DNA from: a bacterium
Lineage (GTDB): Bacteria > SZUA-182 > DTGQ01
Direction: 5' to 3'
DNA: 64,000 bases
Assembly (NCBI GenBank): GCA_023512255.1
Contig: JAILZY010000003.1
Coordinates: 29,400 to 93,399 of the forward strand
The notes below the pieces were generated by a model that was not told the DNA's origin, searched no databases, and worked only from the letters and a program-made list of their open reading frames with translations. The translations under genes and the position numbers were made by a program. Below are positions 1 to 64,000 of this stretch, in pieces (position 1 is the first letter of the stretch; each line of letters opens with the position of its first letter).

Positions 1-375
1 CGGATTCTGAAACTGGCCAAAAGCACCGCTGATCGCTACCATAAGAGCGCCCGCCAGCGCATAAATACCTTGAAATTGGATCTACAAATCTATGCCACTA
101 CTCTATTTAGTGTAATCATAATTTGCAGCACTCTAATCTATTATGCGGAACGTAACACCCCCGGCACCCCTTTTACCAGCATACCTGCGGCCATGTGGTG
201 GTGTGTGGTTACCATCACTACGGTCGGCTATGGGGATATGTATCCCGCTACCCTAGGGGGGAAACTCATCGCGGCCGCAGCTATGATCATGGGACTTGCT
301 CTTTTTGGCATCCTCATGAATGTCATCGGAAAGGCCATGATGACCTCTCTTTTTGGAACCCCAAAGCTTGATTGA
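1..375 (+). CDS. Voltage-gated-type potassium channel, C-terminal part (5' end outside window)
   Basis: The frame is open from base 1; the listed TTG at 70 is internal. It has the K+ selectivity-filter signature TTVGYGD, a pore helix and inner helix, and an S4-S5-like RILKLAKS segment. The stop is TGA at 373-375. Confidence 0.8.
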   Translation, partial: RILKLAKSTADRYHKSARQRINTLKLDLQIYATTLFSVIIICSTLIYYAERNTPGTPFTSIPAAMWWCVVTITTVGYGDMYPATLGGKLIAAAAMIMGLALFGILMNVIGKAMMTSLFGTPKLD

Positions 376-506
376 ACCCCAAAGCTTGATTGAGCGAGTG
401 CCGCACTGCTATATTATTTGAGAGCTGGACAGTTAAAATAAAATCTATTTGATCTTTTCCCCCCTTTGTATTACACTCATCCATATGTTGGGGTAAGGTC
501 AGGCAT

Positions 507-810
507 GGCTATATTATAAGCATACACTCTTATAATCTATGATTATAAGAGTTCTATCTTATAATATTTCTATCTTATATAGCTTATATAGCCTGACGAT
601 GGTAAGGGAATAGAAAGCTGGGAATTCTATGCAGTTATAGCGGGTGATGCGGCTCTATTATAAGTATACACTCTTATAATCTATGATTATAAGAGTTCTA
701 TCTTATAATCATAGATTACTTATATAATCATAGATTATCTATAATCATAGCTTATATAGCCCGGCGATAGAGGGGAATGGAAAGCCGGAAACTGTATGCA
801 GTTATAACAG
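507..810 (+). repeat. Tandem direct duplication (~145-160 bp units, 507-650 and 651-810) of the satD promoter/5' region, each carrying the perfect palindrome ctcttataatc-tat-gattataagag
   Basis: The two units are near-identical. Each has 11-bp inverted-repeat arms, at 526-550 and 671-695. Copy 2 runs into the satD start codon. Copy 1 ends in a decayed N-terminus ...YAVIAGDAALL*. Confidence 0.8.
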
Positions 811-1454
811 GTGATATAGTAAGATCGACCAGGTTTACACCGGATCAGCGGGATGGGGTGTTGTCAACCTTAAAGGCCGCTTTTGAGACTGTGAAAGATA
901 CCCTATCCGGTGCTCTGTGTACGCCCTTCTCGATTTATCGGGGAGATAGCTTTCAGGGAGTATTGGATAGACCAGAGCTTGCCCTGCGGGCAGTGCTCAT
1001 CATTCGGGCAAGTCTTGGATGCGGTTTTCTGGCTGCGCATCGCCGGCTGAGGCTCGATGCCCGGATGGCAGTAGGCATTGGAGAAGTTGATTTTCTTCCC
1101 AAGGGTTCAAGCTCCGAAGGGGACGGGGAGGCTTTTCGGCTCTCAGGGCCTGCCCTTGATAATATGGATAGGATGAGAGGGGGGCAGCGGCTGGCGATTC
1201 GAACACGGTGGCCGGAGGTTAATGCCGAATTTGATGCCGAGTGTGCCTTGCTGGATGCTCTGATCAGCAAATGGTCTGTGGGGCAGGCGCAGGTCATTAT
1301 GGCCCAGGTCAGGAATCTGACTCAAGGTGCGGCTGCCCGCGAGCTTGGTATTTCTCAGCCCGCGGTCCAACAGCGTCTGAAGCATGCTGGCGGTTGGGCA
1401 GTGGCTGAGTTCTGTCGTCGCTATGAGGAGGTTATCAGCCGACTTAAGGGGTAA
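777..1454 (+). CDS. satD: SatD-family protein: N-terminal class-III nucleotidyl-cyclase-like domain fused to a C-terminal sigma-70 region-4-type HTH
   Basis: The N-terminus YAVITGDIVRSTRF resembles the cyclase motif (a)LFaDIVGFT, and RGDSFQ resembles the second metal-Asp motif IGDAYM. The C-terminus VRNLTQGAAARELGISQPAVQQRLKHA is an ECF-sigma-like HTH. The satD/satE gene pair is known from the Streptococcus sat (ffh) locus. Confidence 0.6.
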   Translation: MESRKLYAVITGDIVRSTRFTPDQRDGVLSTLKAAFETVKDTLSGALCTPFSIYRGDSFQGVLDRPELALRAVLIIRASLGCGFLAAHRRLRLDARMAVGIGEVDFLPKGSSSEGDGEAFRLSGPALDNMDRMRGGQRLAIRTRWPEVNAEFDAECALLDALISKWSVGQAQVIMAQVRNLTQGAAARELGISQPAVQQRLKHAGGWAVAEFCRRYEEVISRLKG

Positions 1455-1456
1455 GG

Positions 1457-1535
1457 TTATTAAAAGTTTTAGGAAAGGGGTTTTAAGGGGAAAACCCTTA
1501 CTCGATAAGGGTTTTCTCCCTCGACTTGATTATGA
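1457..1535 (+). repeat. Family-3 repeat element copy A (ttaaaagttttaggaaagggg...aaggggaaaaccctta...taagggttttctccc), hairpin-forming
   Basis: About 75 % identical to 23808-23890. It contains the imperfect hairpin gggaaaaccctta/taagggttttctccc. It may also act as a weak terminator after satD. Confidence 0.6.
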
Positions 1536-1556
1536 AGGAATGGGGAAGTTTTTATT

Positions 1557-2315
1557 ATGCTGCCACAAGGTAGTGAGGTAGTATTTTTTCGCCTTATCAT
1601 GGCCCATCTTGTGGCTGACTTTCTCCTCCAGAGGGAGTGCTGGGTACGTCAGCGGTTTCAAAAAAAATGGGCTTCCCCCTGGCTTTATGCCCACGGGGCT
1701 ACAGCGTCTGCCTTAGCCTATCTTTTAGCAGGATACTGGAGGGTCTTCTGGCTGCCGATAGGCATCTTCGTCTCTCACGTTCTGCTGGATGGTTTAAAAG
1801 CCCAGCAAGAGGGAGGAGATAACAACTGTCGGGCTTTCCTCCTTGATCAGACGGGGCATCTTCTAACTATCTTAATCTTTTGGATGCTGTTGACAAAAGT
1901 CCACCTGGCTCATCTTTGGGCCATTATTTTCTCTCTATGCTCTAGCAGGACATTTTGGATTTTGGCCCTGTGCTACTTTTTGGCCCTTTGGCCAGCGGGG
2001 TTTTGGATCGGGAAAATTACCCATCCTTGGCGAAAGCAGATCGAGGAGTCAGCCTCACAGGGGCTGGCCAAGGCAGGGCTTTGGATCGGCTGTCTGGAGA
2101 GGGTATTGATACTGACCTTTGTACTTTTGAACCAATTTGGGGCTATAGGGTTTCTGATTGCCGCCAAGTCTATCTTTCGTTTCAATGAAATCAGCCTCCC
2201 TGAGCGGAGGAAGGAGGCAGAGTATATCCTGATTGGAACCATGATCAGCTTTGCTATTGCCATTGGGCTGGGGATCCTGGCCCGCTTGAGCTTGCATTAT
2301 CCTCTCCTACAGTAG
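1557..2315 (+). CDS. satE: Polytopic membrane protein, SatE/DUF3307-like, partner of SatD
   Basis: Multiple hydrophobic helices sit immediately downstream of satD. An alternative start is MAHLVADFLLQ at 1599. Confidence 0.5.
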   Translation: MLPQGSEVVFFRLIMAHLVADFLLQRECWVRQRFQKKWASPWLYAHGATASALAYLLAGYWRVFWLPIGIFVSHVLLDGLKAQQEGGDNNCRAFLLDQTGHLLTILIFWMLLTKVHLAHLWAIIFSLCSSRTFWILALCYFLALWPAGFWIGKITHPWRKQIEESASQGLAKAGLWIGCLERVLILTFVLLNQFGAIGFLIAAKSIFRFNEISLPERRKEAEYILIGTMISFAIAIGLGILARLSLHYPLLQ

Positions 2316-2326
2316 TTAGTATGGTC

Positions 2327-2448
2327 GCTCTTATTTATTAGCTACCATTGAGAGACATAACCCTAATAAAGAGCTAAGCCCTTTCGAGGGTTTATGGTTA
2401 TTCTGATATAGGGTTTATGGTGTCTGATATATAAGAGCGAGTATGGTT
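2327..2448 (+). repeat. Family-2 MITE-like repeat copy 1 (~120 bp, terminal inverted repeats tcgctcttat.../...ataagagcga)
   Basis: More than 90 % identical to 40075-40195. It has an internal hairpin gccctttcgagggt and an internal direct repeat gggtttatggt..tctgatat. Confidence 0.75.
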
Positions 2449-2491
2449 AGGGTAGGATGGCATTTATTTTCTTAAGGAGACAGACAGCTCG

Positions 2492-3124
2492 ATGATTTAC
2501 GATCTTACCATGCCCCTTTTCCCAGGCCAGGTAGTGTGGCCAAACGATCCTGAAATTGAAATCGCTCCCTTTTCCTCTATCTCCTCAGGAGATGCGGCCG
2601 ATATCTCGCTGCTTCGGTTTGGAACTCATACTGGCACCCACATTGATGCTCCAAGTCACGTTCTGGCAGGAGGAGGTGGGGTTGATCAGATTCAGCCGGA
2701 AAAACTCATTGGCCCAGCTCAGGTTCTAGATCTTACCTTTGCTCAAGAAAAGCAGATTCTTCCCACGACTATCCGGCAAGCAGGGTTTTGTCGCCTCATC
2801 CCCCGACTGCTCTTAAAGACGAAAAACTCACAATTTGCCGAGGATCAAAGATTTCATCAAGACTACATCGCCCTAAGCATTGAGGCTGCCGCCTGGCTCA
2901 TTAAGGAAGAGGTTTTTCTGATTGGGATTGACTATCTCTCCATTGAGCCCTTTGACAATGCTGACTATACCATCCACCGAATGCTGCTATCGCAGCAGGT
3001 AGTGGTAGTTGAAGGCCTGAACTTGAGGGGTGTACCAGCGGGGATTTATGAGCTTTTCTGTGCACCTTTGAAAATTGTTCAGGCTGATGGTGCCCCAGCC
3101 AGGGTTTTTCTCAGAAGCTTATAA
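2492..3124 (+). CDS. Cyclase-family protein (arylformamidase/kynurenine formamidase-like, PF04199)
   Basis: Carries the GTHIDAPSH motif and is 210 aa long, typical of the family. Confidence 0.8.
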   Translation: MIYDLTMPLFPGQVVWPNDPEIEIAPFSSISSGDAADISLLRFGTHTGTHIDAPSHVLAGGGGVDQIQPEKLIGPAQVLDLTFAQEKQILPTTIRQAGFCRLIPRLLLKTKNSQFAEDQRFHQDYIALSIEAAAWLIKEEVFLIGIDYLSIEPFDNADYTIHRMLLSQQVVVVEGLNLRGVPAGIYELFCAPLKIVQADGAPARVFLRSL

Positions 3125-4153
3125 TTGTAATTGCCTTTGAATAGCCTCGATCACTGCCTGGTGTATCTTTCCGTTAGAGGCCGCAATGCCCTGATTAGCA
3201 GAAAGCTCTTTGCCTCTTCCGAAGTCAAGGCGCTGGCCATGGATATCAGATACCACGCCTCCTGCCTCTTCCACAATTAGGGAGCCGGCTGCATGGTCCC
3301 AGATTTTCTCCCGATAGCCGCTAGATTCAGGTGAAGGAAGCCGCAGATATAGATCCGCCTCTCCCCTGGCCAGCAAACTGTATTTGGTCTGGCCATCCAT
3401 GCGGATAGGGGAAAGTGAGTTTTCAAAGCCTTGGAGAATCCTCTGCTGGGTTTGGTGGTCAGTATGGCTAGGTTCGAAGCTTTCAACTAAGCGGACCTGC
3501 CGCGGATCGCTGATCGAAGAGACCCGAAGAGGAAGGCTCTGCCTGCGGTCAAGACTGATCAGATAGGCACCTTCTCCTGCTACAGCCACAGAGAGGCTGC
3601 CCGCCTCAGGGTTATCCATCGGGCAAGAGGCCACAGGTGAGTGAAAAGAAAGGTTTGGACAGGCTAAAAGGCCAAGCTGCACTTTATGCTCAACGATGAG
3701 GGCCAGAGCAATAGCATACTGATCGAGGCGCAAAAACCCCTTAGTTCCATCAATAGGATCAAGTGTCCAGAAGCGGCCATCGGGCTGTCCAGATCCCAAG
3801 TCGATCCAATCGCATACGGCTTGTCTGCCAACCTTTCTCCCCAAGGTCTGCTCCACAGAATTCACGGTCAGCTCTAGCAGCGGCTGATTTTCTGGGCGAA
3901 TTAAGAGAGATGAGTTTTCTTCAGCTACAATGGGATCGTTCGGGAAGGCATCATTGAGGATACGGCAGATGATCGCCTGGGCGCCATAGTCGGCCACGGT
4001 AGCCGGACTGCGGTCAGTTTTCTCCACTATCCCCTTTTTCCGAGAGCCGAGCATCTCTTTTTGTACTCGATGACACAAAAATGCTGCCTTAATCAGGGCT
4101 TCAAGACCAACATTCTTTTCCTCTTCAAAGCATCCTCTATTTTTTTTCACCAA
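3119..4153 (-). CDS. 3'(2'),5'-bisphosphate nucleotidase, HAL2/SAL1-type (inositol monophosphatase superfamily)
   Basis: SPATVADYGAQAII aligns with yeast Hal2 SPVTTGDYAAQTII. It also has the WTLDPIDGTKGF metal-binding motif. Confidence 0.8.
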   Translation of the reverse strand: MVKKNRGCFEEEKNVGLEALIKAAFLCHRVQKEMLGSRKKGIVEKTDRSPATVADYGAQAIICRILNDAFPNDPIVAEENSSLLIRPENQPLLELTVNSVEQTLGRKVGRQAVCDWIDLGSGQPDGRFWTLDPIDGTKGFLRLDQYAIALALIVEHKVQLGLLACPNLSFHSPVASCPMDNPEAGSLSVAVAGEGAYLISLDRRQSLPLRVSSISDPRQVRLVESFEPSHTDHQTQQRILQGFENSLSPIRMDGQTKYSLLARGEADLYLRLPSPESSGYREKIWDHAAGSLIVEEAGGVVSDIHGQRLDFGRGKELSANQGIAASNGKIHQAVIEAIQRQLQL

Positions 4154-4224
4154 TCAATCTCCTCATTCGCTCCGGGATAATCTATAAGAGATAGGACCTC
4201 TTCGCCAAGATAAATAATAAACTC

Positions 4225-4800
4225 TTACTTATTATGATAAATAATACTCTGGAGGGATCTTTTGGGCACATGGTGTACAGACTCATTATCCCGCCAATAT
4301 CGTATATCCCCATCTTCACCTACTTCCTCAAGGCGAATCTGCTCGGCTGGTTTACCCAAGGCTAAAACCAGCAAAATCTTGTATCGCTCAGGGATAGAGA
4401 GAGCATCTCGCAATCCTTCCCGCTGAATGGAGCCGATTATGCATCCCCCAAGCCCCCTCTCCGTAGCCCCAAGCATGATGCTCATACTGGCAATGCCAGC
4501 ATCGAGATCAAAAGAGGTAGCCAGATTCGTGTCTCCCAGAATAATGATATAAGCTGATGGGCGCTCGCCTTCAGCCGGGCCTGGCCACTCCTTCAGATAA
4601 CCTGCCCAGGCCAGGTAAGGAAATATTTGGCTGTTTTCCCCTGGCTCCCAGGAGAGGTAAAATTTCAGCGGCTGGAGATTAGCTGCCGAAGGAGAGAGCC
4701 TGGCCAGATCAACCAGCTCTTCCAACTCCTTTTGGCTAATCTGAAAGCTTTGATCAAATCGCCTCACACTGCGGTTTTTGATGATCAGCTCCCGTAGCAT
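4225..4800 (-). CDS. Nitroreductase-family protein
   Basis: Carries the SPSAANLQPLKF motif of the NAD(P)H nitroreductase fold; 191 aa. Confidence 0.8.
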   Translation of the reverse strand: MLRELIIKNRSVRRFDQSFQISQKELEELVDLARLSPSAANLQPLKFYLSWEPGENSQIFPYLAWAGYLKEWPGPAEGERPSAYIIILGDTNLATSFDLDAGIASMSIMLGATERGLGGCIIGSIQREGLRDALSIPERYKILLVLALGKPAEQIRLEEVGEDGDIRYWRDNESVHHVPKRSLQSIIYHNK

Positions 4801-5082
4801 AAATTTTCCTTCCTTATCTCTTCATCTTATCTTTATGTCTCACATTATCTTTCCAAAATAAACTTTATGGAAAGCCAAATAAACCTAAGGGGAAAATTTC
4901 ACCCTCAGGTCAGGATCATTAACCATAACCCCCATCCATTATAACCCTATCCATTTCCTTTACTTCCCTATTGTATACCAATCCCTCCTCTTCTTGGAAG
5001 CCCTTTTCTACCCAGAAAGCTCTTTTTCTATCAAAAATCTTCTCAGGCTCATTTTTCAGGGTCAGCTAAGTTAATAATCAAT

Positions 5083-5598
5083 TTAAGCTGTCTTCTTATT
5101 GAGAGAGTTTGAGAGTACCCGCCACCTTTGCCCAATTTTCAACCCCTGCAAAATGCCTCGATGCAGTTGCCGATAGATGGTCTCTTTGGATACCTGACAA
5201 ATTCTGGCCGCCTCCTCAATGGTTAAAAAATCCTGATCAGGCTGGCTGCTATCGAGCATCTCAAGAGAGGCGACCATCTTCAAAGGCTGATCAAGCCCCC
5301 GGATTTCTACCACAAACCGCTGCTTGCCGGCGGCTTGCCGCAGACCTGCCTTCTCACCAAAAAGTGAGGCCACAGAAAGCTGCCCTTTATGGGCGAGCGA
5401 TGAATCCGCATCGGGCAAAGAGATATGGAAGTATCTTTCCAGGTTCGATAATAGAGGATGGGCCATCCTTGATGGAGTGGGCTGATCTGGTTTTGACGGA
5501 GCAAGGTCTGATTGTGCGGTATGTACATGATCAGATTTTATGGAAAAGAGGGGCTTTTGCTGTTCCCAGCGTCTTCTGGCAATACTGATCTTCTCCAT
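5083..5598 (-). CDS. DNA-binding protein with C-terminal excisionase/MerR-type HTH
   Basis: The C-terminus LTIEEAARICQVSKETIYRQLHRGILQGLKIGQRWRV matches the excisionase-family HTH. The antisense ORF 5109-5588 was rejected. Confidence 0.55.
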   Translation of the reverse strand: MEKISIARRRWEQQKPLFSIKSDHVHTAQSDLAPSKPDQPTPSRMAHPLLSNLERYFHISLPDADSSLAHKGQLSVASLFGEKAGLRQAAGKQRFVVEIRGLDQPLKMVASLEMLDSSQPDQDFLTIEEAARICQVSKETIYRQLHRGILQGLKIGQRWRVLSNSLNKKTA

Positions 5599-5760
5599 GT
5601 GGTCATCTCCTTATGCTGAAAGCTCAAAACGATGGAGTTAAATAAAAAGGCCGCTTGTGGTGAGAAAGTATAGCAATAGAGATGCCACTGGGGAGAGCAA
5701 AAAGAGGATCACACTCTCATGATCCACGAAAAGTGGATGAAAAACAAATAATTATCAGCC

Positions 5761-5787
5761 AAAAAAGAAAGCCACAGCTGGCTTTCT
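5761..5787 (-). terminator. Rho-independent terminator (minus strand): stem agaaagcca/tggctttct followed by a T-run
   Basis: Perfect 9-bp stem with a 4-nt loop, followed on the minus strand by TTTCTTTTTT. Confidence 0.55.
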
Positions 5788-6263
5788 CATCTTCAGAATA
5801 ATTTCATTTTTGTCAACCCTGATTTCATTTTTGACCTCCAGCCAGAAAATGAATTACCATTCTGTAACCACTTCAAAACCTCCCCGCTAAACCCCTGAAA
5901 AAATTTATCAGGCCTTTTATTCTCTCCATCGAATAGCCAGCAGAAGACGACACCCCCGTGTAATTGCAAAAGCAATGCCACCTTGGATGCCTTCCATCCC
6001 CTTACTGGCCACTGCATTGAAAAATAAAGCCTTTAAACCAGAAGCTAAGCTTGCGGCCAACCAACCCTATCCTCTGAGCTTAGATTACAACTCTGTAATC
6101 AGATGACAGAAACGGCTTACGGTTTTGTTAGCCAAGCAAGCCGCTAGAGCCCGCTTGGTATCAAAATAGAGGGACTCACCAGAGAGGATTAGCCCACCAT
6201 CAAAAAAAGGGAGAGCGGGGATGAAGTTTAGTGGCTTCTCTTCTAGTAGTGGGTTTCTCTATA

Positions 6264-6316
6264 TTAAAAAAAGAGGCAGTGAGAGGGGCTAGCGTCCCTT
6301 TTTCTCACCGCCTCTT
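6264..6316 (-). terminator. Rho-independent terminator of the 6351-8450 gene
   Basis: Stem gaggcggtgaga/tctcactgcctc (13 bp, 1 mismatch) followed by TTTTTTT on the minus strand, directly downstream of the gene stop. Confidence 0.7.
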
Positions 6317-6350
6317 TTGCGGTCAGCTCTTTTGGTATATTACCAGACAG

Positions 6351-8450
6351 CTATTTGCGGAAAAATCCCGGTCGAATCGAATTGATGAAGCATTCGTACC
6401 AGTGGTCAGCCTCTTTCTTGGAAGATGGAGGAGCTGTCGTGGTTGTTGTTGGCTGGGTCATTGCGGCTACCTCCTCTTCGGTTGCGGTAAACCAGCTACT
6501 CGTGTGCTTGGCAGATACCCTGGCAAACAGGAGGTTATTCCGGTATACGAGCTCGATGCGCTCGCCATGGGCCGTATTAGGAATAAATAGCTCGGGTGCT
6601 TTTCCGATCCGCTGGAAATAGATACCGTATCGCTTGGGGGCATTGGGGCCAGGCGCCTCATAGTCTGGCGAGGCCGGATTTTGCGACTGCTCGGTTATCA
6701 GCCGATTAGCGTAGATGTCATCGAGCGCCTTATCTTGGTCCTCCTGAGAAAGAGAATTGAATGTGGGATATGTATCTTGCAGGTATTTTTGAAGCCCTTT
6801 GTGCAAAGGAATCTCGATCACGATCGGACCGGCTGAAGCCCTTACATCTTCAGAAGGATCATACTCAAACGATTTTCCAGTTTCGTCAGTGAAATTGATA
6901 CTGACAATCGTGATATCGGATTTGTCCTGAAGCGGCTTGAGTTCAACCGCAAGATTAAAGCGGGTTGCAGCCAGCTTATTCGGATCAACATAGTTCTCCT
7001 GCGTACCCTTAAGATAGTTAAGGCTAATTTCGCTGGTATTAACCTCGGCTGATAGTTCACGAGAGGTAGTAGTATCAACGTAGAAGTTTCCATTGATCGT
7101 CATTGAGCCTACCGATTTGATTTCATTTCCGGTAAAGCTGTTGGTAATCTGGGCAATGCTTGCCTTGGTTACATCTACCGTTCCAGAGGTGGGTACATCC
7201 ACTTCTACCGTCGTCTTGAATTCATCGACATCATTAGGTTTATCGGTCGTGGTTTTAAAGGAAATGGTGTAGCGGGTATTACCTCCATTGGCCTCCCTTT
7301 TGACATAATATGATTCAGGATCAATAGTCATAAAAATATGCTTAATAGAGGGGCCAAACGATGTGTCAGTCTTAAATTGCGGTTGGTCGATAAAACCAGG
7401 GTAGTTGACTGAATTAGAATCGGCTGGAAACTCTACCCTCTGGCCGGTAGGAGTTGTCCCATCGCCTGGTTTGAAAAAGTGTAATATCATCTTGGTACTT
7501 TGGGGCCAATCCCCTATCTGACCATTCCAGTTTCTGTAGGCAAAGCGAAGCTCAAGTTTTTTGCTTGAGTTAATTTTTCGCACCAGCGCAATTCGCGACT
7601 TCATCTTGGTTACATTGATGGAATACTCAGCACCATCAGCTTGGTTAGCTGCTATATCAAGTTTCTTTAACTCACTCCGGTAACCATCGCTCTCCACTAC
7701 TGCCCAGTAAGTCTTGCCCGGCGGCAGATCGAACTCAGTACCATTAAGGTCAGTCATCGGGCCTATCTTGCGCTCCATCGTCCGGTCTGCATTCCATAGC
7801 CTGATGATATATGAACTTTCATCCCATGGTAAGGTGCTGTCACCAGAGCTAATAACAGGCTTAATCTTCACCTTACATAACTGCTCAACAAAATTGATCT
7901 TGACCGGAGTCGGACTCAATTCCTGAAGTAGGTTTTGCCCGACAAAGCCCTCGATAGTAACAAAAGTAACTCTCCCGGCTGCTACCTTACTGCCAGGCCC
8001 TTTATTGATGGTAAAGGGGAGGGTAAGGAAGCTCTCTCCGCTGGGCGTCCAAGTCTCAAGGTCATCGGAGCTATTCATTCCGACACAGGCACTGATCATG
8101 GCCATATTGGCTGGCCCTTCTTCACCGTCCTGCCTAATCAGTGGGTTTATGGCTACAAATAGTTTGTCGCTTGAGGCAATAGAGTTTGAATCAAGGTTAC
8201 CCAAAATCAAGTAATTCGGATCATAAGATATCTGGAGTGTAAAATGCTGAACCCCACTAGAAGGGGAAAACAGCAGGGGGATCTGAACCGTGGAATCAGA
8301 CGTTTTTACCTCCATTGACGGATTCTTACTGAGCAGGCAGTAGGTTGTCACTGCCTGACCAGGACTATAAGCCAACTGCAACATAAGACCTAAAATCACT
8401 GGTATCAGCCAAAATCTTAATTTAGCCAAGGATACATCCTCCTCTCTCAT
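6351..8450 (-). CDS. Large secreted hypothetical protein (699 aa, signal peptide, Thr-rich linker)
   Basis: A long ORF with an N-terminal hydrophobic signal, LIPVILGLMLQLAYS. No recognised catalytic motif. Confidence 0.7.
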   Translation of the reverse strand: MREEDVSLAKLRFWLIPVILGLMLQLAYSPGQAVTTYCLLSKNPSMEVKTSDSTVQIPLLFSPSSGVQHFTLQISYDPNYLILGNLDSNSIASSDKLFVAINPLIRQDGEEGPANMAMISACVGMNSSDDLETWTPSGESFLTLPFTINKGPGSKVAAGRVTFVTIEGFVGQNLLQELSPTPVKINFVEQLCKVKIKPVISSGDSTLPWDESSYIIRLWNADRTMERKIGPMTDLNGTEFDLPPGKTYWAVVESDGYRSELKKLDIAANQADGAEYSINVTKMKSRIALVRKINSSKKLELRFAYRNWNGQIGDWPQSTKMILHFFKPGDGTTPTGQRVEFPADSNSVNYPGFIDQPQFKTDTSFGPSIKHIFMTIDPESYYVKREANGGNTRYTISFKTTTDKPNDVDEFKTTVEVDVPTSGTVDVTKASIAQITNSFTGNEIKSVGSMTINGNFYVDTTTSRELSAEVNTSEISLNYLKGTQENYVDPNKLAATRFNLAVELKPLQDKSDITIVSINFTDETGKSFEYDPSEDVRASAGPIVIEIPLHKGLQKYLQDTYPTFNSLSQEDQDKALDDIYANRLITEQSQNPASPDYEAPGPNAPKRYGIYFQRIGKAPELFIPNTAHGERIELVYRNNLLFARVSAKHTSSWFTATEEEVAAMTQPTTTTTAPPSSKKEADHWYECFINSIRPGFFRK

Positions 8451-8548
8451 ATTTCATATCTTACAGCAAGTTGCAGGATTTCATATTGTAATCATTGTCA
8501 TGCCAGATTTTTATTTGAAGAATATTCATGTGCCCTAACTTACCTGGA

Positions 8549-10099
8549 TTAGTCTAGCAAATCTAACACCGTATTTATTGATACACGATCAGCAACAGAA
8601 TCAGCTAAAATGGCCAGAATGTCATGTTCATTAATTTCATCCTCACCACCATCGCGGGAGCGGTCAGCGGCAATGAGCTGAGGGCCAAGCAGAGTTCCCT
8701 TACCTACACATGCCTTGAGGACCTGCAGGGCATTGTAAGCGGTAATATTTCCCAACTTGGTTACATCACCCTCTTTACAGCTAAAATATAGGGCACAAAT
8801 CGCCTCACTGTTTCGATCAACCCGTGGAGTTGCATATTCGCCGCTGACGGTAAAACCAATCCGGTCCACGAAGACCTCGTACTGATCAGGCACTTTGGCC
8901 ATCATGGATTTAATCAGGTAGTTCAGACCCCAATAGGTGCCTTTGTAAAAATCGCGCCTTTTCCAAGTAGTCTGGAAATTATAGGCCATAGCCTTGATGC
9001 CGTAGCATTGATCCTGGAGGCTGATACCATTCCAAGGAGTTAGGCGTCCATCCACAGTCTCTCCTCCCCAATAGAAGGAGCCGCACATCGGATCGACCTT
9101 GGTGGCTGTAAACTGCAAGCCCTTTAAATAGGCTAAGCCTTTCCTGAGAGCAGGTTTATTCTGGTAAGCATAGAACCGCTTGAGTACCTCAACTGCCTTG
9201 GCCTGTCCAGCGGTCCGAACATAGGAGCGGCCATTGTTTTGTAAATAATAAAACCCGCCTGCGGCATCTTGAAACTCGCAGATTTTAGCCATCAAAGCAT
9301 CGGCCCAGGTACCCATATTCGGATCCTGCAGCCCAGCCTCCTTCCCATACAATTTGGCCGCCTCAACCCAACTGGCCATCTGCCAAATCTTGAGCTGCCG
9401 AAGGCCAGAATCGCTAGCCTCGTAAAGGTCGGATACCGCATCTGCCGTCGGATATTGTTTAACAAACTCTTTAAGACCTGAAAGCCCTGCCTCATAGTAT
9501 GGCCGACTCAGCCTAGTTTCATCTACTGCTTTAGACAAGGCATAGAGGAAAACAATATCTGTTGAAACCAACTTGTTGGGATCTTGAGCCAGCAGCGCAT
9601 CTCCTGCTGCCCGAGCCGCGTTGAGCAGACGGGAATTTGGGCGGCTGATCTTCAGCTTGCCACCCTCCCGATGCCCAGTACTGCTCATGTCCCAGGCGGC
9701 CAAAAGCGCCAGGCCGACGATTCCATAGTTGTTGGGCACCAATTCATTTGGGCCTTCGGTCGAATCGCTCAAATCTCTCGGCCACCCATGATCGCTCCTC
9801 TGAATATCAACGAGCCTGCTAGATACATTACTCACGATCTCAGATATATCCACCATTGTGTGAAAGCGTGCTCCTGGCTGAATAGGAACGGCATATAGTT
9901 TTTTTGCTCTATTAGAACTTTCTCTTGCTCCACTGCCAATCGGCTGCAGATCAATCAAAGCTGCCTGTTGAGAGGTATTGTAGGCTCTCACCTCAGCAAT
10001 GATATTCGGCTCAGCGGCTGATGAGGCTCTCGGAGCAGTTCCTAAAAACAGCGCCATTACAGCAAGTAATAAAAGGATTCGAAGCCATCTACTTTCCAC
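8549..10099 (-). CDS. Secreted hypothetical protein (516 aa), possible alpha/alpha-toroid fold, C-terminal dockerin/EF-hand-like acidic segment
   Basis: Signal peptide MALFLGTAPRASSAAEP. The C-terminus is DGGEDEINEHDILAILADSV. Confidence 0.65.
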   Translation of the reverse strand: MESRWLRILLLLAVMALFLGTAPRASSAAEPNIIAEVRAYNTSQQAALIDLQPIGSGARESSNRAKKLYAVPIQPGARFHTMVDISEIVSNVSSRLVDIQRSDHGWPRDLSDSTEGPNELVPNNYGIVGLALLAAWDMSSTGHREGGKLKISRPNSRLLNAARAAGDALLAQDPNKLVSTDIVFLYALSKAVDETRLSRPYYEAGLSGLKEFVKQYPTADAVSDLYEASDSGLRQLKIWQMASWVEAAKLYGKEAGLQDPNMGTWADALMAKICEFQDAAGGFYYLQNNGRSYVRTAGQAKAVEVLKRFYAYQNKPALRKGLAYLKGLQFTATKVDPMCGSFYWGGETVDGRLTPWNGISLQDQCYGIKAMAYNFQTTWKRRDFYKGTYWGLNYLIKSMMAKVPDQYEVFVDRIGFTVSGEYATPRVDRNSEAICALYFSCKEGDVTKLGNITAYNALQVLKACVGKGTLLGPQLIAADRSRDGGEDEINEHDILAILADSVADRVSINTVLDLLD

Positions 10100-10445
10100 G
10101 TATTCTTCCTCCTCTCAGCAATTTAAAATTTTCTGGATAAATATAAGCCATTGTTGGGTAATGCCATTGTTGGGTAATATAGATTGCATAATAAATATAA
10201 TCGCAGAATAAATATGCATGATAAAAGATATTTCTTACTGTAATAAAAAACTTTCAGGTGATAGGTTTAAAATATGGTTTCCTTGCCTAAACTTTCTCGA
10301 TTGTGTAGTTTAAGAGATTTTGGCCACTCTTTTTGATAAGCTGAAACCACAGAGGATAAAATAAAGAATGGAGATGAAAAAGATTGCTGAAAAACTTGAA
10401 ACGATTCTGCTCTAATCCCCCCAAGCTCCCACATCTTCTATAATC

Positions 10446-11063
10446 TCACCAATAGGGGCTTGCTGAGGCCCATGATGATTGCTGGGCATATTCAGATTTC
10501 CAGGGCAAGCTGGGAATATAGGGGCCGCCCTGATACGGCAAGATACCACCTGGGGCATTCTGAGGAGGATTTATTCCAAGCAGACCAAAAACCAAAAACC
10601 GATCTTCCTTCTCAAGCACCCTTGCTCTGCTGGCCACTACTTGCTGCGAAGGTGCTGGAGCAGAAGTAGAATTCAAGGCAATGACCTCACCTCGGCTCAA
10701 TTTGTAGGTTCTGTCGCCTGAAACCGCCTCCACCGCTCCGCTCAGGCATCTGAATTTTCGATCAATTTCAGACTCATAGGCCAGCTCATCACCCTGATCA
10801 AGAATCAATTGGGTATCCTCCACTTCGACCACCGATGTCCCTTCCAAAGAGATGACCCTGGTCTGAGGAGTGAGAAGAAGTTCTTTTTCCCCACCTTCAC
10901 AGAAAATTCTCTCTCCATCAGGATTGATTAAAAGCAGCTTTCCTGTGTTTATCCGCACCACAGCTTTGATCTGTCCCTCAGCCGCAAGAGCAGTGGAAGA
11001 TAAAAGCGCGGCTGCAAATAACATCACTAACACTCTACCTACTCTTTCCTTTCGCTTTTTCAT
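10446..11063 (-). CDS. Secreted hypothetical protein (205 aa)
   Basis: Signal peptide VLVMLFAAALLSSTALAAEG. The ORF is conserved in length; no known motif. Confidence 0.55.
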   Translation of the reverse strand: MKKRKERVGRVLVMLFAAALLSSTALAAEGQIKAVVRINTGKLLLINPDGERIFCEGGEKELLLTPQTRVISLEGTSVVEVEDTQLILDQGDELAYESEIDRKFRCLSGAVEAVSGDRTYKLSRGEVIALNSTSAPAPSQQVVASRARVLEKEDRFLVFGLLGINPPQNAPGGILPYQGGPYIPSLPWKSEYAQQSSWASASPYW

Positions 11064-11747
11064 GGTTCCCCCTTAAATGTAAATATAATATAATTTTTAG
11101 ATTGATAAACAATGTGATACGCTTTTTCTCTCTCTATCTCACGGCTCACTCTGAAAAAAGGTTTTCTACCCTTCTTGCCCCTTTTATCAATAATATTCCA
11201 ATTCACCGCCATTGAATTTATACTCTTTATACATCCAGTTGTCAATAACTATCTTCTACTTGATATATTATTTGAATTCTCTTCTTGTACTTTCACCCCA
11301 CTCTCTTGGCTGTCAATCCTCATTTGATCAGGAAGAGCTGTCTGCTTATTTCTCTGACCTTCACCTCCTAGATAATGGACGTCATACTGCTTTTTGATTT
11401 GATTAACAGGTCAAAGAAGTAAATTTTTTGAGGAAAGTGTTTCTCGGAAAAATTTGCCAAACCTAGATCTTTTATCGGAGCAAAAGGTTAGTTTCATCGT
11501 GCATATACTTTTTCATTGCTTATGCTCAGGATGACCAAAAGTTAATAAGTTTCAATATTTCAATCAGTTACAAAAAATGAAAAAGTATAGAATCGTGGAA
11601 GTAAGGCTTTAAAAAAGCCTAATCGCTATATAACCAACCATAATGATTTATAACCTTCTAGCCAAATAATTATTTAACTTGTCTATCGCTACCTCATTAT
11701 GTCAAATTATAAACCTTTATGGTCAGGTACTTATCCAGCGCCCTTAC

Positions 11748-12428
11748 TCAGTCGCCAAAATAGCGGTCTGCCTGCTCGGTGATCTGATTCAGCCGAGCTT
11801 CCAGGAGCTTGCGCTTTTCTTCGATGGCCAGACGATCCTCATCTGCACCAACCCATATCGGATCACCGAAGATAAATACCCCTCTAGCAAAGGGATAGGG
11901 AATGAAAAACCGGTCCCAGGTTGATAAAAATTTTCCTCGGCACGCACTGAAAGCCACCGGCACAAGGGGACAGCCGCTCAGGCGGGCCAGGAGGATGGCT
12001 CCGCTTTTGGCCTGCTGCCGTGGTCCCCTCGGTCCATCGGGAGCAATAGCCGCCTGAGAGCCTCTCTTTAGCTCTCTGGCAAGCTCCCGCAGGGCAGCTA
12101 CCCCGTGCTGGCTGCTTGATCCCCGGACCGAATAATAGCCAAAATAGCGGATAATCCGACTGATCAGCTCTCCATCTCCATGCTGGCTGATCATCACTAC
12201 TGCCCTTCGGCCAAGGCAGACCAGGGGCATCATCAGCAGCCGTCCATGCCAGAAGACATAGATGACTGCACCTCCCCTAGACCATAAATCATCGACCTTT
12301 TCCCTTCCGATCCACACCTTGCGCAGCGTCAGCCCTAAAACCCTAATCAGCCAAGCCCCAAGCCAGGGAAAAAGCTCAAGATTGAGCAGCCTTTTTTTCC
12401 ATTTTTTCCGAATCGTCTTCCAGCTCAC
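11748..12428 (-). CDS. DUF374/lysophospholipid-acyltransferase-like protein (lipid A operon member)
   Basis: Carries the VFWHGRLLMMP and IAPDGPRGPR motifs. It is translationally coupled (4-nt overlap) to lpxB. Confidence 0.7.
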   Translation of the reverse strand: MSWKTIRKKWKKRLLNLELFPWLGAWLIRVLGLTLRKVWIGREKVDDLWSRGGAVIYVFWHGRLLMMPLVCLGRRAVVMISQHGDGELISRIIRYFGYYSVRGSSSQHGVAALRELARELKRGSQAAIAPDGPRGPRQQAKSGAILLARLSGCPLVPVAFSACRGKFLSTWDRFFIPYPFARGVFIFGDPIWVGADEDRLAIEEKRKLLEARLNQITEQADRYFGD

Positions 12429-13774
12429 CGCTCAAGCATCTCCATAACCACCTCAGCGGCCCGAGCAGCGCTTCCCGGCTCACCCAGTCGGTCCCTGATC
12501 TTTCGCAGCTCCCGGCGCATGTGCTCACGCCGCTTTTGATCCTGCAAAATCTCCATAGCCAGAGAGGCGATTTTGTCTGCGTTAGCCTGATATTGAATCA
12601 ACTCAGGAACGATTTTCTTCTCAGCCACCAGGTTGACCAGCCCGATATAAGGGACCCGAATCAGCATTCTCCCCAGGATATAGCTTAGCAGGGAGAGCCT
12701 ATAGACCAGAATCATTGGGGTATTTAAAAGAGCGGTCTCCAGGGTAGCTGTGCCTGAGCTGACCAGGGCCAGATCAGCTACCCGGAGAATATCGTAGGTG
12801 CAGCTCTCTCGGCAGTGAATGGTAACTGATGGATATCGACGAAGATAGGGCTCGACTACAGAGGGTTTGATCGTGGAAGCTAGGGCCAGCAGAAACTGAA
12901 GATCAGGTTTTTGCCTGATGAGCTTTTCGGCTGCTCCCAGCAGTTGAGGTAAAATCCGTGAGATCTCACTTTTTCGACTGCCCGGCAAAAGGGCAATGAT
13001 CGGCCTTTTCGGATCAACGCCCAGACGGCGGCAAATCTCTTCCCGCATACTCGCAGACTCTGCCGGCTGTCTGCGGCTGTCTGACTGAGGCGACTCAGCC
13101 GACTGTGGCTCTTTTGGCTCTGCTCCTCTCCCTGGGGCTAACGCCAAGGGGTAGGGATTAATGCTCTCCATGCTAGGCTCTATCTCTCTTGGCTCTATCT
13201 CTCTCCCTGGGGCTATCTCTCCCCCGATCACATCCATCAGCGGATGGCCGATGAACCGCACATCCAGGCCGCATCCCTGGTATAGTGGAAGCTCAAAGGG
13301 AAAGATCACCAGCAGGGTATCCACAGTGCGAGCAATGGTCTTTATCCGCCATCTTCGCCAGGCCCACACCTGCGGACTTATATAGTAGAGCACCTTGATA
13401 TGCTCACGTCTAGCCACCTTAGCCAGACGGAGATTGAAATCAGGATAGTCGATCAGAATCAAAAGATCAGGCCGCTTGGTTCGAATGAATTGACACAGAG
13501 AGCGAAAGGTCTGCCGGATGGCCCGCCAATGGAGCATAACCTCGCCAATGCCAACCACAGCCAGATCATCAATGCGGCGGAGCAGCCGCACTCCCACCTC
13601 CTGCATCCTGCTGCCGCCGATGCCAAAAAGCTGCGCTGCCGGGAGCCGCTCCAGGATCTGCCTGGCCAGATTGGCCGCGTGCAAGTCACCGGAAGCCTCA
13701 CCGGCTACCATGAGAATCACTGCTGACGATGAGGTAGAACGCTCTTCTATAGCCACTCCTCCAGGCTTTGGCAA
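12425..13774 (-). CDS. lpxB: Lipid-A-disaccharide synthase LpxB, with a ~70-aa low-complexity insertion
   Basis: The N-terminal motif [15 protein letters not shown] is the LpxB signature. The insertion contains [10 protein letters not shown], encoded by tandem ctctatctctc repeats around 13150-13230. An alternative start is at 13711. Confidence 0.85.
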
Positions 13775-14856
13775 ACGTAAGCAATCTGCTCTAAGGTCAT
13801 ATCGGGAAAGATAGGAAGCGAGAGCACTTGCTGGCTAGCGGCAAGACTTTCAGGCAGATCCTCATCAGCATAGTTTAAGCCGCGATACACTTGCTGTTTG
13901 TGCACCGGAATCGGGTAGTGGACCGCAGTGGCTATCCCCTTGGCCCTCAGCGCCTCCTGGATTTCTGACCGGCGGCCCCTAACTCTGACGGTATATTGAT
14001 TATAGACATGAAGGGCAAAATCTGCCTTATAGGGCGTGACTGCCTTGCCAGCCAGCCGCTGATTATATTCAGCGGCCTTTTCGATCCGCAACCTACGGTT
14101 TTGATCAACCTCGGCCAGCTTTACCCGCAGGATAGCCGCCTGCAATTCATCCAACCGACTGTTGAACCCAAGCCTTACATGCACATATTTTTGCTCACTA
14201 CCGTGGTCACGAAGCTGCCGCACTCTGGCCGCAACCTCTTCATCATTGGTCAAAACCATGCCGCCGTCTCCATAGCCGCCGAGATTCTTACTCGGGAAAA
14301 AGCTTAAGGCTCCTGCATCCCCTAAGGAGCCAACCTTTTTCCCCTTATATTCCGCACCAAAGGCCTGGGCACAATCCTCAATAACCTTCAGACCAAACTC
14401 TCTGGCTAGATCCAAAATTGGGTCCATATCCGCAGGCTGTCCATAGAGGTGGACAGGAAGAATCGCTTTGGTCTTTTTTGAAATCTTGGCCCGAATCTGT
14501 CCAGGATCAAGATTGTAGGTCCTAGGATCAATATCCACAAACACCGGTACCGCCCCAAGGTGAGAGATAGCCTCAGCCGTGGCTATAAAGGTAAAAGGCG
14601 TGGTAATGACCTCATCTTCCTGCCCTACTCCTACAGCCATAAGAGCCAGCCGCAGGGCATCGGTTCCCGAAGCTACTCCGATGGCGTATCGGGTATTAAT
14701 ATAGGCGGCAATTTCCGCTTCCAAAGCTTCCACATTAGGCCCTAGAATAAAGCGGCCCGATTCCAAAACCCGCTCGATAGCCTTTTGAATCGGCTCTCTT
14801 AACCTGCGGTATTCTGCAACCAAGTCAACCATTGGTACAAACATAATCCACTCCAT
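13747..14856 (-). CDS. DegT/DnrJ/EryC1/StrS-family PLP-dependent sugar aminotransferase
   Basis: The N-terminal region, with the [12 protein letters not shown] segment, is typical of the DegT family. 369 aa. Confidence 0.85.
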
Positions 14857-14894
14857 TTATAATCAGGTATAATCAGGTTATCATAAGATAAGCT

Positions 14895-15920
14895 TCATGG
14901 CAAAGCAGATTTGGCCATTTTAGCTTTTAAGTCAATGATTCTGCGGCTAGCCTGATCAATGGCTGATCTTATTTCCTCATCCTGCCAATATCCATCCATC
15001 AGCGCCTCCCAGACCTGAATCTGCCGATCCGGCTCATGGCAAACCAGCAGGATATCTACTCCCGCCCTGACCGCGGCCAGGGCAGTCTCCTTAGGGGTAA
15101 AGTGATTAGTGATGGCTCCCATAGTCAAATCATCTGTGATCACTAGCCCCTGAAAACCGATTGTCTGCCGCAGCAGCCCTCGGATAATCTTTGGCGAGAG
15201 CGTGGCTGGATACTCTGAATCAAGCTGGGTATACTTGATGTGAGCCGTCATAATGATTGAAAGCCCTGCCTCTTGTATGCCCCTGACAAAGGGGATAAGC
15301 TCCCGCTGCCTAAGTGTCTCCAGAGGGCAATCAGAGACAGGGAGCTCATGGTGTGAATCCACGCTGACATCGCCATGGCCGGGAAAATGCTTGCCGCAGG
15401 CCAGCACTCCGCCAGCATGAAATCCGGCGATCAGCCGCTCACCAAGAGCAGCTACGGCCTGGGCTTCAGTGCCGAGGCAGCGCCGAGCCAAAAGGGTATT
15501 TTGGGGATTAGACAGCACGTCCAGAACCGGAGCTAGGTTGACCGTCAGGCCAAGGTTAGCCAACTCGCAAGCCAAGCCGTATCCAAACTGAAAAGCCTCT
15601 TTCAGACCGCGATTTGCCAGCAGCACAGGATCAGGGTATTGCTCAACCAGCCAAGGTATCCGCGACACCTTGCCTCCTTCCTGATCAATAGCCATTAGAA
15701 TCGGAAATTCACTTCCCACCTGCCGGTTCCACTCCTGCACATCCCGGCACAACTGCCTGACCTGATCCGGCTCGACGATATTGGCTGCAAATAGAATCAG
15801 GCCACCGACTTTCTGCTCCCTGATCATCCTGCGGACAGAATCATTCAGTTCGGTCCCCGAAAACCCAAACATGAGCATCTGGCCGACTTTTTTTTGAAGC
15901 TCATCTCTACTGGAGGGCAT
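14895..15920 (-). CDS. nagZ: Beta-N-acetylhexosaminidase NagZ (GH3 N-terminal domain)
   Basis: Has the GH3 catalytic region KHFPGHGDVSVDSH. 341 aa. Confidence 0.85.
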   Translation of the reverse strand: MPSSRDELQKKVGQMLMFGFSGTELNDSVRRMIREQKVGGLILFAANIVEPDQVRQLCRDVQEWNRQVGSEFPILMAIDQEGGKVSRIPWLVEQYPDPVLLANRGLKEAFQFGYGLACELANLGLTVNLAPVLDVLSNPQNTLLARRCLGTEAQAVAALGERLIAGFHAGGVLACGKHFPGHGDVSVDSHHELPVSDCPLETLRQRELIPFVRGIQEAGLSIIMTAHIKYTQLDSEYPATLSPKIIRGLLRQTIGFQGLVITDDLTMGAITNHFTPKETALAAVRAGVDILLVCHEPDRQIQVWEALMDGYWQDEEIRSAIDQASRRIIDLKAKMAKSALP

Positions 15921-16001
15921 TGGTGCATCCTGAAAAAGATATTTTATTTTAAATAATTTAAATAAATCTAAAAATTTAATTATTAAAATAAATCTAAGAA
16001 T

Positions 16002-16826
16002 CTAATAAATCTTAAGCTTTGGATCTACTGCATCCCGCAAGCCATCACCGATAAAATTGAAGCCAAGAACCATAATCATAATGGCTAGGCCGGGGAAAGC
16101 AGTAAGATGCGGGCTACTGAGCAGCACTGATCTGCCCTCGTTCAGCATGGCTCCCCAACTTGGAGTCGGTGGCTGAACCCCAAGACCGAGAAAGCTCAAA
16201 CCTGCTTCAGCCACAATATTGCCAGCCAGACCAAAGGTGGCCTGGACCATGATCGGGCCAAGAACATTGGGCAGGATATGGCCAAAGATGATCCTCATCG
16301 GACCAAGCCCCAGAGCCTTAGCTGCCAAGACGAATTCGGTCTCCCGCAAGGAAAGCACCTGCCCCCTGACCAGCCGGGCATAGCTTGCCCAGCCAATAAG
16401 CCCCAGGGTCAAGATGACATTATTAAGACTTGGCCCCAATACAGCCATAAAGGCAATGGTCAGCAAAATTCCTGGGAAAGCCATCAGAATATCTACCACC
16501 CGCATTATCAGCCCGTCAACCCAGCCCCCATAATAGCCGGCCAGAGAGCCAAGGCTAAACCCGATCAACACAGCTATGGTTACAGTCGAAAATCCCACCC
16601 ATACAGATATCCGGCTACCGTAGATCATCCGGCTGAGAATGTCCCGACCAAGGCTGTCCCGGCCAAGGGGATACCCAGGGCTTGGTTTGGCCAGACGATA
16701 AGACAGATCAATCTGGTTAGGTGGGTGAGGAGCAAAGAGTGGGGCAAAAATAGCCGTAGCCATGATTGCTCCGATAATTATTAGGCCAAAGACCGCCAGC
16801 TTGTTTTTAAATAATCGGGTCAACAC
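16002..16826 (-). CDS. ABC transporter permease, DppC/OppC-type (binding-protein-dependent inner-membrane component)
   Basis: Has the EAA-like loop and a GRDILSRMIYGSRISV N-terminal region. No partner ABC genes are present in the window. Confidence 0.8.
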   Translation of the reverse strand: MLTRLFKNKLAVFGLIIIGAIMATAIFAPLFAPHPPNQIDLSYRLAKPSPGYPLGRDSLGRDILSRMIYGSRISVWVGFSTVTIAVLIGFSLGSLAGYYGGWVDGLIMRVVDILMAFPGILLTIAFMAVLGPSLNNVILTLGLIGWASYARLVRGQVLSLRETEFVLAAKALGLGPMRIIFGHILPNVLGPIMVQATFGLAGNIVAEAGLSFLGLGVQPPTPSWGAMLNEGRSVLLSSPHLTAFPGLAIMIMVLGFNFIGDGLRDAVDPKLKIY

Positions 16827-16848
16827 TGAAATTTTGGCTAAAAAGATT

Positions 16849-18144
16849 CTATTTCGCCAACCGAGCGAATACCGTATGGGCTGCGGCTAAAGTTCGTTCG
16901 ATATCTTCATCTGAATGGGCCAGAGAAACAAAAACCGCTTCAAACTGTGATGGCGGCAGATAGATCCCCTCTTCCAGCATCCCCTGAAAATAGCGGGCAA
17001 ACATCTCCTGATTAGACCGAAGGGCAGAGGCATAGTCGGTAACCTGCTCTTTGGTAAAAAAGAGAGTAAAGATCGAGCCTGCCCGATTCATCGACACCTC
17101 AAGCCCAAAAGCCCTGGCCGAGGCCAGAAGCCCATTAGCCAGCCGCTCTGCTCTTTCCTCAAGTTGCCGGTAAACTTCCGGTGAGGACAGAAGCTTCAAG
17201 GTGGCTAAGCCAGCGGCCATAGCCAGGGGATTCCCGGACAAGGTCCCGGCCTGATAGATCGGCCCCAATGGAGCCAAAAATTGCATGATCTCTTTCTTGC
17301 CGCCAAAGGCACCTACTGGCAAGCCGCCGCCGATGATTTTCCCCAGACAGGTGAGGTCTGGTTTGATATGGTACAGCTCCTGGGCTCCTCCCTGACTCAA
17401 CCTAAAGCCACTTATAACCTCATCAAAGATCAGGACAATATCATGCCTTTCAGTCAACTCCCGCAGGTCTTCAAGAAATCCCTTGCGGGGAAGAATCACG
17501 CCCATGTTTCCAGGCACAGGCTCTACAATGATACAGGCAATATCTCGGCGAAAGTCCTGAAGAACACGGCTTACCTGATCAATATCGTTAAATGGCAAGG
17601 CAATCGTCTGATGAGCCAAACTGGTAGGAATACCACCACTAGTGGGGACCCCCAGGGTTGTCGCTCCCGAGCCAGCCTTAACCAGCAAGCTGTCTACATG
17701 GCCATGATAGCACCCTTCAAACTTGATAATCTTATCACGGCCCTTATATCCTCTGGCCAGGCGAATGGCGCTCATGACCGCCTCGGTTCCAGAGTTAACC
17801 ATCCTGACCTGCTCGATTGATGGAAACCTCTGGCAGATGAGCTGAGCCAGCTCAACTTCCAGGCTGGTCGAAGCCCCAAAGCTCAACCCATTTTCCGCCG
17901 CAGCCTGAATCGCCCGCACCACCTCCGGATGAGCATGCCCCAGGATCATCGGCCCCCAGGAGCCTACATAGTCAATGTATTCATTGCCATCAACATCGTA
18001 AATCTTTGATCCACTAGCCCGGTCGATAAACAGAGGATTTCCCCCTACTGCCTTGAAAGCTCGAACAGGACTATTGACCCCGCCCGGGATGTGCTTCTGG
18101 GCTTTTTCAAACCAATACTTTGATTTTTCTGTAACTTTTCCCAT
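16849..18144 (-). CDS. hemL: Glutamate-1-semialdehyde 2,1-aminomutase HemL
   Basis: Has the [10 protein letters not shown] motif and a PLP-lysine region. The start is set at MGKVTEK; the ORF track extends it to 18180. Confidence 0.9.
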
Positions 18145-18399
18145 AAAGATTCTCCTTCGAGAAGGAGAAGGGAGCAGCAAGCCTTTTATTATTTCCCCTC
18201 TCTTATCTTGTCTTGAGTGATGAAATTATAGGCTATCATATTCATTCTTCTCTCAGCTTGTCAACCTATTTTTTTCGGACTATTTTTTGGCCAAAGTTTT
18301 ATAAGCCAAAATAATATCTTGGCTCAAAGTTTAAAATCTTGCCGGCAAGAGATTTTTTGACAATATCCGATCAAATTGGATATGATTCCACCACTAGTA

Positions 18400-18548
18400 T
18401 AAGGTGGTCTTTTCGCTAACAAAGTGCGCAAGCTGGGGGCGAACACAAGGGCCGCCCCTACAATTAGCTTATCCGCCCCTTCAATTTATAGCGTAATTGA
18501 TCCGCTGCGCACTTGTGTTAAGCACTTGGCGAGAAAACCACTTAAGAA
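18400..18548 (-). repeat. Family-1 repeat element copy A (~130-150 bp, imperfect ~30-bp terminal inverted repeats, conserved core cgtaacacaagttgcgcagcggatcaattacgctat)
   Basis: This is the reverse complement of the copies at 37580-37700 and 46578-46705. It lies about 250 bp upstream of hemL. Confidence 0.8.
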
Positions 18549-18672
18549 AGCTAGCCTGAAGTATGTAGGCAAATGGGCAGCGCGCCTTACTTGAGGCGAG
18601 GCTAGAAGCAACCAAATGTCGAGTTATAAACCTTTATGGTCAGGCATTTAGAAGAATAAAGCGGGGAAGATG

Positions 18673-19500
18673 TCAGCCGTAATACTCTTCTTCAACCCGC
18701 AGAATATATTCTTGAGTCTCTTTTGGCAAGGCCTCTGGACGGCTTTCAAGATTGCCCATGCCCCAGTTGTAGGCAGCCAGGGCAAGCCTCAAATTCCCCT
18801 GATAGCGGTCAAGCAGACGGCGCAGGTAGCATGTCCCCCCCCTGATGTTCTGAACAGGATCGAAGGGATCAGACACTCCAAGCTCAGCCGCAGTAGCTGG
18901 CATAAGCTGCATCAGCCCCTTAGCGCCAGCCGGTGATACGGCCTTTGGGTCCCAATTGCTTTCAACCGCAATAATCGCCCTGACCAGCGCTGGATCAAGG
19001 CCATATTGGTTTGAAAATCTTGTGATAATCCCCTCAAGATCATAACTTCCCATAAGGTAAGGCTTATCCGGATGTTCCTCATCTTTTAGGGGAGATTTCG
19101 AAGTCTCCCATACTTTCCTTGCGGCAGTATTTAATCTTTCCGTCTGTGGTAAGATAGTCAGCTCCCTCTTCTCTTGCCCTAAAGAGGAGATCGGCCACGG
19201 CAAAGATGAAAAGGCTGCCTCTGCTATCGTCGGCAAATACGATTCTCTGCCTTTTGCTCTAGCCAGAATCATCTCCAAAGTCTTTGAGAGAAGCTCGATG
19301 GCCGCAAGCTCTAGCGGCCTATCCCCGCCGGCCTGATCAAGTAGGGAATCCCGAAGGATCGCTCCAAAGTCAGAGCATCCTACCCCTCCTTGCTGCCTTA
19401 ACCATCCCCCCGTTGTCCCTTGCGCGGCCAGATGACCAATGATTGCCCTCGAATTGATCTTGTTTACCATACCCCTGACAACCTCGCAAGACTTACTCAA
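18673..19500 (-). CDS. Lytic transglycosylase (SLT domain) family protein
   Basis: The C-terminal motifs AIIAVESNWDPKAVSPAGAKGLMQLMPATA are SLT-domain catalytic motifs. Confidence 0.85.
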   Translation of the reverse strand: MSKSCEVVRGMVNKINSRAIIGHLAAQGTTGGWLRQQGGVGCSDFGAILRDSLLDQAGGDRPLELAAIELLSKTLEMILARAKGRESYLPTIAEAAFSSLPWPISSLGQEKRELTILPQTERLNTAARKVWETSKSPLKDEEHPDKPYLMGSYDLEGIITRFSNQYGLDPALVRAIIAVESNWDPKAVSPAGAKGLMQLMPATAAELGVSDPFDPVQNIRGGTCYLRRLLDRYQGNLRLALAAYNWGMGNLESRPEALPKETQEYILRVEEEYYG

Positions 19501-19646
19501 AAGCCTCTTGTTTGTGGACCATAATCTTAATCCTAAGATTTTAAAGCTCTTCTCCCTTTTCCCTTCCCTCTTCTCTTACTTCTTTTCACTTTCCTCTTGC
19601 CAAGACAATAAAAACATATCAGCGCTCAAAAATCCTCACTGGTGCT

Positions 19647-20768
19647 TCACCACCCTAGGGAAAGCTGGACCACGTGTCTTCGATCGGCTCTCTGCCCAGC
19701 ATAAGCGCCAACCTCCTCGGCATAATTGGCATAATCGAGCTTGAGTAACCAAAGATTCAACCCCACACCAGCAGTAGCATACCCCTGATATAGCCCAAGC
19801 CGCAAAGCCAATCGCTTCCCAAACCAGGATTCGGCCCCAAGGTGGACCCGACGGAAAAAATCGTCCTCATCTTCATTGACATTATGGGTAATGTCCACAA
19901 GATCGAGCCCGGCCTTCACCGAAATAATCCCCTGCTGGTAACTCAGCCCGGCGCCCAGATTAATCTGCTGCGGTATCTGTCCGGCATCACCAAGCTTAGT
20001 TCCACCGATATTTTGAATGACCAGGGCCAGGCTCGGTTTCAAAAAGCCAGAGAAGGTATAGATAGCCCCAAGGTCAAAACCAAGGCCTGAGCCCTCCCCC
20101 ATGTCATCTTCGATAATCTGGTCGAAATCGTCACTGGCTATCTGGGCAGCGGTGTAAGTCTCCTTAAGCTGCTGCCGCTTGACATACTTGGCGGCCACTC
20201 CTAGCCGCAAGGCATTATCTTGGAGAAAGCCAAAACCTGCCCCGCCGACTCCAGCCACATCAACCAGAACGTCAGCATCAACTTCCGGATACTGAGGGTT
20301 GTTGATCTCAGCACCGACCACTGCCTGCCCTAATACCCCAAACCCAAAATGCTGCTTGACAAAATGGGGAAAAAGGCAAGTCCTGACATGCTGATGCTCG
20401 CCCATATGCTTCCGCAGCAAAGCGGTAACCTCTCCTGTCTGGTCAAAATCCGTATCCTGAATGTCCTGATAAAGATCTTGGCCATTTTCTCCAATCTCAA
20501 TCAGCGGATTCAGCACAGCAAAGCTTGCACCCGGCACCATGTCAAGGCCAGCCGGGTTATAAAATAAGGCATTATGATCGTCGGCTAAAGCTGAAAACGC
20601 ACCGCCCATCCCAAGTGGCCGCACCCCTCGAAAGAGGCTTGGCATCTCCCGCGCCTGGACGAAGACCGCGGCGGCCACCATATACATCATCACCATCAAG
20701 GGAATCATCAAGGTAATCATCAATGATCTAACTTTCACCATACTGAAGCTGCAATCTGCTGTTTTCAT
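19647..20768 (-). CDS. Outer-membrane beta-barrel protein, FadL/PorV-like
   Basis: N-terminal signal peptide. LGMGGAFSALADDHNALFYNPAGL resembles the FadL N-terminal motif. It ends in the C-terminal aromatic ...LSLGW. An alternative start is at 20741. Confidence 0.5.
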   Translation of the reverse strand: MKTADCSFSMVKVRSLMITLMIPLMVMMYMVAAAVFVQAREMPSLFRGVRPLGMGGAFSALADDHNALFYNPAGLDMVPGASFAVLNPLIEIGENGQDLYQDIQDTDFDQTGEVTALLRKHMGEHQHVRTCLFPHFVKQHFGFGVLGQAVVGAEINNPQYPEVDADVLVDVAGVGGAGFGFLQDNALRLGVAAKYVKRQQLKETYTAAQIASDDFDQIIEDDMGEGSGLGFDLGAIYTFSGFLKPSLALVIQNIGGTKLGDAGQIPQQINLGAGLSYQQGIISVKAGLDLVDITHNVNEDEDDFFRRVHLGAESWFGKRLALRLGLYQGYATAGVGLNLWLLKLDYANYAEEVGAYAGQRADRRHVVQLSLGW

Positions 20769-20845
20769 AATATACTTATTCTCCTTGAATAGCTTCTCCG
20801 CAAGCTATCTTACGGGCATCTTCTAATAAAGTCCGTTTCTTTACT

Positions 20846-21715
20846 TTAATAGATATTAGGCCAAATGAGATGGTTGAGATAGTTTGAAAGATCAGTAGAA
20901 TCTACAAAATTATCCCCAGAAAAGCCTATATCTTTCAAAAACTTGCTAAACTCCCGATCTATATCATTCTTGTTGTTATCCCTAACCTCCTCTATGCCTA
21001 TTAAATTCCCTCCACTTAGGGCATTAACTCCATCCTGCACCATCCAAAGGTCATCGTTCAAACCAGGGGGGAGGCTGCTCAGCTCAATTTTATTAATCCC
21101 CTTGGCATCAAGAGCTTGTTTAATCCCATTAGTGGTCAGAGGAATAGGCATAAGGTTATATTCCCGGCCAATAGCCAAAGAAATACTTAAAATAGCATGT
21201 ATGGCCGCATAGATCCCTCTCTGGAGCCGCAAATCATCGCTGCCTGAATAGCTCCTTGCCCGCAAGCGGCTTTGGGTGTTCACACTGCCAGCACCAAGAA
21301 CAAGCAAAGCTTGGGCAACCAGAGAGACTTTATTGTTAAGATCATCTTCGGTTAGCTTTTCCCCAAAAATACCACCAATAATATCAAAGGCATCCACATC
21401 ATGGCCACCTTCATCATTCTTAGCAAACTCATCGAGCAGCTTGAGGGTATCAAATCCAGCCTTTCCAATGTAAGCTGAGGCGAGATAGCGGCGCTCTTGA
21501 TCGGAAAGATTGCTCCTGCCTCCCAAAGTGGCAATAACCGCATCGAAATTTCCCGAATTCAAATCCTGCCTGGCCTGCTCTATCCTAGCCTCCTGGCCGC
21601 TATCGTCAGCTATGCCCTCAAACAGGTTAGTGTCGCCGCACCCTTGCAAGAGAAGCAAGATAGCCAAGATAGATATAAAGAAACTGCCAAATGCTGCCAA
21701 AGGTTTCCTTTTCAT
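20846..21715 (-). CDS. Lipoprotein, hypothetical
   Basis: Lipobox LLLQGC after an N-terminal hydrophobic stretch. Confidence 0.6.
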   Translation of the reverse strand: MKRKPLAAFGSFFISILAILLLLQGCGDTNLFEGIADDSGQEARIEQARQDLNSGNFDAVIATLGGRSNLSDQERRYLASAYIGKAGFDTLKLLDEFAKNDEGGHDVDAFDIIGGIFGEKLTEDDLNNKVSLVAQALLVLGAGSVNTQSRLRARSYSGSDDLRLQRGIYAAIHAILSISLAIGREYNLMPIPLTTNGIKQALDAKGINKIELSSLPPGLNDDLWMVQDGVNALSGGNLIGIEEVRDNNKNDIDREFSKFLKDIGFSGDNFVDSTDLSNYLNHLIWPNIY

Positions 21716-22058
21716 AAACTACCTCCTGGATATATGTACGGGGATATATGTCGCGTACGGATATAATTGTTTAGTGTATGGATATAATTGTGTAGATGTT
21801 GTTTCTGAAATTTAAAAATTAGATTCCATCAGCAAACTGCGCTGCCCCTTTTCTTTTTTTCGACCTTTCACTTCACAAACATCGGGGGTATCTGAGCTAA
21901 GTTTTCCCTGTCCAGAGAATTTCGGCCTTTAACTGTCCAGCCGTTGAGGAAATAAACAAAAGTGCAGTGCAGCCCAAAATTTAACCTTGATTTTAACATA
22001 AAAAATGGAAGATAATCTAGGCAAATCTCATTATCTTAAAAATAATGGAGGCTTGACC

Positions 22059-22532
22059 ATGAAACTATATCTTATCCGACATGCCCAGCCAAAAAGCCAG
22101 GAGGAAGACCCCCGCAGACCTCTCTCCGAATCGGGGCGAGAGAGCATGAGGAGGATTTGCGAACATGTAGCCAGACTGAATCTAGCCATAGCCGAGATCT
22201 GGCACAGTAGCAAAGAGCGAGCCAGAGAAACGGCGCAGATTCTAGCTGAGACACTTGCTCTTGGCCCGCAGAGCTTAAAAGAGCACCCAGGGCTTGGCCC
22301 CAGCGATGAGGTCGGTCCGATCAAAGACTGGCTGGCAGATGAAAATGCTGACCTAGCTCTTGTTGGCCACCTTCCCTTTCTTGGCAAGCTAGCTTCACTC
22401 CTGCTGTGCAGTTCAGAAGAGGCCGACCTGATCAATTTCACTATGGGCAGCATAGTCTGCCTAAGCAGAGATGAACATAACAGGTGGGCTATTGACTGGA
22501 TGATAACTCCAGACATTATCCTAAAGAGATGA
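22059..22532 (+). CDS. sixA: Phosphohistidine phosphatase SixA (histidine phosphatase superfamily)
   Basis: LYLIRHAQ contains the RHG/RHA catalytic His motif. The start is chosen at the M after the ggagg RBS. Confidence 0.8.
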   Translation: MKLYLIRHAQPKSQEEDPRRPLSESGRESMRRICEHVARLNLAIAEIWHSSKERARETAQILAETLALGPQSLKEHPGLGPSDEVGPIKDWLADENADLALVGHLPFLGKLASLLLCSSEEADLINFTMGSIVCLSRDEHNRWAIDWMITPDIILKR

Positions 22533-22553
22533 TTCAGTAGGGATGGCGAGAGT

Positions 22554-22784
22554 ATGAATACCTTAACTCCGATCGGCAGGCTGCTAATCATCAGCGGAAT
22601 CATTCTGGTAATTATAGGCCTCTTGACTATATACGGCTCCAGAATCCCCTTTATTGGCCGACTGCCTGGCGACATCTATATCAAAAGGGACAATTTCACC
22701 TTTTACTTCCCACTAGCCAGCAGCATTGTGGTCAGCATTATTTTGACCCTGATTTTGTTCCTCATCAGTAAATTTACCAGGTAA
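22554..22784 (+). CDS. DUF2905 small membrane protein
   Basis: 76 aa with two TM segments and a GRLPGDIYI motif. Confidence 0.7.
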   Translation: MNTLTPIGRLLIISGIILVIIGLLTIYGSRIPFIGRLPGDIYIKRDNFTFYFPLASSIVVSIILTLILFLISKFTR

Positions 22785-22845
22785 AATTTCACTAGGCAGA
22801 CTGTCCTTCAAGGGAATCCCAAGGGAGGCCTCTCCCCTTAATTCC

Positions 22846-23736
22846 TCATCCGCCATCTGGATTAGCATAACAGTAGAGGCAGTTATGACGGCAGGGTTGA
22901 AGATGATAAGAGCCGATATCGCGGGAGAGTTTGCATCTGCACCCTTGAGCATGGCGCTGCCCGTAGTCAATTTGCAGGCAGAGGCGGCCGCCGAAGAGCT
23001 TTTGGAAAAAGTCATTTGGAATACATGAGCTTGGTCTGATCCGTGAATCTGAAGGGAGAAGGCTCACTAACTCCTCCTCGCAGCAGGTGTAAAGATCAAG
23101 GGAGAGTGCGGCCAGCTTTTTTTCCATCTCAAGAAGAATTTTAATTTGCTCCTCAATTCCCGGATAGATAAACTTAAATCCGGGACGACTGCGAATGCGC
23201 CTTCGAATCTTGCCGTAATCATCCATGAAGCTGGTTATGCATCGTCTAATTCCCAGGCGGCTAAGGGCTTGGGCTATGCGGTCAAAATCCTGAAGATTGT
23301 CGCACACCTTTTCCCCAGGCTCATGCTGATAAAAACAGATAGGGTCAAACCTCCAAGCGATAACCTGAGGGCCAAATTCCCGGCTCAAATCCTGGGCTTG
23401 CCTAAGTCTCTCATCAAGAGGTGGGATGGCTGGCTCAAGAAGCCGATCTTCAGAGTTTATAGTAAACTGAAAAAACAGGTTAAATCCTCGTCTGATCAGC
23501 TCCTGTCCATATCGGGCAGCTAAAAAAGGGCCAAAATTCTTTGACCAAAAGACAATGGTGTGAACCTTGTCAGCAGTGGCTGCTACAGTCATCATCTGCC
23601 CAGAGACCGGATTTGGCACCGTAAAACTTCCCCGTTCAATTCTCTCCATAAACCAATCCATGTAAAAAGCCGGAATATCAGTTCTCCTGGAAGCAGAAAT
23701 GACTATCTTTTCAATCTCATCTTTGAATCCCTTCAT
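22846..23736 (-). CDS. DUF1848-family protein
   Basis: Has an ASRRTDIPAFY N-terminal motif and a C-terminal Cys cluster CRHNCLYCYANP. The start was moved to MKGFKDEI, preceded by a caggag RBS, because the ORF-track start would translate a palindrome. Confidence 0.45.
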   Translation of the reverse strand: MKGFKDEIEKIVISASRRTDIPAFYMDWFMERIERGSFTVPNPVSGQMMTVAATADKVHTIVFWSKNFGPFLAARYGQELIRRGFNLFFQFTINSEDRLLEPAIPPLDERLRQAQDLSREFGPQVIAWRFDPICFYQHEPGEKVCDNLQDFDRIAQALSRLGIRRCITSFMDDYGKIRRRIRSRPGFKFIYPGIEEQIKILLEMEKKLAALSLDLYTCCEEELVSLLPSDSRIRPSSCIPNDFFQKLFGGRLCLQIDYGQRHAQGCRCKLSRDIGSYHLQPCRHNCLYCYANPDGG

Positions 23737-23751
23737 TAAATTAACTCCTGT

Positions 23752-23880
23752 TGGTTGGAAGGAACCCTTTTGAAAAAGGGTTCCTTCCAAACCATCCTCC
23801 TAAAACTTTAATAGCTAGGCTATTAAAGTTTTAGGAAAAGGGTGATAAGGGGAAAACCCTTTTTCAAAAGGGTTTTCCCC
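23752..23880. promoter_or_regulatory. Three consecutive perfect palindromes (17-bp stems) in the divergent intergenic region
   Basis: P1 23752-23788 is ttggaaggaaccctttt-tg-aaaagggttccttccaa. P2 23797-23833 is cctaaaactttaatagc-tag-gctattaaagttttagg. P3 23845-23880 is aaggggaaaaccctttt-tc-aaaagggttttcccctt. Confidence 0.7.
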
Positions 23881-23890
23881 TTATTTTACT
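23808..23890 (+). repeat. Family-3 repeat element copy B
   Basis: Aligns with 1457-1535. Confidence 0.6.
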
Positions 23891-23933
23891 CCTCGCGATT
23901 GACATTTGAAAGGCATTTTCATAGAATCGGCCC

Positions 23934-25694
23934 ATGAAAATCATGCTCATTACCCTTCCTTTTTTTAATCCTGCCGAGCCGCCCGGCCAGCTTGCCTTAC
24001 TCAAGTCGCTGTGGCAGCAGGAGCAGCCAGAATGTACGGTCATAGCCTTTGATGCCAATATTGATTTTCTAAACTATGTCCTGCGCGGCGACTATCTCAG
24101 GGAGCGGCTGGCTGCCTTCACCGCCACAAAGCCGTCTGCCCGCCAGCTAACACGGGCCAGGCGGGCCTGCTTGCAAATTGAGCGGGCTCAGGCCGCACTC
24201 GGCTCAGCCGAAGGATATCGCTCACTCGGTCGCTATCTTGCCTTTGTTAACTGCCTGAACGATGCCCTAAGGCTAGTGTTTGCTACGCATCCTGAGCTGG
24301 CAATCTCGTTGACTAACTTCCGGCTGCTTCCCTTTGCGGCAGTGGATCTAGCCAATAACCTGCGCTTTGCTAGCCAAAGCCCCTACCCTCCCTTTGATGA
24401 CTGGTGCGCCGGCCAACTTTTCCCCAAGATCGAGCAGCATCGGCCTGAGATCATAGCCTTCTCCCTGACCTATCTCTCCCAGCTCTTTCCCACGCTCTTG
24501 GTAGCGGCAAGGCTCAAAGCCCGCTTTCCCAAAATTGTGCGAATCATTGGCGGCGGACTGATCAACTGCTACCGTAGCCGGCCACGGCAGAGCCTGGCAC
24601 TGCTTGGCGCACTCTTTGACTGGATTATCTTTGGCCGGGCAAAAGAGCTCGGCTCTGCTATTCCCTGGTCTTGGCTCCTTAGACCGCAAAAAACCGCGGC
24701 CAAAATGAACCCTTTTCTTGAAACCTCAGACCTTATGCCCGATCTTCCTGCCCCTGACTATGGAGATTTTGATTTATCCAGCTATTTTTCTCCGCTTCCT
24801 ACTCTGCCCTATGCCACCAGTCTTGGTTGCTACTGGAGCCGGTGCGCCTTCTGCCCTGATGCGGGTCGAAGCCCCCATATCAGCGGCAGCAGGGAGCTTG
24901 CCCGCAACCTGAAAAAAACCCTGCTCAGCCACCCAGGAGCGCTTTTTCACTTCACTGATCCGGCTGTTCCGCCGACCAATATGGAAATTATCGCTGATGT
25001 TTTTGCCGGGCAAGGTGCGTCCTATTATTCCTTTGTCCGCTTTGAGAGCTGCTTTGAGGATGCTGCACTCGTCAGGCGACTTTCCTCCTCAGGATGCAGG
25101 ATGCTACAATTTGGCTTAGAAAGCGCCTCAGAGCGGCTGCTATCCTTGAGCCAAAAAGGGATCGATCTTAGACGAGCTGAGAGGATTCTGGCGCTTTCAG
25201 CTCAAGAAAAAATCCTAAACTATGTCTACCTTCTCTTTGGCCTGCCTTCGGAAACCGAACAGGACCGAAACCAAAGTCTCGAATTTATTATCAGAAATCA
25301 TCACACTGTTCATTTCATAAACCCCAGCCTGATGAATTTACCAATCGGAAGCCCTATGGAAAGAGAGCCAGAGCGGTTTTTCATTGACTGGACCTATGAA
25401 TTAGCCACTGAATTAGCCACGGCCAGCGGCAGCAGTGGTCTGGCCGATGAAGATGATGGGGAAGATCAGGGAGGAAAATCGCAGGCTGGCCCTAATCAGG
25501 AGGCTGAAAGAGCAGGCTCCCCCTTTAGCCTGTATAAGGGGTTTATCTCTCAAGGAGAAAATACCCGAGTATCGGCCCGGCGTTTTCTTGAGAAGGTGTT
25601 TTTCCCTCATCCCCTGGTGGCTTCAATCATGAGGCATGATCCGCCCTTCTTTCGGGCAGCTCATGCTCTTTTCTTTGGTCCCTTAAAGTGGTAA
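23934..25694 (+). CDS. B12-binding-domain radical SAM protein
   Basis: Has an N-terminal B12-binding-like domain, the Cys motif CYWSRCAFCPD and the radical-SAM elp3 signature LLFGLPSETEQD. 586 aa. Confidence 0.7.
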   Translation: MKIMLITLPFFNPAEPPGQLALLKSLWQQEQPECTVIAFDANIDFLNYVLRGDYLRERLAAFTATKPSARQLTRARRACLQIERAQAALGSAEGYRSLGRYLAFVNCLNDALRLVFATHPELAISLTNFRLLPFAAVDLANNLRFASQSPYPPFDDWCAGQLFPKIEQHRPEIIAFSLTYLSQLFPTLLVAARLKARFPKIVRIIGGGLINCYRSRPRQSLALLGALFDWIIFGRAKELGSAIPWSWLLRPQKTAAKMNPFLETSDLMPDLPAPDYGDFDLSSYFSPLPTLPYATSLGCYWSRCAFCPDAGRSPHISGSRELARNLKKTLLSHPGALFHFTDPAVPPTNMEIIADVFAGQGASYYSFVRFESCFEDAALVRRLSSSGCRMLQFGLESASERLLSLSQKGIDLRRAERILALSAQEKILNYVYLLFGLPSETEQDRNQSLEFIIRNHHTVHFINPSLMNLPIGSPMEREPERFFIDWTYELATELATASGSSGLADEDDGEDQGGKSQAGPNQEAERAGSPFSLYKGFISQGENTRVSARRFLEKVFFPHPLVASIMRHDPPFFRAAHALFFGPLKW

Positions 25695-25704
25695 AAAGGG
25701 GAGG

Positions 25705-27126
25705 CTAAGCGTATCCTGTTGCTCCTCCATACTGCTTCAGGAGTGCGTACAGTCGTGAGCGAGACAGGCCAGAGAGGCGGCAGGCGGCTTTGATATCGCC
25801 TCCTGAAAGCGCCATTAAATTGTTAAGATAGTGGCGCTCGGCTTCAGCCAGGGCTGCTGCCCGAAACTCTCCCAGAGTGGGGAATTCTTCTGATGAGAGG
25901 CTTATTGTACCCTTTGCTTGCTGCTCGCTGGGGTTAGCTCTCTGGCTGAGTGAGGCTCTGGCTACATAGACTCGAATATAGGTTGGCAGGTGTTTAGGGA
26001 ACAGAACCCGATCATGACCTGCTGCGGCTAGGGCTCGCTCTATCGTATTCACCAGTTCTCTGACGTTTCCAGGCCAGGGATAGAGAGCCAGGACATCGAA
26101 AAATTCTGGTGAGCATTCCTTTTTAGGCAGCTCATAGCGGCTGCAAAGTCTGTCAAGGTGATACCTGGCTAGCTCTTTTATATCCTCCCTTCGCTCTCTG
26201 AGAGCTGGAAGCTCAATGATGAACGAGCGAAGCCGAAACAAAAGGTCCTTCCGAAATTGCCCATCCTGGGCCATTCGATCAAGATCTCGGTTGGTGGCGG
26301 CCACAAGTCTGAAATCGGTCGGGATTTCCTCTCTGCTGCCCAGGGGACGAACAAGGCGTTCCTGGAGAACCCGCAGGAAAGTTTTCTGAATAGGTAGCGG
26401 GAGCTCACCCACCTCATCAAGGAAAAGGGTGCCTCCATCAGCCTGCTTGATCAACCCTTCCTTGGTGTGGTCTGCTCCAGTGAAGGCTCCCTTCACATAT
26501 CCAAACAGTACACTTTCCACCAGGGTTTCGGGAAGAGCGGTGCAATCGACAACCACAAAATTGTTCTGCGCCCGCCTGCTGTTTTCGTGGATGGCCCGGG
26601 CAAAGAGCTCCTTGCCAGTGCCGGTCTCACCAGTAATTAAAACACTGGCTTCACTGTTTGCTGCTTGGGCCAGAAGATCAAAACAGGCTCTCATGGCTGG
26701 GCTGTCCCCGATAATGCCTTCTCGTTTCAAAGCTACAGCCGGTTTTGCGGCTTTCTTCTCTTGCCGATACTGGAGAGCACGAACAAGTGGGACAGCCATC
26801 GCCTTGATCGAAGATGGCTTCTCAAGGTAATCCCAGGCACCATATTTAATGGCCAGCTCAGCGCCATCAGGGTCCCCAGCTCCAGTAATAATAATAACCT
26901 CAGGAGAGGAGGCGGTCGCCCGAAGTTTTGGCAGGATGTCCAGCCCGTTTCCATCCGGCATCTGAACATCGAGAAAGGCGACATCAAATGCTTCCGATAC
27001 AGCCTTTTTCAATCCATCCTCGAGAGTATGAGCACAGACAACCTCAACCTCTCCCCTTCGCTTTACCATACAGGAGAGCATCTTACACATACTCTGATCA
27101 TCATCAATAATCAGCACCTTAGCCAT
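25705..27126 (-). CDS. Sigma-54-dependent response regulator (NtrC/Fis family)
   Basis: Has a receiver domain, the AAA+ Walker A GETGTGKELFARAIH, the GAFTGA-like loop FTGADHT and a C-terminal Fis HTH. The start is chosen at MAKVLIIDDD. Confidence 0.85.
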   Translation of the reverse strand: MAKVLIIDDDQSMCKMLSCMVKRRGEVEVVCAHTLEDGLKKAVSEAFDVAFLDVQMPDGNGLDILPKLRATASSPEVIIITGAGDPDGAELAIKYGAWDYLEKPSSIKAMAVPLVRALQYRQEKKAAKPAVALKREGIIGDSPAMRACFDLLAQAANSEASVLITGETGTGKELFARAIHENSRRAQNNFVVVDCTALPETLVESVLFGYVKGAFTGADHTKEGLIKQADGGTLFLDEVGELPLPIQKTFLRVLQERLVRPLGSREEIPTDFRLVAATNRDLDRMAQDGQFRKDLLFRLRSFIIELPALRERREDIKELARYHLDRLCSRYELPKKECSPEFFDVLALYPWPGNVRELVNTIERALAAAGHDRVLFPKHLPTYIRVYVARASLSQRANPSEQQAKGTISLSSEEFPTLGEFRAAALAEAERHYLNNLMALSGGDIKAACRLSGLSRSRLYALLKQYGGATGYA

Positions 27127-27145
27127 AGCGACGCGGTTTCCTTTT

Positions 27146-28715
27146 TCATCCCCGTGCCGGTGCCGATAATACACTCCTGACCGTCTGAGCCATCTGCGGC
27201 AAATCAATCGGCTTGAAGAGTAGATCCTTGATCCCAAGGTCCTTGATCCTCTCCGGCGTGGCCTCCTCATGGAATCCGGTGCACAGGATGATCGGGATAT
27301 CAGGTCGCATGGTCATCAGCTCCCTGGCTAGGTCCGTGCCGCTTATGTCTGGCATTACCTGGTCAACAATCACCAGATCAAATCCCTGAGGCTGGGCCCG
27401 AAAGGCTTCCAAAGCCTCAAGACCACTCGTTTTCAAAAAAACCTTATAGCCAAGATAAGCCAGCATCTTTTGCTCAACATAAGCCACAGATTCCTCATCA
27501 TCAATTAAAAGAATGCTCTCCTCTTGCCCCCGTGGAAGAGAGGCCAACGGATTGACTTTTGGGAGCTCCCCAGGGCCTTTCCCGGCTGCCCTCTCAGGAC
27601 ATCGCTTGCTTCTTCTGTTGAGCATATCCTTAGCTTGACGAGTAGCCTTTAGAATCTCAAATAGGTGAGGCAAAGCTGGATTGTTCTTGGGTATTTCCTC
27701 TACTGCCAGCTCTGTATAGCCCATAATGAAGGCTAGGATATTATTAAGATCATGGATAAGAGTTTCAGACAGAGAAGGATAAGGCACCTTCTCTAATTCC
27801 CTGATTTGCTCTAAATCGAACTTCTCCTTGATATCTGAAATCATTCGTTTTCCCACACCATGTCTCCTTCCGTTGATCCGCTTGCGCCATTTCAATCCAC
27901 CAACCGATGATTTCCTTTGGTCTGCCATCGCTATCTCTCATCAATCCAAGCACATTGTGCACCAGGCGATAGGTGCCATCTCTATGTTGAAACCTGTAGC
28001 CAAGGGTATGGTATTCCTGCTCCATCAGGTGGGACATGACCTCAAAGACACGAGGGGCATCCTGGGGATGGAGATGATTAATCCAAAACTTGGGATCATC
28101 CAAAAATTCCTCTGGTTCAAAGCCGAAAAGGGTCTTTACCTTCTAGCTGACAAAGGTCAGAGAATAATCAGCCTGAGGCTGGCAGGCATAAATGACCACC
28201 TGTTGGGTAATTAGGGCAGGCGGCCATCGCCGACTCTCTGCCTCTTTATAATTCACTACTTGGCATTCATTGCTGATGTCAGTAAGAAAGGCATAGTAAT
28301 ACTGGATATGTCCTTCAAAGTCACAGACCGGATGAACGAGCATCTCTACCACTACTTTCGATCCGTCCTGACGGATATACTCTATCCCGTAAAGCTGTGG
28401 CTGCCCGCCGATAAGAGGTAGATATTCCCCTGCTTCAGCTTCTGTTTTCTGGGCCAGCAAAGGCATAAGATTCATGCTCCAGTCCATGCTTCGCAATTCC
28501 TCTTCGCCGAAGCCCAGTAGCTGGCAGCATGAGCGGTTAAAAGCGATGATTCGTCCATCAAGATAGCCTGCCCAAAAGGGCTGTGAGGTACGCCGACAGA
28601 TATCAGCCAAAAGGCGCAGCCGCTCCTGCTCTTCATTCTCAGACTCGACATACCCCATTCTTATCCACTCTTTTTCAGCCCGCGACGCGGCTATTTCACG
28701 GTTCATAAAATTCAC
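27146..28715 (-). pseudogene. Disrupted sensor gene: PAS-PAS-HisKA(H-box)-receiver, interrupted by one in-frame TAG and one frameshift
   Basis: Three ORFs are involved. ORFs 28143-28715 and 27765-28103 are in the same frame, separated only by an amber codon at 28143-28145. ORF 27146-27928 overlaps the second in a different frame. The HisKA H-box is LIHDLNNIL. No HATPase_c domain is present. Confidence 0.5.
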
Positions 28716-29022
28716 CTGCCTTAAAATTCATCAGCCTTAGATTTTTTGTTTTCCAAGTGACGAAAATACAAAAACATAATCAAAGAAGAGTGCATAAACC
28801 TGATGTTCATTGATGACTCATTATCATTATCGGCATAGCAGGCTGTTGAATTTGGGCTATCCGAAAGGGGGCGGACTCGGCGCGGCGATTTGTCATGCCT
28901 CCACAGGGGGACGTTCGCTTAGCACTCACGGCGGATTGGCCAGGAGATTGGCTTAAGTTCATGCCTAAAGGGGGTATTCGGTAGGACAGATTACTACTAC
29001 TAACCCCTGCGCTGGGTTAGGC

Positions 29023-30228
29023 TCATGCCCTCAGGGTGGCTGAGATTGTCGTGTAGAGCTCTTCCAATTCAAAGGGTTTGCAGAGTATGGCAGACACTCC
29101 AAGGCTACTTAGCAACCCCTGATTTGAGTCTGCTGCTGCGCCGCTCATGACTATTTTCCTTGGCCTGGCCGATTCAGGGAGGGTGGAATTGATCATCTCA
29201 AGGAGCCCCTCTCCCGGCATATCCTGTAACTTGAGATCAAGAAGTATCAGATCGTAATTTTTTTTCCGAATCATCCGAAGCCCATCACTCCCCGCTCCCA
29301 CAGCATCTACCTCGGCCCCTTGCAGCTTAAGGGCTTTTTTGATTATCTGTCTGATACTTGGCTCATCATCAATAATTAAAATTCTCCTCCCCTGCAAACG
29401 AAAGGTCTTGGTAGAGGTCGATAAAGGTGGCAGATCGTCCTCCGGGCAGCAGCCATTATCATGGGCTGAGACTGCATTGAGAGGCAGAAAGATAGTAAAG
29501 GTCGTCCCTTCGCCTGGCTGGCTTGATACTTTGATCGATCCACCATGATCCTCTATGATCCTCTTAGCCATGGCCAAACCAAGACCACTGCCACCTAATA
29601 TCCCCCCCGCCGCCTCAGCGCTCTGCTGCGCCTTGGTGGTAAAGAAGGGGGAAAAGATTCTGGCTTGATTCTCGATCGGGATTCCACAGCCAGTATCGGA
29701 TACCTTTACCAGGGCAAAACCTGCCTCTTGACCAGTTTCGATGCTAAGGACCTTCCTCGCTGTTTTGGCCATAGCTTGTTGAGCATTTAGATAAAGGTTT
29801 AAGAGAACCTGGCTGATCTGATCTGGATCAAGGAGGAGAGAAACTGTAGGCTGATGGTGAATAACCCAAAGCTTGATCCCCACCCTCTTGAGCTGCGGAG
29901 AAACTATCTGTAGGCTTTCCTGAACCAGGGGAGACAATTCAGTGAGCACCTTTTTCGCCTTCGGGGGGCTGTTGTCTGGATGTAAAAGCTGTCGGGCCAA
30001 AGAGGCAAGGTTTTGGCTGAGGCTGCGGATGGTTTTAAGCTCTTTTTCAAGCTCAAGGGAAAGCTTTCGCTCAAAGAATATGAACTCTATGTGTCCAGAG
30101 AGGATCGCGGCCAGATTATTCAATTCATGAGCCACCTCCCGCGCCCGCTGCTCCATAGCCGAGAGCTGACCAGGCGCGGGGTAGCTTGCCTGGTCATCGA
30201 GAATATTTTTCACCCTCTGCCCTCCCAT
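29023..30228 (-). CDS. Hybrid sensor histidine kinase (HisKA + HATPase_c + C-terminal receiver)
   Basis: H-box AHELNNLAAIL. The G2 box is GSGLGLAMAKRIIEDHGGSI. The receiver is RRILIIDDEPSIRQI...LLDLKLQDMPG. Confidence 0.85.
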   Translation of the reverse strand: MGGQRVKNILDDQASYPAPGQLSAMEQRAREVAHELNNLAAILSGHIEFIFFERKLSLELEKELKTIRSLSQNLASLARQLLHPDNSPPKAKKVLTELSPLVQESLQIVSPQLKRVGIKLWVIHHQPTVSLLLDPDQISQVLLNLYLNAQQAMAKTARKVLSIETGQEAGFALVKVSDTGCGIPIENQARIFSPFFTTKAQQSAEAAGGILGGSGLGLAMAKRIIEDHGGSIKVSSQPGEGTTFTIFLPLNAVSAHDNGCCPEDDLPPLSTSTKTFRLQGRRILIIDDEPSIRQIIKKALKLQGAEVDAVGAGSDGLRMIRKKNYDLILLDLKLQDMPGEGLLEMINSTLPESARPRKIVMSGAAADSNQGLLSSLGVSAILCKPFELEELYTTISATLRA

Positions 30229-30269
30229 ATTATCATCAGGATCATCACTCCTGGCTACGACGCCGTCAA

Positions 30270-30495
30270 AAGCTCAACCCCTCTGCTCGCTCGCGCGGGG
30301 GCTTTTTATCTCTCGACCCATTCAACCCCTCCCTGAACGCCCTCTGCTCGCTCGCGCGGGGGCTTTTTACGAACCACGAATGAACACTAATTCACACAAG
30401 CTCAACCCCCTGCTCGCCCGCTGCGCGGGGCGTAGGTTTTAGCAGGTCAAGCTGGCATATGGCGCTCAACCCCTCTGCTCGCTCGCGCGGGGCTT
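30270..30495 (+). repeat. CRISPR-like mini-array: 4 degenerate direct repeats (~29-30 bp, consensus gctcaacccctctgctcgctcgcgcgggg) at a 60-68 bp period, no cas genes
   Basis: Repeat cores are at 30279-30308 and 30339-30368 (identical 30-mers), 30399-30430 (variant) and 30464-30492. The spacers are unique and 22-38 bp long. Confidence 0.45.
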
Positions 30496-30523
30496 GTGGT
30501 AATGCACACCCCAAAGTGGCCAG

Positions 30524-30970
30524 CTACCTGCTTTTTTCCCTCGAATATAGGCCGATCAGCTCGGCTGTGGCCAAGGTATTTTTCTGTATCTCCTTCTGAA
30601 AGTTCATCCTATTGATGTCTTTAAGCTCCTTGGCCTTTAGGGCGTAAAGGGTAAAGAAGTAACGGTGGGTACCTGAGGGTGGGCAGGGACCTCCGTAGCT
30701 TCTCCTGCCAAAGTCATTGGCAACCTCCTTTGCTCCCGGGGGCAGTGGCCCGCCTTCAGGAATTTCAGAAACATTCTTGGGAATATCGTATACTAGCCAG
30801 TGGATGAAATTCCCTCCCGGCGCATCTGGATCGGTCAAGGAAAGCGCAAAACTTGCGGTTTCTGCCGGTGCGTCAGACCAGGATAGGTGTGGAGAAATAT
30901 TTGGGCCATCACAGGTATAGGTGGCAGGTATCCTCTGCTGATGTTGAAAGCTCTTGCTAAGCAATTTCAT
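30524..30970 (-). CDS. YbhB/YbcL-family PEBP (Raf-kinase-inhibitor-like) protein
   Basis: Has the PEBP motifs DPDAPGG...HWLVYDIP and GTHRYFFTLYALK. An internal start after an aggaga RBS is preferred over the extended ORF-track start. Confidence 0.8.
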   Translation of the reverse strand: MKLLSKSFQHQQRIPATYTCDGPNISPHLSWSDAPAETASFALSLTDPDAPGGNFIHWLVYDIPKNVSEIPEGGPLPPGAKEVANDFGRRSYGGPCPPSGTHRYFFTLYALKAKELKDINRMNFQKEIQKNTLATAELIGLYSREKSR

Positions 30971-31052
30971 GGTATTCTCCTTGCCATCAATAACCACATC
31001 ACGGCTTTTATGGTAAATGAGAAAAAGACATATAAACTTATCGTCTAAAGAG

Positions 31053-33818
31053 TCAATTTTTACTGCATAGCATCTTCTGGCAATGCCAAGATGTGCCATC
31101 CCATCTGGCAGTATAGAGAATCCAGTCATCGGCGCTGTCTACTCTTCCGTCTTGATCCTGAGCCCAAACCACCAAAGGTTTTCGATCCACGGTATAGGTA
31201 AGCACAGGGGATTCAGCCCAAGCAGCCCTGGAAATGATTCTGGGTGAAGACCACTGGCTGCCATTCCACAGTGAGCCGAAGACACAGAAGCCCTTGCCTG
31301 AGCGGTTGATCCACACAGCCGCTATCTCACCATTAGGACCTGCGGCCAGAGCAACCTCCTCATTAATGCCGGAAAGTTCAGCCACAGGAGCAGGTTCTGT
31401 CCACTCTCCCTCTATCCGCTGAGAATACAAAAGATTCGATTTACTCAAGGCCTGAGCAATCTCTTCAACTGAAGAGCGCTCATAATCAAGGCCGTCATTT
31501 GAGGAACTTGACCAGACAGCCATAGGGTTTCCAAAACTGTCAAAGACCAGGGCCGGATGGTGATGGAATTCAACCTCACGGGTTATCTCAACTGGGGTCA
31601 GCCAGCCAGCCTCAGCATTATAGGTGGCGGCATAAATTTTACTGCCAAGGCTTGAGGCAGCTAATGCTTTGGCCCAGACGACCATGACCTCTCCCGACTG
31701 GCTCCTGGCCAAAGCAGGAAGCCCATCATTGTAGATATCAGATGAGATATCCCCTAGCACGCTTTTCCCTTCATACACAGCACCACATCCTACCAGAGGC
31801 TCCTTGACCAGCTCAAGCATCTCATCTACCATAGTCTTCCCATCAGCCATGATCTGAGTTATGGTCTTGGTCAGACTATCTTTCCTCGATTGCACTGCCA
31901 AGGATTTGGGAGACAGGTTTGTTCTTTTTAAATTTTTAAAGTATGAAGAATTAGGATCAGCCCACCATCTGCTGCCTCTTGGGTAGTGCTGCCGTCGGGC
32001 TGTCCGACTTCCACCAGGCGAGGCATTTGGATCTTGCCATCTGCCGCTCAGCTCTTCCAGGGTATAAGACTTATTGAATCTTCCCACCAGGCCAGCCCAA
32101 TCTCTGCCAAATCTGACTGCTCCGCTCAGACTAAGACTTGGTATCCAGTCAACCGAGTAACCTTGAGCCGAAAAGCTATGGTTTATTGAGTAGCTGCCTG
32201 CCAGAAGAATAAACCCTTGAAATCTATCCTCCAAAGCATTGAAAACCTCTTGCGGCCCCAGGCCGACGACAAACTGGGTTACAGACTCCCGAGGCTTCTC
32301 AAGGCTCTTTGGCCTTCTGATATAGTTATAGGCTATACCTGCTGCCCCGGCTATGCCTACCCTGACGGTAGCAAGCCTGTCCCCACAGACAATCAAAGGG
32401 TGAGGGTGAGAGAGGCAAAGAAAGGTATCACTTCCACCCCAGGCAGCGATCGTCTGCTGAACCTCCCCCAAAGAAGCATGATCAGTGCTTATGGCCGCCT
32501 GATTGGAGGAAAAGAGGTTAAAACCCAAAGAAAGATGAGGGCCTAAAGTTAGTTCAGCCGTCAACTCACCAAGAGCATGGGGAGTCAAAATAGGCGAAGG
32601 ATCACGAGGAGTAAGACCCAAATCGCCGCAAAGAAAACTCGATACTTTCACATCAACGCTATTTCCCAAAACAGGGATAGCTGGCGGCAGATTGATGGTG
32701 AAGCTACTCAGAGCGATTTCCACACATCCCAAAGGGGCATAAGGGGAAATAGGCCCGACGAGATCAAGGGGATCTTCGGCCATCTGCCCTACCCAATTTG
32801 AGGGTGGCTCATCCAAAGCTGCCTCATCAGCTTTGGATCGGGCATCTTCAGACCGAGGAGCGGCCTTGCCCACGCGGTGGGCATCGACAGCTTCGGTCAA
32901 ATGGGAGCCCTGAGGAGGAGCCTGCTCACGGCTGGCTGAGGCTTGCGCCAAAACCAGAAGGTGATTTTCGGCGACCTGGCGGGCTGCCGCAGCCTGAGCC
33001 CCAGTAGCTGATGCTGCTTCTAAGACCGGCAGTCGGCCTGATAAAGGGGCTATCGCCTGTCCCCTATCTCCATCTCCATTCAGAGGCAGACTGCTGCCCG
33101 AGCCAATTACCTGATAGTAGAGGTCGGCATCATCCTCAAAAGATGCCCGCTGGAGCCAGAGCACAAGAGGATGGCCGCCTTGGTCTGTGGTCAGAGCGAT
33201 GCCGTAGTCATCATGGCTATCGCTGGTCAAATCTTGTGGCCTGCTCCAGCTTATCCCCCCATCCTCAGTAAGAGTGCCTTCTGAGCTGATGATTTTTTTA
33301 GGAGCAGTAAGGGATTCCCAGGCACAAAAAAGACTCGCTGATCTCTTTTGATCAGCCGATGTGTTCTGGTCCGCAGACTCACTCCCCTTCATGGACTGCA
33401 ACAGGCAGAGCAAAATCGGGCGATTTCCCCCATCCCCTGGTATTTTCCCGCTCCTGGCCCACTTTCCCTGCCGGTTGATTGCCCAAAAGAGTTCATTACC
33501 ATGCTCCCAAACCAAATATATATTGCCTTGGCCATCATTGGCCAGCGAGGGGTTATGATCTGGTACCTTATTCTGCCTTTCACCTGAGAGGCTCTTTTTT
33601 CTGAGATTTGAAACAGGTGCGGATAGCCGAAAAATCTCTTTTGTCTTTTTACCGCAAGATTCTCCTTCGCTAAATTCTGCCCCACCGCTTGCTCCTGTTC
33701 GCCCTAAGGCCCTTCTTCTTCCCCCTATTGCCTTGGCTGGAGTTGGCCGGCTTAAGAGCATGGTAAGGGCTAAGATAATGAAAATAAAACTTTTTCTCTT
33801 CAGGTTGTTAAGACACAT
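31053..33818 (-). CDS. Large secreted hypothetical protein (921 aa) with repeated ...AVW...W.G..WS.P beta-propeller/BNR-like units
   Basis: Has a signal peptide and repeated motifs: LVLWLQ, AVWSSSSNDG and AAVWINRSGKG...WNGSQWSSP. Confidence 0.6.
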   Translation of the reverse strand: MCLNNLKRKSFIFIILALTMLLSRPTPAKAIGGRRRALGRTGASGGAEFSEGESCGKKTKEIFRLSAPVSNLRKKSLSGERQNKVPDHNPSLANDGQGNIYLVWEHGNELFWAINRQGKWARSGKIPGDGGNRPILLCLLQSMKGSESADQNTSADQKRSASLFCAWESLTAPKKIISSEGTLTEDGGISWSRPQDLTSDSHDDYGIALTTDQGGHPLVLWLQRASFEDDADLYYQVIGSGSSLPLNGDGDRGQAIAPLSGRLPVLEAASATGAQAAAARQVAENHLLVLAQASASREQAPPQGSHLTEAVDAHRVGKAAPRSEDARSKADEAALDEPPSNWVGQMAEDPLDLVGPISPYAPLGCVEIALSSFTINLPPAIPVLGNSVDVKVSSFLCGDLGLTPRDPSPILTPHALGELTAELTLGPHLSLGFNLFSSNQAAISTDHASLGEVQQTIAAWGGSDTFLCLSHPHPLIVCGDRLATVRVGIAGAAGIAYNYIRRPKSLEKPRESVTQFVVGLGPQEVFNALEDRFQGFILLAGSYSINHSFSAQGYSVDWIPSLSLSGAVRFGRDWAGLVGRFNKSYTLEELSGRWQDPNASPGGSRTARRQHYPRGSRWWADPNSSYFKNLKRTNLSPKSLAVQSRKDSLTKTITQIMADGKTMVDEMLELVKEPLVGCGAVYEGKSVLGDISSDIYNDGLPALARSQSGEVMVVWAKALAASSLGSKIYAATYNAEAGWLTPVEITREVEFHHHPALVFDSFGNPMAVWSSSSNDGLDYERSSVEEIAQALSKSNLLYSQRIEGEWTEPAPVAELSGINEEVALAAGPNGEIAAVWINRSGKGFCVFGSLWNGSQWSSPRIISRAAWAESPVLTYTVDRKPLVVWAQDQDGRVDSADDWILYTARWDGTSWHCQKMLCSKN

Positions 33819-34134
33819 GGTGAGGTTCTCCTGGGTAACCTTGTTTTTCGATATCTTTTGTATCTTGTATTTTATCTTTTATATGTTTTTATCCATTCTT
33901 TCCTGTTAACCTCTTCAAAATCGGCTCTTTTTAACACAAGTTATTACCACTTAAGCCACGATAATTACACAATTATTAGTCTAAAAAAACTCTATTTTTA
34001 CCTTTTATTTTTCCGCCTTGACTGAAGCCTGCCCTTCATGTTATCTTGACCCTGTGAGTGTAAGGTTATTTTTTTCATCAACATTGAAACACTCTCAAAT
34101 TAACATTACCTATCCGGTAATGGGAGAATTAATA

Positions 34135-34626
34135 ATGGACATGGACAATGATGATCTACGGCTCCAGCTCAATGAACTCAAGAAGCATACCTTCTACGAA
34201 TTACTCAATCTAGCTGGCAGGGTCTATATTCTGGTCAAATATTCCGAAGGGGTGATTATAGGTACCAGGGGCTTTCTCCCCGAGGAGAAAGAACACGGCC
34301 TGGTTCTGGTCTTGAATACCAAGATGAATTTCACCTGGGACGAGGAGGGGATTTCAGTCAAGCTGGTCTTTGGAGAGACCCCGCACAAGTGTTTTATTCC
34401 AGCTGATAATATCCTGGCTATCTATTCCCCTGAATTGAACTCACAGCTCATCATAGGGCCACAGCAGGCCGCAGAAGCCAATACTGCTTCGCTCAAGAGC
34501 CAAGGGAGAGCCTCAAAAAGGGGAGCCAAAGGGGCCGACAAGGTGAGACTAGAGCCTTCATGTGATGGGGAGGACAACAGGAAAAACAAGGTTGTCCGAG
34601 TTGATTTTCAGAAGAAGAAAAAATAA
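34135..34626 (+). CDS. sspB: ClpXP adaptor SspB-like protein
   Basis: Aligns with E. coli SspB: TFYELLNLAG...ILAIYSPE versus AFYEWLLDNQ...VLAIYAREN. It has a basic C-terminal tail. The start is at the MDMD codon after a gggaga RBS. Confidence 0.55.
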   Translation: MDMDNDDLRLQLNELKKHTFYELLNLAGRVYILVKYSEGVIIGTRGFLPEEKEHGLVLVLNTKMNFTWDEEGISVKLVFGETPHKCFIPADNILAIYSPELNSQLIIGPQQAAEANTASLKSQGRASKRGAKGADKVRLEPSCDGEDNRKNKVVRVDFQKKKK

Positions 34627-35350
34627 CCTTATCCGCAAAACCGGCCAGGCGATTGCTGATTTTCATCTAATTCAAAGCGGTGATAACATCCTGCTCGCCC
34701 TCTCAGGAGGGAAAGACAGTCTGGCCCTGCTTGAAATCTTGCTTTATCTTCAAAGAAAGGCTCCGGTTAAATTTTCCTTAACTGCCTGTACCATTGATGA
34801 AGGCTTTGGAGGCTTTCAAACCGAGCGGATCGCTGATCATTGCCGTCAAAGAAAAGTACCCTTTATCCTGAGGAAGGGAAAAATCCTGGATATCCTCCAG
34901 GAAAAGAATCTCTCTGGCCCTCATTTTTGTTCCCTGTGCGCCAGGCTGCGCCGGGGAACCCTCTATACTCTTGCCCGAGAGCAGGGATTTAACAAAATCG
35001 CCCTGGCTCACCATGCGGATGACTTTATCGAAACGCTCCTGCTCGATCTCTTCTATGCAGGATCATTCTGGAAGATGCCGGTTAGTCTGGCCTCCGAACG
35101 CCGGAAAGAGGTGGTTATTCGGCCTCTGGTCTATGTCTATGAGGAGGAGATTGAGCGCTTTTGCCAAGATCAAGACCTTGTTCCCATTCCTCACCCCTGT
35201 CCCTTTACTGAGGGAGGTTTTTCCCACCGAAGCCGAATTAAGCAGTGGCTGAAAGAGTTGTCCAAGACCAATTCGGCGATCAAGGGGAACCTGCTGAGCG
35301 CAGTTATCAGGGGGCAAAAGACCGAAGCTTGTGCCAAGCAGCAGTTTTAA
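34562..35350 (+). CDS. ttcA: tRNA 2-thiocytidine(32) synthetase TtcA (PP-loop ATPase)
   Basis: PP-loop SGGKDS and the Cys motif CSLCARLRRG. The listed start overlaps sspB by 65 nt; the true start is uncertain. Confidence 0.8.
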   Translation: MMGRTTGKTRLSELIFRRRKNNLIRKTGQAIADFHLIQSGDNILLALSGGKDSLALLEILLYLQRKAPVKFSLTACTIDEGFGGFQTERIADHCRQRKVPFILRKGKILDILQEKNLSGPHFCSLCARLRRGTLYTLAREQGFNKIALAHHADDFIETLLLDLFYAGSFWKMPVSLASERRKEVVIRPLVYVYEEEIERFCQDQDLVPIPHPCPFTEGGFSHRSRIKQWLKELSKTNSAIKGNLLSAVIRGQKTEACAKQQF

Positions 35351-35863
35351 ACCCACCCCTAAGTCTAGGGACGGCCCTTTGTGGTCGCCAAAATTGCGCT
35401 ATTTTTTAGCAAAAAACCATTTAGCATGATATCTAATAAATGATCGAATATATATAAAAATGTATATAAAAAGAGATGAAATGTATATAATATAGGTATA
35501 TAATATAGGTGAGGACATGAGTAAAAGCTCAAACATTGGGTATATAACATAAGGTAATAAAAAAGTTTTCCAGGTAGTCAAAAAATAAATTCGTGCCGAT
35601 TCATTCTCTTGAGAGATAGCTTGAAGGATAAGTAAGTAATAAGTAAGTAAGATGTTTACTGACGGGAGAGAAAAAGAGGTATGGCAACATACCCAGTGGT
35701 TAACCACCGAACCAGATAAATCTTGCACCGTGGCTTTTGAGCAGCAGACTCAAGGAAGAGCAGTAGACTCAAGGAAGATGGGGGTAAACGGGCGAGATCA
35801 ACGATTCTCAAGGGATAATAAACTTATTTTTCCCCTTGAGATGTTTAAAGAGGAGAGATAAAA

Positions 35864-36073
35864 ATGAAGAGATTTACATGGTTCGATTGGCTAGCTTTAA
35901 CCCTGCTCATTATCGGCGCCCTTAACTGGGGACTGGTAGGGTTCTTTAATTATAATCTGGTGAGCGCTATCTTTGGTCCTGCGTTGTCAAGGATAATTTA
36001 TGCGATCGTTGGACTGACTGGATTGTACGCCATTATCAGCGGACTTTCACGTATGGCTCGCAAAGAACCGTAA
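35864..36073 (+). CDS. DUF378 small membrane protein
   Basis: IGALNWGLVGFF motif and a strong aagaggagag RBS. Confidence 0.75.
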   Translation: MKRFTWFDWLALTLLIIGALNWGLVGFFNYNLVSAIFGPALSRIIYAIVGLTGLYAIISGLSRMARKEP

Positions 36074-36114
36074 GCTATCTTACTACCTTAACACCAAAAG
36101 CTAGTCTCTCTTAT

Positions 36115-36160
36115 GAAGAGGCTGGATGTGGGGATAAATTCCCTCACATCCAGCCTCTTT
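36115..36160 (+). terminator. Hairpin downstream of the DUF378 gene
   Basis: gaagaggctggatgtgggg-ataaatt-ccctcacatccagcctcttt, followed by a weak T-run. Confidence 0.4.
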
Positions 36161-37579
36161 ACTCCTCTCGAATTCTCCTTATATCAAAAGATACCTTCCT
36201 TGGCTAAAGCAAGCTAAGAGTTTATCTTAGGCTGATAATTTCTTGCCCCCTATAAACGACGGTTTTTGGAATAACTCTTCTAATCTTAAAGTGAGCACTC
36301 ATTACAGAGGGTATCTTCATCCGCGACTTGACAAAAGGGGCAGGATTGGTAAAAGTTATAGTTAATACTGTGGTCATTTTCTACCGTTCCTGCTAACACT
36401 AGCGGCTCTATCTTGCTGACTTTTAACATTGTGTCTAACATTGTGTAAAGATTATTCTCTTCCCTCTCCGTATAGGTATTCTTCTCTTCACTCCCTAATG
36501 GATATGCCTGGCCCATTATACTATACTCTCCCTTGGCCTATACTGTGCTATTTCTAAGGATACTCTCTCTTAATCTATTTTTCTTGCTTTTAACCATACA
36601 ACTCACTCCCCATATAATGCGGGTGCTGGTATCGAGTCGCTGGATTCCCCCCTCTCACTCACTTCCCGCAATACGGGTTGTGAAACTCTCCGCAAAGAAA
36701 ACTTTTATTAATCCATAGGCTACTCACCCCCTGCCATTAGTTTCTTGCCAAAAGGCGCTCTTACGGTATTGACAGAGAAACACTCTTCAAGCCTAAATAG
36801 AGAAAGCTTCCACTATAGCGGTAGGGATACTGTTGCCTTCTTTAGAGCTTCCAGGAAACCTAAGATTAATCAACAGGTTTTGTGGAAACTATTAATAGCT
36901 GTACTGGATGAATAGAGTATCAGCCAAAGAATAACAGAGCTGAAAAATGACAACTGGCAGGAACAATTCGCTATCCCCCCTATTTTATTCCCCTTTTTTA
37001 CTCCCCCTATCTGGCGGCATTCTTTATATAATGCAATAATCGTGCCTCGCTCATAACTTGCTCTCTATTTAAGAGATTGTCGTTGTAATATAGGCAATTA
37101 TTTAATAGTTACAATTTTTCACCATTACTATATTATTAATTAGACAATGAAATAGTTTTCATATTTATGATTTATAACATATTGTTAACTCAGAGTATTA
37201 TATCATTTTACAGATATCTTATCGGTTATGAAATTTTTTTCCTATTCAGCTATCAGCCTTTTCTTATCTTCAACGCTTAAGCAGGGGCAGCTTTTTTAAG
37301 GCCTTTCATTTTCTCTTCTGAAGCTGTCCTATATATGACGAAGGGTTTTAAATAAATTTATCATTTCATCTTTTCTGGGATTTATCTGGTTTTTCCCTTA
37401 AAAATTTTAGACGGACATTCTATCGCCTGCCTTACACCGATTACCCATTTTTGTCCTATGCACTTCGTATTTCGATGACAGGTCCGCTATGGTCGTCTAT
37501 TCCTTTATTGCTGCCAGAAATACCTTGGCCATAAACTCTGGGCTGAAACTGTTCTTTCATCTTCATCCCTCCTTACCTT

Positions 37580-37700
37580 AGTGGTCCTCTCGCTAAGTAC
37601 GTAACACAATTGCACAGCGGATCAATTACGCTATCAACTGTAGGGGCGGCTCTAAGGGCCGCCCAAATTGCGCACTTTGTTAGCGAAAGAACCACTTAGG
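37580..37700 (+). repeat. Family-1 repeat element copy B
   Basis: Shares the core cgtaacacaattgcacagcggatcaattacgctatcaactgtagg and the flanking arms gtggtcctctcgctaag / cgcactttgttagcgaaagaaccac. Confidence 0.8.
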
Positions 37701-37921
37701 ATCGTTCTGGTATGCCTGGGATGAATCTTGACACTGGTCCGAAAATCCTGTCTATATGCTCTTCTTTTTTATTTGTCTCGATCCTAGCAGTAGTGCCTGA
37801 TAATTGGCAGACGCTATATAAGGTCACTATACCCGTAGTAAAATGTCAGCGAGTAGTTTAATAATAATAAAAACAAATTGTTATCGAGCTATTCTTTTGT
37901 ATATTTTCCTTCTATCAATCC

Positions 37922-37937
37922 TGGCACACCCCTTGCA
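37922..37937 (+). promoter_or_regulatory. Sigma-54 (-24/-12) promoter TGGCAC-N5-TTGCA upstream of glnK-amtB
   Basis: Exact match to the consensus GG-N10-GC spacing, about 100 bp upstream of the glnK ATG. A sigma-54 activator is encoded in the window. Confidence 0.7.
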
Positions 37938-37986
37938 TCAAAATATAGTAAAAAAGAAAGAAATGTTTTCTTTCTTAAGTTATTAA

Positions 37987-38379
<393 letters not shown>

Positions 38380-38399
38380 CTAATATAAAGGGAAGAACA

Positions 38400-39938
38400 A
38401 TGAAAAGGCAAAAACTTATAGCTTATTTCTTTCTGGCATTCTTTTTCCTATGTATATCAATATGCACCTCAGGTAAGGTTCTGGCTGCCAGCGATCCGGT
38501 CGGAACAGCGACAGGTAAGGCGGCTGACCTTGGAGTTGATGCCGGTACCCTGACGATAGGGAAACTGGCTGATTTTGTTGGCCATAATACGATCTCCATC
38601 AATTTCATGTGGTTGCTGCTGACCGGCTTTTTAGTCATGTTTATGCAGGCCGGATTCGCCTTGGTAGAGACCGGCTTCTGCCGGGCCAAGAGTGCGGCTG
38701 AAACCATGATGATGAATTTTATTGTCTATGCCATTGGTATGACTGGCTATTGGATCTGCGGCTATGCACTGCAAATGGGAGGCGTCGGAGGTTTTGCCTC
38801 GTTAGGCGGAGGAGCTGCCCTGAGCAAGGAGATCACCATCACCCTGTTTGGGAAACCTTTTGGTCTCTTTGGTGGAACGGGCTTTTTTCTAGCAGGAGCA
38901 TCCTATGACGTAGCCATATTTGCCATGTTCCTCTTCCAGATGGTATTTATGGATACAGCTGCGACCATTCCCACCGGAGCTATGGCTGAGAGATGGAAGT
39001 TCTCGAACTTTTGCATATTCGGACTATTCATGTCCATGCTGATCTATCCCCTTTACGGCAACTGGGTCTGGGGCGGAGGATGGCTAGCAAAACTGGGAGA
39101 AAACTTCGGCCTTGGGCACGGTATGGTAGACTTTGCCGGCTCTTCGGTTGTTCATTGCGTGGGAGGTACAGCTGCACTTGCCGGAGCTATAGTCCTGGGG
39201 CCCAGGGTTGGGAAATATAATAAAGATGGGACTCCCAATGCCATACCGGGACACGATATCCCAATGGCCATTCTAGGGACCTTCATCCTGGCCTTCGGCT
39301 GGTTCGGATTCAACCCAGGCAGCACTCTGGCTGGTGTGGACCTGCGGCTGGCAGTGGTAGCGGTCAATACCATGCTAGCTTCAGCAGCCGGAGCCCTCAG
39401 CGCCATGCTTTACATGTGGTATACCACCGGCAAACCCGATCCTAGCATGTCCGCCAACGGCATGCTGGCCGGCCTAGTGGCCATCACCGCCCCCTGCGCC
39501 TTTGTCAACAGCATCTCTGCCTTTATCATCGGCGCCATAGCTGGAGTGCTGGTCATCTGGAGCGTATACTTCGTGGAGCGAGTCCTTAAGGTGGATGACC
39601 CGGTAGGAGCGGTTTCAGTACACGGAGTCAATGGAATCTGGGGATGCCTGGCTTTGGGAATCTTTGCCGACGGCAAATATGGTGCAGGTTGGAATGGTGT
39701 GGAAGGGACCGTACGGGGTCTTCTCTATGGCGATGCCTCACAATTTATAGCCCAGTTGATTGGCTGCCTGGTCTGTTTTACTTTTGTCTTCGTCAGTTTC
39801 TATGCATTCTTCAAGATCAGCGACCTTCTAGTCGGAATCAGAGTAAGCAAAGAGACGGAAATCGAAGGGCTGGACATCCCTGAAGTTGGAGCCCTTGCCT
39901 ATCCTGATTTTCAAACAATAGTATCTTCTGAATTATAA
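38400..39938 (+). CDS. amtB: Ammonium transporter Amt
   Basis: Amt signature DFAGSSVVHCVGG and the DTAATIPTGAMAERWKF motif, with multiple TM segments. Confidence 0.9.
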   Translation: MKRQKLIAYFFLAFFFLCISICTSGKVLAASDPVGTATGKAADLGVDAGTLTIGKLADFVGHNTISINFMWLLLTGFLVMFMQAGFALVETGFCRAKSAAETMMMNFIVYAIGMTGYWICGYALQMGGVGGFASLGGGAALSKEITITLFGKPFGLFGGTGFFLAGASYDVAIFAMFLFQMVFMDTAATIPTGAMAERWKFSNFCIFGLFMSMLIYPLYGNWVWGGGWLAKLGENFGLGHGMVDFAGSSVVHCVGGTAALAGAIVLGPRVGKYNKDGTPNAIPGHDIPMAILGTFILAFGWFGFNPGSTLAGVDLRLAVVAVNTMLASAAGALSAMLYMWYTTGKPDPSMSANGMLAGLVAITAPCAFVNSISAFIIGAIAGVLVIWSVYFVERVLKVDDPVGAVSVHGVNGIWGCLALGIFADGKYGAGWNGVEGTVRGLLYGDASQFIAQLIGCLVCFTFVFVSFYAFFKISDLLVGIRVSKETEIEGLDIPEVGALAYPDFQTIVSSEL

Positions 39939-40074
39939 TATTGATATACTATAATTTTACACTTTCCGTCATTCCTGCGCAAGTGCAGAATCCACAAGAC
40001 CTTGATATTATCGGATTATCGCTTTCGTGGGAATGACGGGGGTGGTTAATACAAAATTTCAATATCTTAAAACA

Positions 40075-40195
40075 TTTCGCTCTTATTTATTGGCTACCAT
40101 TGAAATACATAACCCTAATAAGAGCTAAGCCCCTTCGAGGGTTTATGGTTGTTCTGATATAGGGTTTATGGTGTCTGATATATAAGAGCGATTCA
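40075..40195 (+). repeat. Family-2 MITE-like repeat copy 2
   Basis: Near-identical to 2327-2448. Confidence 0.75.
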
Positions 40196-40219
40196 TATTT
40201 ATCCGGGTAAGTTCATAAT

Positions 40220-41494
40220 TTGAATGAGCAATTTCCCCTAGCTATGAACCCTCGCTTGACCACAGAGGAGCAGATCATTCTTCAGTATGCTGTTCCTCAT
40301 AATCTGGATAAAGATCCATTTCTCAGCCTGGCTAGGAAAGCACCTGAGAGGTGGAATAAGGTTAACTGGGATCAGGTGCTAGAGCTAGCCCTTTCCCACG
40401 ATGTTTTCCCAGCGGTTTATCAGCATCTAGAAAAGAGTGGCTGGGAGCAGATACCTGATGAGTCAGTGGCTAAATTTCGTAGGCAGTGGGGCCAACATCT
40501 GGCCCGAAATATTATTCTCTCCGATGAGCTGAATCGGATTTTGGGGCTTTTTGATAGAGAGGGCATCAAGGCGATCCCTCTGAAAGGCGTTCTTTTGGCA
40601 GGATTATTCTATCCTGAGATATCCTTGCGATCTTTTAGCGATCTGGATATTTGGGTTAGAGCAGCGGATATCAGCAGGGCAGGGCAGATCCTTCAGCAGA
40701 GCGGCTATCGAGAATGGTTTCACCTCAATGGAGGTGGTCCAATAGAAAATGTTTGCGATCTTTTATTCTATCGGCCTCTACCTTCAGGTCCTAGGATAAG
40801 TGTTGAACTTCACCACGGTTTGCTAAAAACGAGGGATTATCCAGCTATTCCTGAAGAGAAGTGGTGGCATCAGGCTCAGGAGGTATGGGTTAGCGGACAG
40901 CATTATTTTTCCCTTGCTCCGGCGGATATGCTCATGTATCTAACCATAAAGATCCATGATTCAGCCTATTGTTATCTAAAACAATTTATTGACTTACATC
41001 AGCTTCTGATCTTCTGGGGTCATAAGCTGGATTGGGAATATATCTTTCAGACAGCTCAAAAGGCAAGAATCCTGAATAATCTTTTTTTTGTTCTTTTCAC
41101 TCTGGAACATCTGTTTGGTCCCACTGATAGTTTCCCAGCACTGTATCGGCAGGTTAAACCTCCGATGGGTAGTTGGCGCATCCATATTTTAGAACATATT
41201 CTTAATCGGCAAACGATTATCCGCGGCCGCTATGGTCGCGATCTTAGAAAAGGGTTCTGCTTGCTTCTGAACGATCGGCTGGCTGACTCAATCACCTCCA
41301 CCCTGAGAGTTTTTTTCCCATCAACCAGAGCAATCTGTGCCCGCTATCTTATCATGCCTCACTCCAAAAGGTTTTATCTCTACTATGGCTTAAATCCCCT
41401 ATTAATTATTTACTGGCTGCTACGAGGTTTAGTGGTCAAATCAAGGGATGGAGACGGACTTGGAGCGCTCCTTGGGCCATGGAATCAAAAATAA
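40220..41494 (+). CDS. Uncharacterised nucleotidyltransferase (NTP_transf_5/PF14907-like)
   Basis: Has the GS-x-DhD-type motif LRSFSDLDIWV. 424 aa. Confidence 0.55.
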   Translation: MNEQFPLAMNPRLTTEEQIILQYAVPHNLDKDPFLSLARKAPERWNKVNWDQVLELALSHDVFPAVYQHLEKSGWEQIPDESVAKFRRQWGQHLARNIILSDELNRILGLFDREGIKAIPLKGVLLAGLFYPEISLRSFSDLDIWVRAADISRAGQILQQSGYREWFHLNGGGPIENVCDLLFYRPLPSGPRISVELHHGLLKTRDYPAIPEEKWWHQAQEVWVSGQHYFSLAPADMLMYLTIKIHDSAYCYLKQFIDLHQLLIFWGHKLDWEYIFQTAQKARILNNLFFVLFTLEHLFGPTDSFPALYRQVKPPMGSWRIHILEHILNRQTIIRGRYGRDLRKGFCLLLNDRLADSITSTLRVFFPSTRAICARYLIMPHSKRFYLYYGLNPLLIIYWLLRGLVVKSRDGDGLGALLGPWNQK

Positions 41495-41714
41495 CTCCTC
41501 AAGGTATTCCCTTTTAACCAATCTCTTAGATATTCCCCACATCCTTGATATTCTCTGCATCCTCCTTTTTAAGGAGTTTTTAGAATTCCCGCCTGACCAC
41601 TAAACCATAAACAAAATCTTCCCTCCTTCCTAAAAAGCTTCTTGCTGCTCGATTAGCTTTCTCGATCAGCTTTAAAGCGTCTATCTCCCCCCTAACACAA
41701 AATTTTCCCTTCCC

Positions 41715-42716
41715 CTATAGAGCCTTTTCCCGGAAGCTATGGAGCGATTTCATATAATTAGCTCGCTCGAAAGCAGCCGGATCTTCCACTGATTTTTGAC
41801 TCATACTTCCCTTTAACTGACCGATAGAAATATATTCTTTCTTCTCCATCCAGGCTTCTATACCCCGTAGAATAGTGCTAAGGTGCGCTATTCCATTGCG
41901 CAGGAGTGCTGAGCAGAGCATAGCTACATCAGCGCCTGCCATCAGCGCCTTTATGGCATCTTCCGCCGTATGGATGCCGCTGGTAATAGCTAGACTGCAT
42001 GAGATTCGGCTATAAAGAATAGCTACCCACCGCAGAGGAAGCCGCAGGTCATCGGAAGTGCTCAAGGTTATCTGTGGCACTACCTCAAGATTTTCAAGAT
42101 CAAAATCTGGCTGGTAAAAGCGGTTGAAGAGCACCAAGCCGTCTGCACCAGCCTCAACCAGGGCTTTGGCCATGGCTGCCGTTGAGCTGAAGTAAGGGTT
42201 TAATTTCATGGCTAGCGGAATCCTGACCCTCTGTTTCATGGCTCGCAGAAGATCAAGATAGAGGGCCTCGACTCTAGTTCCCGACAAGTTTGGGTTGGTT
42301 GGCAGGTAGTAGGCATTAAGCTCCAGAGCATCGGCCCCGGCCTCCTCGATTTGTTCGGCAATCTTGAGCCACCCGCCGACAGTAACTCCGTTTAGGCTAG
42401 CTATAATCGGAATGTCTACTGACTCTTTGGCCTTGCGGATATGCTTTAGGTATTCTTCCGGCCCAAGGTGATACTCCTTGGGTTCGGGAAAGTAGGAGAG
42501 CGCTTCGGGGAACCATTCGTAGTGATAGCTCGTGTAATAGTTTAGCTCTAAGGTCTCATGGGTTAGCTGCTCCTCAAAGAGTGAGGGGAGAACAATGGCT
42601 GAGGCTCCGGCATCTTCTAAGGCTTTGATTTTGTCGATTTCCTCCCCCAGGGGGGAAGAGGAGGGAACCAGGGGATTTTTTAGACATAATCCTAAATAAG
42701 TGGTTGATAGATCCAT
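41715..42716 (-). CDS. Dihydroorotate-dehydrogenase-like TIM-barrel flavoprotein (PFOR-associated)
   Basis: DHOD/DPD family FMN-barrel motifs. It sits immediately downstream of nifJ/por. Confidence 0.7.
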
Positions 42717-42788
42717 GGTTTTTAAAATCCTCGATTATTCATAAATTATCTTGATTATTCATAAATTATTCATACTCTCTGCTCTTTA

Positions 42789-45700
42789 TTAATGTGGTGG
42801 ATATTCAAGTTTGGCCAGCTGCTCGTAAATATGGAAGCGGCAGTTTACATCCCTCTGAGCTAGCTCAAGGAGCCGTCTGGCCTCATCAGGTTTAGTTTTG
42901 GTCAGCATCTTATATCGATTTTCCAGATAGGCGTACTCTTCCAGGGGAATCTGGGGCGGTTTGGAATCAAGGATGAGGGGATTTAGTCCCTCCTTGAGGC
43001 GATCCGGGTTAAAGCGAAACAGATTCCAGTAGCCACTGTTCACGGCTGCCTTCTGGTTAGTCAGGGCCAGGCTGGTATTGATTCCCTGACCAATACAGTG
43101 GCAGTATGCGATTATCATAGAGGGGCCGTCATACTGCTCAGCCTCGACCAGTGCCTTGACGGTTTGCTGATCATCAGCCCCAAAGGCCACCTTGGCTACG
43201 TAGACGTAGCCATAGGACATAGCCATCATAGCCAGATCCTTTTTGGGCAGATACTTCCCGCCGGCAGCGAACTTAGCCACAGCAGCCCTTGGGGTTGCTT
43301 TGGACATCTGGCCGCCAGTATTGGAATAGACCTCGGTATCAAGGACCAGGAGATTGACATTCCGCTTGGCGGCAAGGACATGGTCCAGGCCATCGAAATC
43401 AATATCATAGGCCCAGCCATCTCCGCCCACGATCCAGACGACCTTTTTGACCAGATAGTCAGCTAGACTCTCCAGATGCCTGACTTCAGGCGATTGGAGC
43501 AGTTTCAATTTCTCCCTGAGCACCTTGACCCGCTCCCTTTGATCAGCAATTTCCCGCTCATTGTTTTGAGGCGCCTCCAAGATAGCCGAAGCCAGCCTGT
43601 CGCCTACCTTTCCGGCTAGCCGTTGCAATAAGGCTCTGGCCTGCTGAGTGTGCTTGTCAATAGCCAGACGCAGGCCAAAACCAAACTCAGCATTATCTTC
43701 AAACAGGGGATTGTTCCAGGCCGGCCCTCTGCCTTCACTGTTCTTGGTCCAGGGCGTGGTTGGCAGATTCCCACCATAGATGGATGAGCAGCCTGTGGCA
43801 TTGCCGATAACTGCTCGATCACCAAACAATTGGCTAATTAGCCGCAAGTACTGGGTTTCCCCGCAGCCGGCACAGGCCCCTGAGTATTCAAAGAGTGGCT
43901 GGAGGAATTGGACTCCCTTCACGGTGCTGATGTTGATTCTGGTTCTATCCGGGTCAGGGATGCTCAGGAAAAATTCATAATTTTTCGCCTCTTCCTCCCG
44001 CCGTGGGAGCTGGGGATAAAGGTTAATGGCCCGCAGCCTGGTTTCTTTTTTATTTTTGGCAGGACAGGCCTGAACGCACAGACCGCAGCCAGTGCAATCT
44101 TCTGGGGCCACCTGGACGGTGAATTTCATACCTGCGAAATCCTTCCCCTTATAATCTGCTGACTTGAAGCCCTTCGGTGCTCCGGCCAGGTATTGAGGAT
44201 CATAAACCTTAGTTCGAATGGTAGCATGGGGGCAGACAAAAGAGCAGCAGTTACATTGAATGCAGACCTCAGGATCCCAGACCGGAATCTGTAGGGCGAT
44301 GTTTCGCTTCTCGTATTGACTGGTGCCAGAAGGGTAGGTTCCATCAGCAGGCATGGCACTGACTGGAAGCTCATCTCCCCGGCCAGCTATTATTTTAGCC
44401 ACTACTCGGCGCACAAATTCGGGAGCCTCCTTCGGGATCAAGGGCTTTTTCTTCATGCCCTGGGCAGAGCTTTCTTGAGGAGTGGTGCTCTCGGCGGCTT
44501 CGGCCTCTGCTGTCTCCTCCTCAGCTAGGATTGGCGGTCGGTCGAAGGTAGCGGTAACTTTATCCGGTATTGGCACTTGGTAGAGATTGGCCAGGGCATG
44601 ATCTACTGCTTTGAAATTCATCTGGACAATCTCTTCACCCTTTTTCCCATAGCTTTCCCAAATCGCCTCCTTGATTTTGGCTATAGCCTCATCCCTGGGG
44701 AGAACACCGGAGATAGCGAAAAAGCAGGTTTGCATAATGGTATTGATCCTAACCCCTAATTGGCATTCCTTGGCTACCTTGAAAGCGTCGATGGTGTAAA
44801 ATTTCATTTTCTTATCGATAAGCTGCTGTTGATCTGAGCGGGGAAGGGTATCCCAGACCTTATCAGGGCCAGCCGGGCTGTTTAGTAGAAAGGTAGCTCC
44901 TTCACTTGCTGCAGACAGCATATCGTAGCGCTCGAGAAATACCGGCTGGTGGCAAGCAATGAAATTGGCCCGCTGAATTAGGTAGGAAGAGTGGATCGGC
45001 TTTTTCCCGAACCGAAGATGGGAAATTGTTACTGAGCCGGCTTTTTTTGAGTCGTAGACAAAATACCCTTGGGCATAGTTGTCGGTTCCCTCACCAATGA
45101 TCTTGATGCTATTTTTATTGGCACTTACCGTGCCATCAGCTCCAAGGCCATAGAAAATGGCTCGGATTGTATCCTCGCTCTCAATGGTAAATGAGGGATC
45201 ATAGTCAATGCTGGTGTGGGTAAGATCATCATTGATGCCGAGGGTAAAATGATTCTTAGGCCGATCTTTTTTCATTTCCTCAAATAGGCCAAGGATCATG
45301 GCCGGAGTGAACTCTTTGGAGCCGATGCCGTATCGTCCGCCAATGATTTTAGGCAGAGAGGAGAAAGGGGCTGTGCCATCAGCTATAGCTTCATAAACTG
45401 CGGCGATCACATCGAGGTAGAGCGGCTCGCCAATGCTGCCCGGCTCCTTGGTTCGATCAAGCACAGCTAAGGTCTTTGTGCTTGCTGGCAGAGCCTTAAT
45501 AAAATGCCTGATAGAGAAAGGGCGATAGAGATGTACCCTAACCAGACCAACCCTCTCTCCCCGATCAACCAGCCAGTCTACGGTTTCCTGAACTACTTCA
45601 GCCCCAGAGCCCATGAGGACGATAATCAGCTCGGCATCGCTCGCACCATGATAGTCAAACAGGTGATAGTGCCTGCCGACCAGGTCAGCGAAGCGGTCCA

Positions 45701-46439
45701 TGGTTTTTTGGACAATATCAGGGCAGGCCAGGTAGTATGGATTGGCGGCCTCGCGGCTTTGAAAATAGACATCAGGGTTTTGGGATGTCCCTCTGATGAA
45801 GGGATTATCCGGTGAAAGTGCTCGGCTTCGGTGGGCTAGAACCAGATCATCATTGATCATGGCAGAGAAGTCATCTCGGCTGAGCTGCTCGATTTTATTT
45901 ATCTCGTGAGAGGTGCGAAAGCCATCGAAAAAGTGCAAAAAAGGCACTCGTGACTCTAGGGTAGCTGCCTGGGCAATTAGGGCAAGGTCCATAGCCTCCT
46001 GAACCGAGCCGGAAGCCAGTAAGGCAAAGCCTGTAGCTCTGGCGGCCATGACATCGCTATGATCGCCAAAAATGGACAGTGCCTGGCAGGCAATGGATCG
46101 GGCGGCAATGTGGAACACGGTCGGGGTTAGTTCTCCAGCAATTTTATACATATTGGGGATCATCAGGAGTAGCCCCTGTGAAGCGGTAAAGGTGGTACTT
46201 AGGGCGCCGGCCTGCAAGGCTCCATGGATAGCTGCCGCGGCTCCTTTCTCGCTTTGCATTTCATTTACTACCGGCACGATTCCCCAGATATTGGTTTGTC
46301 CTGCCTCAGACCATTCATCGGCCAGCTCGGCCATGGGCGATGAGGGAGTTATCGGATAAATCGCGATGATTTCATTCGTTTGATGAGCCACATAGGCCGC
46401 AGCCTCATTGCCATCAATGGTTACCATTCGCCTAGCCAT
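42789..46439 (-). CDS. nifJ: Pyruvate:ferredoxin (flavodoxin) oxidoreductase, single-polypeptide NifJ/PorA type
   Basis: 1216 aa. The N-terminus is MVTIDGNEAAAYVAHQTNEIIAIYPITPSS. It has two 4Fe-4S ferredoxin CxxCxxCxxxCP motifs and the TPP-binding motif GDGW. Confidence 0.95.
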   Translation of the reverse strand: MARRMVTIDGNEAAAYVAHQTNEIIAIYPITPSSPMAELADEWSEAGQTNIWGIVPVVNEMQSEKGAAAAIHGALQAGALSTTFTASQGLLLMIPNMYKIAGELTPTVFHIAARSIACQALSIFGDHSDVMAARATGFALLASGSVQEAMDLALIAQAATLESRVPFLHFFDGFRTSHEINKIEQLSRDDFSAMINDDLVLAHRSRALSPDNPFIRGTSQNPDVYFQSREAANPYYLACPDIVQKTMDRFADLVGRHYHLFDYHGASDAELIIVLMGSGAEVVQETVDWLVDRGERVGLVRVHLYRPFSIRHFIKALPASTKTLAVLDRTKEPGSIGEPLYLDVIAAVYEAIADGTAPFSSLPKIIGGRYGIGSKEFTPAMILGLFEEMKKDRPKNHFTLGINDDLTHTSIDYDPSFTIESEDTIRAIFYGLGADGTVSANKNSIKIIGEGTDNYAQGYFVYDSKKAGSVTISHLRFGKKPIHSSYLIQRANFIACHQPVFLERYDMLSAASEGATFLLNSPAGPDKVWDTLPRSDQQQLIDKKMKFYTIDAFKVAKECQLGVRINTIMQTCFFAISGVLPRDEAIAKIKEAIWESYGKKGEEIVQMNFKAVDHALANLYQVPIPDKVTATFDRPPILAEEETAEAEAAESTTPQESSAQGMKKKPLIPKEAPEFVRRVVAKIIAGRGDELPVSAMPADGTYPSGTSQYEKRNIALQIPVWDPEVCIQCNCCSFVCPHATIRTKVYDPQYLAGAPKGFKSADYKGKDFAGMKFTVQVAPEDCTGCGLCVQACPAKNKKETRLRAINLYPQLPRREEEAKNYEFFLSIPDPDRTRINISTVKGVQFLQPLFEYSGACAGCGETQYLRLISQLFGDRAVIGNATGCSSIYGGNLPTTPWTKNSEGRGPAWNNPLFEDNAEFGFGLRLAIDKHTQQARALLQRLAGKVGDRLASAILEAPQNNEREIADQRERVKVLREKLKLLQSPEVRHLESLADYLVKKVVWIVGGDGWAYDIDFDGLDHVLAAKRNVNLLVLDTEVYSNTGGQMSKATPRAAVAKFAAGGKYLPKKDLAMMAMSYGYVYVAKVAFGADDQQTVKALVEAEQYDGPSMIIAYCHCIGQGINTSLALTNQKAAVNSGYWNLFRFNPDRLKEGLNPLILDSKPPQIPLEEYAYLENRYKMLTKTKPDEARRLLELAQRDVNCRFHIYEQLAKLEYPPH

Positions 46440-46577
46440 ATACTCTTGATCCTCCAGTTTTTTCTCAATAAAAACTATACTTTTGCGGAAAATTTCTAAA
46501 AACTACACTCTTCCGGTAAAATTTCATGGTTTTTCATGAAAATTCATCCCTTCATCCAAAGCCATCGGTTAGCGCTA

Positions 46578-46705
46578 AGCGGTTTTTTCGCCAAGTGCGT
46601 AACACAAGTTGCGCAGCGGATCAATTACGCTATCAATTGTAGCCTGCGGACCTTGTGCCCCGCCGGCGGCTTGCGCTAACTTTGTTAGCGAAAAGACCAC
46701 TCAGT
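46578..46705 (+). repeat. Family-1 repeat element copy C
   Basis: Core gcgtaacacaagttgcgcagcggatcaattacgctatcaattgtag with the terminal arm ttgttagcgaaaagaccac. Confidence 0.8.
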
Positions 46706-47157
46706 TAGCCGCTAGGCTAGCTCTATCCTGCCACCATCAACCAACCGGGGCAAAGTCTCATAGGAACAGCCAGGCCCTTTCCAGCCTGATCGAACCAATC
46801 ATATTGCTCCGTCGCACAGGGTGGATTATGACTATTATTTCGGCTTAAGATGTTAATATACGTGCGCTTGAAATAGTTTAAATTTATTATGCCATCTTCT
46901 TGGTTTTCAGGCGTTGCTCAGGATTGACATATCCTTTAAAATATGATAAAAACATGGCCTAAATATAGGCTTTATCTCTGATTGAGGTTAGTCTGGTAAG
47001 AAATCCTGGCCATAAAACCTCATCGGTCCCGCCTTTTTTGGGGTTATTGCTTTTGCTCAAGATTGGGAATAAGGCGGTAGGATTTGTTAGATAAGCTTTT
47101 TAGCTTTTTGAAATGGGGTATGATAGATAATTGACGGGGGTATGATAGATAATTGAC

Positions 47158-47231
47158 GCGCCCATGGCTCAGTTGGATAGAGCGACGGACTACGGATCCG
47201 TAGGTCGGGGGTTCGAATCCCTCTGGGCGCA
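47158..47231 (+). tRNA. tRNA-Arg (anticodon ACG)
   Basis: Hand-folded cloverleaf: acceptor GCGCCCA/TGGGCGC, anticodon stem ACGGA/TCCGT with loop CTACGGA, T-loop TTCGAAT, discriminator A. CCA is not encoded. Confidence 0.9.
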
Positions 47232-47243
47232 CTTAATAAAAAC

Positions 47244-47286
47244 AAGGGGATTCGGCATAATCAATCCGAATTCCCTTGTTTTTTGT
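47244..47286 (+). terminator. Rho-independent terminator after tRNA-Arg
   Basis: Stem caaggggattcgg/ccgaattcccttg followed by TTTTTTG. Confidence 0.75.
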
Positions 47287-47377
47287 GGGCATGTGTGGCG
47301 GTTTTTAAATTGTCTAAGCCAGTTTTCTCCTCCAGGATTTTCATGGCATTTTGTTAACGAAAAAACCACTAATTTTG

Positions 47378-49084
47378 TCAGGGGATGGAGTATTTTGGAG
47401 GGCAATTTTTGGATTTTGAAAAATTTACCCCCTGATTATCATTGCTCTTTATCCGCTTTCCCTTACGGCCTAACCCGATTACGAGACTTGAATGGCTGTG
47501 GTGCAAAGAGCCAGATTCGAGCTTCTGTGCCATTCTATAATGGGCATCGGCCTCATCGAATCTGCCCTGAGCAGCCAGCAAACACCCGAGATTGTAGTGA
47601 GCCAGGGCCCAATCAGGCTTGATCTTAATGGCCTGCCGATAGTGGGCCTCAGCCTCAGTAAGCTTTTTTTGTTTACTCAGAACAAAGCCAAGGTTGTTAT
47701 GAGCGCATGCATAGTCAGGCTTAATCCTTATCGCCTCGGCATAGTGGATTGCGGCCTCCTGGTATCTTCCCTCAGCAGCCAGAGCTACACCAAGGTTATA
47801 GTGAGCCAGATAGTTATTTGCAGTTACAGCTAGGGCGTGCTCAAAGAGGGTAAGGCTGTTTTTCCAGTACCTTACCTGATGAGCTGTACAGATCATCAGG
47901 TAGAGAATGACAGCCGAGGCGGATGCAGACAGAGTCGCTATTTGATATCGCCTGCACCATTTGGCTGTAAGCTCAAAGGCTGCCCAGACAGCCATGATAA
48001 GCAGCCCGATGCTTGGCACATAGGTATAGCGATCAGCCATGCTTTGCCTTCCTACCTGCACTAGTCCGATAACTGGTAGCAGAGTAATAAGATACCACAG
48101 CCAGCCTACGAGCAGATAGGGTTGCGTTTTGGCCACAGCGACGGCCAGAGCAGACAGCCCAACAATCAGCAGAGCAGATGCAGCCACCTGCCACCACGGC
48201 CAGCTCATCGGATATGGATAAAAAACCGCAAATTGATTTGGCCAAATTAGCTTAACCAGGTAGCGACCATACGATACCAAGGCATTAATCAGCCGCACCT
48301 TCAGAGGAATAGCTTTCAGAGAGGCTACGGCTCCGGCCCGGTGCTGAGCGATGAGGGTTACGAGGCTTACAATTCCTGAAATAGCCAGCAGGGGGAGCTT
48401 TTCCAGAACTAGGCTGATCAGCCCGGCACTTACTCCTGCTTTTGGAAATCGGTTCAGCGGCCAGTGATCGAGCAGCAGCAGAACGAGCGGTAAGCTCACC
48501 AGCATTGGTTTGGCCAAAAGGCCAAGACAAAAGAAGGCAAAAGCTACTAAATACCTTCTTAGCGTAGGAAGCCGGCTGTAGCGAGCCCAGGCCCAGATGG
48601 TCAACATCCCCAAAAAGGTACTAAGAACATCTTTTCGTTCAGCTATCCAGGCCACTGACTCCACACGGAGAGGATGCAGGGCAAATAAGGCAGCCACCAG
48701 GGCGCTTGGCCAGAGCGCGGCGGATATTAGGTGTAGGACCCAAAACAGCAGCAGGGTATTAGCCAGGTGAAACAGAAGGTTGCTCAGGTGATGACCAGCA
48801 GGATTCAACCCGAAGAGCTGACAATCAATCATGTGCGATAGCCAGGTCAGAGGGATATAGTTACCTCCGTGCAGGGTAGTAAAAGCCCACTTGATTCCAT
48901 GACCGGTTAGCCCAGCTTTGATATGATCATTTTCCACCACAAACTGATGGTCATCAAAGTTGACAAAGCCACAGCCGCACACCTTGACAAAAGCAGTCAA
49001 GGTGAGAGAAACGAGAGCTATAGCAATGAGAATCTGCTTGCTAAGCTGCCCAGTTAGGAGAGCTGTCTTGAGATGATGGTTCAT
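47378..49084 (-). CDS. TPR-repeat polytopic membrane protein (TMTC/PMT-like putative glycosyltransferase)
   Basis: The N-terminal membrane domain has the GFVNFDD motif. The C-terminus has at least 4 TPR units (AHYNLG..., AHNNLG...). Confidence 0.55.
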   Translation of the reverse strand: MNHHLKTALLTGQLSKQILIAIALVSLTLTAFVKVCGCGFVNFDDHQFVVENDHIKAGLTGHGIKWAFTTLHGGNYIPLTWLSHMIDCQLFGLNPAGHHLSNLLFHLANTLLLFWVLHLISAALWPSALVAALFALHPLRVESVAWIAERKDVLSTFLGMLTIWAWARYSRLPTLRRYLVAFAFFCLGLLAKPMLVSLPLVLLLLDHWPLNRFPKAGVSAGLISLVLEKLPLLAISGIVSLVTLIAQHRAGAVASLKAIPLKVRLINALVSYGRYLVKLIWPNQFAVFYPYPMSWPWWQVAASALLIVGLSALAVAVAKTQPYLLVGWLWYLITLLPVIGLVQVGRQSMADRYTYVPSIGLLIMAVWAAFELTAKWCRRYQIATLSASASAVILYLMICTAHQVRYWKNSLTLFEHALAVTANNYLAHYNLGVALAAEGRYQEAAIHYAEAIRIKPDYACAHNNLGFVLSKQKKLTEAEAHYRQAIKIKPDWALAHYNLGCLLAAQGRFDEADAHYRMAQKLESGSLHHSHSSLVIGLGRKGKRIKSNDNQGVNFSKSKNCPPKYSIP

Positions 49085-49131
49085 AATGGTTCATAGAAGT
49101 CATAGAAGGCGTGTATTGTCTAAAGGCGTGG

Positions 49132-49911
49132 TCATTTCGATTTAAGTAATTCTGATTCATCGGCAAACATTTGTATAGCTCGGGCCAGGTCCTGGTGCGT
49201 ATCGATATCAACCCAGCGGCGCTGACCGGTCAGAACCGGAGTAAATCGCACTGCATCCTCGGCCAGAAGATCTCGGATCAGGACCTCATAGCGATCAGCG
49301 GTCAGGCCGAGGTTGAAATGGAGGTTGAGACGAGGCATCAGGTGTTGGCGTAAAAAATCAAACGATAATTTATAAGCATTTACAGGTTTATAGACCTTTG
49401 ACAGGTCAAGATTAGGATATTTCTCTGGCTCCCAATCTAAAATCATTTTATCCACTAGTCCGCTATTGTCAAGAGAAACTAGAGGGCTACACATAAGATT
49501 GGGATTCAAGCGATCAACGGCCATAGCATTTTGATGCGGACAGGAGGCAAGGTCAGGCAAAATTCCTTCTTCTAAAAACGTATCTCCTTCAAGTAGCAGA
49601 ATGTCCGAGTAGAAAAAAGCTTGGGCATACCAGAGCGAAGCAAGATTATTGGCATATCCATAGAGGGGATTTTCTAGGAAGGTAACCTGAAGACCCCGAT
49701 AGTGGATGCCGATTCTCTGACGGATGACGTTGCCCAGATAGCCGATCACAATAGCCACATGTTCGATGCCCGAGCGGGAAAGATTCTGCAAGATGTGGTC
49801 GAGAATCGTGGTCTGGGCAATAGGAATTAGACTCTTGGGTATGGTTTGAGTCAAGGGAAGCAGGCGTTTCCCCTGACCCGCGGCTAAAATAACAGCAGTA
49901 TCAACAGGCAT
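49132..49911 (-). CDS. Sugar-phosphate nucleotidyltransferase (NTP_transferase family, LicC/GlmU-N-like)
   Basis: N-terminal signature AVILAAGQGKRL. 259 aa. Confidence 0.8.
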   Translation of the reverse strand: MPVDTAVILAAGQGKRLLPLTQTIPKSLIPIAQTTILDHILQNLSRSGIEHVAIVIGYLGNVIRQRIGIHYRGLQVTFLENPLYGYANNLASLWYAQAFFYSDILLLEGDTFLEEGILPDLASCPHQNAMAVDRLNPNLMCSPLVSLDNSGLVDKMILDWEPEKYPNLDLSKVYKPVNAYKLSFDFLRQHLMPRLNLHFNLGLTADRYEVLIRDLLAEDAVRFTPVLTGQRRWVDIDTHQDLARAIQMFADESELLKSK

Positions 49912-50135
49912 ATTTTTTCCCCTCTCATATTATTTTTATCGTCTCATCCTGGGTTTTCACCAGTTTAAAATGAAGAAAAGGAATAAGTGCAAGGTGAATG
50001 GAAAATAATGGAAAATAGATGGCTTGCGATGAAAAGTTATGATAAAAAAGAGCCGATGAAATGGTTTTCGAGCCAAAAAGAAGCCCAAAAAAAGAGAGTG
50101 GCTGCGGTCAACTTCAAAAATCAATGGAGGAAATA

Positions 50136-51626
50136 ATGAAAAGAAATTATCCACTTCTCTTTATTTTCTGTCTTATTGGAGTCGGCATTTTCTTCTCGTG
50201 CGCAGATTCACAAGCTTTGATGAGGAAAGCCACCCTTTCTGATCTTATCAATAAGGCCGGGCATATCTGCTATGGGCAGGTTGTAGACCTCAAGAGTGAA
50301 TGGGATGAAAACATGACCTCTATCTCTACAATAGTCAGGCTATCAGTTTTTGAGAGGCTGAAGGGCTCCGCGGCTTCTGGCTCCCTCAGCTTCAAGGTAG
50401 AGGGAGGAGTTGTGGGAGAAATTGGCCAAAAGAATTCAAACAGTCCGCTCTTTTGGCCTAATGAGCGGGTGATTGTGTTTATTGATCCTCAATATCGGCT
50501 AGTTGATGAGTTTCAAGGTAAGTTTCAGGTACGGGATGGAGTTGTAGTTGAGCGAGGCTTGCTGCTCTCTGCCTTTTTGACAGAGATCAAGGATATTCTC
50601 TGTGGTAAGGGTGAGGGAAACTTCTTCCCTCGGGCTGCAGAGCGACTTTGGCCTGTTGACTCTGCTAGGAGCGATTATTCGATTTCCCCATATCGATGGT
50701 GTCAGGAAAATCCGATGGGAGAAGATTTTTACTTCCATCTCAGGACCACTGAAAACTATCGGGCTGCCTGCCTTGAGGCGGCCTTAACCTGGAATTCAAG
50801 TGGTGCTTGCTTTCAATTTTCCTATGGTGGTCTCACTCAAATCTCAGGGACTGTTTTTGACGGGGTCAATGTCATTTACTGGGATAGCCAATTGCCCGAC
50901 CAAACGCTGGCCCAGACTACTTACTGGTTCAATGCCTCAACCGGATGCATGCTTGAGGTTGACTGTGGGTTCAACGACCGGCTGGCTTGGAGCACTAACG
51001 GAGAGGAATCAGCCTATGATGTTCAGACTTGCATGCTTCACGAATTCGGGCACTATCTTTCCCTAGACCACAGTCAGGACCCCGCGGCTATTATGTATCC
51101 TTATTATTCAGGCATAAAAAGATCTTTGAGCGATGATGATAAGGCCGGAATTATCCGTATGTATGGAAGATGCGAGCCGGGAGAGGAGGAGCCAACCTGG
51201 GAGTATGTCTATCAGTTTTCATTAGTCTCACCTGACAATCTTGCCCTTCTCAGGGAGTATCGGGATCAGGTATTGCGCCGTTATCCGAATGGTAATGAGC
51301 AAATCAAGCGACTTTACTCTCAATCTCATGAATTAATGAGGGTATTGATTTCAAACCCTAGGCTTATTATTCAGGCCCGGCAGCTTATTGAGAAAAATCT
51401 GCCTGAAATCCAAAAAGTGGTCAATCATCAGGAGGCTGTTTTGCAGGACCAGGAGGCAGTCTATGCTTTTTTGGATAGTCTGGCCTCTGCTTCGGGTTCG
51501 GGATCATACATCAGGATGCGGGTTTGGCTCAATGGACTGAAGCGAGAGTTGAGACTGTGCCAGCGCACCGGCGGCAAATTCTACGGCCTGCGGGTCAGGA
51601 GGTTAGGGGCAAGGCACAGGTCTTAG
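50136..51626 (+). CDS. Matrixin-family (M10A) zinc metalloprotease lipoprotein
   Basis: Zinc-binding HEFGHYLSLDHS (HExxHxxGxxH-type) and the Met-turn AIMYP. Lipobox FFSC. The start is at 50136, after a ggagga RBS. Confidence 0.75.
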   Translation: MKRNYPLLFIFCLIGVGIFFSCADSQALMRKATLSDLINKAGHICYGQVVDLKSEWDENMTSISTIVRLSVFERLKGSAASGSLSFKVEGGVVGEIGQKNSNSPLFWPNERVIVFIDPQYRLVDEFQGKFQVRDGVVVERGLLLSAFLTEIKDILCGKGEGNFFPRAAERLWPVDSARSDYSISPYRWCQENPMGEDFYFHLRTTENYRAACLEAALTWNSSGACFQFSYGGLTQISGTVFDGVNVIYWDSQLPDQTLAQTTYWFNASTGCMLEVDCGFNDRLAWSTNGEESAYDVQTCMLHEFGHYLSLDHSQDPAAIMYPYYSGIKRSLSDDDKAGIIRMYGRCEPGEEEPTWEYVYQFSLVSPDNLALLREYRDQVLRRYPNGNEQIKRLYSQSHELMRVLISNPRLIIQARQLIEKNLPEIQKVVNHQEAVLQDQEAVYAFLDSLASASGSGSYIRMRVWLNGLKRELRLCQRTGGKFYGLRVRRLGARHRS

Positions 51627-52219
51627 TTAGGGTCTGTCCGAAATTGACTAACTTATTGACAATATTATGTTAATTAGTATTATTACAGGTAAGAGTTCGT
51701 AACCATTTGAAATAATTATTAATTTTTCATCTATTTCATCCGATTTTTAACGAGTTTCTGTTCACTTATATATATGTGTCTGTTACCTATATATTTGATT
51801 TTGCTCATTATAGGTGTAATCCCAAAAGTCATTTTTTCGGACAGACACTAGTTAGGGGCAAGGCAAAAGCTTTAGAAATAGGGAACTTGCGGCTGCGGTG
51901 GAGTAATAGGGTAGTGGGCAAATATCGGCAAAAAATTTTGATATTTCTCTTTACCTTGGGTTTTGATTTTGATATACTGATTTTTCAAAATAAAAATTCA
52001 GAGAAGATGATGATCTATAGGTCATCGATCAGGCTGGTCAGAACATTGACCGTCTAACCATACTTTTGTCCATATTTTCCATGAAAAAATCCGAAGTATA
52101 TAGTTCGAAATATTTTATGCCAAAATATTTTGTTTTGAATTAATTAAAAATTAATCCAAAAATATTTTAATAAATAGCTGGCAAGTTTTATTATTCAGAA
52201 GGGAAAAGGGGGAAATTTC

Positions 52220-52930
52220 ATGGAATTAAAGAGGGAGTTTTTTCCAAAGGTTAAAAAAACGGTCATGCCGAGACCAGAGGTCAGGCCGCAGACCGATGTC
52301 CTGGGGATATCAGGAACAGTTCGGGCTTCTGAGGCTACTATTTATGGCCCCAACTGGTATCATGATCCCGAACAGGATCTGATTGAAATTTGGGATGCTG
52401 GCCCAGCACTTTGTTTTCGGGATGTTCTGCCGAAAAAGGACAAATACGCCAAGGAAAATCTCTACCTTAAGCTTTCTCTTGCCTACCGGACTACGGAAAA
52501 TGCCTTTGTCAACATCCGCACCTTTTCTGGTAATCATGTTACCCTGCCAAACGCTGTGCATGGGGCTATGTATGAGGATCCATACACCTTTTACTGGGTT
52601 ACCGATGATTGCACTATTAACATTAATTCTATCTATCGCGATGAACGGATATGGATCCAGCGGGTCGATTGGGAATGGGTTAGTCGGGAAATTATTTACG
52701 ATGATGAGCTTTCGTATAAAGACCCCTATCTTTATCGGACTAAGGAAGAGGTGGATGCCCTGTATGTCCCCAAGCCGATCAATGATGATTTGGTCAAGGA
52801 ATTTCTGATAAAGAAGATAAAAGAGGATCATACCTTTGCCAAACGCTGTATGCTCTTGCTCAATGGAGATGCCCTGCTGCAGAATGATCTAGTTACTCTT
52901 TATCAGAATCTTGGCCTTCATTCAGATTGA
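52220..52930 (+). CDS. Hypothetical protein (236 aa)
   Basis: A long ORF in a plausible coding context; no recognised motif. Confidence 0.5.
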   Translation: MELKREFFPKVKKTVMPRPEVRPQTDVLGISGTVRASEATIYGPNWYHDPEQDLIEIWDAGPALCFRDVLPKKDKYAKENLYLKLSLAYRTTENAFVNIRTFSGNHVTLPNAVHGAMYEDPYTFYWVTDDCTININSIYRDERIWIQRVDWEWVSREIIYDDELSYKDPYLYRTKEEVDALYVPKPINDDLVKEFLIKKIKEDHTFAKRCMLLLNGDALLQNDLVTLYQNLGLHSD

Positions 52931-53061
52931 ATCAAAGCTGTTATTCATCCTTATTTCTCAACTCAGGGTCATGGTCAGGTGTGATGTTCAACCCTTAAAT
53001 CTTGCAGGTAGAGAAGAAAACATGAGCTTGTCCTCATCAACAGCAGGGGGGAAAATAGCGG

Positions 53062-54948
53062 ATGGATTCAAGCAAATTGCGGTCTATTCCTGAGCTGGAT
53101 CTTTATCTTTTCAATATAGGAGAACATCGCAGGATCCACAAATTTCTCGGAGCCCATCTGATTGAAGGAGGGGTCCGGTTTGCTGTCTGGGCGCCAAACG
53201 CCCAGCGGGTTTCAGTAGTAGGTAGCTTTAACAATTGGAATATTCACGCTCACCCTATGGAGCGACGAGGCGGCACAGGAGTCTGGGAGTTATTTATTCC
53301 GGGGCTTCATCATGGGATTTTTTATAAGTTTGCCATCCTAAAGCCTGAAGGAAGGTGGGAATTTCGGATAGATCCCTTTGCCCGATTCATACAAAATGAT
53401 GAAAACCGTACCCCGATTTTGACCGAGACCTACTATGAATTTAAGCACCCAAAGGTAATCTTGGCTGATAAGTTCAGCAGTCCCTTGAATATCTTTGAGG
53501 TTCACCCTTTATCTTGGCGGCATAGGGGTGGGCGGCCTCTCAGTTATCTTGAGCTGATTGATGAGCTGGTGCCCTATGTCAAATATATGGAATATACCCA
53601 TGTTGAACTTATGGGGATTTTAGAGCATCCCTATATCCCCTCTTGGGGATATCAGGTGATTGGATTTTATGCTCCCACCTCTCGGATGGGAACTCCTACG
53701 GAATTCAAACAGCTGATCGACGCTTTTCATCAAGCTGGGATTGGGGTGATCTTGGACATCGTCCTGGTTCATTTCCCCAAGGATGCCACCGGTCTTGCCT
53801 TTTACGATAATGATAGTCATCTGTTTGAGAGCCCGATTCCAGAGCGGAAAATGACTGCCTGGGATACTTTCTACTTTGATTTTGGCCGCAATGAGGTTAA
53901 AAGCTTTCTCATTTCCTGCCTTTTCCATTGGATTGAGGAATTTTATATCGATGGCTTTCGGTTCGATGCTGCCGGCCAATTTCATTATTATGAATTTTCT
54001 TCTGATCAGAAATACCGCGAATTTTTACAGCGATATGGAAACTGTCATAATCCAGAAGGGTTTCGGTTCATGCAATCCATGAACTGGGCAGTTAAGGAGG
54101 AGCATCCCGAGACGATTCTCATCGCTGAAGACTCAACCATTGCGAGCGGCGTCACCAGGCCGGTAGAGTATGGCGGTCATGGCTTTGATTATAAGTGGGA
54201 TTTAGGCTGTACCTCACACATGATGAAATATTTCCGCCGCCCTTATAGCCAGAGAAGCACTGTCTACGGAGACCTCACCTATCCCATGCTCTATCATCAT
54301 ACGGAAAATTTTATTCTTCCTCTCGCTCATGATGAAGTTGTTCATATGAAAAGGACCATGGTCAATAAAACAGAGGATCTTAGTGAATTTGAAAAATTTG
54401 CTAATCTCAGGCTACTCTACCTTTTGCAATTTGGCTATCCGCATAAAAAACTTCTGTTTATGGGCCAGGAATTCGGCCAGAAAAATGAATGGAATGAGCA
54501 GCAGCCCCTGTCTTGGGACTCTACCTGGGATCATCTCCACCGATCCATGCAATGGTTTGTCAAGCGGTTGAATGAGGTTTACAAATACATTCCGGCCATG
54601 CACGAAGGTGATAATATTCTGAATGGGTTCGAGTGGATCGAGTGTCAGAATTATCGACAGAATATCCTTGCCTTTATCCGTTATGATAAAAATTATCGTG
54701 ATTTTGTGGTCTATCTGATTAATCTTTCTAAAGAGTATTTTGAAGATTTTCGGCTTGGAGTCCCTTTTGCCGGTAAATACTACAAGGTGATCGACACCGA
54801 TGCTCAGGAGTTTGGAGGAAATGGTCATAACTGGATTAATGAATATGAGGCTGTAAATCAACCAGCCTTCCATCATCAGAATAGCTTTAGTACCAAGCTA
54901 CTTCCTTTGCATGGCATGATCTTTAAGTCTCTGGATGTCTGGCGGTGA
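53062..54948 (+). CDS. glgB: 1,4-alpha-glucan branching enzyme GlgB (GH13)
   Basis: FAVWAPNAQRVSVVGSFNNWN (CBM48) and the GH13 catalytic regions GFRFDAA and IAEDS. Confidence 0.9.
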   Translation: MDSSKLRSIPELDLYLFNIGEHRRIHKFLGAHLIEGGVRFAVWAPNAQRVSVVGSFNNWNIHAHPMERRGGTGVWELFIPGLHHGIFYKFAILKPEGRWEFRIDPFARFIQNDENRTPILTETYYEFKHPKVILADKFSSPLNIFEVHPLSWRHRGGRPLSYLELIDELVPYVKYMEYTHVELMGILEHPYIPSWGYQVIGFYAPTSRMGTPTEFKQLIDAFHQAGIGVILDIVLVHFPKDATGLAFYDNDSHLFESPIPERKMTAWDTFYFDFGRNEVKSFLISCLFHWIEEFYIDGFRFDAAGQFHYYEFSSDQKYREFLQRYGNCHNPEGFRFMQSMNWAVKEEHPETILIAEDSTIASGVTRPVEYGGHGFDYKWDLGCTSHMMKYFRRPYSQRSTVYGDLTYPMLYHHTENFILPLAHDEVVHMKRTMVNKTEDLSEFEKFANLRLLYLLQFGYPHKKLLFMGQEFGQKNEWNEQQPLSWDSTWDHLHRSMQWFVKRLNEVYKYIPAMHEGDNILNGFEWIECQNYRQNILAFIRYDKNYRDFVVYLINLSKEYFEDFRLGVPFAGKYYKVIDTDAQEFGGNGHNWINEYEAVNQPAFHHQNSFSTKLLPLHGMIFKSLDVWR

Positions 54949-55060
54949 ATTCTGCTGTTTTTTGGGAAACAAAAAACCGGAAGGAGAGCTTTTTGTTCAT
55001 CCTTCCGGTTTTTAAGGTGCATCAGAACTGAATCTACATCAGAACTGAATCATAACTGAA

Positions 55061-55771
55061 TCAGACAATGATCGGGACGGGATTGGCCAGTGATAAGCCA
55101 ACGGTACCGGTGTCGACTCTCAGATACAGAGGATCATGAATGGTATAGGTTCCGGTAATAAAGCTTGGAGAGGTGAGGGTACAGCTATAATCCACGGTAT
55201 AGGTAACCAGTTTAGCCAGGTCAAAATACGTGCCGGTCAGGGTGAATCCGGTAGCGCTGTTTAGGCCGGAGACACTGATCGGGACTGGAACAAGCTTGTT
55301 TAGGAGAAGCCCAGCGGTTCCAGATATGGTTAGCGTGCCTGGAGTATAGAGGAGCTGAAAATCAGCCGTCCCGCTGTTTAGGGTAACATAGCTTACCCAG
55401 GTACCGCTCCAGCTTCCAGTGGGGTTTGGCAAAGGAGGAATTATAGTTGTGGTTGTTAGCGGTGCCTGAGCCTGGCGGATCATCTGTCCTGAATCTATGC
55501 CTGGGGCAAGTCCATACAAGCCAGCCAGGCCGTATAAGCCCCCTAGGCCGTATAAGCCGGCCAGACCGCCGTAGAGGCCATATGGACTGAATGCACCACC
55601 ATATAAACCATAGCCTACTACCCCATATCCGTAATATGGGCTTGCTAAGCCAAATCCGCTAATACCTGCAAGCCCCCCACCGTAATACGCCGGGGCATTT
55701 TGGCTAATAGCCATAGACACTGCTAAAAGGAGAAAAAACATAAAAATTACTTTTGCTCTCACGAACCTCAT
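55061..55771 (-). CDS. Secreted Gly/Tyr-rich protein, paralog 1 (GLYG repeats + conserved ~115-aa C-terminal domain)
   Basis: Signal peptide, then a (G)GLYG/YGL low-complexity region, then LPNPTGSWSGTWVSY...SGTAGLLLNKLVPVPISVSGLN. It is homologous to the next gene. The start is at MRFVRAKV, after a gggagg RBS. Confidence 0.65.
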   Translation of the reverse strand: MRFVRAKVIFMFFLLLAVSMAISQNAPAYYGGGLAGISGFGLASPYYGYGVVGYGLYGGAFSPYGLYGGLAGLYGLGGLYGLAGLYGLAPGIDSGQMIRQAQAPLTTTTIIPPLPNPTGSWSGTWVSYVTLNSGTADFQLLYTPGTLTISGTAGLLLNKLVPVPISVSGLNSATGFTLTGTYFDLAKLVTYTVDYSCTLTSPSFITGTYTIHDPLYLRVDTGTVGLSLANPVPIIV

Positions 55772-55939
55772 AGTACATACCTCCCTTTTCCAAAACATCC
55801 CACAAACTAGAAGGAGGAGCAGGGAGCGAGGTTTATCACATCGCTTAAAGCCCCCAACCTTCGCCAAGAAAACAGCAGCTTAGGGTGAATTTATCTTCAC
55901 CTTACCCTTGTTTTAAAAGGGTAGCTTCTGGCCTTAGTC

Positions 55940-56872
55940 TCAGATGACCAGGCTTAAATTAAACTCACCCGCATCACTCTTGAGATATAGGGCATCATGG
56001 ATTAAATACGTTCCGGCGAGAAAAGATGGAGAAACCAAAGTGCAGGCATACTCAGCGTAGTAAGTTACCAGGCTAGTGGGGTCAAGATAGCTGCCGCTTA
56101 GAGTGAAGCCAGTCGCCGTGTTCAATCCAGAGACCGTAATGGGTAACGGTATCAGCTTGTTCAGCAAAAGCCCTGCGGTTCCAGAAACAGTTAGAGTCAA
56201 GGGGTTATAGGTAAGATTGAAATTGGCAATACCCCCTTTTAGGGTAATGTAGCTCAGCCAGGTGCCGCTCCAGGTACCGGTGGGATTTGGCAATGCCGGG
56301 ACAGCGGACACAGAGCTGGTAGAAGTCGAGGTTGTAGGCAGGGTCAGCCCCGAGCTGAGAAGTACTTGGGCTTCTCTGGACAGCGGATTAATACCTTCAC
56401 CTAAACCATATCTACCCAGCAGGCCGCCGTAGAGGCCGCCGTATAGACCACCGTAGAGACCATACAGGCTGCTCCCATAAAGACCATACAACCCGCCATA
56501 TAAGCTACTACCATAGAGGCCGCCATATAAACCATACAATCCGCCATATAGGCCGAGACTGCCGCCATATAGACCTAGCCCACCATACCCACCATACAGG
56601 CCACCGTACCCGCCATACAGGCCACCATACCCGCCATACAGGCCACCATATAGACCGCCGTATAGACCACCATAGAGACCGTACAACCCACCGTACAGCC
56701 CACTGCTGTAGTATACAGTTCCCAGGCTGGATCCGCTGCCTGTGATGCTACCGATGCCATAACCATATAGGCCGCCGCCATAGTAGCCTTGCGCACCTGT
56801 ACCATATAAAGCTAATGATATAACTAATGCCAGAAATACTGCCCAACGTGCTTTCTCTCTCAAAAGCCTCAT
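55940..56872 (-). CDS. Secreted Gly/Tyr-rich protein, paralog 2
   Basis: Long GGLYGGLYGGYGGLYG repeats. The C-terminal domain, LPNPTGTWSGTWLSY...SGTAGLLLNKLIPLPITVSGLN, is about 60 % identical to paralog 1. Confidence 0.65.
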   Translation of the reverse strand: MRLLREKARWAVFLALVISLALYGTGAQGYYGGGLYGYGIGSITGSGSSLGTVYYSSGLYGGLYGLYGGLYGGLYGGLYGGYGGLYGGYGGLYGGYGGLGLYGGSLGLYGGLYGLYGGLYGSSLYGGLYGLYGSSLYGLYGGLYGGLYGGLLGRYGLGEGINPLSREAQVLLSSGLTLPTTSTSTSSVSAVPALPNPTGTWSGTWLSYITLKGGIANFNLTYNPLTLTVSGTAGLLLNKLIPLPITVSGLNTATGFTLSGSYLDPTSLVTYYAEYACTLVSPSFLAGTYLIHDALYLKSDAGEFNLSLVI

Positions 56873-57804
56873 GCCCAAATTACTCCCTTCATTTTTGAAT
56901 ACGAAAAATACGCTCATACTTCAAGTTTCACTTTGAATCTCACAATTTCTCACCGTAATCTTCTCTACAATACGATTTCGCTCTCACCTCCTTCAGGTTT
57001 TTTCAAATGGGGTAATATTGGCCTTGAGCAGATCGCGGATCATAGATTGGTTTTATGGTCAATATACCCACTTCTAGCGGTCATATCCCATTAACCTGAA
57101 AATGATCAAGATGGGGAAACCAGAGGTCAACTAGGTCGAAGAATCAACTAGGTCAAACAAGAATGCAACCCGCGACGATCGGAAGGATTAACCGCAATTT
57201 CATAAATATCATACATTCATACATAATAAGCACATTCATACATAATAAGCAATTCATAAGCAATCACCACCACCAGGGGAAGTAACCAGTAAGTGCCCGA
57301 CCATCAAGGTTTATAACTTGACATAATGACGTAGCCCTGGACAAGTGAAATAATTATCCTGGCCAGGATGTTATAACCATTGATGTTATAACCAGTAATG
57401 GTTGGTCGCTTATGTGGTGTAAAACTTAATAAAAAAATTAAAGACTACGGTTTACCTCTCCCTGCTGATTGATTAAGAGTTTAGCGTTTATCTAAAAAAA
57501 CGACGCTGCAAGGTTAAAAAACCTTACGCTCTCTGTTTGTACTTTTTAGAGAAGGGATGATACAATTATTTAATGTCAGGAGATGATAGTAGGGTGTCAG
57601 GATATGATGATATTATTATATCCTGACATTATGATATAATATTTATTAATATTATAATTATAATATATTGATGTAATAATATCGCTAAATGGTTGATATG
57701 TTCAGAGTAATGTTGTCAACCTGATACCATTAAACTTCGCGGGGGCTGATCGGATGATCCCCAATCAAGCCCCCACTGAAACCCTAAGCTTAAACCCTAA
57801 ACGC

Positions 57805-60800
57805 CTACTTTACGGTTGACTGCTTAACCGATTGCATCGCCGGCTGCACAGTCTGCTGAGCTGGCTGCTGCTGGGCTAGCTGGGCTGGCTGAGCTGGAAC
57901 GGTGCTTGTCTGCTGGGTTGATTGGGCCACTGGCTGTTGCACGGGCTGCTGGGCCGGCTGTTCTAGCTGCTGCTGTCCAGGCTGCTGGATCGCCGGCTGC
58001 ACGGTTTGTTGAGCTGGCTGGGCTGGCTGAGCTGGCTGCTGCGCTTGCTGAGCTGGCTGCTGCGCTGGCTGGGCTGACTGCTGGGTTGATTGCTTTATCG
58101 GAGGATTAATCGGCGACTGCCCTGGCGGCGGAACAGGAGTGCGGGGTGGGGGAAGTACCCGATAGATGTAGTCAGCGCCAAAGAATTTGCAACTTATCCC
58201 CCGGTACTTGAATAAGCCATTCACTTCAAAATAGTCATCAATAGGAACCTCAGTAACCTTAGACCGGTTGAATCTGCAGATAGAGGTGTGCTCTACCCAA
58301 TCGTGGTTAATCTGATCTGCCACCGCTCCATCGGCAACTGCCTCATATATAGTTAGAGCATCATAAGGAGAGGGAAAGTGGATAAAAGCGACAAAAGTAG
58401 TTGCCCCTATTTTTTGAATCTCATCCTTGATCACTAGTTGATCTCCAGTCAGTCTAAGAACTACCTCAAACTGCACCGAGGCTGACCCCACATTGCCGCA
58501 CTCATCCGTGGCAACTACCGTGATTGTATTTTGTCCGACTAGCTCAGCCATATTGAGTGAAATTGGAGGGTGGGGACTAAGATAAATCGGTGCAGCCCCA
58601 TTATTGGAAAGCTTGACCACAACTTCTGGATCGGGGTCACAGTTATCAATCACAGTGTAATCGAGAGCGACTATGTCAGTGGTGAAATATTTCACTGCTA
58701 ACGGCTTGATAGTGACAGATGGACTTTCCTCATCAAGGACAGTTACCTTGAAGCTGCAAGTGGCTGTATTTCCATAACTATCCGTAGCTGTATAGGTTAC
58801 CAGGGTTCCTTGAGCACTGTCTTTGCATTCTGCAGGGAAGAAATCACCAGGCTTATGGGTGCTTTCTACGGTTACCGGACCACAATTGTCGCTAAAGACC
58901 GGTGGGGTCCAGGAAACCTTTGCACCGCATACCCCAGGCTCATTTCTGACGGTTATGTCAGTCGGACACCCGTTGATAATCATAGGCCCTATGGTATCCG
59001 AAACCGTTACTGTGAAACTACACTCTTGCTTATTCCCACAGTCATCTGTAGCTGTGTAGATAACTTTCGTCGTGCCGATGGGGAAAAAATCACCCGGCTC
59101 ATGGTTACTGGTTACGGTTACCGAGCCGCAATTGTCCCTAAAGGTTTGGGGAATCCAGAAAACTTTTGCCCCGCAGGCTTCAGGATCAGCACTTACAGTT
59201 ATATCATCCGGACAGCCGCTGACCATAGGCGCTTCCTTATCGAGCACTATAACTCTGAAGCTACAGCTTGCTTCATTCCCATACTCATCTCTGGCCGTGT
59301 AGGTAACTATGGTTCCTTTGGCCTCACTTTCGCATTCTGCGGGGAAGAAATCACCAGGATTATGGGTGCTGGTTACGGTTACCGGACCGCAATCGCCAAC
59401 AAAGGTTGGTGGGATCCAAAATACCTTTGCCCCGCACTCTCCAGCCTGGTTATTTACCGTGATGTCAGGCGGACAGGGTTCGATCGGCGTAATTAGACCA
59501 ATTCCTCCCCCTTCAACCGTTATATTAAATTCGCAAGGGGCGGCCTCATTGCCAGAGCTATCCTTGGCTGTGTAGATAACTTTAGTTGTTCCAACTGGAA
59601 AGGAGTCCCCAGGGACTACATTCTCCCGCTTTGTGCCGTCAGGATATATAGCAATGCTTGTTACGATTACCTGACAATTGTCCTTAAAGACAGGCGGAGT
59701 CCAGCTTACTGGAGACTCTTTTCCGCATATGCCACTTACATTGATATTACCTGGACAGTCGCTGATAAGTATAGGAGCAATTTTGTCCACCACCGTTACT
59801 GTAGCTGTGCAGGTGCTCTGATTGCCGCTGGTGTCAATGACGGTCAGGGTAACCAGATTGGGGCCAATATTGTCGCAGGTGAAGGTATCTGGGAAGACCT
59901 CCATTTTGGCAATGCCGCAATTGTCGGCTGAGCCATTATCTACATCCTGGGGGTTGATAGAGACCTGGCCGCTGGCATCAAGCTGCACGGTGATGTTCTT
60001 ACACCTGGCCTCAGGGGGAATGGGATCCACTACCGTTACTGTAGCTGTGCAGGTGCTCTGATTGCCGCTGGTATCAGTTACGGTCAGGATAACCAGATTG
60101 GGGCCAATATTGTCGCAGGTGAAGGTATCAGGGAAGACCTCCATTTTGGCAATACCGCAATTATCAGATGAGCCATTATCTACATCCTGGGGGTTGATTA
60201 TAGCCTTGCCGCTGGCATCAAGCTGCACGGTGATATCCTTGGCTATGCACAGGGATAGTTCGCTGTCTTTGACTGTAACAGTAAAGGTACAGCTTATCGG
60301 AATTCCGCAATTATCCACCGCTTCATAGGTAACTTCCGTTGTCCCAACCTCAAAGAAACTGCCAGGGTTATGGGTGCTAGTTACCTTCAGGCTGCAATCA
60401 TCGACAAATTTTGGTGGAGTCCAATCAACCCGCGCTCCACACTTTCCTGGTTCATTATCTTGGGGTGGGATGTTGGTCGGGCAATATTCAATGGATGGGC
60501 CATCGTTTACGATCGGTAGGGTAAAGGTGCACTCGGCGACGATTCCATCTACATCCTGAGCCGTGTAAGTAACTATAGGCCCTGTAGCACCACATTCTAT
60601 GGGAAATAGATCACCAGGCTTATGATTACTAATTACCGTCACCGGACCGCAGACACCAAAGTCTGGCTCAGGCCAGAATACTTGTGCCTTGCACTCTTCA
60701 GTAATCTTATTGATGGTGATATCAGATGGAGTTGGACAGTAGGGCAGGCAGCAGATGCGCCGCTCATCAGCTACGGTCGTGGGCGGAGTCTGATCAGAAG

Positions 60801-62175
60801 TGATGGTGGCGAAGTTGGTGATGTACTCCATTTGGGGAAGAGCAGGGTTTACCAGGACCGTCACTTGAACGCAACGCGGGGGGGACCCGCCCGGCAAATC
60901 GCCGAGATGCCAAGTTACAGTATTAGTTGCAGGATCATAGACTCCGCCATCAGTTGCTGAGATAAAACTTACTTTGCTGGGATCTGGCAAGTTATCGACA
61001 ATTTTTATATTGGTAACGTCAAAGTCTTTTTTCTCCTCACTTCCATAGCAGATCGAATAAGTCATCTCTTCCCCTGCGTTCACACATTCTGACTCAGGAA
61101 TTTTAAGATTAAGTGGATTATAGCTGATATTTCCAATACTCAAAGCGGCTGGATTTCCAATTATACCTGTATTGTGTACTAGAGTGAATGGAATGTCAGG
61201 AGCGGGAGGATTGGCCGGATTCGGATCCCAGATAGTTAAGTCATCACCAGTGCATCCCCCAGTAACATATAGATAGCCTGTAATCTCATCCACTCCAAGA
61301 CCCATACCGCCATGATCCAAGCCGACTTTTCTCATATCCATTATCGTTTCTGATCCAGTGGTTATATCATACTTACTTATTATAGTGAAGCCATCGCGGC
61401 CAAAGAGATTTCTTAATCCAAAGCAACACTCCTCCTTAGCTAAGTCAGGGGCTGTCGTATAGATAATTTTTCTTCTCCTGTCAACTGCAATACCGCAGGG
61501 GACAATACTTGGTTTATAACTTAAGACCTCATTCCAGGTATTGGTGTCAAATCCTTTGACCATTTTGCCTTTGGAATCTGCTACATAGAGCACTCCCTCT
61601 CTCTCATCAAGGGCAATGCCAAACATACCAGAAACTCCAGCCAGAGCTTTGGGATAGCCAGCTCTCAGTCTCATAGCTCGAGCATCCACAATAACATTAT
61701 CAGGATCTTGCGCATTGATATAATTAGGATCCCAGTCATAGACATAAATGTCTGGGGTATTCCTTTTTACAATGTAGACGATATTATTCTTATCATCTAC
61801 ATCAATTCCAGCCAGATTGCGAACCGGCTTGCCAGAGGCGTCAAGCACTACCACCTTTCCCAAGGATCTCATACTAACCGCATTTACCAGTTCGATGGCA
61901 GGATCATTACCCGGTACATTAAATTCATCCGTTATAAACAGGGTGGCTGAATCTGCATCAACTCCCATCCCGGAAGGTTCTTGAACAAATGATAAATTAT
62001 AGGTAGCCTGATAGGTTACTGTTCCATCAGGGTTAATATTCCAAGCATCAAACTGGTTTATATGATGGTTAGCTAACATATACAGTGACTTTGCCGAACC
62101 GGCTGCTGGTATGACTAAAGCAATCAGCAGCACTGCCCAGAGAGAAAAAAATTTTTTTAAGCTACGGTACCTCAT
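57805..62175 (-). CDS. Giant secreted adhesin-like protein (1456 aa): N-terminal beta-propeller-like region, at least 8 HYR/Ig-like repeats, C-terminal Pro/Gln/Ala-rich tail
   Basis: Signal peptide. Repeated ~80-aa units CP.DITV...CGAKV.W.PP.F.DNCG.VTV.S.H.PGDFFP.G.T.V.Y.A.D..GN...C.F.V.V.D are HYR-like. Duplicated ITVQLDASG..INPQDVDNGS.DNCGIAKMEVFPDTFTCDNIGPN units. Tail QPAQQPAQQAQQPAQPAQ. Confidence 0.8.
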   Translation of the reverse strand: MRYRSLKKFFSLWAVLLIALVIPAAGSAKSLYMLANHHINQFDAWNINPDGTVTYQATYNLSFVQEPSGMGVDADSATLFITDEFNVPGNDPAIELVNAVSMRSLGKVVVLDASGKPVRNLAGIDVDDKNNIVYIVKRNTPDIYVYDWDPNYINAQDPDNVIVDARAMRLRAGYPKALAGVSGMFGIALDEREGVLYVADSKGKMVKGFDTNTWNEVLSYKPSIVPCGIAVDRRRKIIYTTAPDLAKEECCFGLRNLFGRDGFTIISKYDITTGSETIMDMRKVGLDHGGMGLGVDEITGYLYVTGGCTGDDLTIWDPNPANPPAPDIPFTLVHNTGIIGNPAALSIGNISYNPLNLKIPESECVNAGEEMTYSICYGSEEKKDFDVTNIKIVDNLPDPSKVSFISATDGGVYDPATNTVTWHLGDLPGGSPPRCVQVTVLVNPALPQMEYITNFATITSDQTPPTTVADERRICCLPYCPTPSDITINKITEECKAQVFWPEPDFGVCGPVTVISNHKPGDLFPIECGATGPIVTYTAQDVDGIVAECTFTLPIVNDGPSIEYCPTNIPPQDNEPGKCGARVDWTPPKFVDDCSLKVTSTHNPGSFFEVGTTEVTYEAVDNCGIPISCTFTVTVKDSELSLCIAKDITVQLDASGKAIINPQDVDNGSSDNCGIAKMEVFPDTFTCDNIGPNLVILTVTDTSGNQSTCTATVTVVDPIPPEARCKNITVQLDASGQVSINPQDVDNGSADNCGIAKMEVFPDTFTCDNIGPNLVTLTVIDTSGNQSTCTATVTVVDKIAPILISDCPGNINVSGICGKESPVSWTPPVFKDNCQVIVTSIAIYPDGTKRENVVPGDSFPVGTTKVIYTAKDSSGNEAAPCEFNITVEGGGIGLITPIEPCPPDITVNNQAGECGAKVFWIPPTFVGDCGPVTVTSTHNPGDFFPAECESEAKGTIVTYTARDEYGNEASCSFRVIVLDKEAPMVSGCPDDITVSADPEACGAKVFWIPQTFRDNCGSVTVTSNHEPGDFFPIGTTKVIYTATDDCGNKQECSFTVTVSDTIGPMIINGCPTDITVRNEPGVCGAKVSWTPPVFSDNCGPVTVESTHKPGDFFPAECKDSAQGTLVTYTATDSYGNTATCSFKVTVLDEESPSVTIKPLAVKYFTTDIVALDYTVIDNCDPDPEVVVKLSNNGAAPIYLSPHPPISLNMAELVGQNTITVVATDECGNVGSASVQFEVVLRLTGDQLVIKDEIQKIGATTFVAFIHFPSPYDALTIYEAVADGAVADQINHDWVEHTSICRFNRSKVTEVPIDDYFEVNGLFKYRGISCKFFGADYIYRVLPPPRTPVPPPGQSPINPPIKQSTQQSAQPAQQPAQQAQQPAQPAQPAQQTVQPAIQQPGQQQLEQPAQQPVQQPVAQSTQQTSTVPAQPAQLAQQQPAQQTVQPAMQSVKQSTVK

Positions 62176-62918
62176 AGATTACATTTCCTCACCTTATAGT
62201 ACATTAGAGTACATTTAGTTTAATTTTCAATCATTTTCCCCCCTGTAAGCTGGTTGACAGATATAATATTTTACTTATCTATCTAGTTAGCAAATTAATT
62301 GAATTTAATTTAAAGCTTACAATTTACTTCACCTCCTTGAAGCCTTCTTCATCATGCCCATTGATTTCACTTATGATCAAGATAAAGATATATGATCAAA
62401 AGACAAGGAGATAAACCAAAGACTTCGGTTGCTCAAAGTTGCAATTGAAGCTATTGTAATTAATAATTTTTTATAATTAAAAAATAATAAGAGATATATA
62501 TAAATTTACCTTGCTACCGGACACATTTTATCTTCCGGTTTTGTATACGCCTGAAAGTGCAGGCATTTCGTGTCATTTTCGCGTGGGCGGGAATCCAGAG
62601 GGTTGCTGCAATTATACATGGATTATCACTTTCGCGGGCATAACGATAAAAAAGTGTCCGGTAGTGAAAAATTTACTTAATTTAATTTTAAATTAATTAA
62701 AATCATTTATCAAGTAAAAAAGATAAAAAATTTATATACAATAATTTTTGAATAAAATATAAAAATAAACAATAAATTAAAATTTTTGAGAAATTTTTTG
62801 ATGGGAAGTTTTTTGATAAGAGCAAAAAGCGTTTGAGCTTCGGGTCTTAGCTTTAGAAGATAGGAATTTTTTAGAAGATGATATGAATTTTTATGATCTT
62901 ATGAGGGGATAAGCTTCT

Positions 62919-64000
62919 TCAAGGGTGAGCGAATCTGGATTTTCGCACTTTTTTCACTACCTCCATTGCCCAGAGCGGGAATGAGGACACAGCCAATACC
63001 AGCACCCAGTCAAAAAGTGCGAGAGGCCGAGTCTTGAATATCGACTGCAAGGATGGTACATACACGGCCGCCATCTGCAGGAGGAAGGAAATTCCAGCGG
63101 CAAGAATCAATTTCCTATTGGTGAAAAATCCGATCTTGAACAGGGATTCGCTCATGTGTCGGCAATTAAAGGAGTGGAAAAGCTGCGAGCAGGCCAGAAC
63201 GATAAAGGCTGCTGTTCTGGCACAGCTTAGGCTTTCTTTTTCGATAAACAGAACAAAGCTGAAAGCAAGCAGACTGCAAGCAGCTATGAAAGAGCCCTGA
63301 AAAATAATTACCCATACCCGGCTCTTGCTGATTATTGCTTCATGGGCAGGACGGGGTGGCCGACTCATGATATTCGGGTCAACAGGATCAACACCCAGCG
63401 CCAGAGCAGGCAGCCCATCAGTTACCAGATTTATCCATAGGATATGTATCGGCAGCAAGGGTACTGGCATTCCGAAAAGTGAGGCCACCAGCATAACCAA
63501 TATCTCGCCCGCATTACAAGAGAGCAGATAGTGAATAAATTTTTTGATGTTATCATAAATGCCTCGCCCCTCTTCAACCGCAGCCACGATGGAAGCAAAA
63601 TTATCATCCGTGATCACCATATCAGAAACCTCTTTGGTGACGTCGGTTCCGGTTATGCCCATGGCTACGCCGATGTCTGCCTCTCTTAAGGCTGGCGCAT
63701 CGTTGACGCCATCGCCAGTCATGGCCACAATATCCCCTTGTTTTCGCCAGGCGCGAACAACCCGAAGCTTATGTTCCGGTGAGACGCGGGCATAGACAGC
63801 GATTTTTTTCACTTTTTGGCAAAGCTCATCCTCGCTCAAAGCATCGAGCTCATCACCGGTTAGGGCGAGTGAATCCTTCTCGAAAAATCCTAACTGCCGG
63901 GCGATGGCCATGGCCGTATTCTTGTGATCGCCAGTAATCATGACCGTTTTAATACCCGCGCTCTTACACTTTTTGATAGCCTCTCGAACCTCTTCCCTTG
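62919..64000 (-). CDS. Cation-transporting P-type ATPase, C-terminal part (N-terminus beyond window end)
   Basis: Hinge motif GDGVNDAPALREADIGVAMG and MITGDHKNTAMAIARQLG. The frame stays open to position 64000, where it reads ...GIKTVMITGD. Confidence 0.85.
   Translation of the reverse strand, partial: REEVREAIKKCKSAGIKTVMITGDHKNTAMAIARQLGFFEKDSLALTGDELDALSEDELCQKVKKIAVYARVSPEHKLRVVRAWRKQGDIVAMTGDGVNDAPALREADIGVAMGITGTDVTKEVSDMVITDDNFASIVAAVEEGRGIYDNIKKFIHYLLSCNAGEILVMLVASLFGMPVPLLPIHILWINLVTDGLPALALGVDPVDPNIMSRPPRPAHEAIISKSRVWVIIFQGSFIAACSLLAFSFVLFIEKESLSCARTAAFIVLACSQLFHSFNCRHMSESLFKIGFFTNRKLILAAGISFLLQMAAVYVPSLQSIFKTRPLALFDWVLVLAVSSFPLWAMEVVKKVRKSRFAHP

Follow-up and report, generated by a model that had tools for sequence, protein, structure and literature searches.

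What might a bacterium do with a pair of proteins in which a long run of glycine, tyrosine and leucine is joined to a small folded domain? The question is posed by two adjacent genes, here called A and B, in the 64 kb stretch of DNA that we analyzed (the window). The initial annotation described them as tandem paralogues with a signal peptide, repeats and a shared C-terminal domain, and this description is borne out at the coordinates collected in Table 1.

Table 1. Features of the A/B locus, in window coordinates and ordered from the leader of B to the region downstream of A.
Feature	Position	Strand	Residues	Description and basis
AAGGAGGTGA in 5' leader of B	56984..56993	-		112 nt upstream of the start codon; candidate STAB-SD-type mRNA stabilizer
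Gene B	55940..56872	-	310 aa	Putative signal peptide, predicted disordered Gly/Tyr/Leu block, Ser/Thr linker, C-terminal barrel
B putative signal peptide	56786..56872	-	1-29	MRLLREKARWAVFLALVISLALYGTGAQG then YYGG; features read directly
B low-complexity block	56375..56785	-	30-166 (137 aa)	GGLYG/GLYG array; composition, motif counts, DNA repeats
B linker	56300..56374	-	167-191	Completes R-E-A-Q-V-L-L (Arg = aa 166), then a Ser/Thr/Pro-rich stretch
B barrel domain	55943..56299	-	192-310	Eight-stranded (predicted); identity to A domain, end-to-end match to family profile
Hairpin in B-A intergenic spacer	55881..55904	-		Candidate attenuator, terminator or processing site; stem-loop scan and fold
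Gene A	55061..55771	-	236 aa	B-like architecture with shorter repeat block; ORF, ribosome-binding site, starts in strains, dN/dS
A putative signal peptide	55688..55771	-	1-28	...SQNAPA then YYGG; AxA site read directly
A low-complexity Gly/Tyr/Leu block	55487..55687	-	29-95 (67 aa)	Composition, pLDDT
A barrel domain and tail NPVPIIV	55064..55438	-	barrel 112-229	
Hairpin CCGGAAGGA/TCCTTCCGG then T6, downstream of A	54971..55008	-		Read directly

A and B are real genes, both under purifying selection (dN/dS 0.04-0.22). Strong ribosome-binding sites precede both: A opens with ATG MRFVRAKV, with AAAAGGGAGG just before it, and B with ATG MRLLREK, preceded by GAAGGGAG; independent gene calls in near-identical strains (L017-L019 in the case of B) place the starts at the same codons. 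Comparison with orthologues gives a dN/dS of 0.04-0.09 in the barrel and of 0.10-0.22 in the part comprising signal peptide and repeats; the range for gene B is 0.04-0.14. Strains differ in length only by in-frame changes, as in the 7-aa difference of the A block from L017-L019 and the varying length of the B block, and these changes are confined to the repeat and linker region or its borders, leaving the barrel untouched. It is the combination of these dN/dS values with indels that are always in frame and spare the barrel that leads us to judge the genes real. The B-A tandem is kept in at least five distinct lineages.

The shared C-terminal domain, of about 115 aa, aligns between A and B without gaps, with 79 of 118 residues identical (67%, E = 2e-54), in agreement with the consensus string given earlier for it. 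AlphaFold confidently predicts (pLDDT 95) an eight-stranded up-and-down barrel of the avidin/calycin type. Searching A, B and the isolated domain against Pfam and NCBIfam returned zero families at E <= 10, PHROG and PADLOC scans of the same three queries gave no matches, a Pfam scan of 38 family members yielded scattered sub-threshold noise only, and tblastn of the barrel against a plasmid collection found nothing. The only PDB sequence matches of the family profile were to the membrane protein ND1, which we rejected as compositional. A match to an S-layer, curli-like (CsgA), Fap or other described family, of the sort that the initial annotation had named as refuting its proposal, was therefore not found among these profiles or in the PDB. 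The barrel is a previously undescribed domain family, absent from Pfam and NCBIfam, and the proposal of a selected, novel family with a conserved C-terminal module is upheld by the dN/dS values together with these searches.

Which face of the strands is conserved bears on where such a barrel could live. The hydrophobic face has an entropy of 1.0 bit, consists to 59% of large hydrophobic residues and holds all of the invariant glycines. At 2.34 bits the polar Thr/Ser face is the variable one, and 12% of its residues are charged across the family. Since the conserved face is the hydrophobic one, as expected of a soluble core, the modeled barrel is probably soluble. Strand 1 opens with G-x-W-x-G-x-W, in which G12 is invariant, W14 is present in at least 90% of sequences and W10 is conserved in most. 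Calycins have a conserved Arg or Lys near the last strand that packs on the conserved Trp; here the residue just ahead of the D-x-G motif in the last strand differs from member to member and may be K, R, Q, E, S or T.

The family is rare: 1.8 billion representatives contain about 35 clusters of it, every one labeled hypothetical and nearly all from unclassified MAGs. Two giant repetitive proteins returned by the representative search (P0035 and P0041) proved spurious, with weak partial matches, nonsensical repeat-driven Pfam matches and no significant stretch. What changes across the family is the N-terminal module, not the barrel: the module may be a GGLYG block or a Pro/Leu/Trp-rich QNW..PPYNTLWPLWSP module, it may be missing, or the barrels may be in tandem. 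In several members the barrel is followed by a Pro/Thr tail of 60-130 aa, or a second barrel is present. Because the barrel is kept while the N-terminal module is swapped, we read it as the fixed functional head to which variable low-complexity tails are attached.

Both proteins begin with a signal-peptide-like helix and are predicted to be exported, in line with the original signal peptide call. In B we recognize a basic n-region, a hydrophobic core and a small-x-small site; in A, residues 2-22 are modeled as a helix with block-mean pLDDT of 82-91. The YYGG at the predicted cleavage site is conserved across the family (APA/YYGG in A, AQG/YYGG in B), and every Gly/Tyr-type member with an intact N-terminus has an A or G followed by YY after its hydrophobic core.

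The low-complexity blocks follow directly. That of B is 41% G, 22% Y, 20% L and 9% S, contains LYG 21 times, GLYG 19 times and GGLYG 12 times, and has only three charged residues, all at its C-terminal end; that of A is 36% G, 18% Y and 16% L with a single charge. Together G, Y, L, A and S make up 83-92% of these almost uncharged blocks, and no other ORF in the window has a comparable composition. In the full-length model of A, the helix is followed by a disordered stretch (24-107) and the barrel (111-229), and the repeat block itself, with pLDDT of 32-40 and no secondary structure, is predicted to be intrinsically disordered. Disorder in an AlphaFold model is no proof of self-association. The statement that the encoding DNA is highly repetitive survives in part: TRF finds imperfect arrays, the best with a period of 21 and 3.4 copies (score 128), but only in B, and codon usage for Gly, Tyr and Leu is mixed. 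In most family members the barrel is preceded by an R-x-[AP]-Q-[VA]-[LP]-L-like motif.

The leader of B holds a further conserved element. Exact copies of AAGGAGGTGA occur twice in the window, against 0.2 expected, once in the leader of B and once in that of the nearby HYR gene. This 10-mer is invariant in five leaders amid otherwise divergent sequence, including those of B or the Gly/Tyr genes in L004, L006, L007 and L017, and nine of its ten positions are kept in the L024 leader. It lies 82-172 nt upstream of A/B-family genes and of other secreted-protein genes, with a similar position before other family genes, has -10-like hexamers 12-25 nt upstream, and is a perfect Shine-Dalgarno sequence, complementary to the 16S 3' end. 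We rejected a leader peptide behind it, as no conserved ORF follows. A known parallel is the STAB-SD of cry3A in Bacillus thuringiensis, at -129, one of the SD-like sequences about 100-130 nt upstream of the start that do not direct translation (PMC4113751). The likeness lies in a far-upstream SD-like sequence complementary to the 16S 3' end with no start codon conserved after it; the difference is that STAB-SD is known from Gram-positive bacteria with RNase J1, whereas the host of AAGGAGGTGA is an unclassified diderm. By this analogy the 10-mer probably stabilizes the mRNA of B for high expression.

As to RNA structure, the leader of B folds no better than shuffled sequences (z = -0.6), and the B-A spacer weakly better (z = -1.6); GC-rich hairpins are also found in the A leaders of L023, L024 and L027. 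The CCGGAAGGA/TCCTTCCGG hairpin is likely a terminator common to A and the convergent glgB; our consensus hairpin scan missed it, probably owing to its 14-nt loop. Rfam matches over the window amount to one tRNA.

Does the neighborhood point to a partner? The giant HYR gene had been proposed to form a dedicated system with A and B, a proposal that the comparison of genomes does not sustain. The HYR-B-A adjacency is limited to near-identical strains and is absent in L004 and L007, and the leader 10-mer common to B and the HYR gene is the one link between them. We also rejected the HYR gene as an operon partner, given this limited adjacency and the 930-nt spacer, with its own hairpin, that separates the genes. 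A and B themselves stand in stable chromosomal synteny beside glgB in all relatives. Family neighborhoods vary and offer no conserved partner gene, be it for an export pore, a polymerase or a cross-linking enzyme, that would point to a structure. The S8 protease and thioredoxin genes beside the Gly/Tyr genes of L006 and L007 were rejected as partners: neither occurs in the window or in L004, the orientation of the protease gene flips from one of the two loci to the other, and the thioredoxin is a TrxA of the ordinary cytoplasmic type. The idea that the tyrosines are cross-linked finds no support either, with no peroxidase, tyrosinase or laccase gene nearby and a gene content, including PFOR, that suggests an anaerobe.

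The closest chemical relatives of the repeat blocks are eukaryotic, as the initial annotation had supposed. In full text, LYGGLYGG turns up in papers on suckerins and squid ring teeth, and the exact and only literature match for the motif is the squid ring teeth block YGYGGLYGGLYGGLGY, which is amorphous, cohesive and hydrogen-bonded through Tyr in secreted structural proteins (PMC4555047). Suckerins share the GGLYG/GGY chemistry of A and B to the point that YGYGGLYGGLYGGLGY could be cut from B. In suckerins, however, it alternates with beta-sheet modules rich in Ala, Val, Ser, His and Thr, and a globular domain is absent, whereas A and B have a single continuous Gly/Tyr/Leu block that contains neither His nor Ala-rich modules, together with a folded barrel. 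As suckerins are animal proteins and A and B bacterial, we take the resemblance to be almost certainly convergent. A second likeness is to the GLFG domains of nucleoporins, dense and near charge-free aromatic-glycine repeats that form cohesive meshworks. The density of G-L-aromatic-G or YG with almost no charge is common to A and B, these domains and the YG conduit of PEX13 (PMC12173945), but GLFG and PEX13 are transport barriers facing the eukaryotic cytosol, while the A/B block would lie outside the bacterial cytoplasm, and A and B give no sign of a barrier function.

Bringing the modules together, we tentatively favor, at slightly short of an even chance, a reading in which A and B are Sec-exported two-module proteins that self-associate in the envelope or extracellular matrix of an uncultured diderm; export, the self-association, the cellular location, the partner of the barrel and the role of the leader are the parts of it that we infer. 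Cleavage of the signal peptide would leave a mature N-terminus of YYGG. The charge-free, disordered Gly/Tyr/Leu block would then self-associate through many weak Tyr and Leu contacts spaced by glycine, the physics being that of squid ring teeth, with their amorphous GGLY blocks, and of GLFG or YG hydrogels. The Ser/Thr/Pro linker would tie this block to a soluble barrel whose hydrophobic core is conserved and whose Thr/Ser surface carries no charge, and the barrel head would bind an envelope component or a partner, or would oligomerize, so that the sticky tails become a network. High expression would come from the far-upstream perfect Shine-Dalgarno of B, through stabilization of the mRNA.

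A bolder form of this picture, which we consider unlikely, is an extracytoplasmic aromatic-glycine phase, that is, a charge-free cohesive GLYG hydrogel or solid with barrels as nodes, akin to squid ring teeth or to the GLFG and YG meshworks of nucleoporins and PEX13, made at very high level. In such a gel the barrel might capture the strictly conserved YYGG N-terminus of another molecule and so allow head-to-tail polymerization, membrane-anchored paralogues consisting of the barrel only might tether the network, and a STAB-SD-like leader, common to other surface proteins of this unclassified hot-spring lineage, would drive the very high output.

Against A and B forming a material it can be said that a Sec signal alone reaches only the periplasm in a diderm, and that suckerins also require beta-sheet-forming Ala/His/Thr modules, which are absent here. 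Moreover, the eight-stranded barrel fold is generic and often binds small ligands, so the tail could be a mere tether.

This leads to a possible, if rather unlikely, alternative: A and B would be ligand carriers, with an avidin- or lipocalin-like barrel that binds a small hydrophobic molecule or short peptide and a Gly/Tyr block that is only a spacer positioning it in the periplasm or on the surface. Ligand-binding barrels do dominate the fold matches (avidins, Cap15 and designed fluorogen binders), the G-x-W in strand 1 is that of the calycin superfamily of meander barrels (lipocalin, FABP, avidin), and the strand 3-4 loop, at the position of the avidin lid, falls within GTAGLLLNKLIPxP, the most conserved segment. 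The short family members, which comprise an N-terminal hydrophobic segment and a barrel and nothing else, fit a carrier as well; one group of them is flanked by a Frankia_peptide (PF14407) gene on one side and the gene of an M16 peptidase on the other. Avidin and streptavidin (PF01382) have the same eight-stranded antiparallel up-and-down architecture as our models, but kinship in sequence is missing: identity to avidins and the wider calycin-type barrels (including the de novo b10 and mFAP) is only 8-18%, structural alignments with the avidin family show 8-15% identity, the 38 members give no Pfam Avidin match at E <= 1, hhalign against streptavidin returns a probability of 0.75%, and no other Pfam ligand-binding family is matched. 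The A/B barrels also differ from avidin-type barrels in being fused to low-complexity tails, and a passive spacer would not be expected to hold so extreme a composition under purifying selection (dN/dS 0.10-0.22), nor to keep a conserved YYGG at its mature end.

Could the barrel instead be a sorting handle? Slam-dependent surface lipoproteins of Neisseria carry C-terminal eight-stranded barrels that are recognized by an outer-membrane translocon, and an analogous system here would carry variable low-complexity cargo to the surface. The constant C-terminal domain, the varying N-terminal modules and the diderm host (LpxB and LPS genes are present) suit this idea, as does the C-terminal eight-stranded soluble barrel that our models share with NHBA, TbpB and fHbp. 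We nevertheless regard it as quite improbable. NHBA, a lipoprotein, has a known translocon and a disordered region that is charged and rich in Arg, whereas the region in A and B is an uncharged Gly/Tyr/Leu stretch, neither protein has a cysteine before the barrel that could form the lipobox of Slam-dependent lipoproteins, and there is no detectable sequence similarity. No Slam/DUF560-type or other translocon gene was found among the window ORFs scanned or the genes called in the loci. The Pro/Thr tails after the barrel, the tandem barrels and the cargo-free barrels also misfit an obligatory C-terminal tag. As for type IX secretion, A and B match no sorting domain (Por_Secre_tail or CTD profiles) in NCBIfam or Pfam, and the only PorV-like gene lies 35 kb away and scores below the cut-off (58 vs 90 bits).

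Still less probable is a transmembrane barrel like the eight-stranded OmpX, OmpW, OmpA or PagL, with the Gly/Tyr block as a periplasmic or surface extension. The very small number of charges in the domain, a last strand with alternating hydrophobic residues (F-N-L-S-L-V-I) and the LPS genes of the host would agree with it, but a lipid-facing surface would show the opposite of the conservation described above, in which the hydrophobic face with its invariant glycines is the constant one. In addition, soluble barrels outscore outer-membrane barrels by 2-3 Z units in the fold search, the domain at about 115 aa falls short of the length of natural eight-stranded outer-membrane proteins, the C-termini end in Val or Ile (...NPVPIIV in A, ...NLSLVI in B) and not in the usual aromatic residue of a beta-signal, and in some members the barrel is doubled or followed by a long tail. 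Finally, a secreted glycine-rich antimicrobial or competition factor, comparable to arthropod Gly/Tyr-rich AMPs or the glycine-rich unstructured domains of colicins, is extremely improbable: a GGLYG string does appear in a paper on crustacean glycine-rich antimicrobial peptides, and tandem paralogues with fast repeat-length variation would fit, but there is no adjacent immunity, export or lysis gene, no cationic residue in the block, no PADLOC or PHROG match, and the place beside glgB is stable.

What would self-associating A and B mean? To our knowledge, cohesive proteins rich in Gly and Tyr are known from eukaryotes only, examples being suckerins, hair KAPs, mollusc shell matrix proteins and the meshworks of nucleoporins and PEX13, and our full-text literature searches for a bacterial case returned none. 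Suckerin-type biomaterials are at present produced in E. coli from synthetic repeats; if our favored reading is true, A and B would offer natively prokaryotic genes for them, from a lineage that occurs in a Yellowstone metagenome. The far-upstream Shine-Dalgarno shared between leaders hints, by analogy, at STAB-SD-like stabilization of mRNA beyond Gram-positive bacteria. With its confident fold model, the barrel would add to the known domains a family that neither Pfam nor NCBIfam contains. The hydrogel, if it were real, would be the first prokaryotic material of its kind and a naturally bacterial source, perhaps a thermostable one, of suckerin-like polymers, and a bacterial, Sec-exported version of these cohesive proteins, fused to an undescribed barrel, would, if true, be a new building principle for envelopes or matrices.

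Genes A and B, two adjacent minus-strand paralogues, are real and under selection. Their C-terminal parts align without gaps over 118 residues (67% identity, E = 2e-54) and agree with the consensus string of the initial annotation, whose two-gene layout and shared C-terminal domain are confirmed. Longer reading frames (TTG at 55867, ATG at 56917) are unsupported: the gene calls of three near-identical strains begin MRFVRAKV and MRLLREK. Orthologous B-A pairs are found in these strains (L017, JGI 3300005573; L018 and L019, ENA) and in four further loci or locus groups from other genomes and metagenomes: L007 (GCA_040755755.1), L004 ('MAG299'), L024/L025 and L026. Measured against the orthologues, dN/dS is 0.04-0.09 in the C-terminal domain and 0.10-0.22 in the part made up of signal peptide and repeats.

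Positions of genes, leader elements and other features (window coordinates unless a locus is named)
Feature	Position	Strand	Remarks
Gene A	55061-55771	-	236 aa; AAAAGGGAGG before ATG
Gene B	55940-56872	-	310 aa; GAAGGGAG before ATG
HYR giant	57805-62175	-	six HYR repeats, Gln/Pro/Ala-rich C-terminal tail
10-mer of gene B	56984-56993	-	112 nt before start codon
10-mer of HYR giant	62329-62338	-	145 nt upstream of start codon
10-mer, other loci	L004:8285, L004:14455(-), L006:8996, L007:8747, L014:8011, L015:8886, L016:5055, L024:8360(-)
HYR-B spacer elements	57595-57627 and 57205-57262	- (as read)
236-aa protein	52220-52930	+	next to glgB
Spurious ORF in gene B	56575-56805	-	76 aa
Called 'gene'	L014:8253-8618	-	121 aa, Gly/Val/Thr-rich
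Stand-alone QNW-module genes	L004:13809-14336, L015:11736-12254, L024:7661-8188	-
Short barrel-only members	L002:9686-10168, L003:643-1125, L001:748-1200		also in L009-L013
LpxB and HemL	12425-13774 and 16849-18180	-
Proteins of 699, 516 and 921 aa	6351-8450, 8549-10099, 31053-33818	-	signal-peptide-like N-termini
B12-binding radical SAM protein	23934-25694	+

In B, the repeat block (aa 30-166) consists of 41% Gly, 22% Tyr, 20% Leu and 9% Ser; it contains 21 LYG, 19 GLYG and 12 GGLYG motifs, and its charged residues number just three, located together at the block end. The block of A (aa 29-95) is both shorter and more irregular, and this composition is absent from all other ORFs of the window. 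The earlier description of the encoding DNA as highly repetitive is only partly right: tandem arrays do occur in B, where they are imperfect (the best has period 21 and 3.4 copies), none is found in A, and the Gly, Tyr and Leu codons of the blocks are mixed. Among strains, A has 229 or 236 residues and B 306, 310 or 312; none of the differences breaks the frame, and all fall inside or at the borders of the repeat/linker region, with the domain almost invariant, so that repeat number changes fast and composition is kept. Repeat-encoding DNA also gives rise to long spurious ORFs, both out of frame and antisense, such as one inside gene B and a called 'gene' in L014 that apparently lies antisense over an uncalled secreted ORF beginning MKKKRLYGLGLL.

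N-terminal features suggest that A and B are exported. In the full-length AlphaFold model of A, residues 2-22 form a helix (block-mean pLDDT 82-91) that corresponds to a signal peptide's hydrophobic core; residues 24-107 have no secondary structure (pLDDT 32-49), and residues 111-229 form a confident all-beta domain. All Gly/Tyr-type members whose N-terminus is intact have small-x-small after the hydrophobic core, then YY or FY (examples are APA, AQG and VQA, each then YYGG), so that the predicted mature N-terminus is the conserved YYGG. Between repeat block and domain a short motif, R-x-[A/P]-Q-[V/A]-[L/P]-L, recurs.

The C-terminal domain has no match in Pfam/NCBIfam at E <= 10 or in PHROGs/PADLOC at E <= 0.1, and nothing meaningful among PDB sequences. 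AlphaFold, run on a 38-sequence alignment (A2), predicts eight strands in simple up-and-down order (pLDDT 94.9, pTM 0.86). Fold comparison gives, in Z units, 14.0 and 13.5 for the de novo soluble barrels 8ah9 and 6czj, 12.7 for both the Cap15 barrel and a domain of quinohemoprotein amine dehydrogenase, 11-12 for avidins, 10.8-11.7 for small outer-membrane barrels (OmpW, OmpA, PagL, NspA) and 11.0 for the NHBA C-terminal barrel. Foldseek against the PDB returns mainly avidins (E ~1e-3, identity 8-15%), a likeness at the level of fold only; hhalign gives the family profile a probability of 0.75% against streptavidin.

Strand faces, assigned through residue alternation on the predicted strands and measured across the family, bear on whether this barrel is soluble or membrane-embedded. 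The hydrophobic face (W/F/Y/L/I/V and all invariant glycines) is conserved, with an entropy of 1.0 bit, and the polar face, Thr/Ser-rich with 12% charged residues, is variable (2.34 bits), which is the pattern of a soluble barrel whose core is hydrophobic, the opposite of a lipid-facing surface. A membrane barrel is further disfavoured by the C-terminal residue of A and B (Ile or Val) and by relatives with long Pro/Thr tails beyond the barrel or two tandem barrels. We treat the predicted domain, with residual doubt, as a soluble avidin/calycin-like barrel; its first strand carries a G-x-W.

Across the family the barrel is the constant part and the N-terminal part varies: it may be a GGLYG-type block, a Pro/Leu/Trp-rich module (QNW..LPPYNTLWPLWSP), just a hydrophobic segment ahead of the barrel or, in one protein, a second barrel. 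Some members carry a Pro/Thr/Val-rich tail ending in hydrophobic or aromatic residues. Because barrel-free QNW modules and Gly/Tyr blocks are also present in the same genomes, the low-complexity modules are shuffled among secreted proteins that form a lineage-specific set. Stand-alone QNW-type proteins (AQ-QNW..LPPYNTLWPLWSPALSP) are Pro/Leu/Trp-rich, about 170 aa long and encoded near Gly/Tyr genes; the module, a second secreted one specific to the lineage and with no Pfam match, is fused to the barrel in the family proteins P0043 and P0046. The repeat block is absent from the short barrel-only members, one group of which sits between ylxR/nusA and infB, within the nusA-infB operon, and another of which has a Frankia_peptide (PF14407) gene on one side and an M16 peptidase gene on the other.

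This is a rare family, restricted to uncultured lineages. Among 5.8 billion proteins, a word-indexed search recovered 16 members; exhaustive HMMER scanning of 1.84 billion cluster representatives gave 37 matches (two of them spurious repetitive giants), and a profile search yielded a few additional members. Pattern scans, which reach close relatives only, picked up 3 loci in 185,579 species-representative genomes and 11 in 241 million metagenome records. Where named, members are annotated as 'hypothetical protein', mostly from MAGs labelled only 'bacterium', with one locus labelled Anaerolineae and one Pseudomonadota. The host itself is a diderm with lipid A, since the window encodes LpxB, which scores above its curated cut-off, along with an outer-membrane protein that is weakly PorV-like; PFOR, nitroreductases and sigma-54 regulators encoded in the window suggest that it is anaerobic. 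HemL is 74-98% identical to proteins from, where named, only 'bacterium' MAGs (named relatives 74-89%), and its next relatives, at 67% identity, are mixed Desulfobacterales, Nitrospinae, Nitrospirae and others. JGI project Ga0078972, the source of L017, is a Yellowstone metagenome (PMC8986864). The window also encodes three large proteins (699, 516 and 921 aa) with no Pfam/NCBIfam match and a radical SAM protein whose likeness to RiPP-maturation C-methyltransferases is well under family cut-offs.

A dedicated system comprising A, B and the HYR giant, a large neighbouring HYR-domain protein, had also been proposed; the genes do not form a conserved cluster. Conserved context is the B-A pair only, plus, wherever the flank was read, a downstream convergent glgB and a 236-aa protein. 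The latter, without signal peptide or Pfam match, is the immediate neighbour of glgB in all syntenic loci (L004, L007, L008, L017-L019). The HYR giant adjoins the pair only in near-identical strains, not in more distant genomes, and its length differs among those strains (1456 aa in the window, 1613 in L018, 1964 in L017), so repeat number varies within the population. Upstream of B-A lie an oxidoreductase and an acetyltransferase in L004 and an S8 protease and thioredoxin in L007; thioredoxin and protease appear again in L006, beside a 426-aa Gly/Tyr paralogue. We rejected these two as partners: TrxA is ordinary and signal-peptide-free, the protease has opposite orientations in the two loci, and neither occurs in the window. 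The remaining members have unrelated neighbourhoods, and no conserved export, polymerisation or cross-linking partner was seen around the family loci. Within the AT-rich 930-nt spacer from the HYR gene to gene B are a palindrome, TGTCAGGATAT...ATATCCTGACA, and a directly repeated GCTTATTATGTATGAATGT; CTTGATCAT followed by AATGGG is common to the upstream regions of both genes. All of these may be regulator sites.

A weak functional link between gene B and the HYR giant comes from a leader 10-mer common to them. When the B upstream regions of the window, L017, L007 and L004 are aligned with that of the L006 paralogue, AAGGAGGTGA is invariant amid otherwise divergent leader sequence. This 10-mer, the exact complement of the conserved 16S rRNA 3' end, lies far from the real ribosome-binding site of B. 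The 64 kb window has two copies against 0.2 expected, and 219 kb of fetched loci have 12; nine of these are independent, and all nine lie 82-160 nt upstream of a signal-peptide protein gene (B orthologues, three other barrel-family genes, a QNW-module protein and the uncalled secreted ORF of L014). The stand-alone QNW-module genes of L004 and L024 carry it upstream, in L024 as an exact copy 172 nt from the gene, and the B leader of L024 has a 9/10 version. No conserved ORF was found after the 10-mer, and -10-like hexamers occur 12-25 nt upstream of it. The layout is that of the STAB-SD of B. thuringiensis cry3A: there the transcript starts at -129, and close to its 5' end an untranslated Shine-Dalgarno sequence is bound by 30S subunits and prevents 5' decay (PMC4113751). 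Here an element that looks to be of this type occurs in a diderm lineage. By this analogy the 10-mer is a candidate 5' mRNA stabiliser marking a highly expressed set of secreted or surface proteins. Gene A lacks it, having only its own ribosome-binding site with a hairpin-containing spacer before it.

What might such proteins do? Full-text matches to LYGGLYGG and related strings are squid ring teeth/suckerin papers; in squid ring teeth, YGYGGLYGGLYGGLGY is an amorphous, hydrogen-bonded segment that gives cohesion and self-healing (PMC4555047). The repeat block of A and B has the same chemistry as these known cohesive aromatic-glycine materials. Full-text searches for Gly/Tyr-rich proteins brought up eukaryotic systems only (hair KAPs, mollusc shell matrix, tubeworm cement, the PEX13 YG domain) and no bacterial case. 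A and B fit a self-associating protein of the envelope or matrix, in which the repeat tails would self-associate and the barrel would supply specific binding or cross-linking. The signal peptide, the strong ribosome-binding sites and leader element, purifying selection on composition with drifting length, the tandem paralogues and a folded head that stays constant while its sticky tails are exchanged all fit this reading. Several points weaken it: in a diderm a Sec signal leads only to the periplasm, eight-stranded folds of this kind often bind small ligands, and suckerins have strength-giving beta-sheet modules that are absent from A and B. Tyrosine cross-linking is unsupported: the nearby genes include no oxidase or peroxidase, and the host looks anaerobic. 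What stands of the initial annotation, with the HYR system and cross-linking set aside, is a novel family that is probably structural or cohesive: a new domain family whose type of fold is known, linked to a kind of repeat that had been described only in eukaryotic materials.
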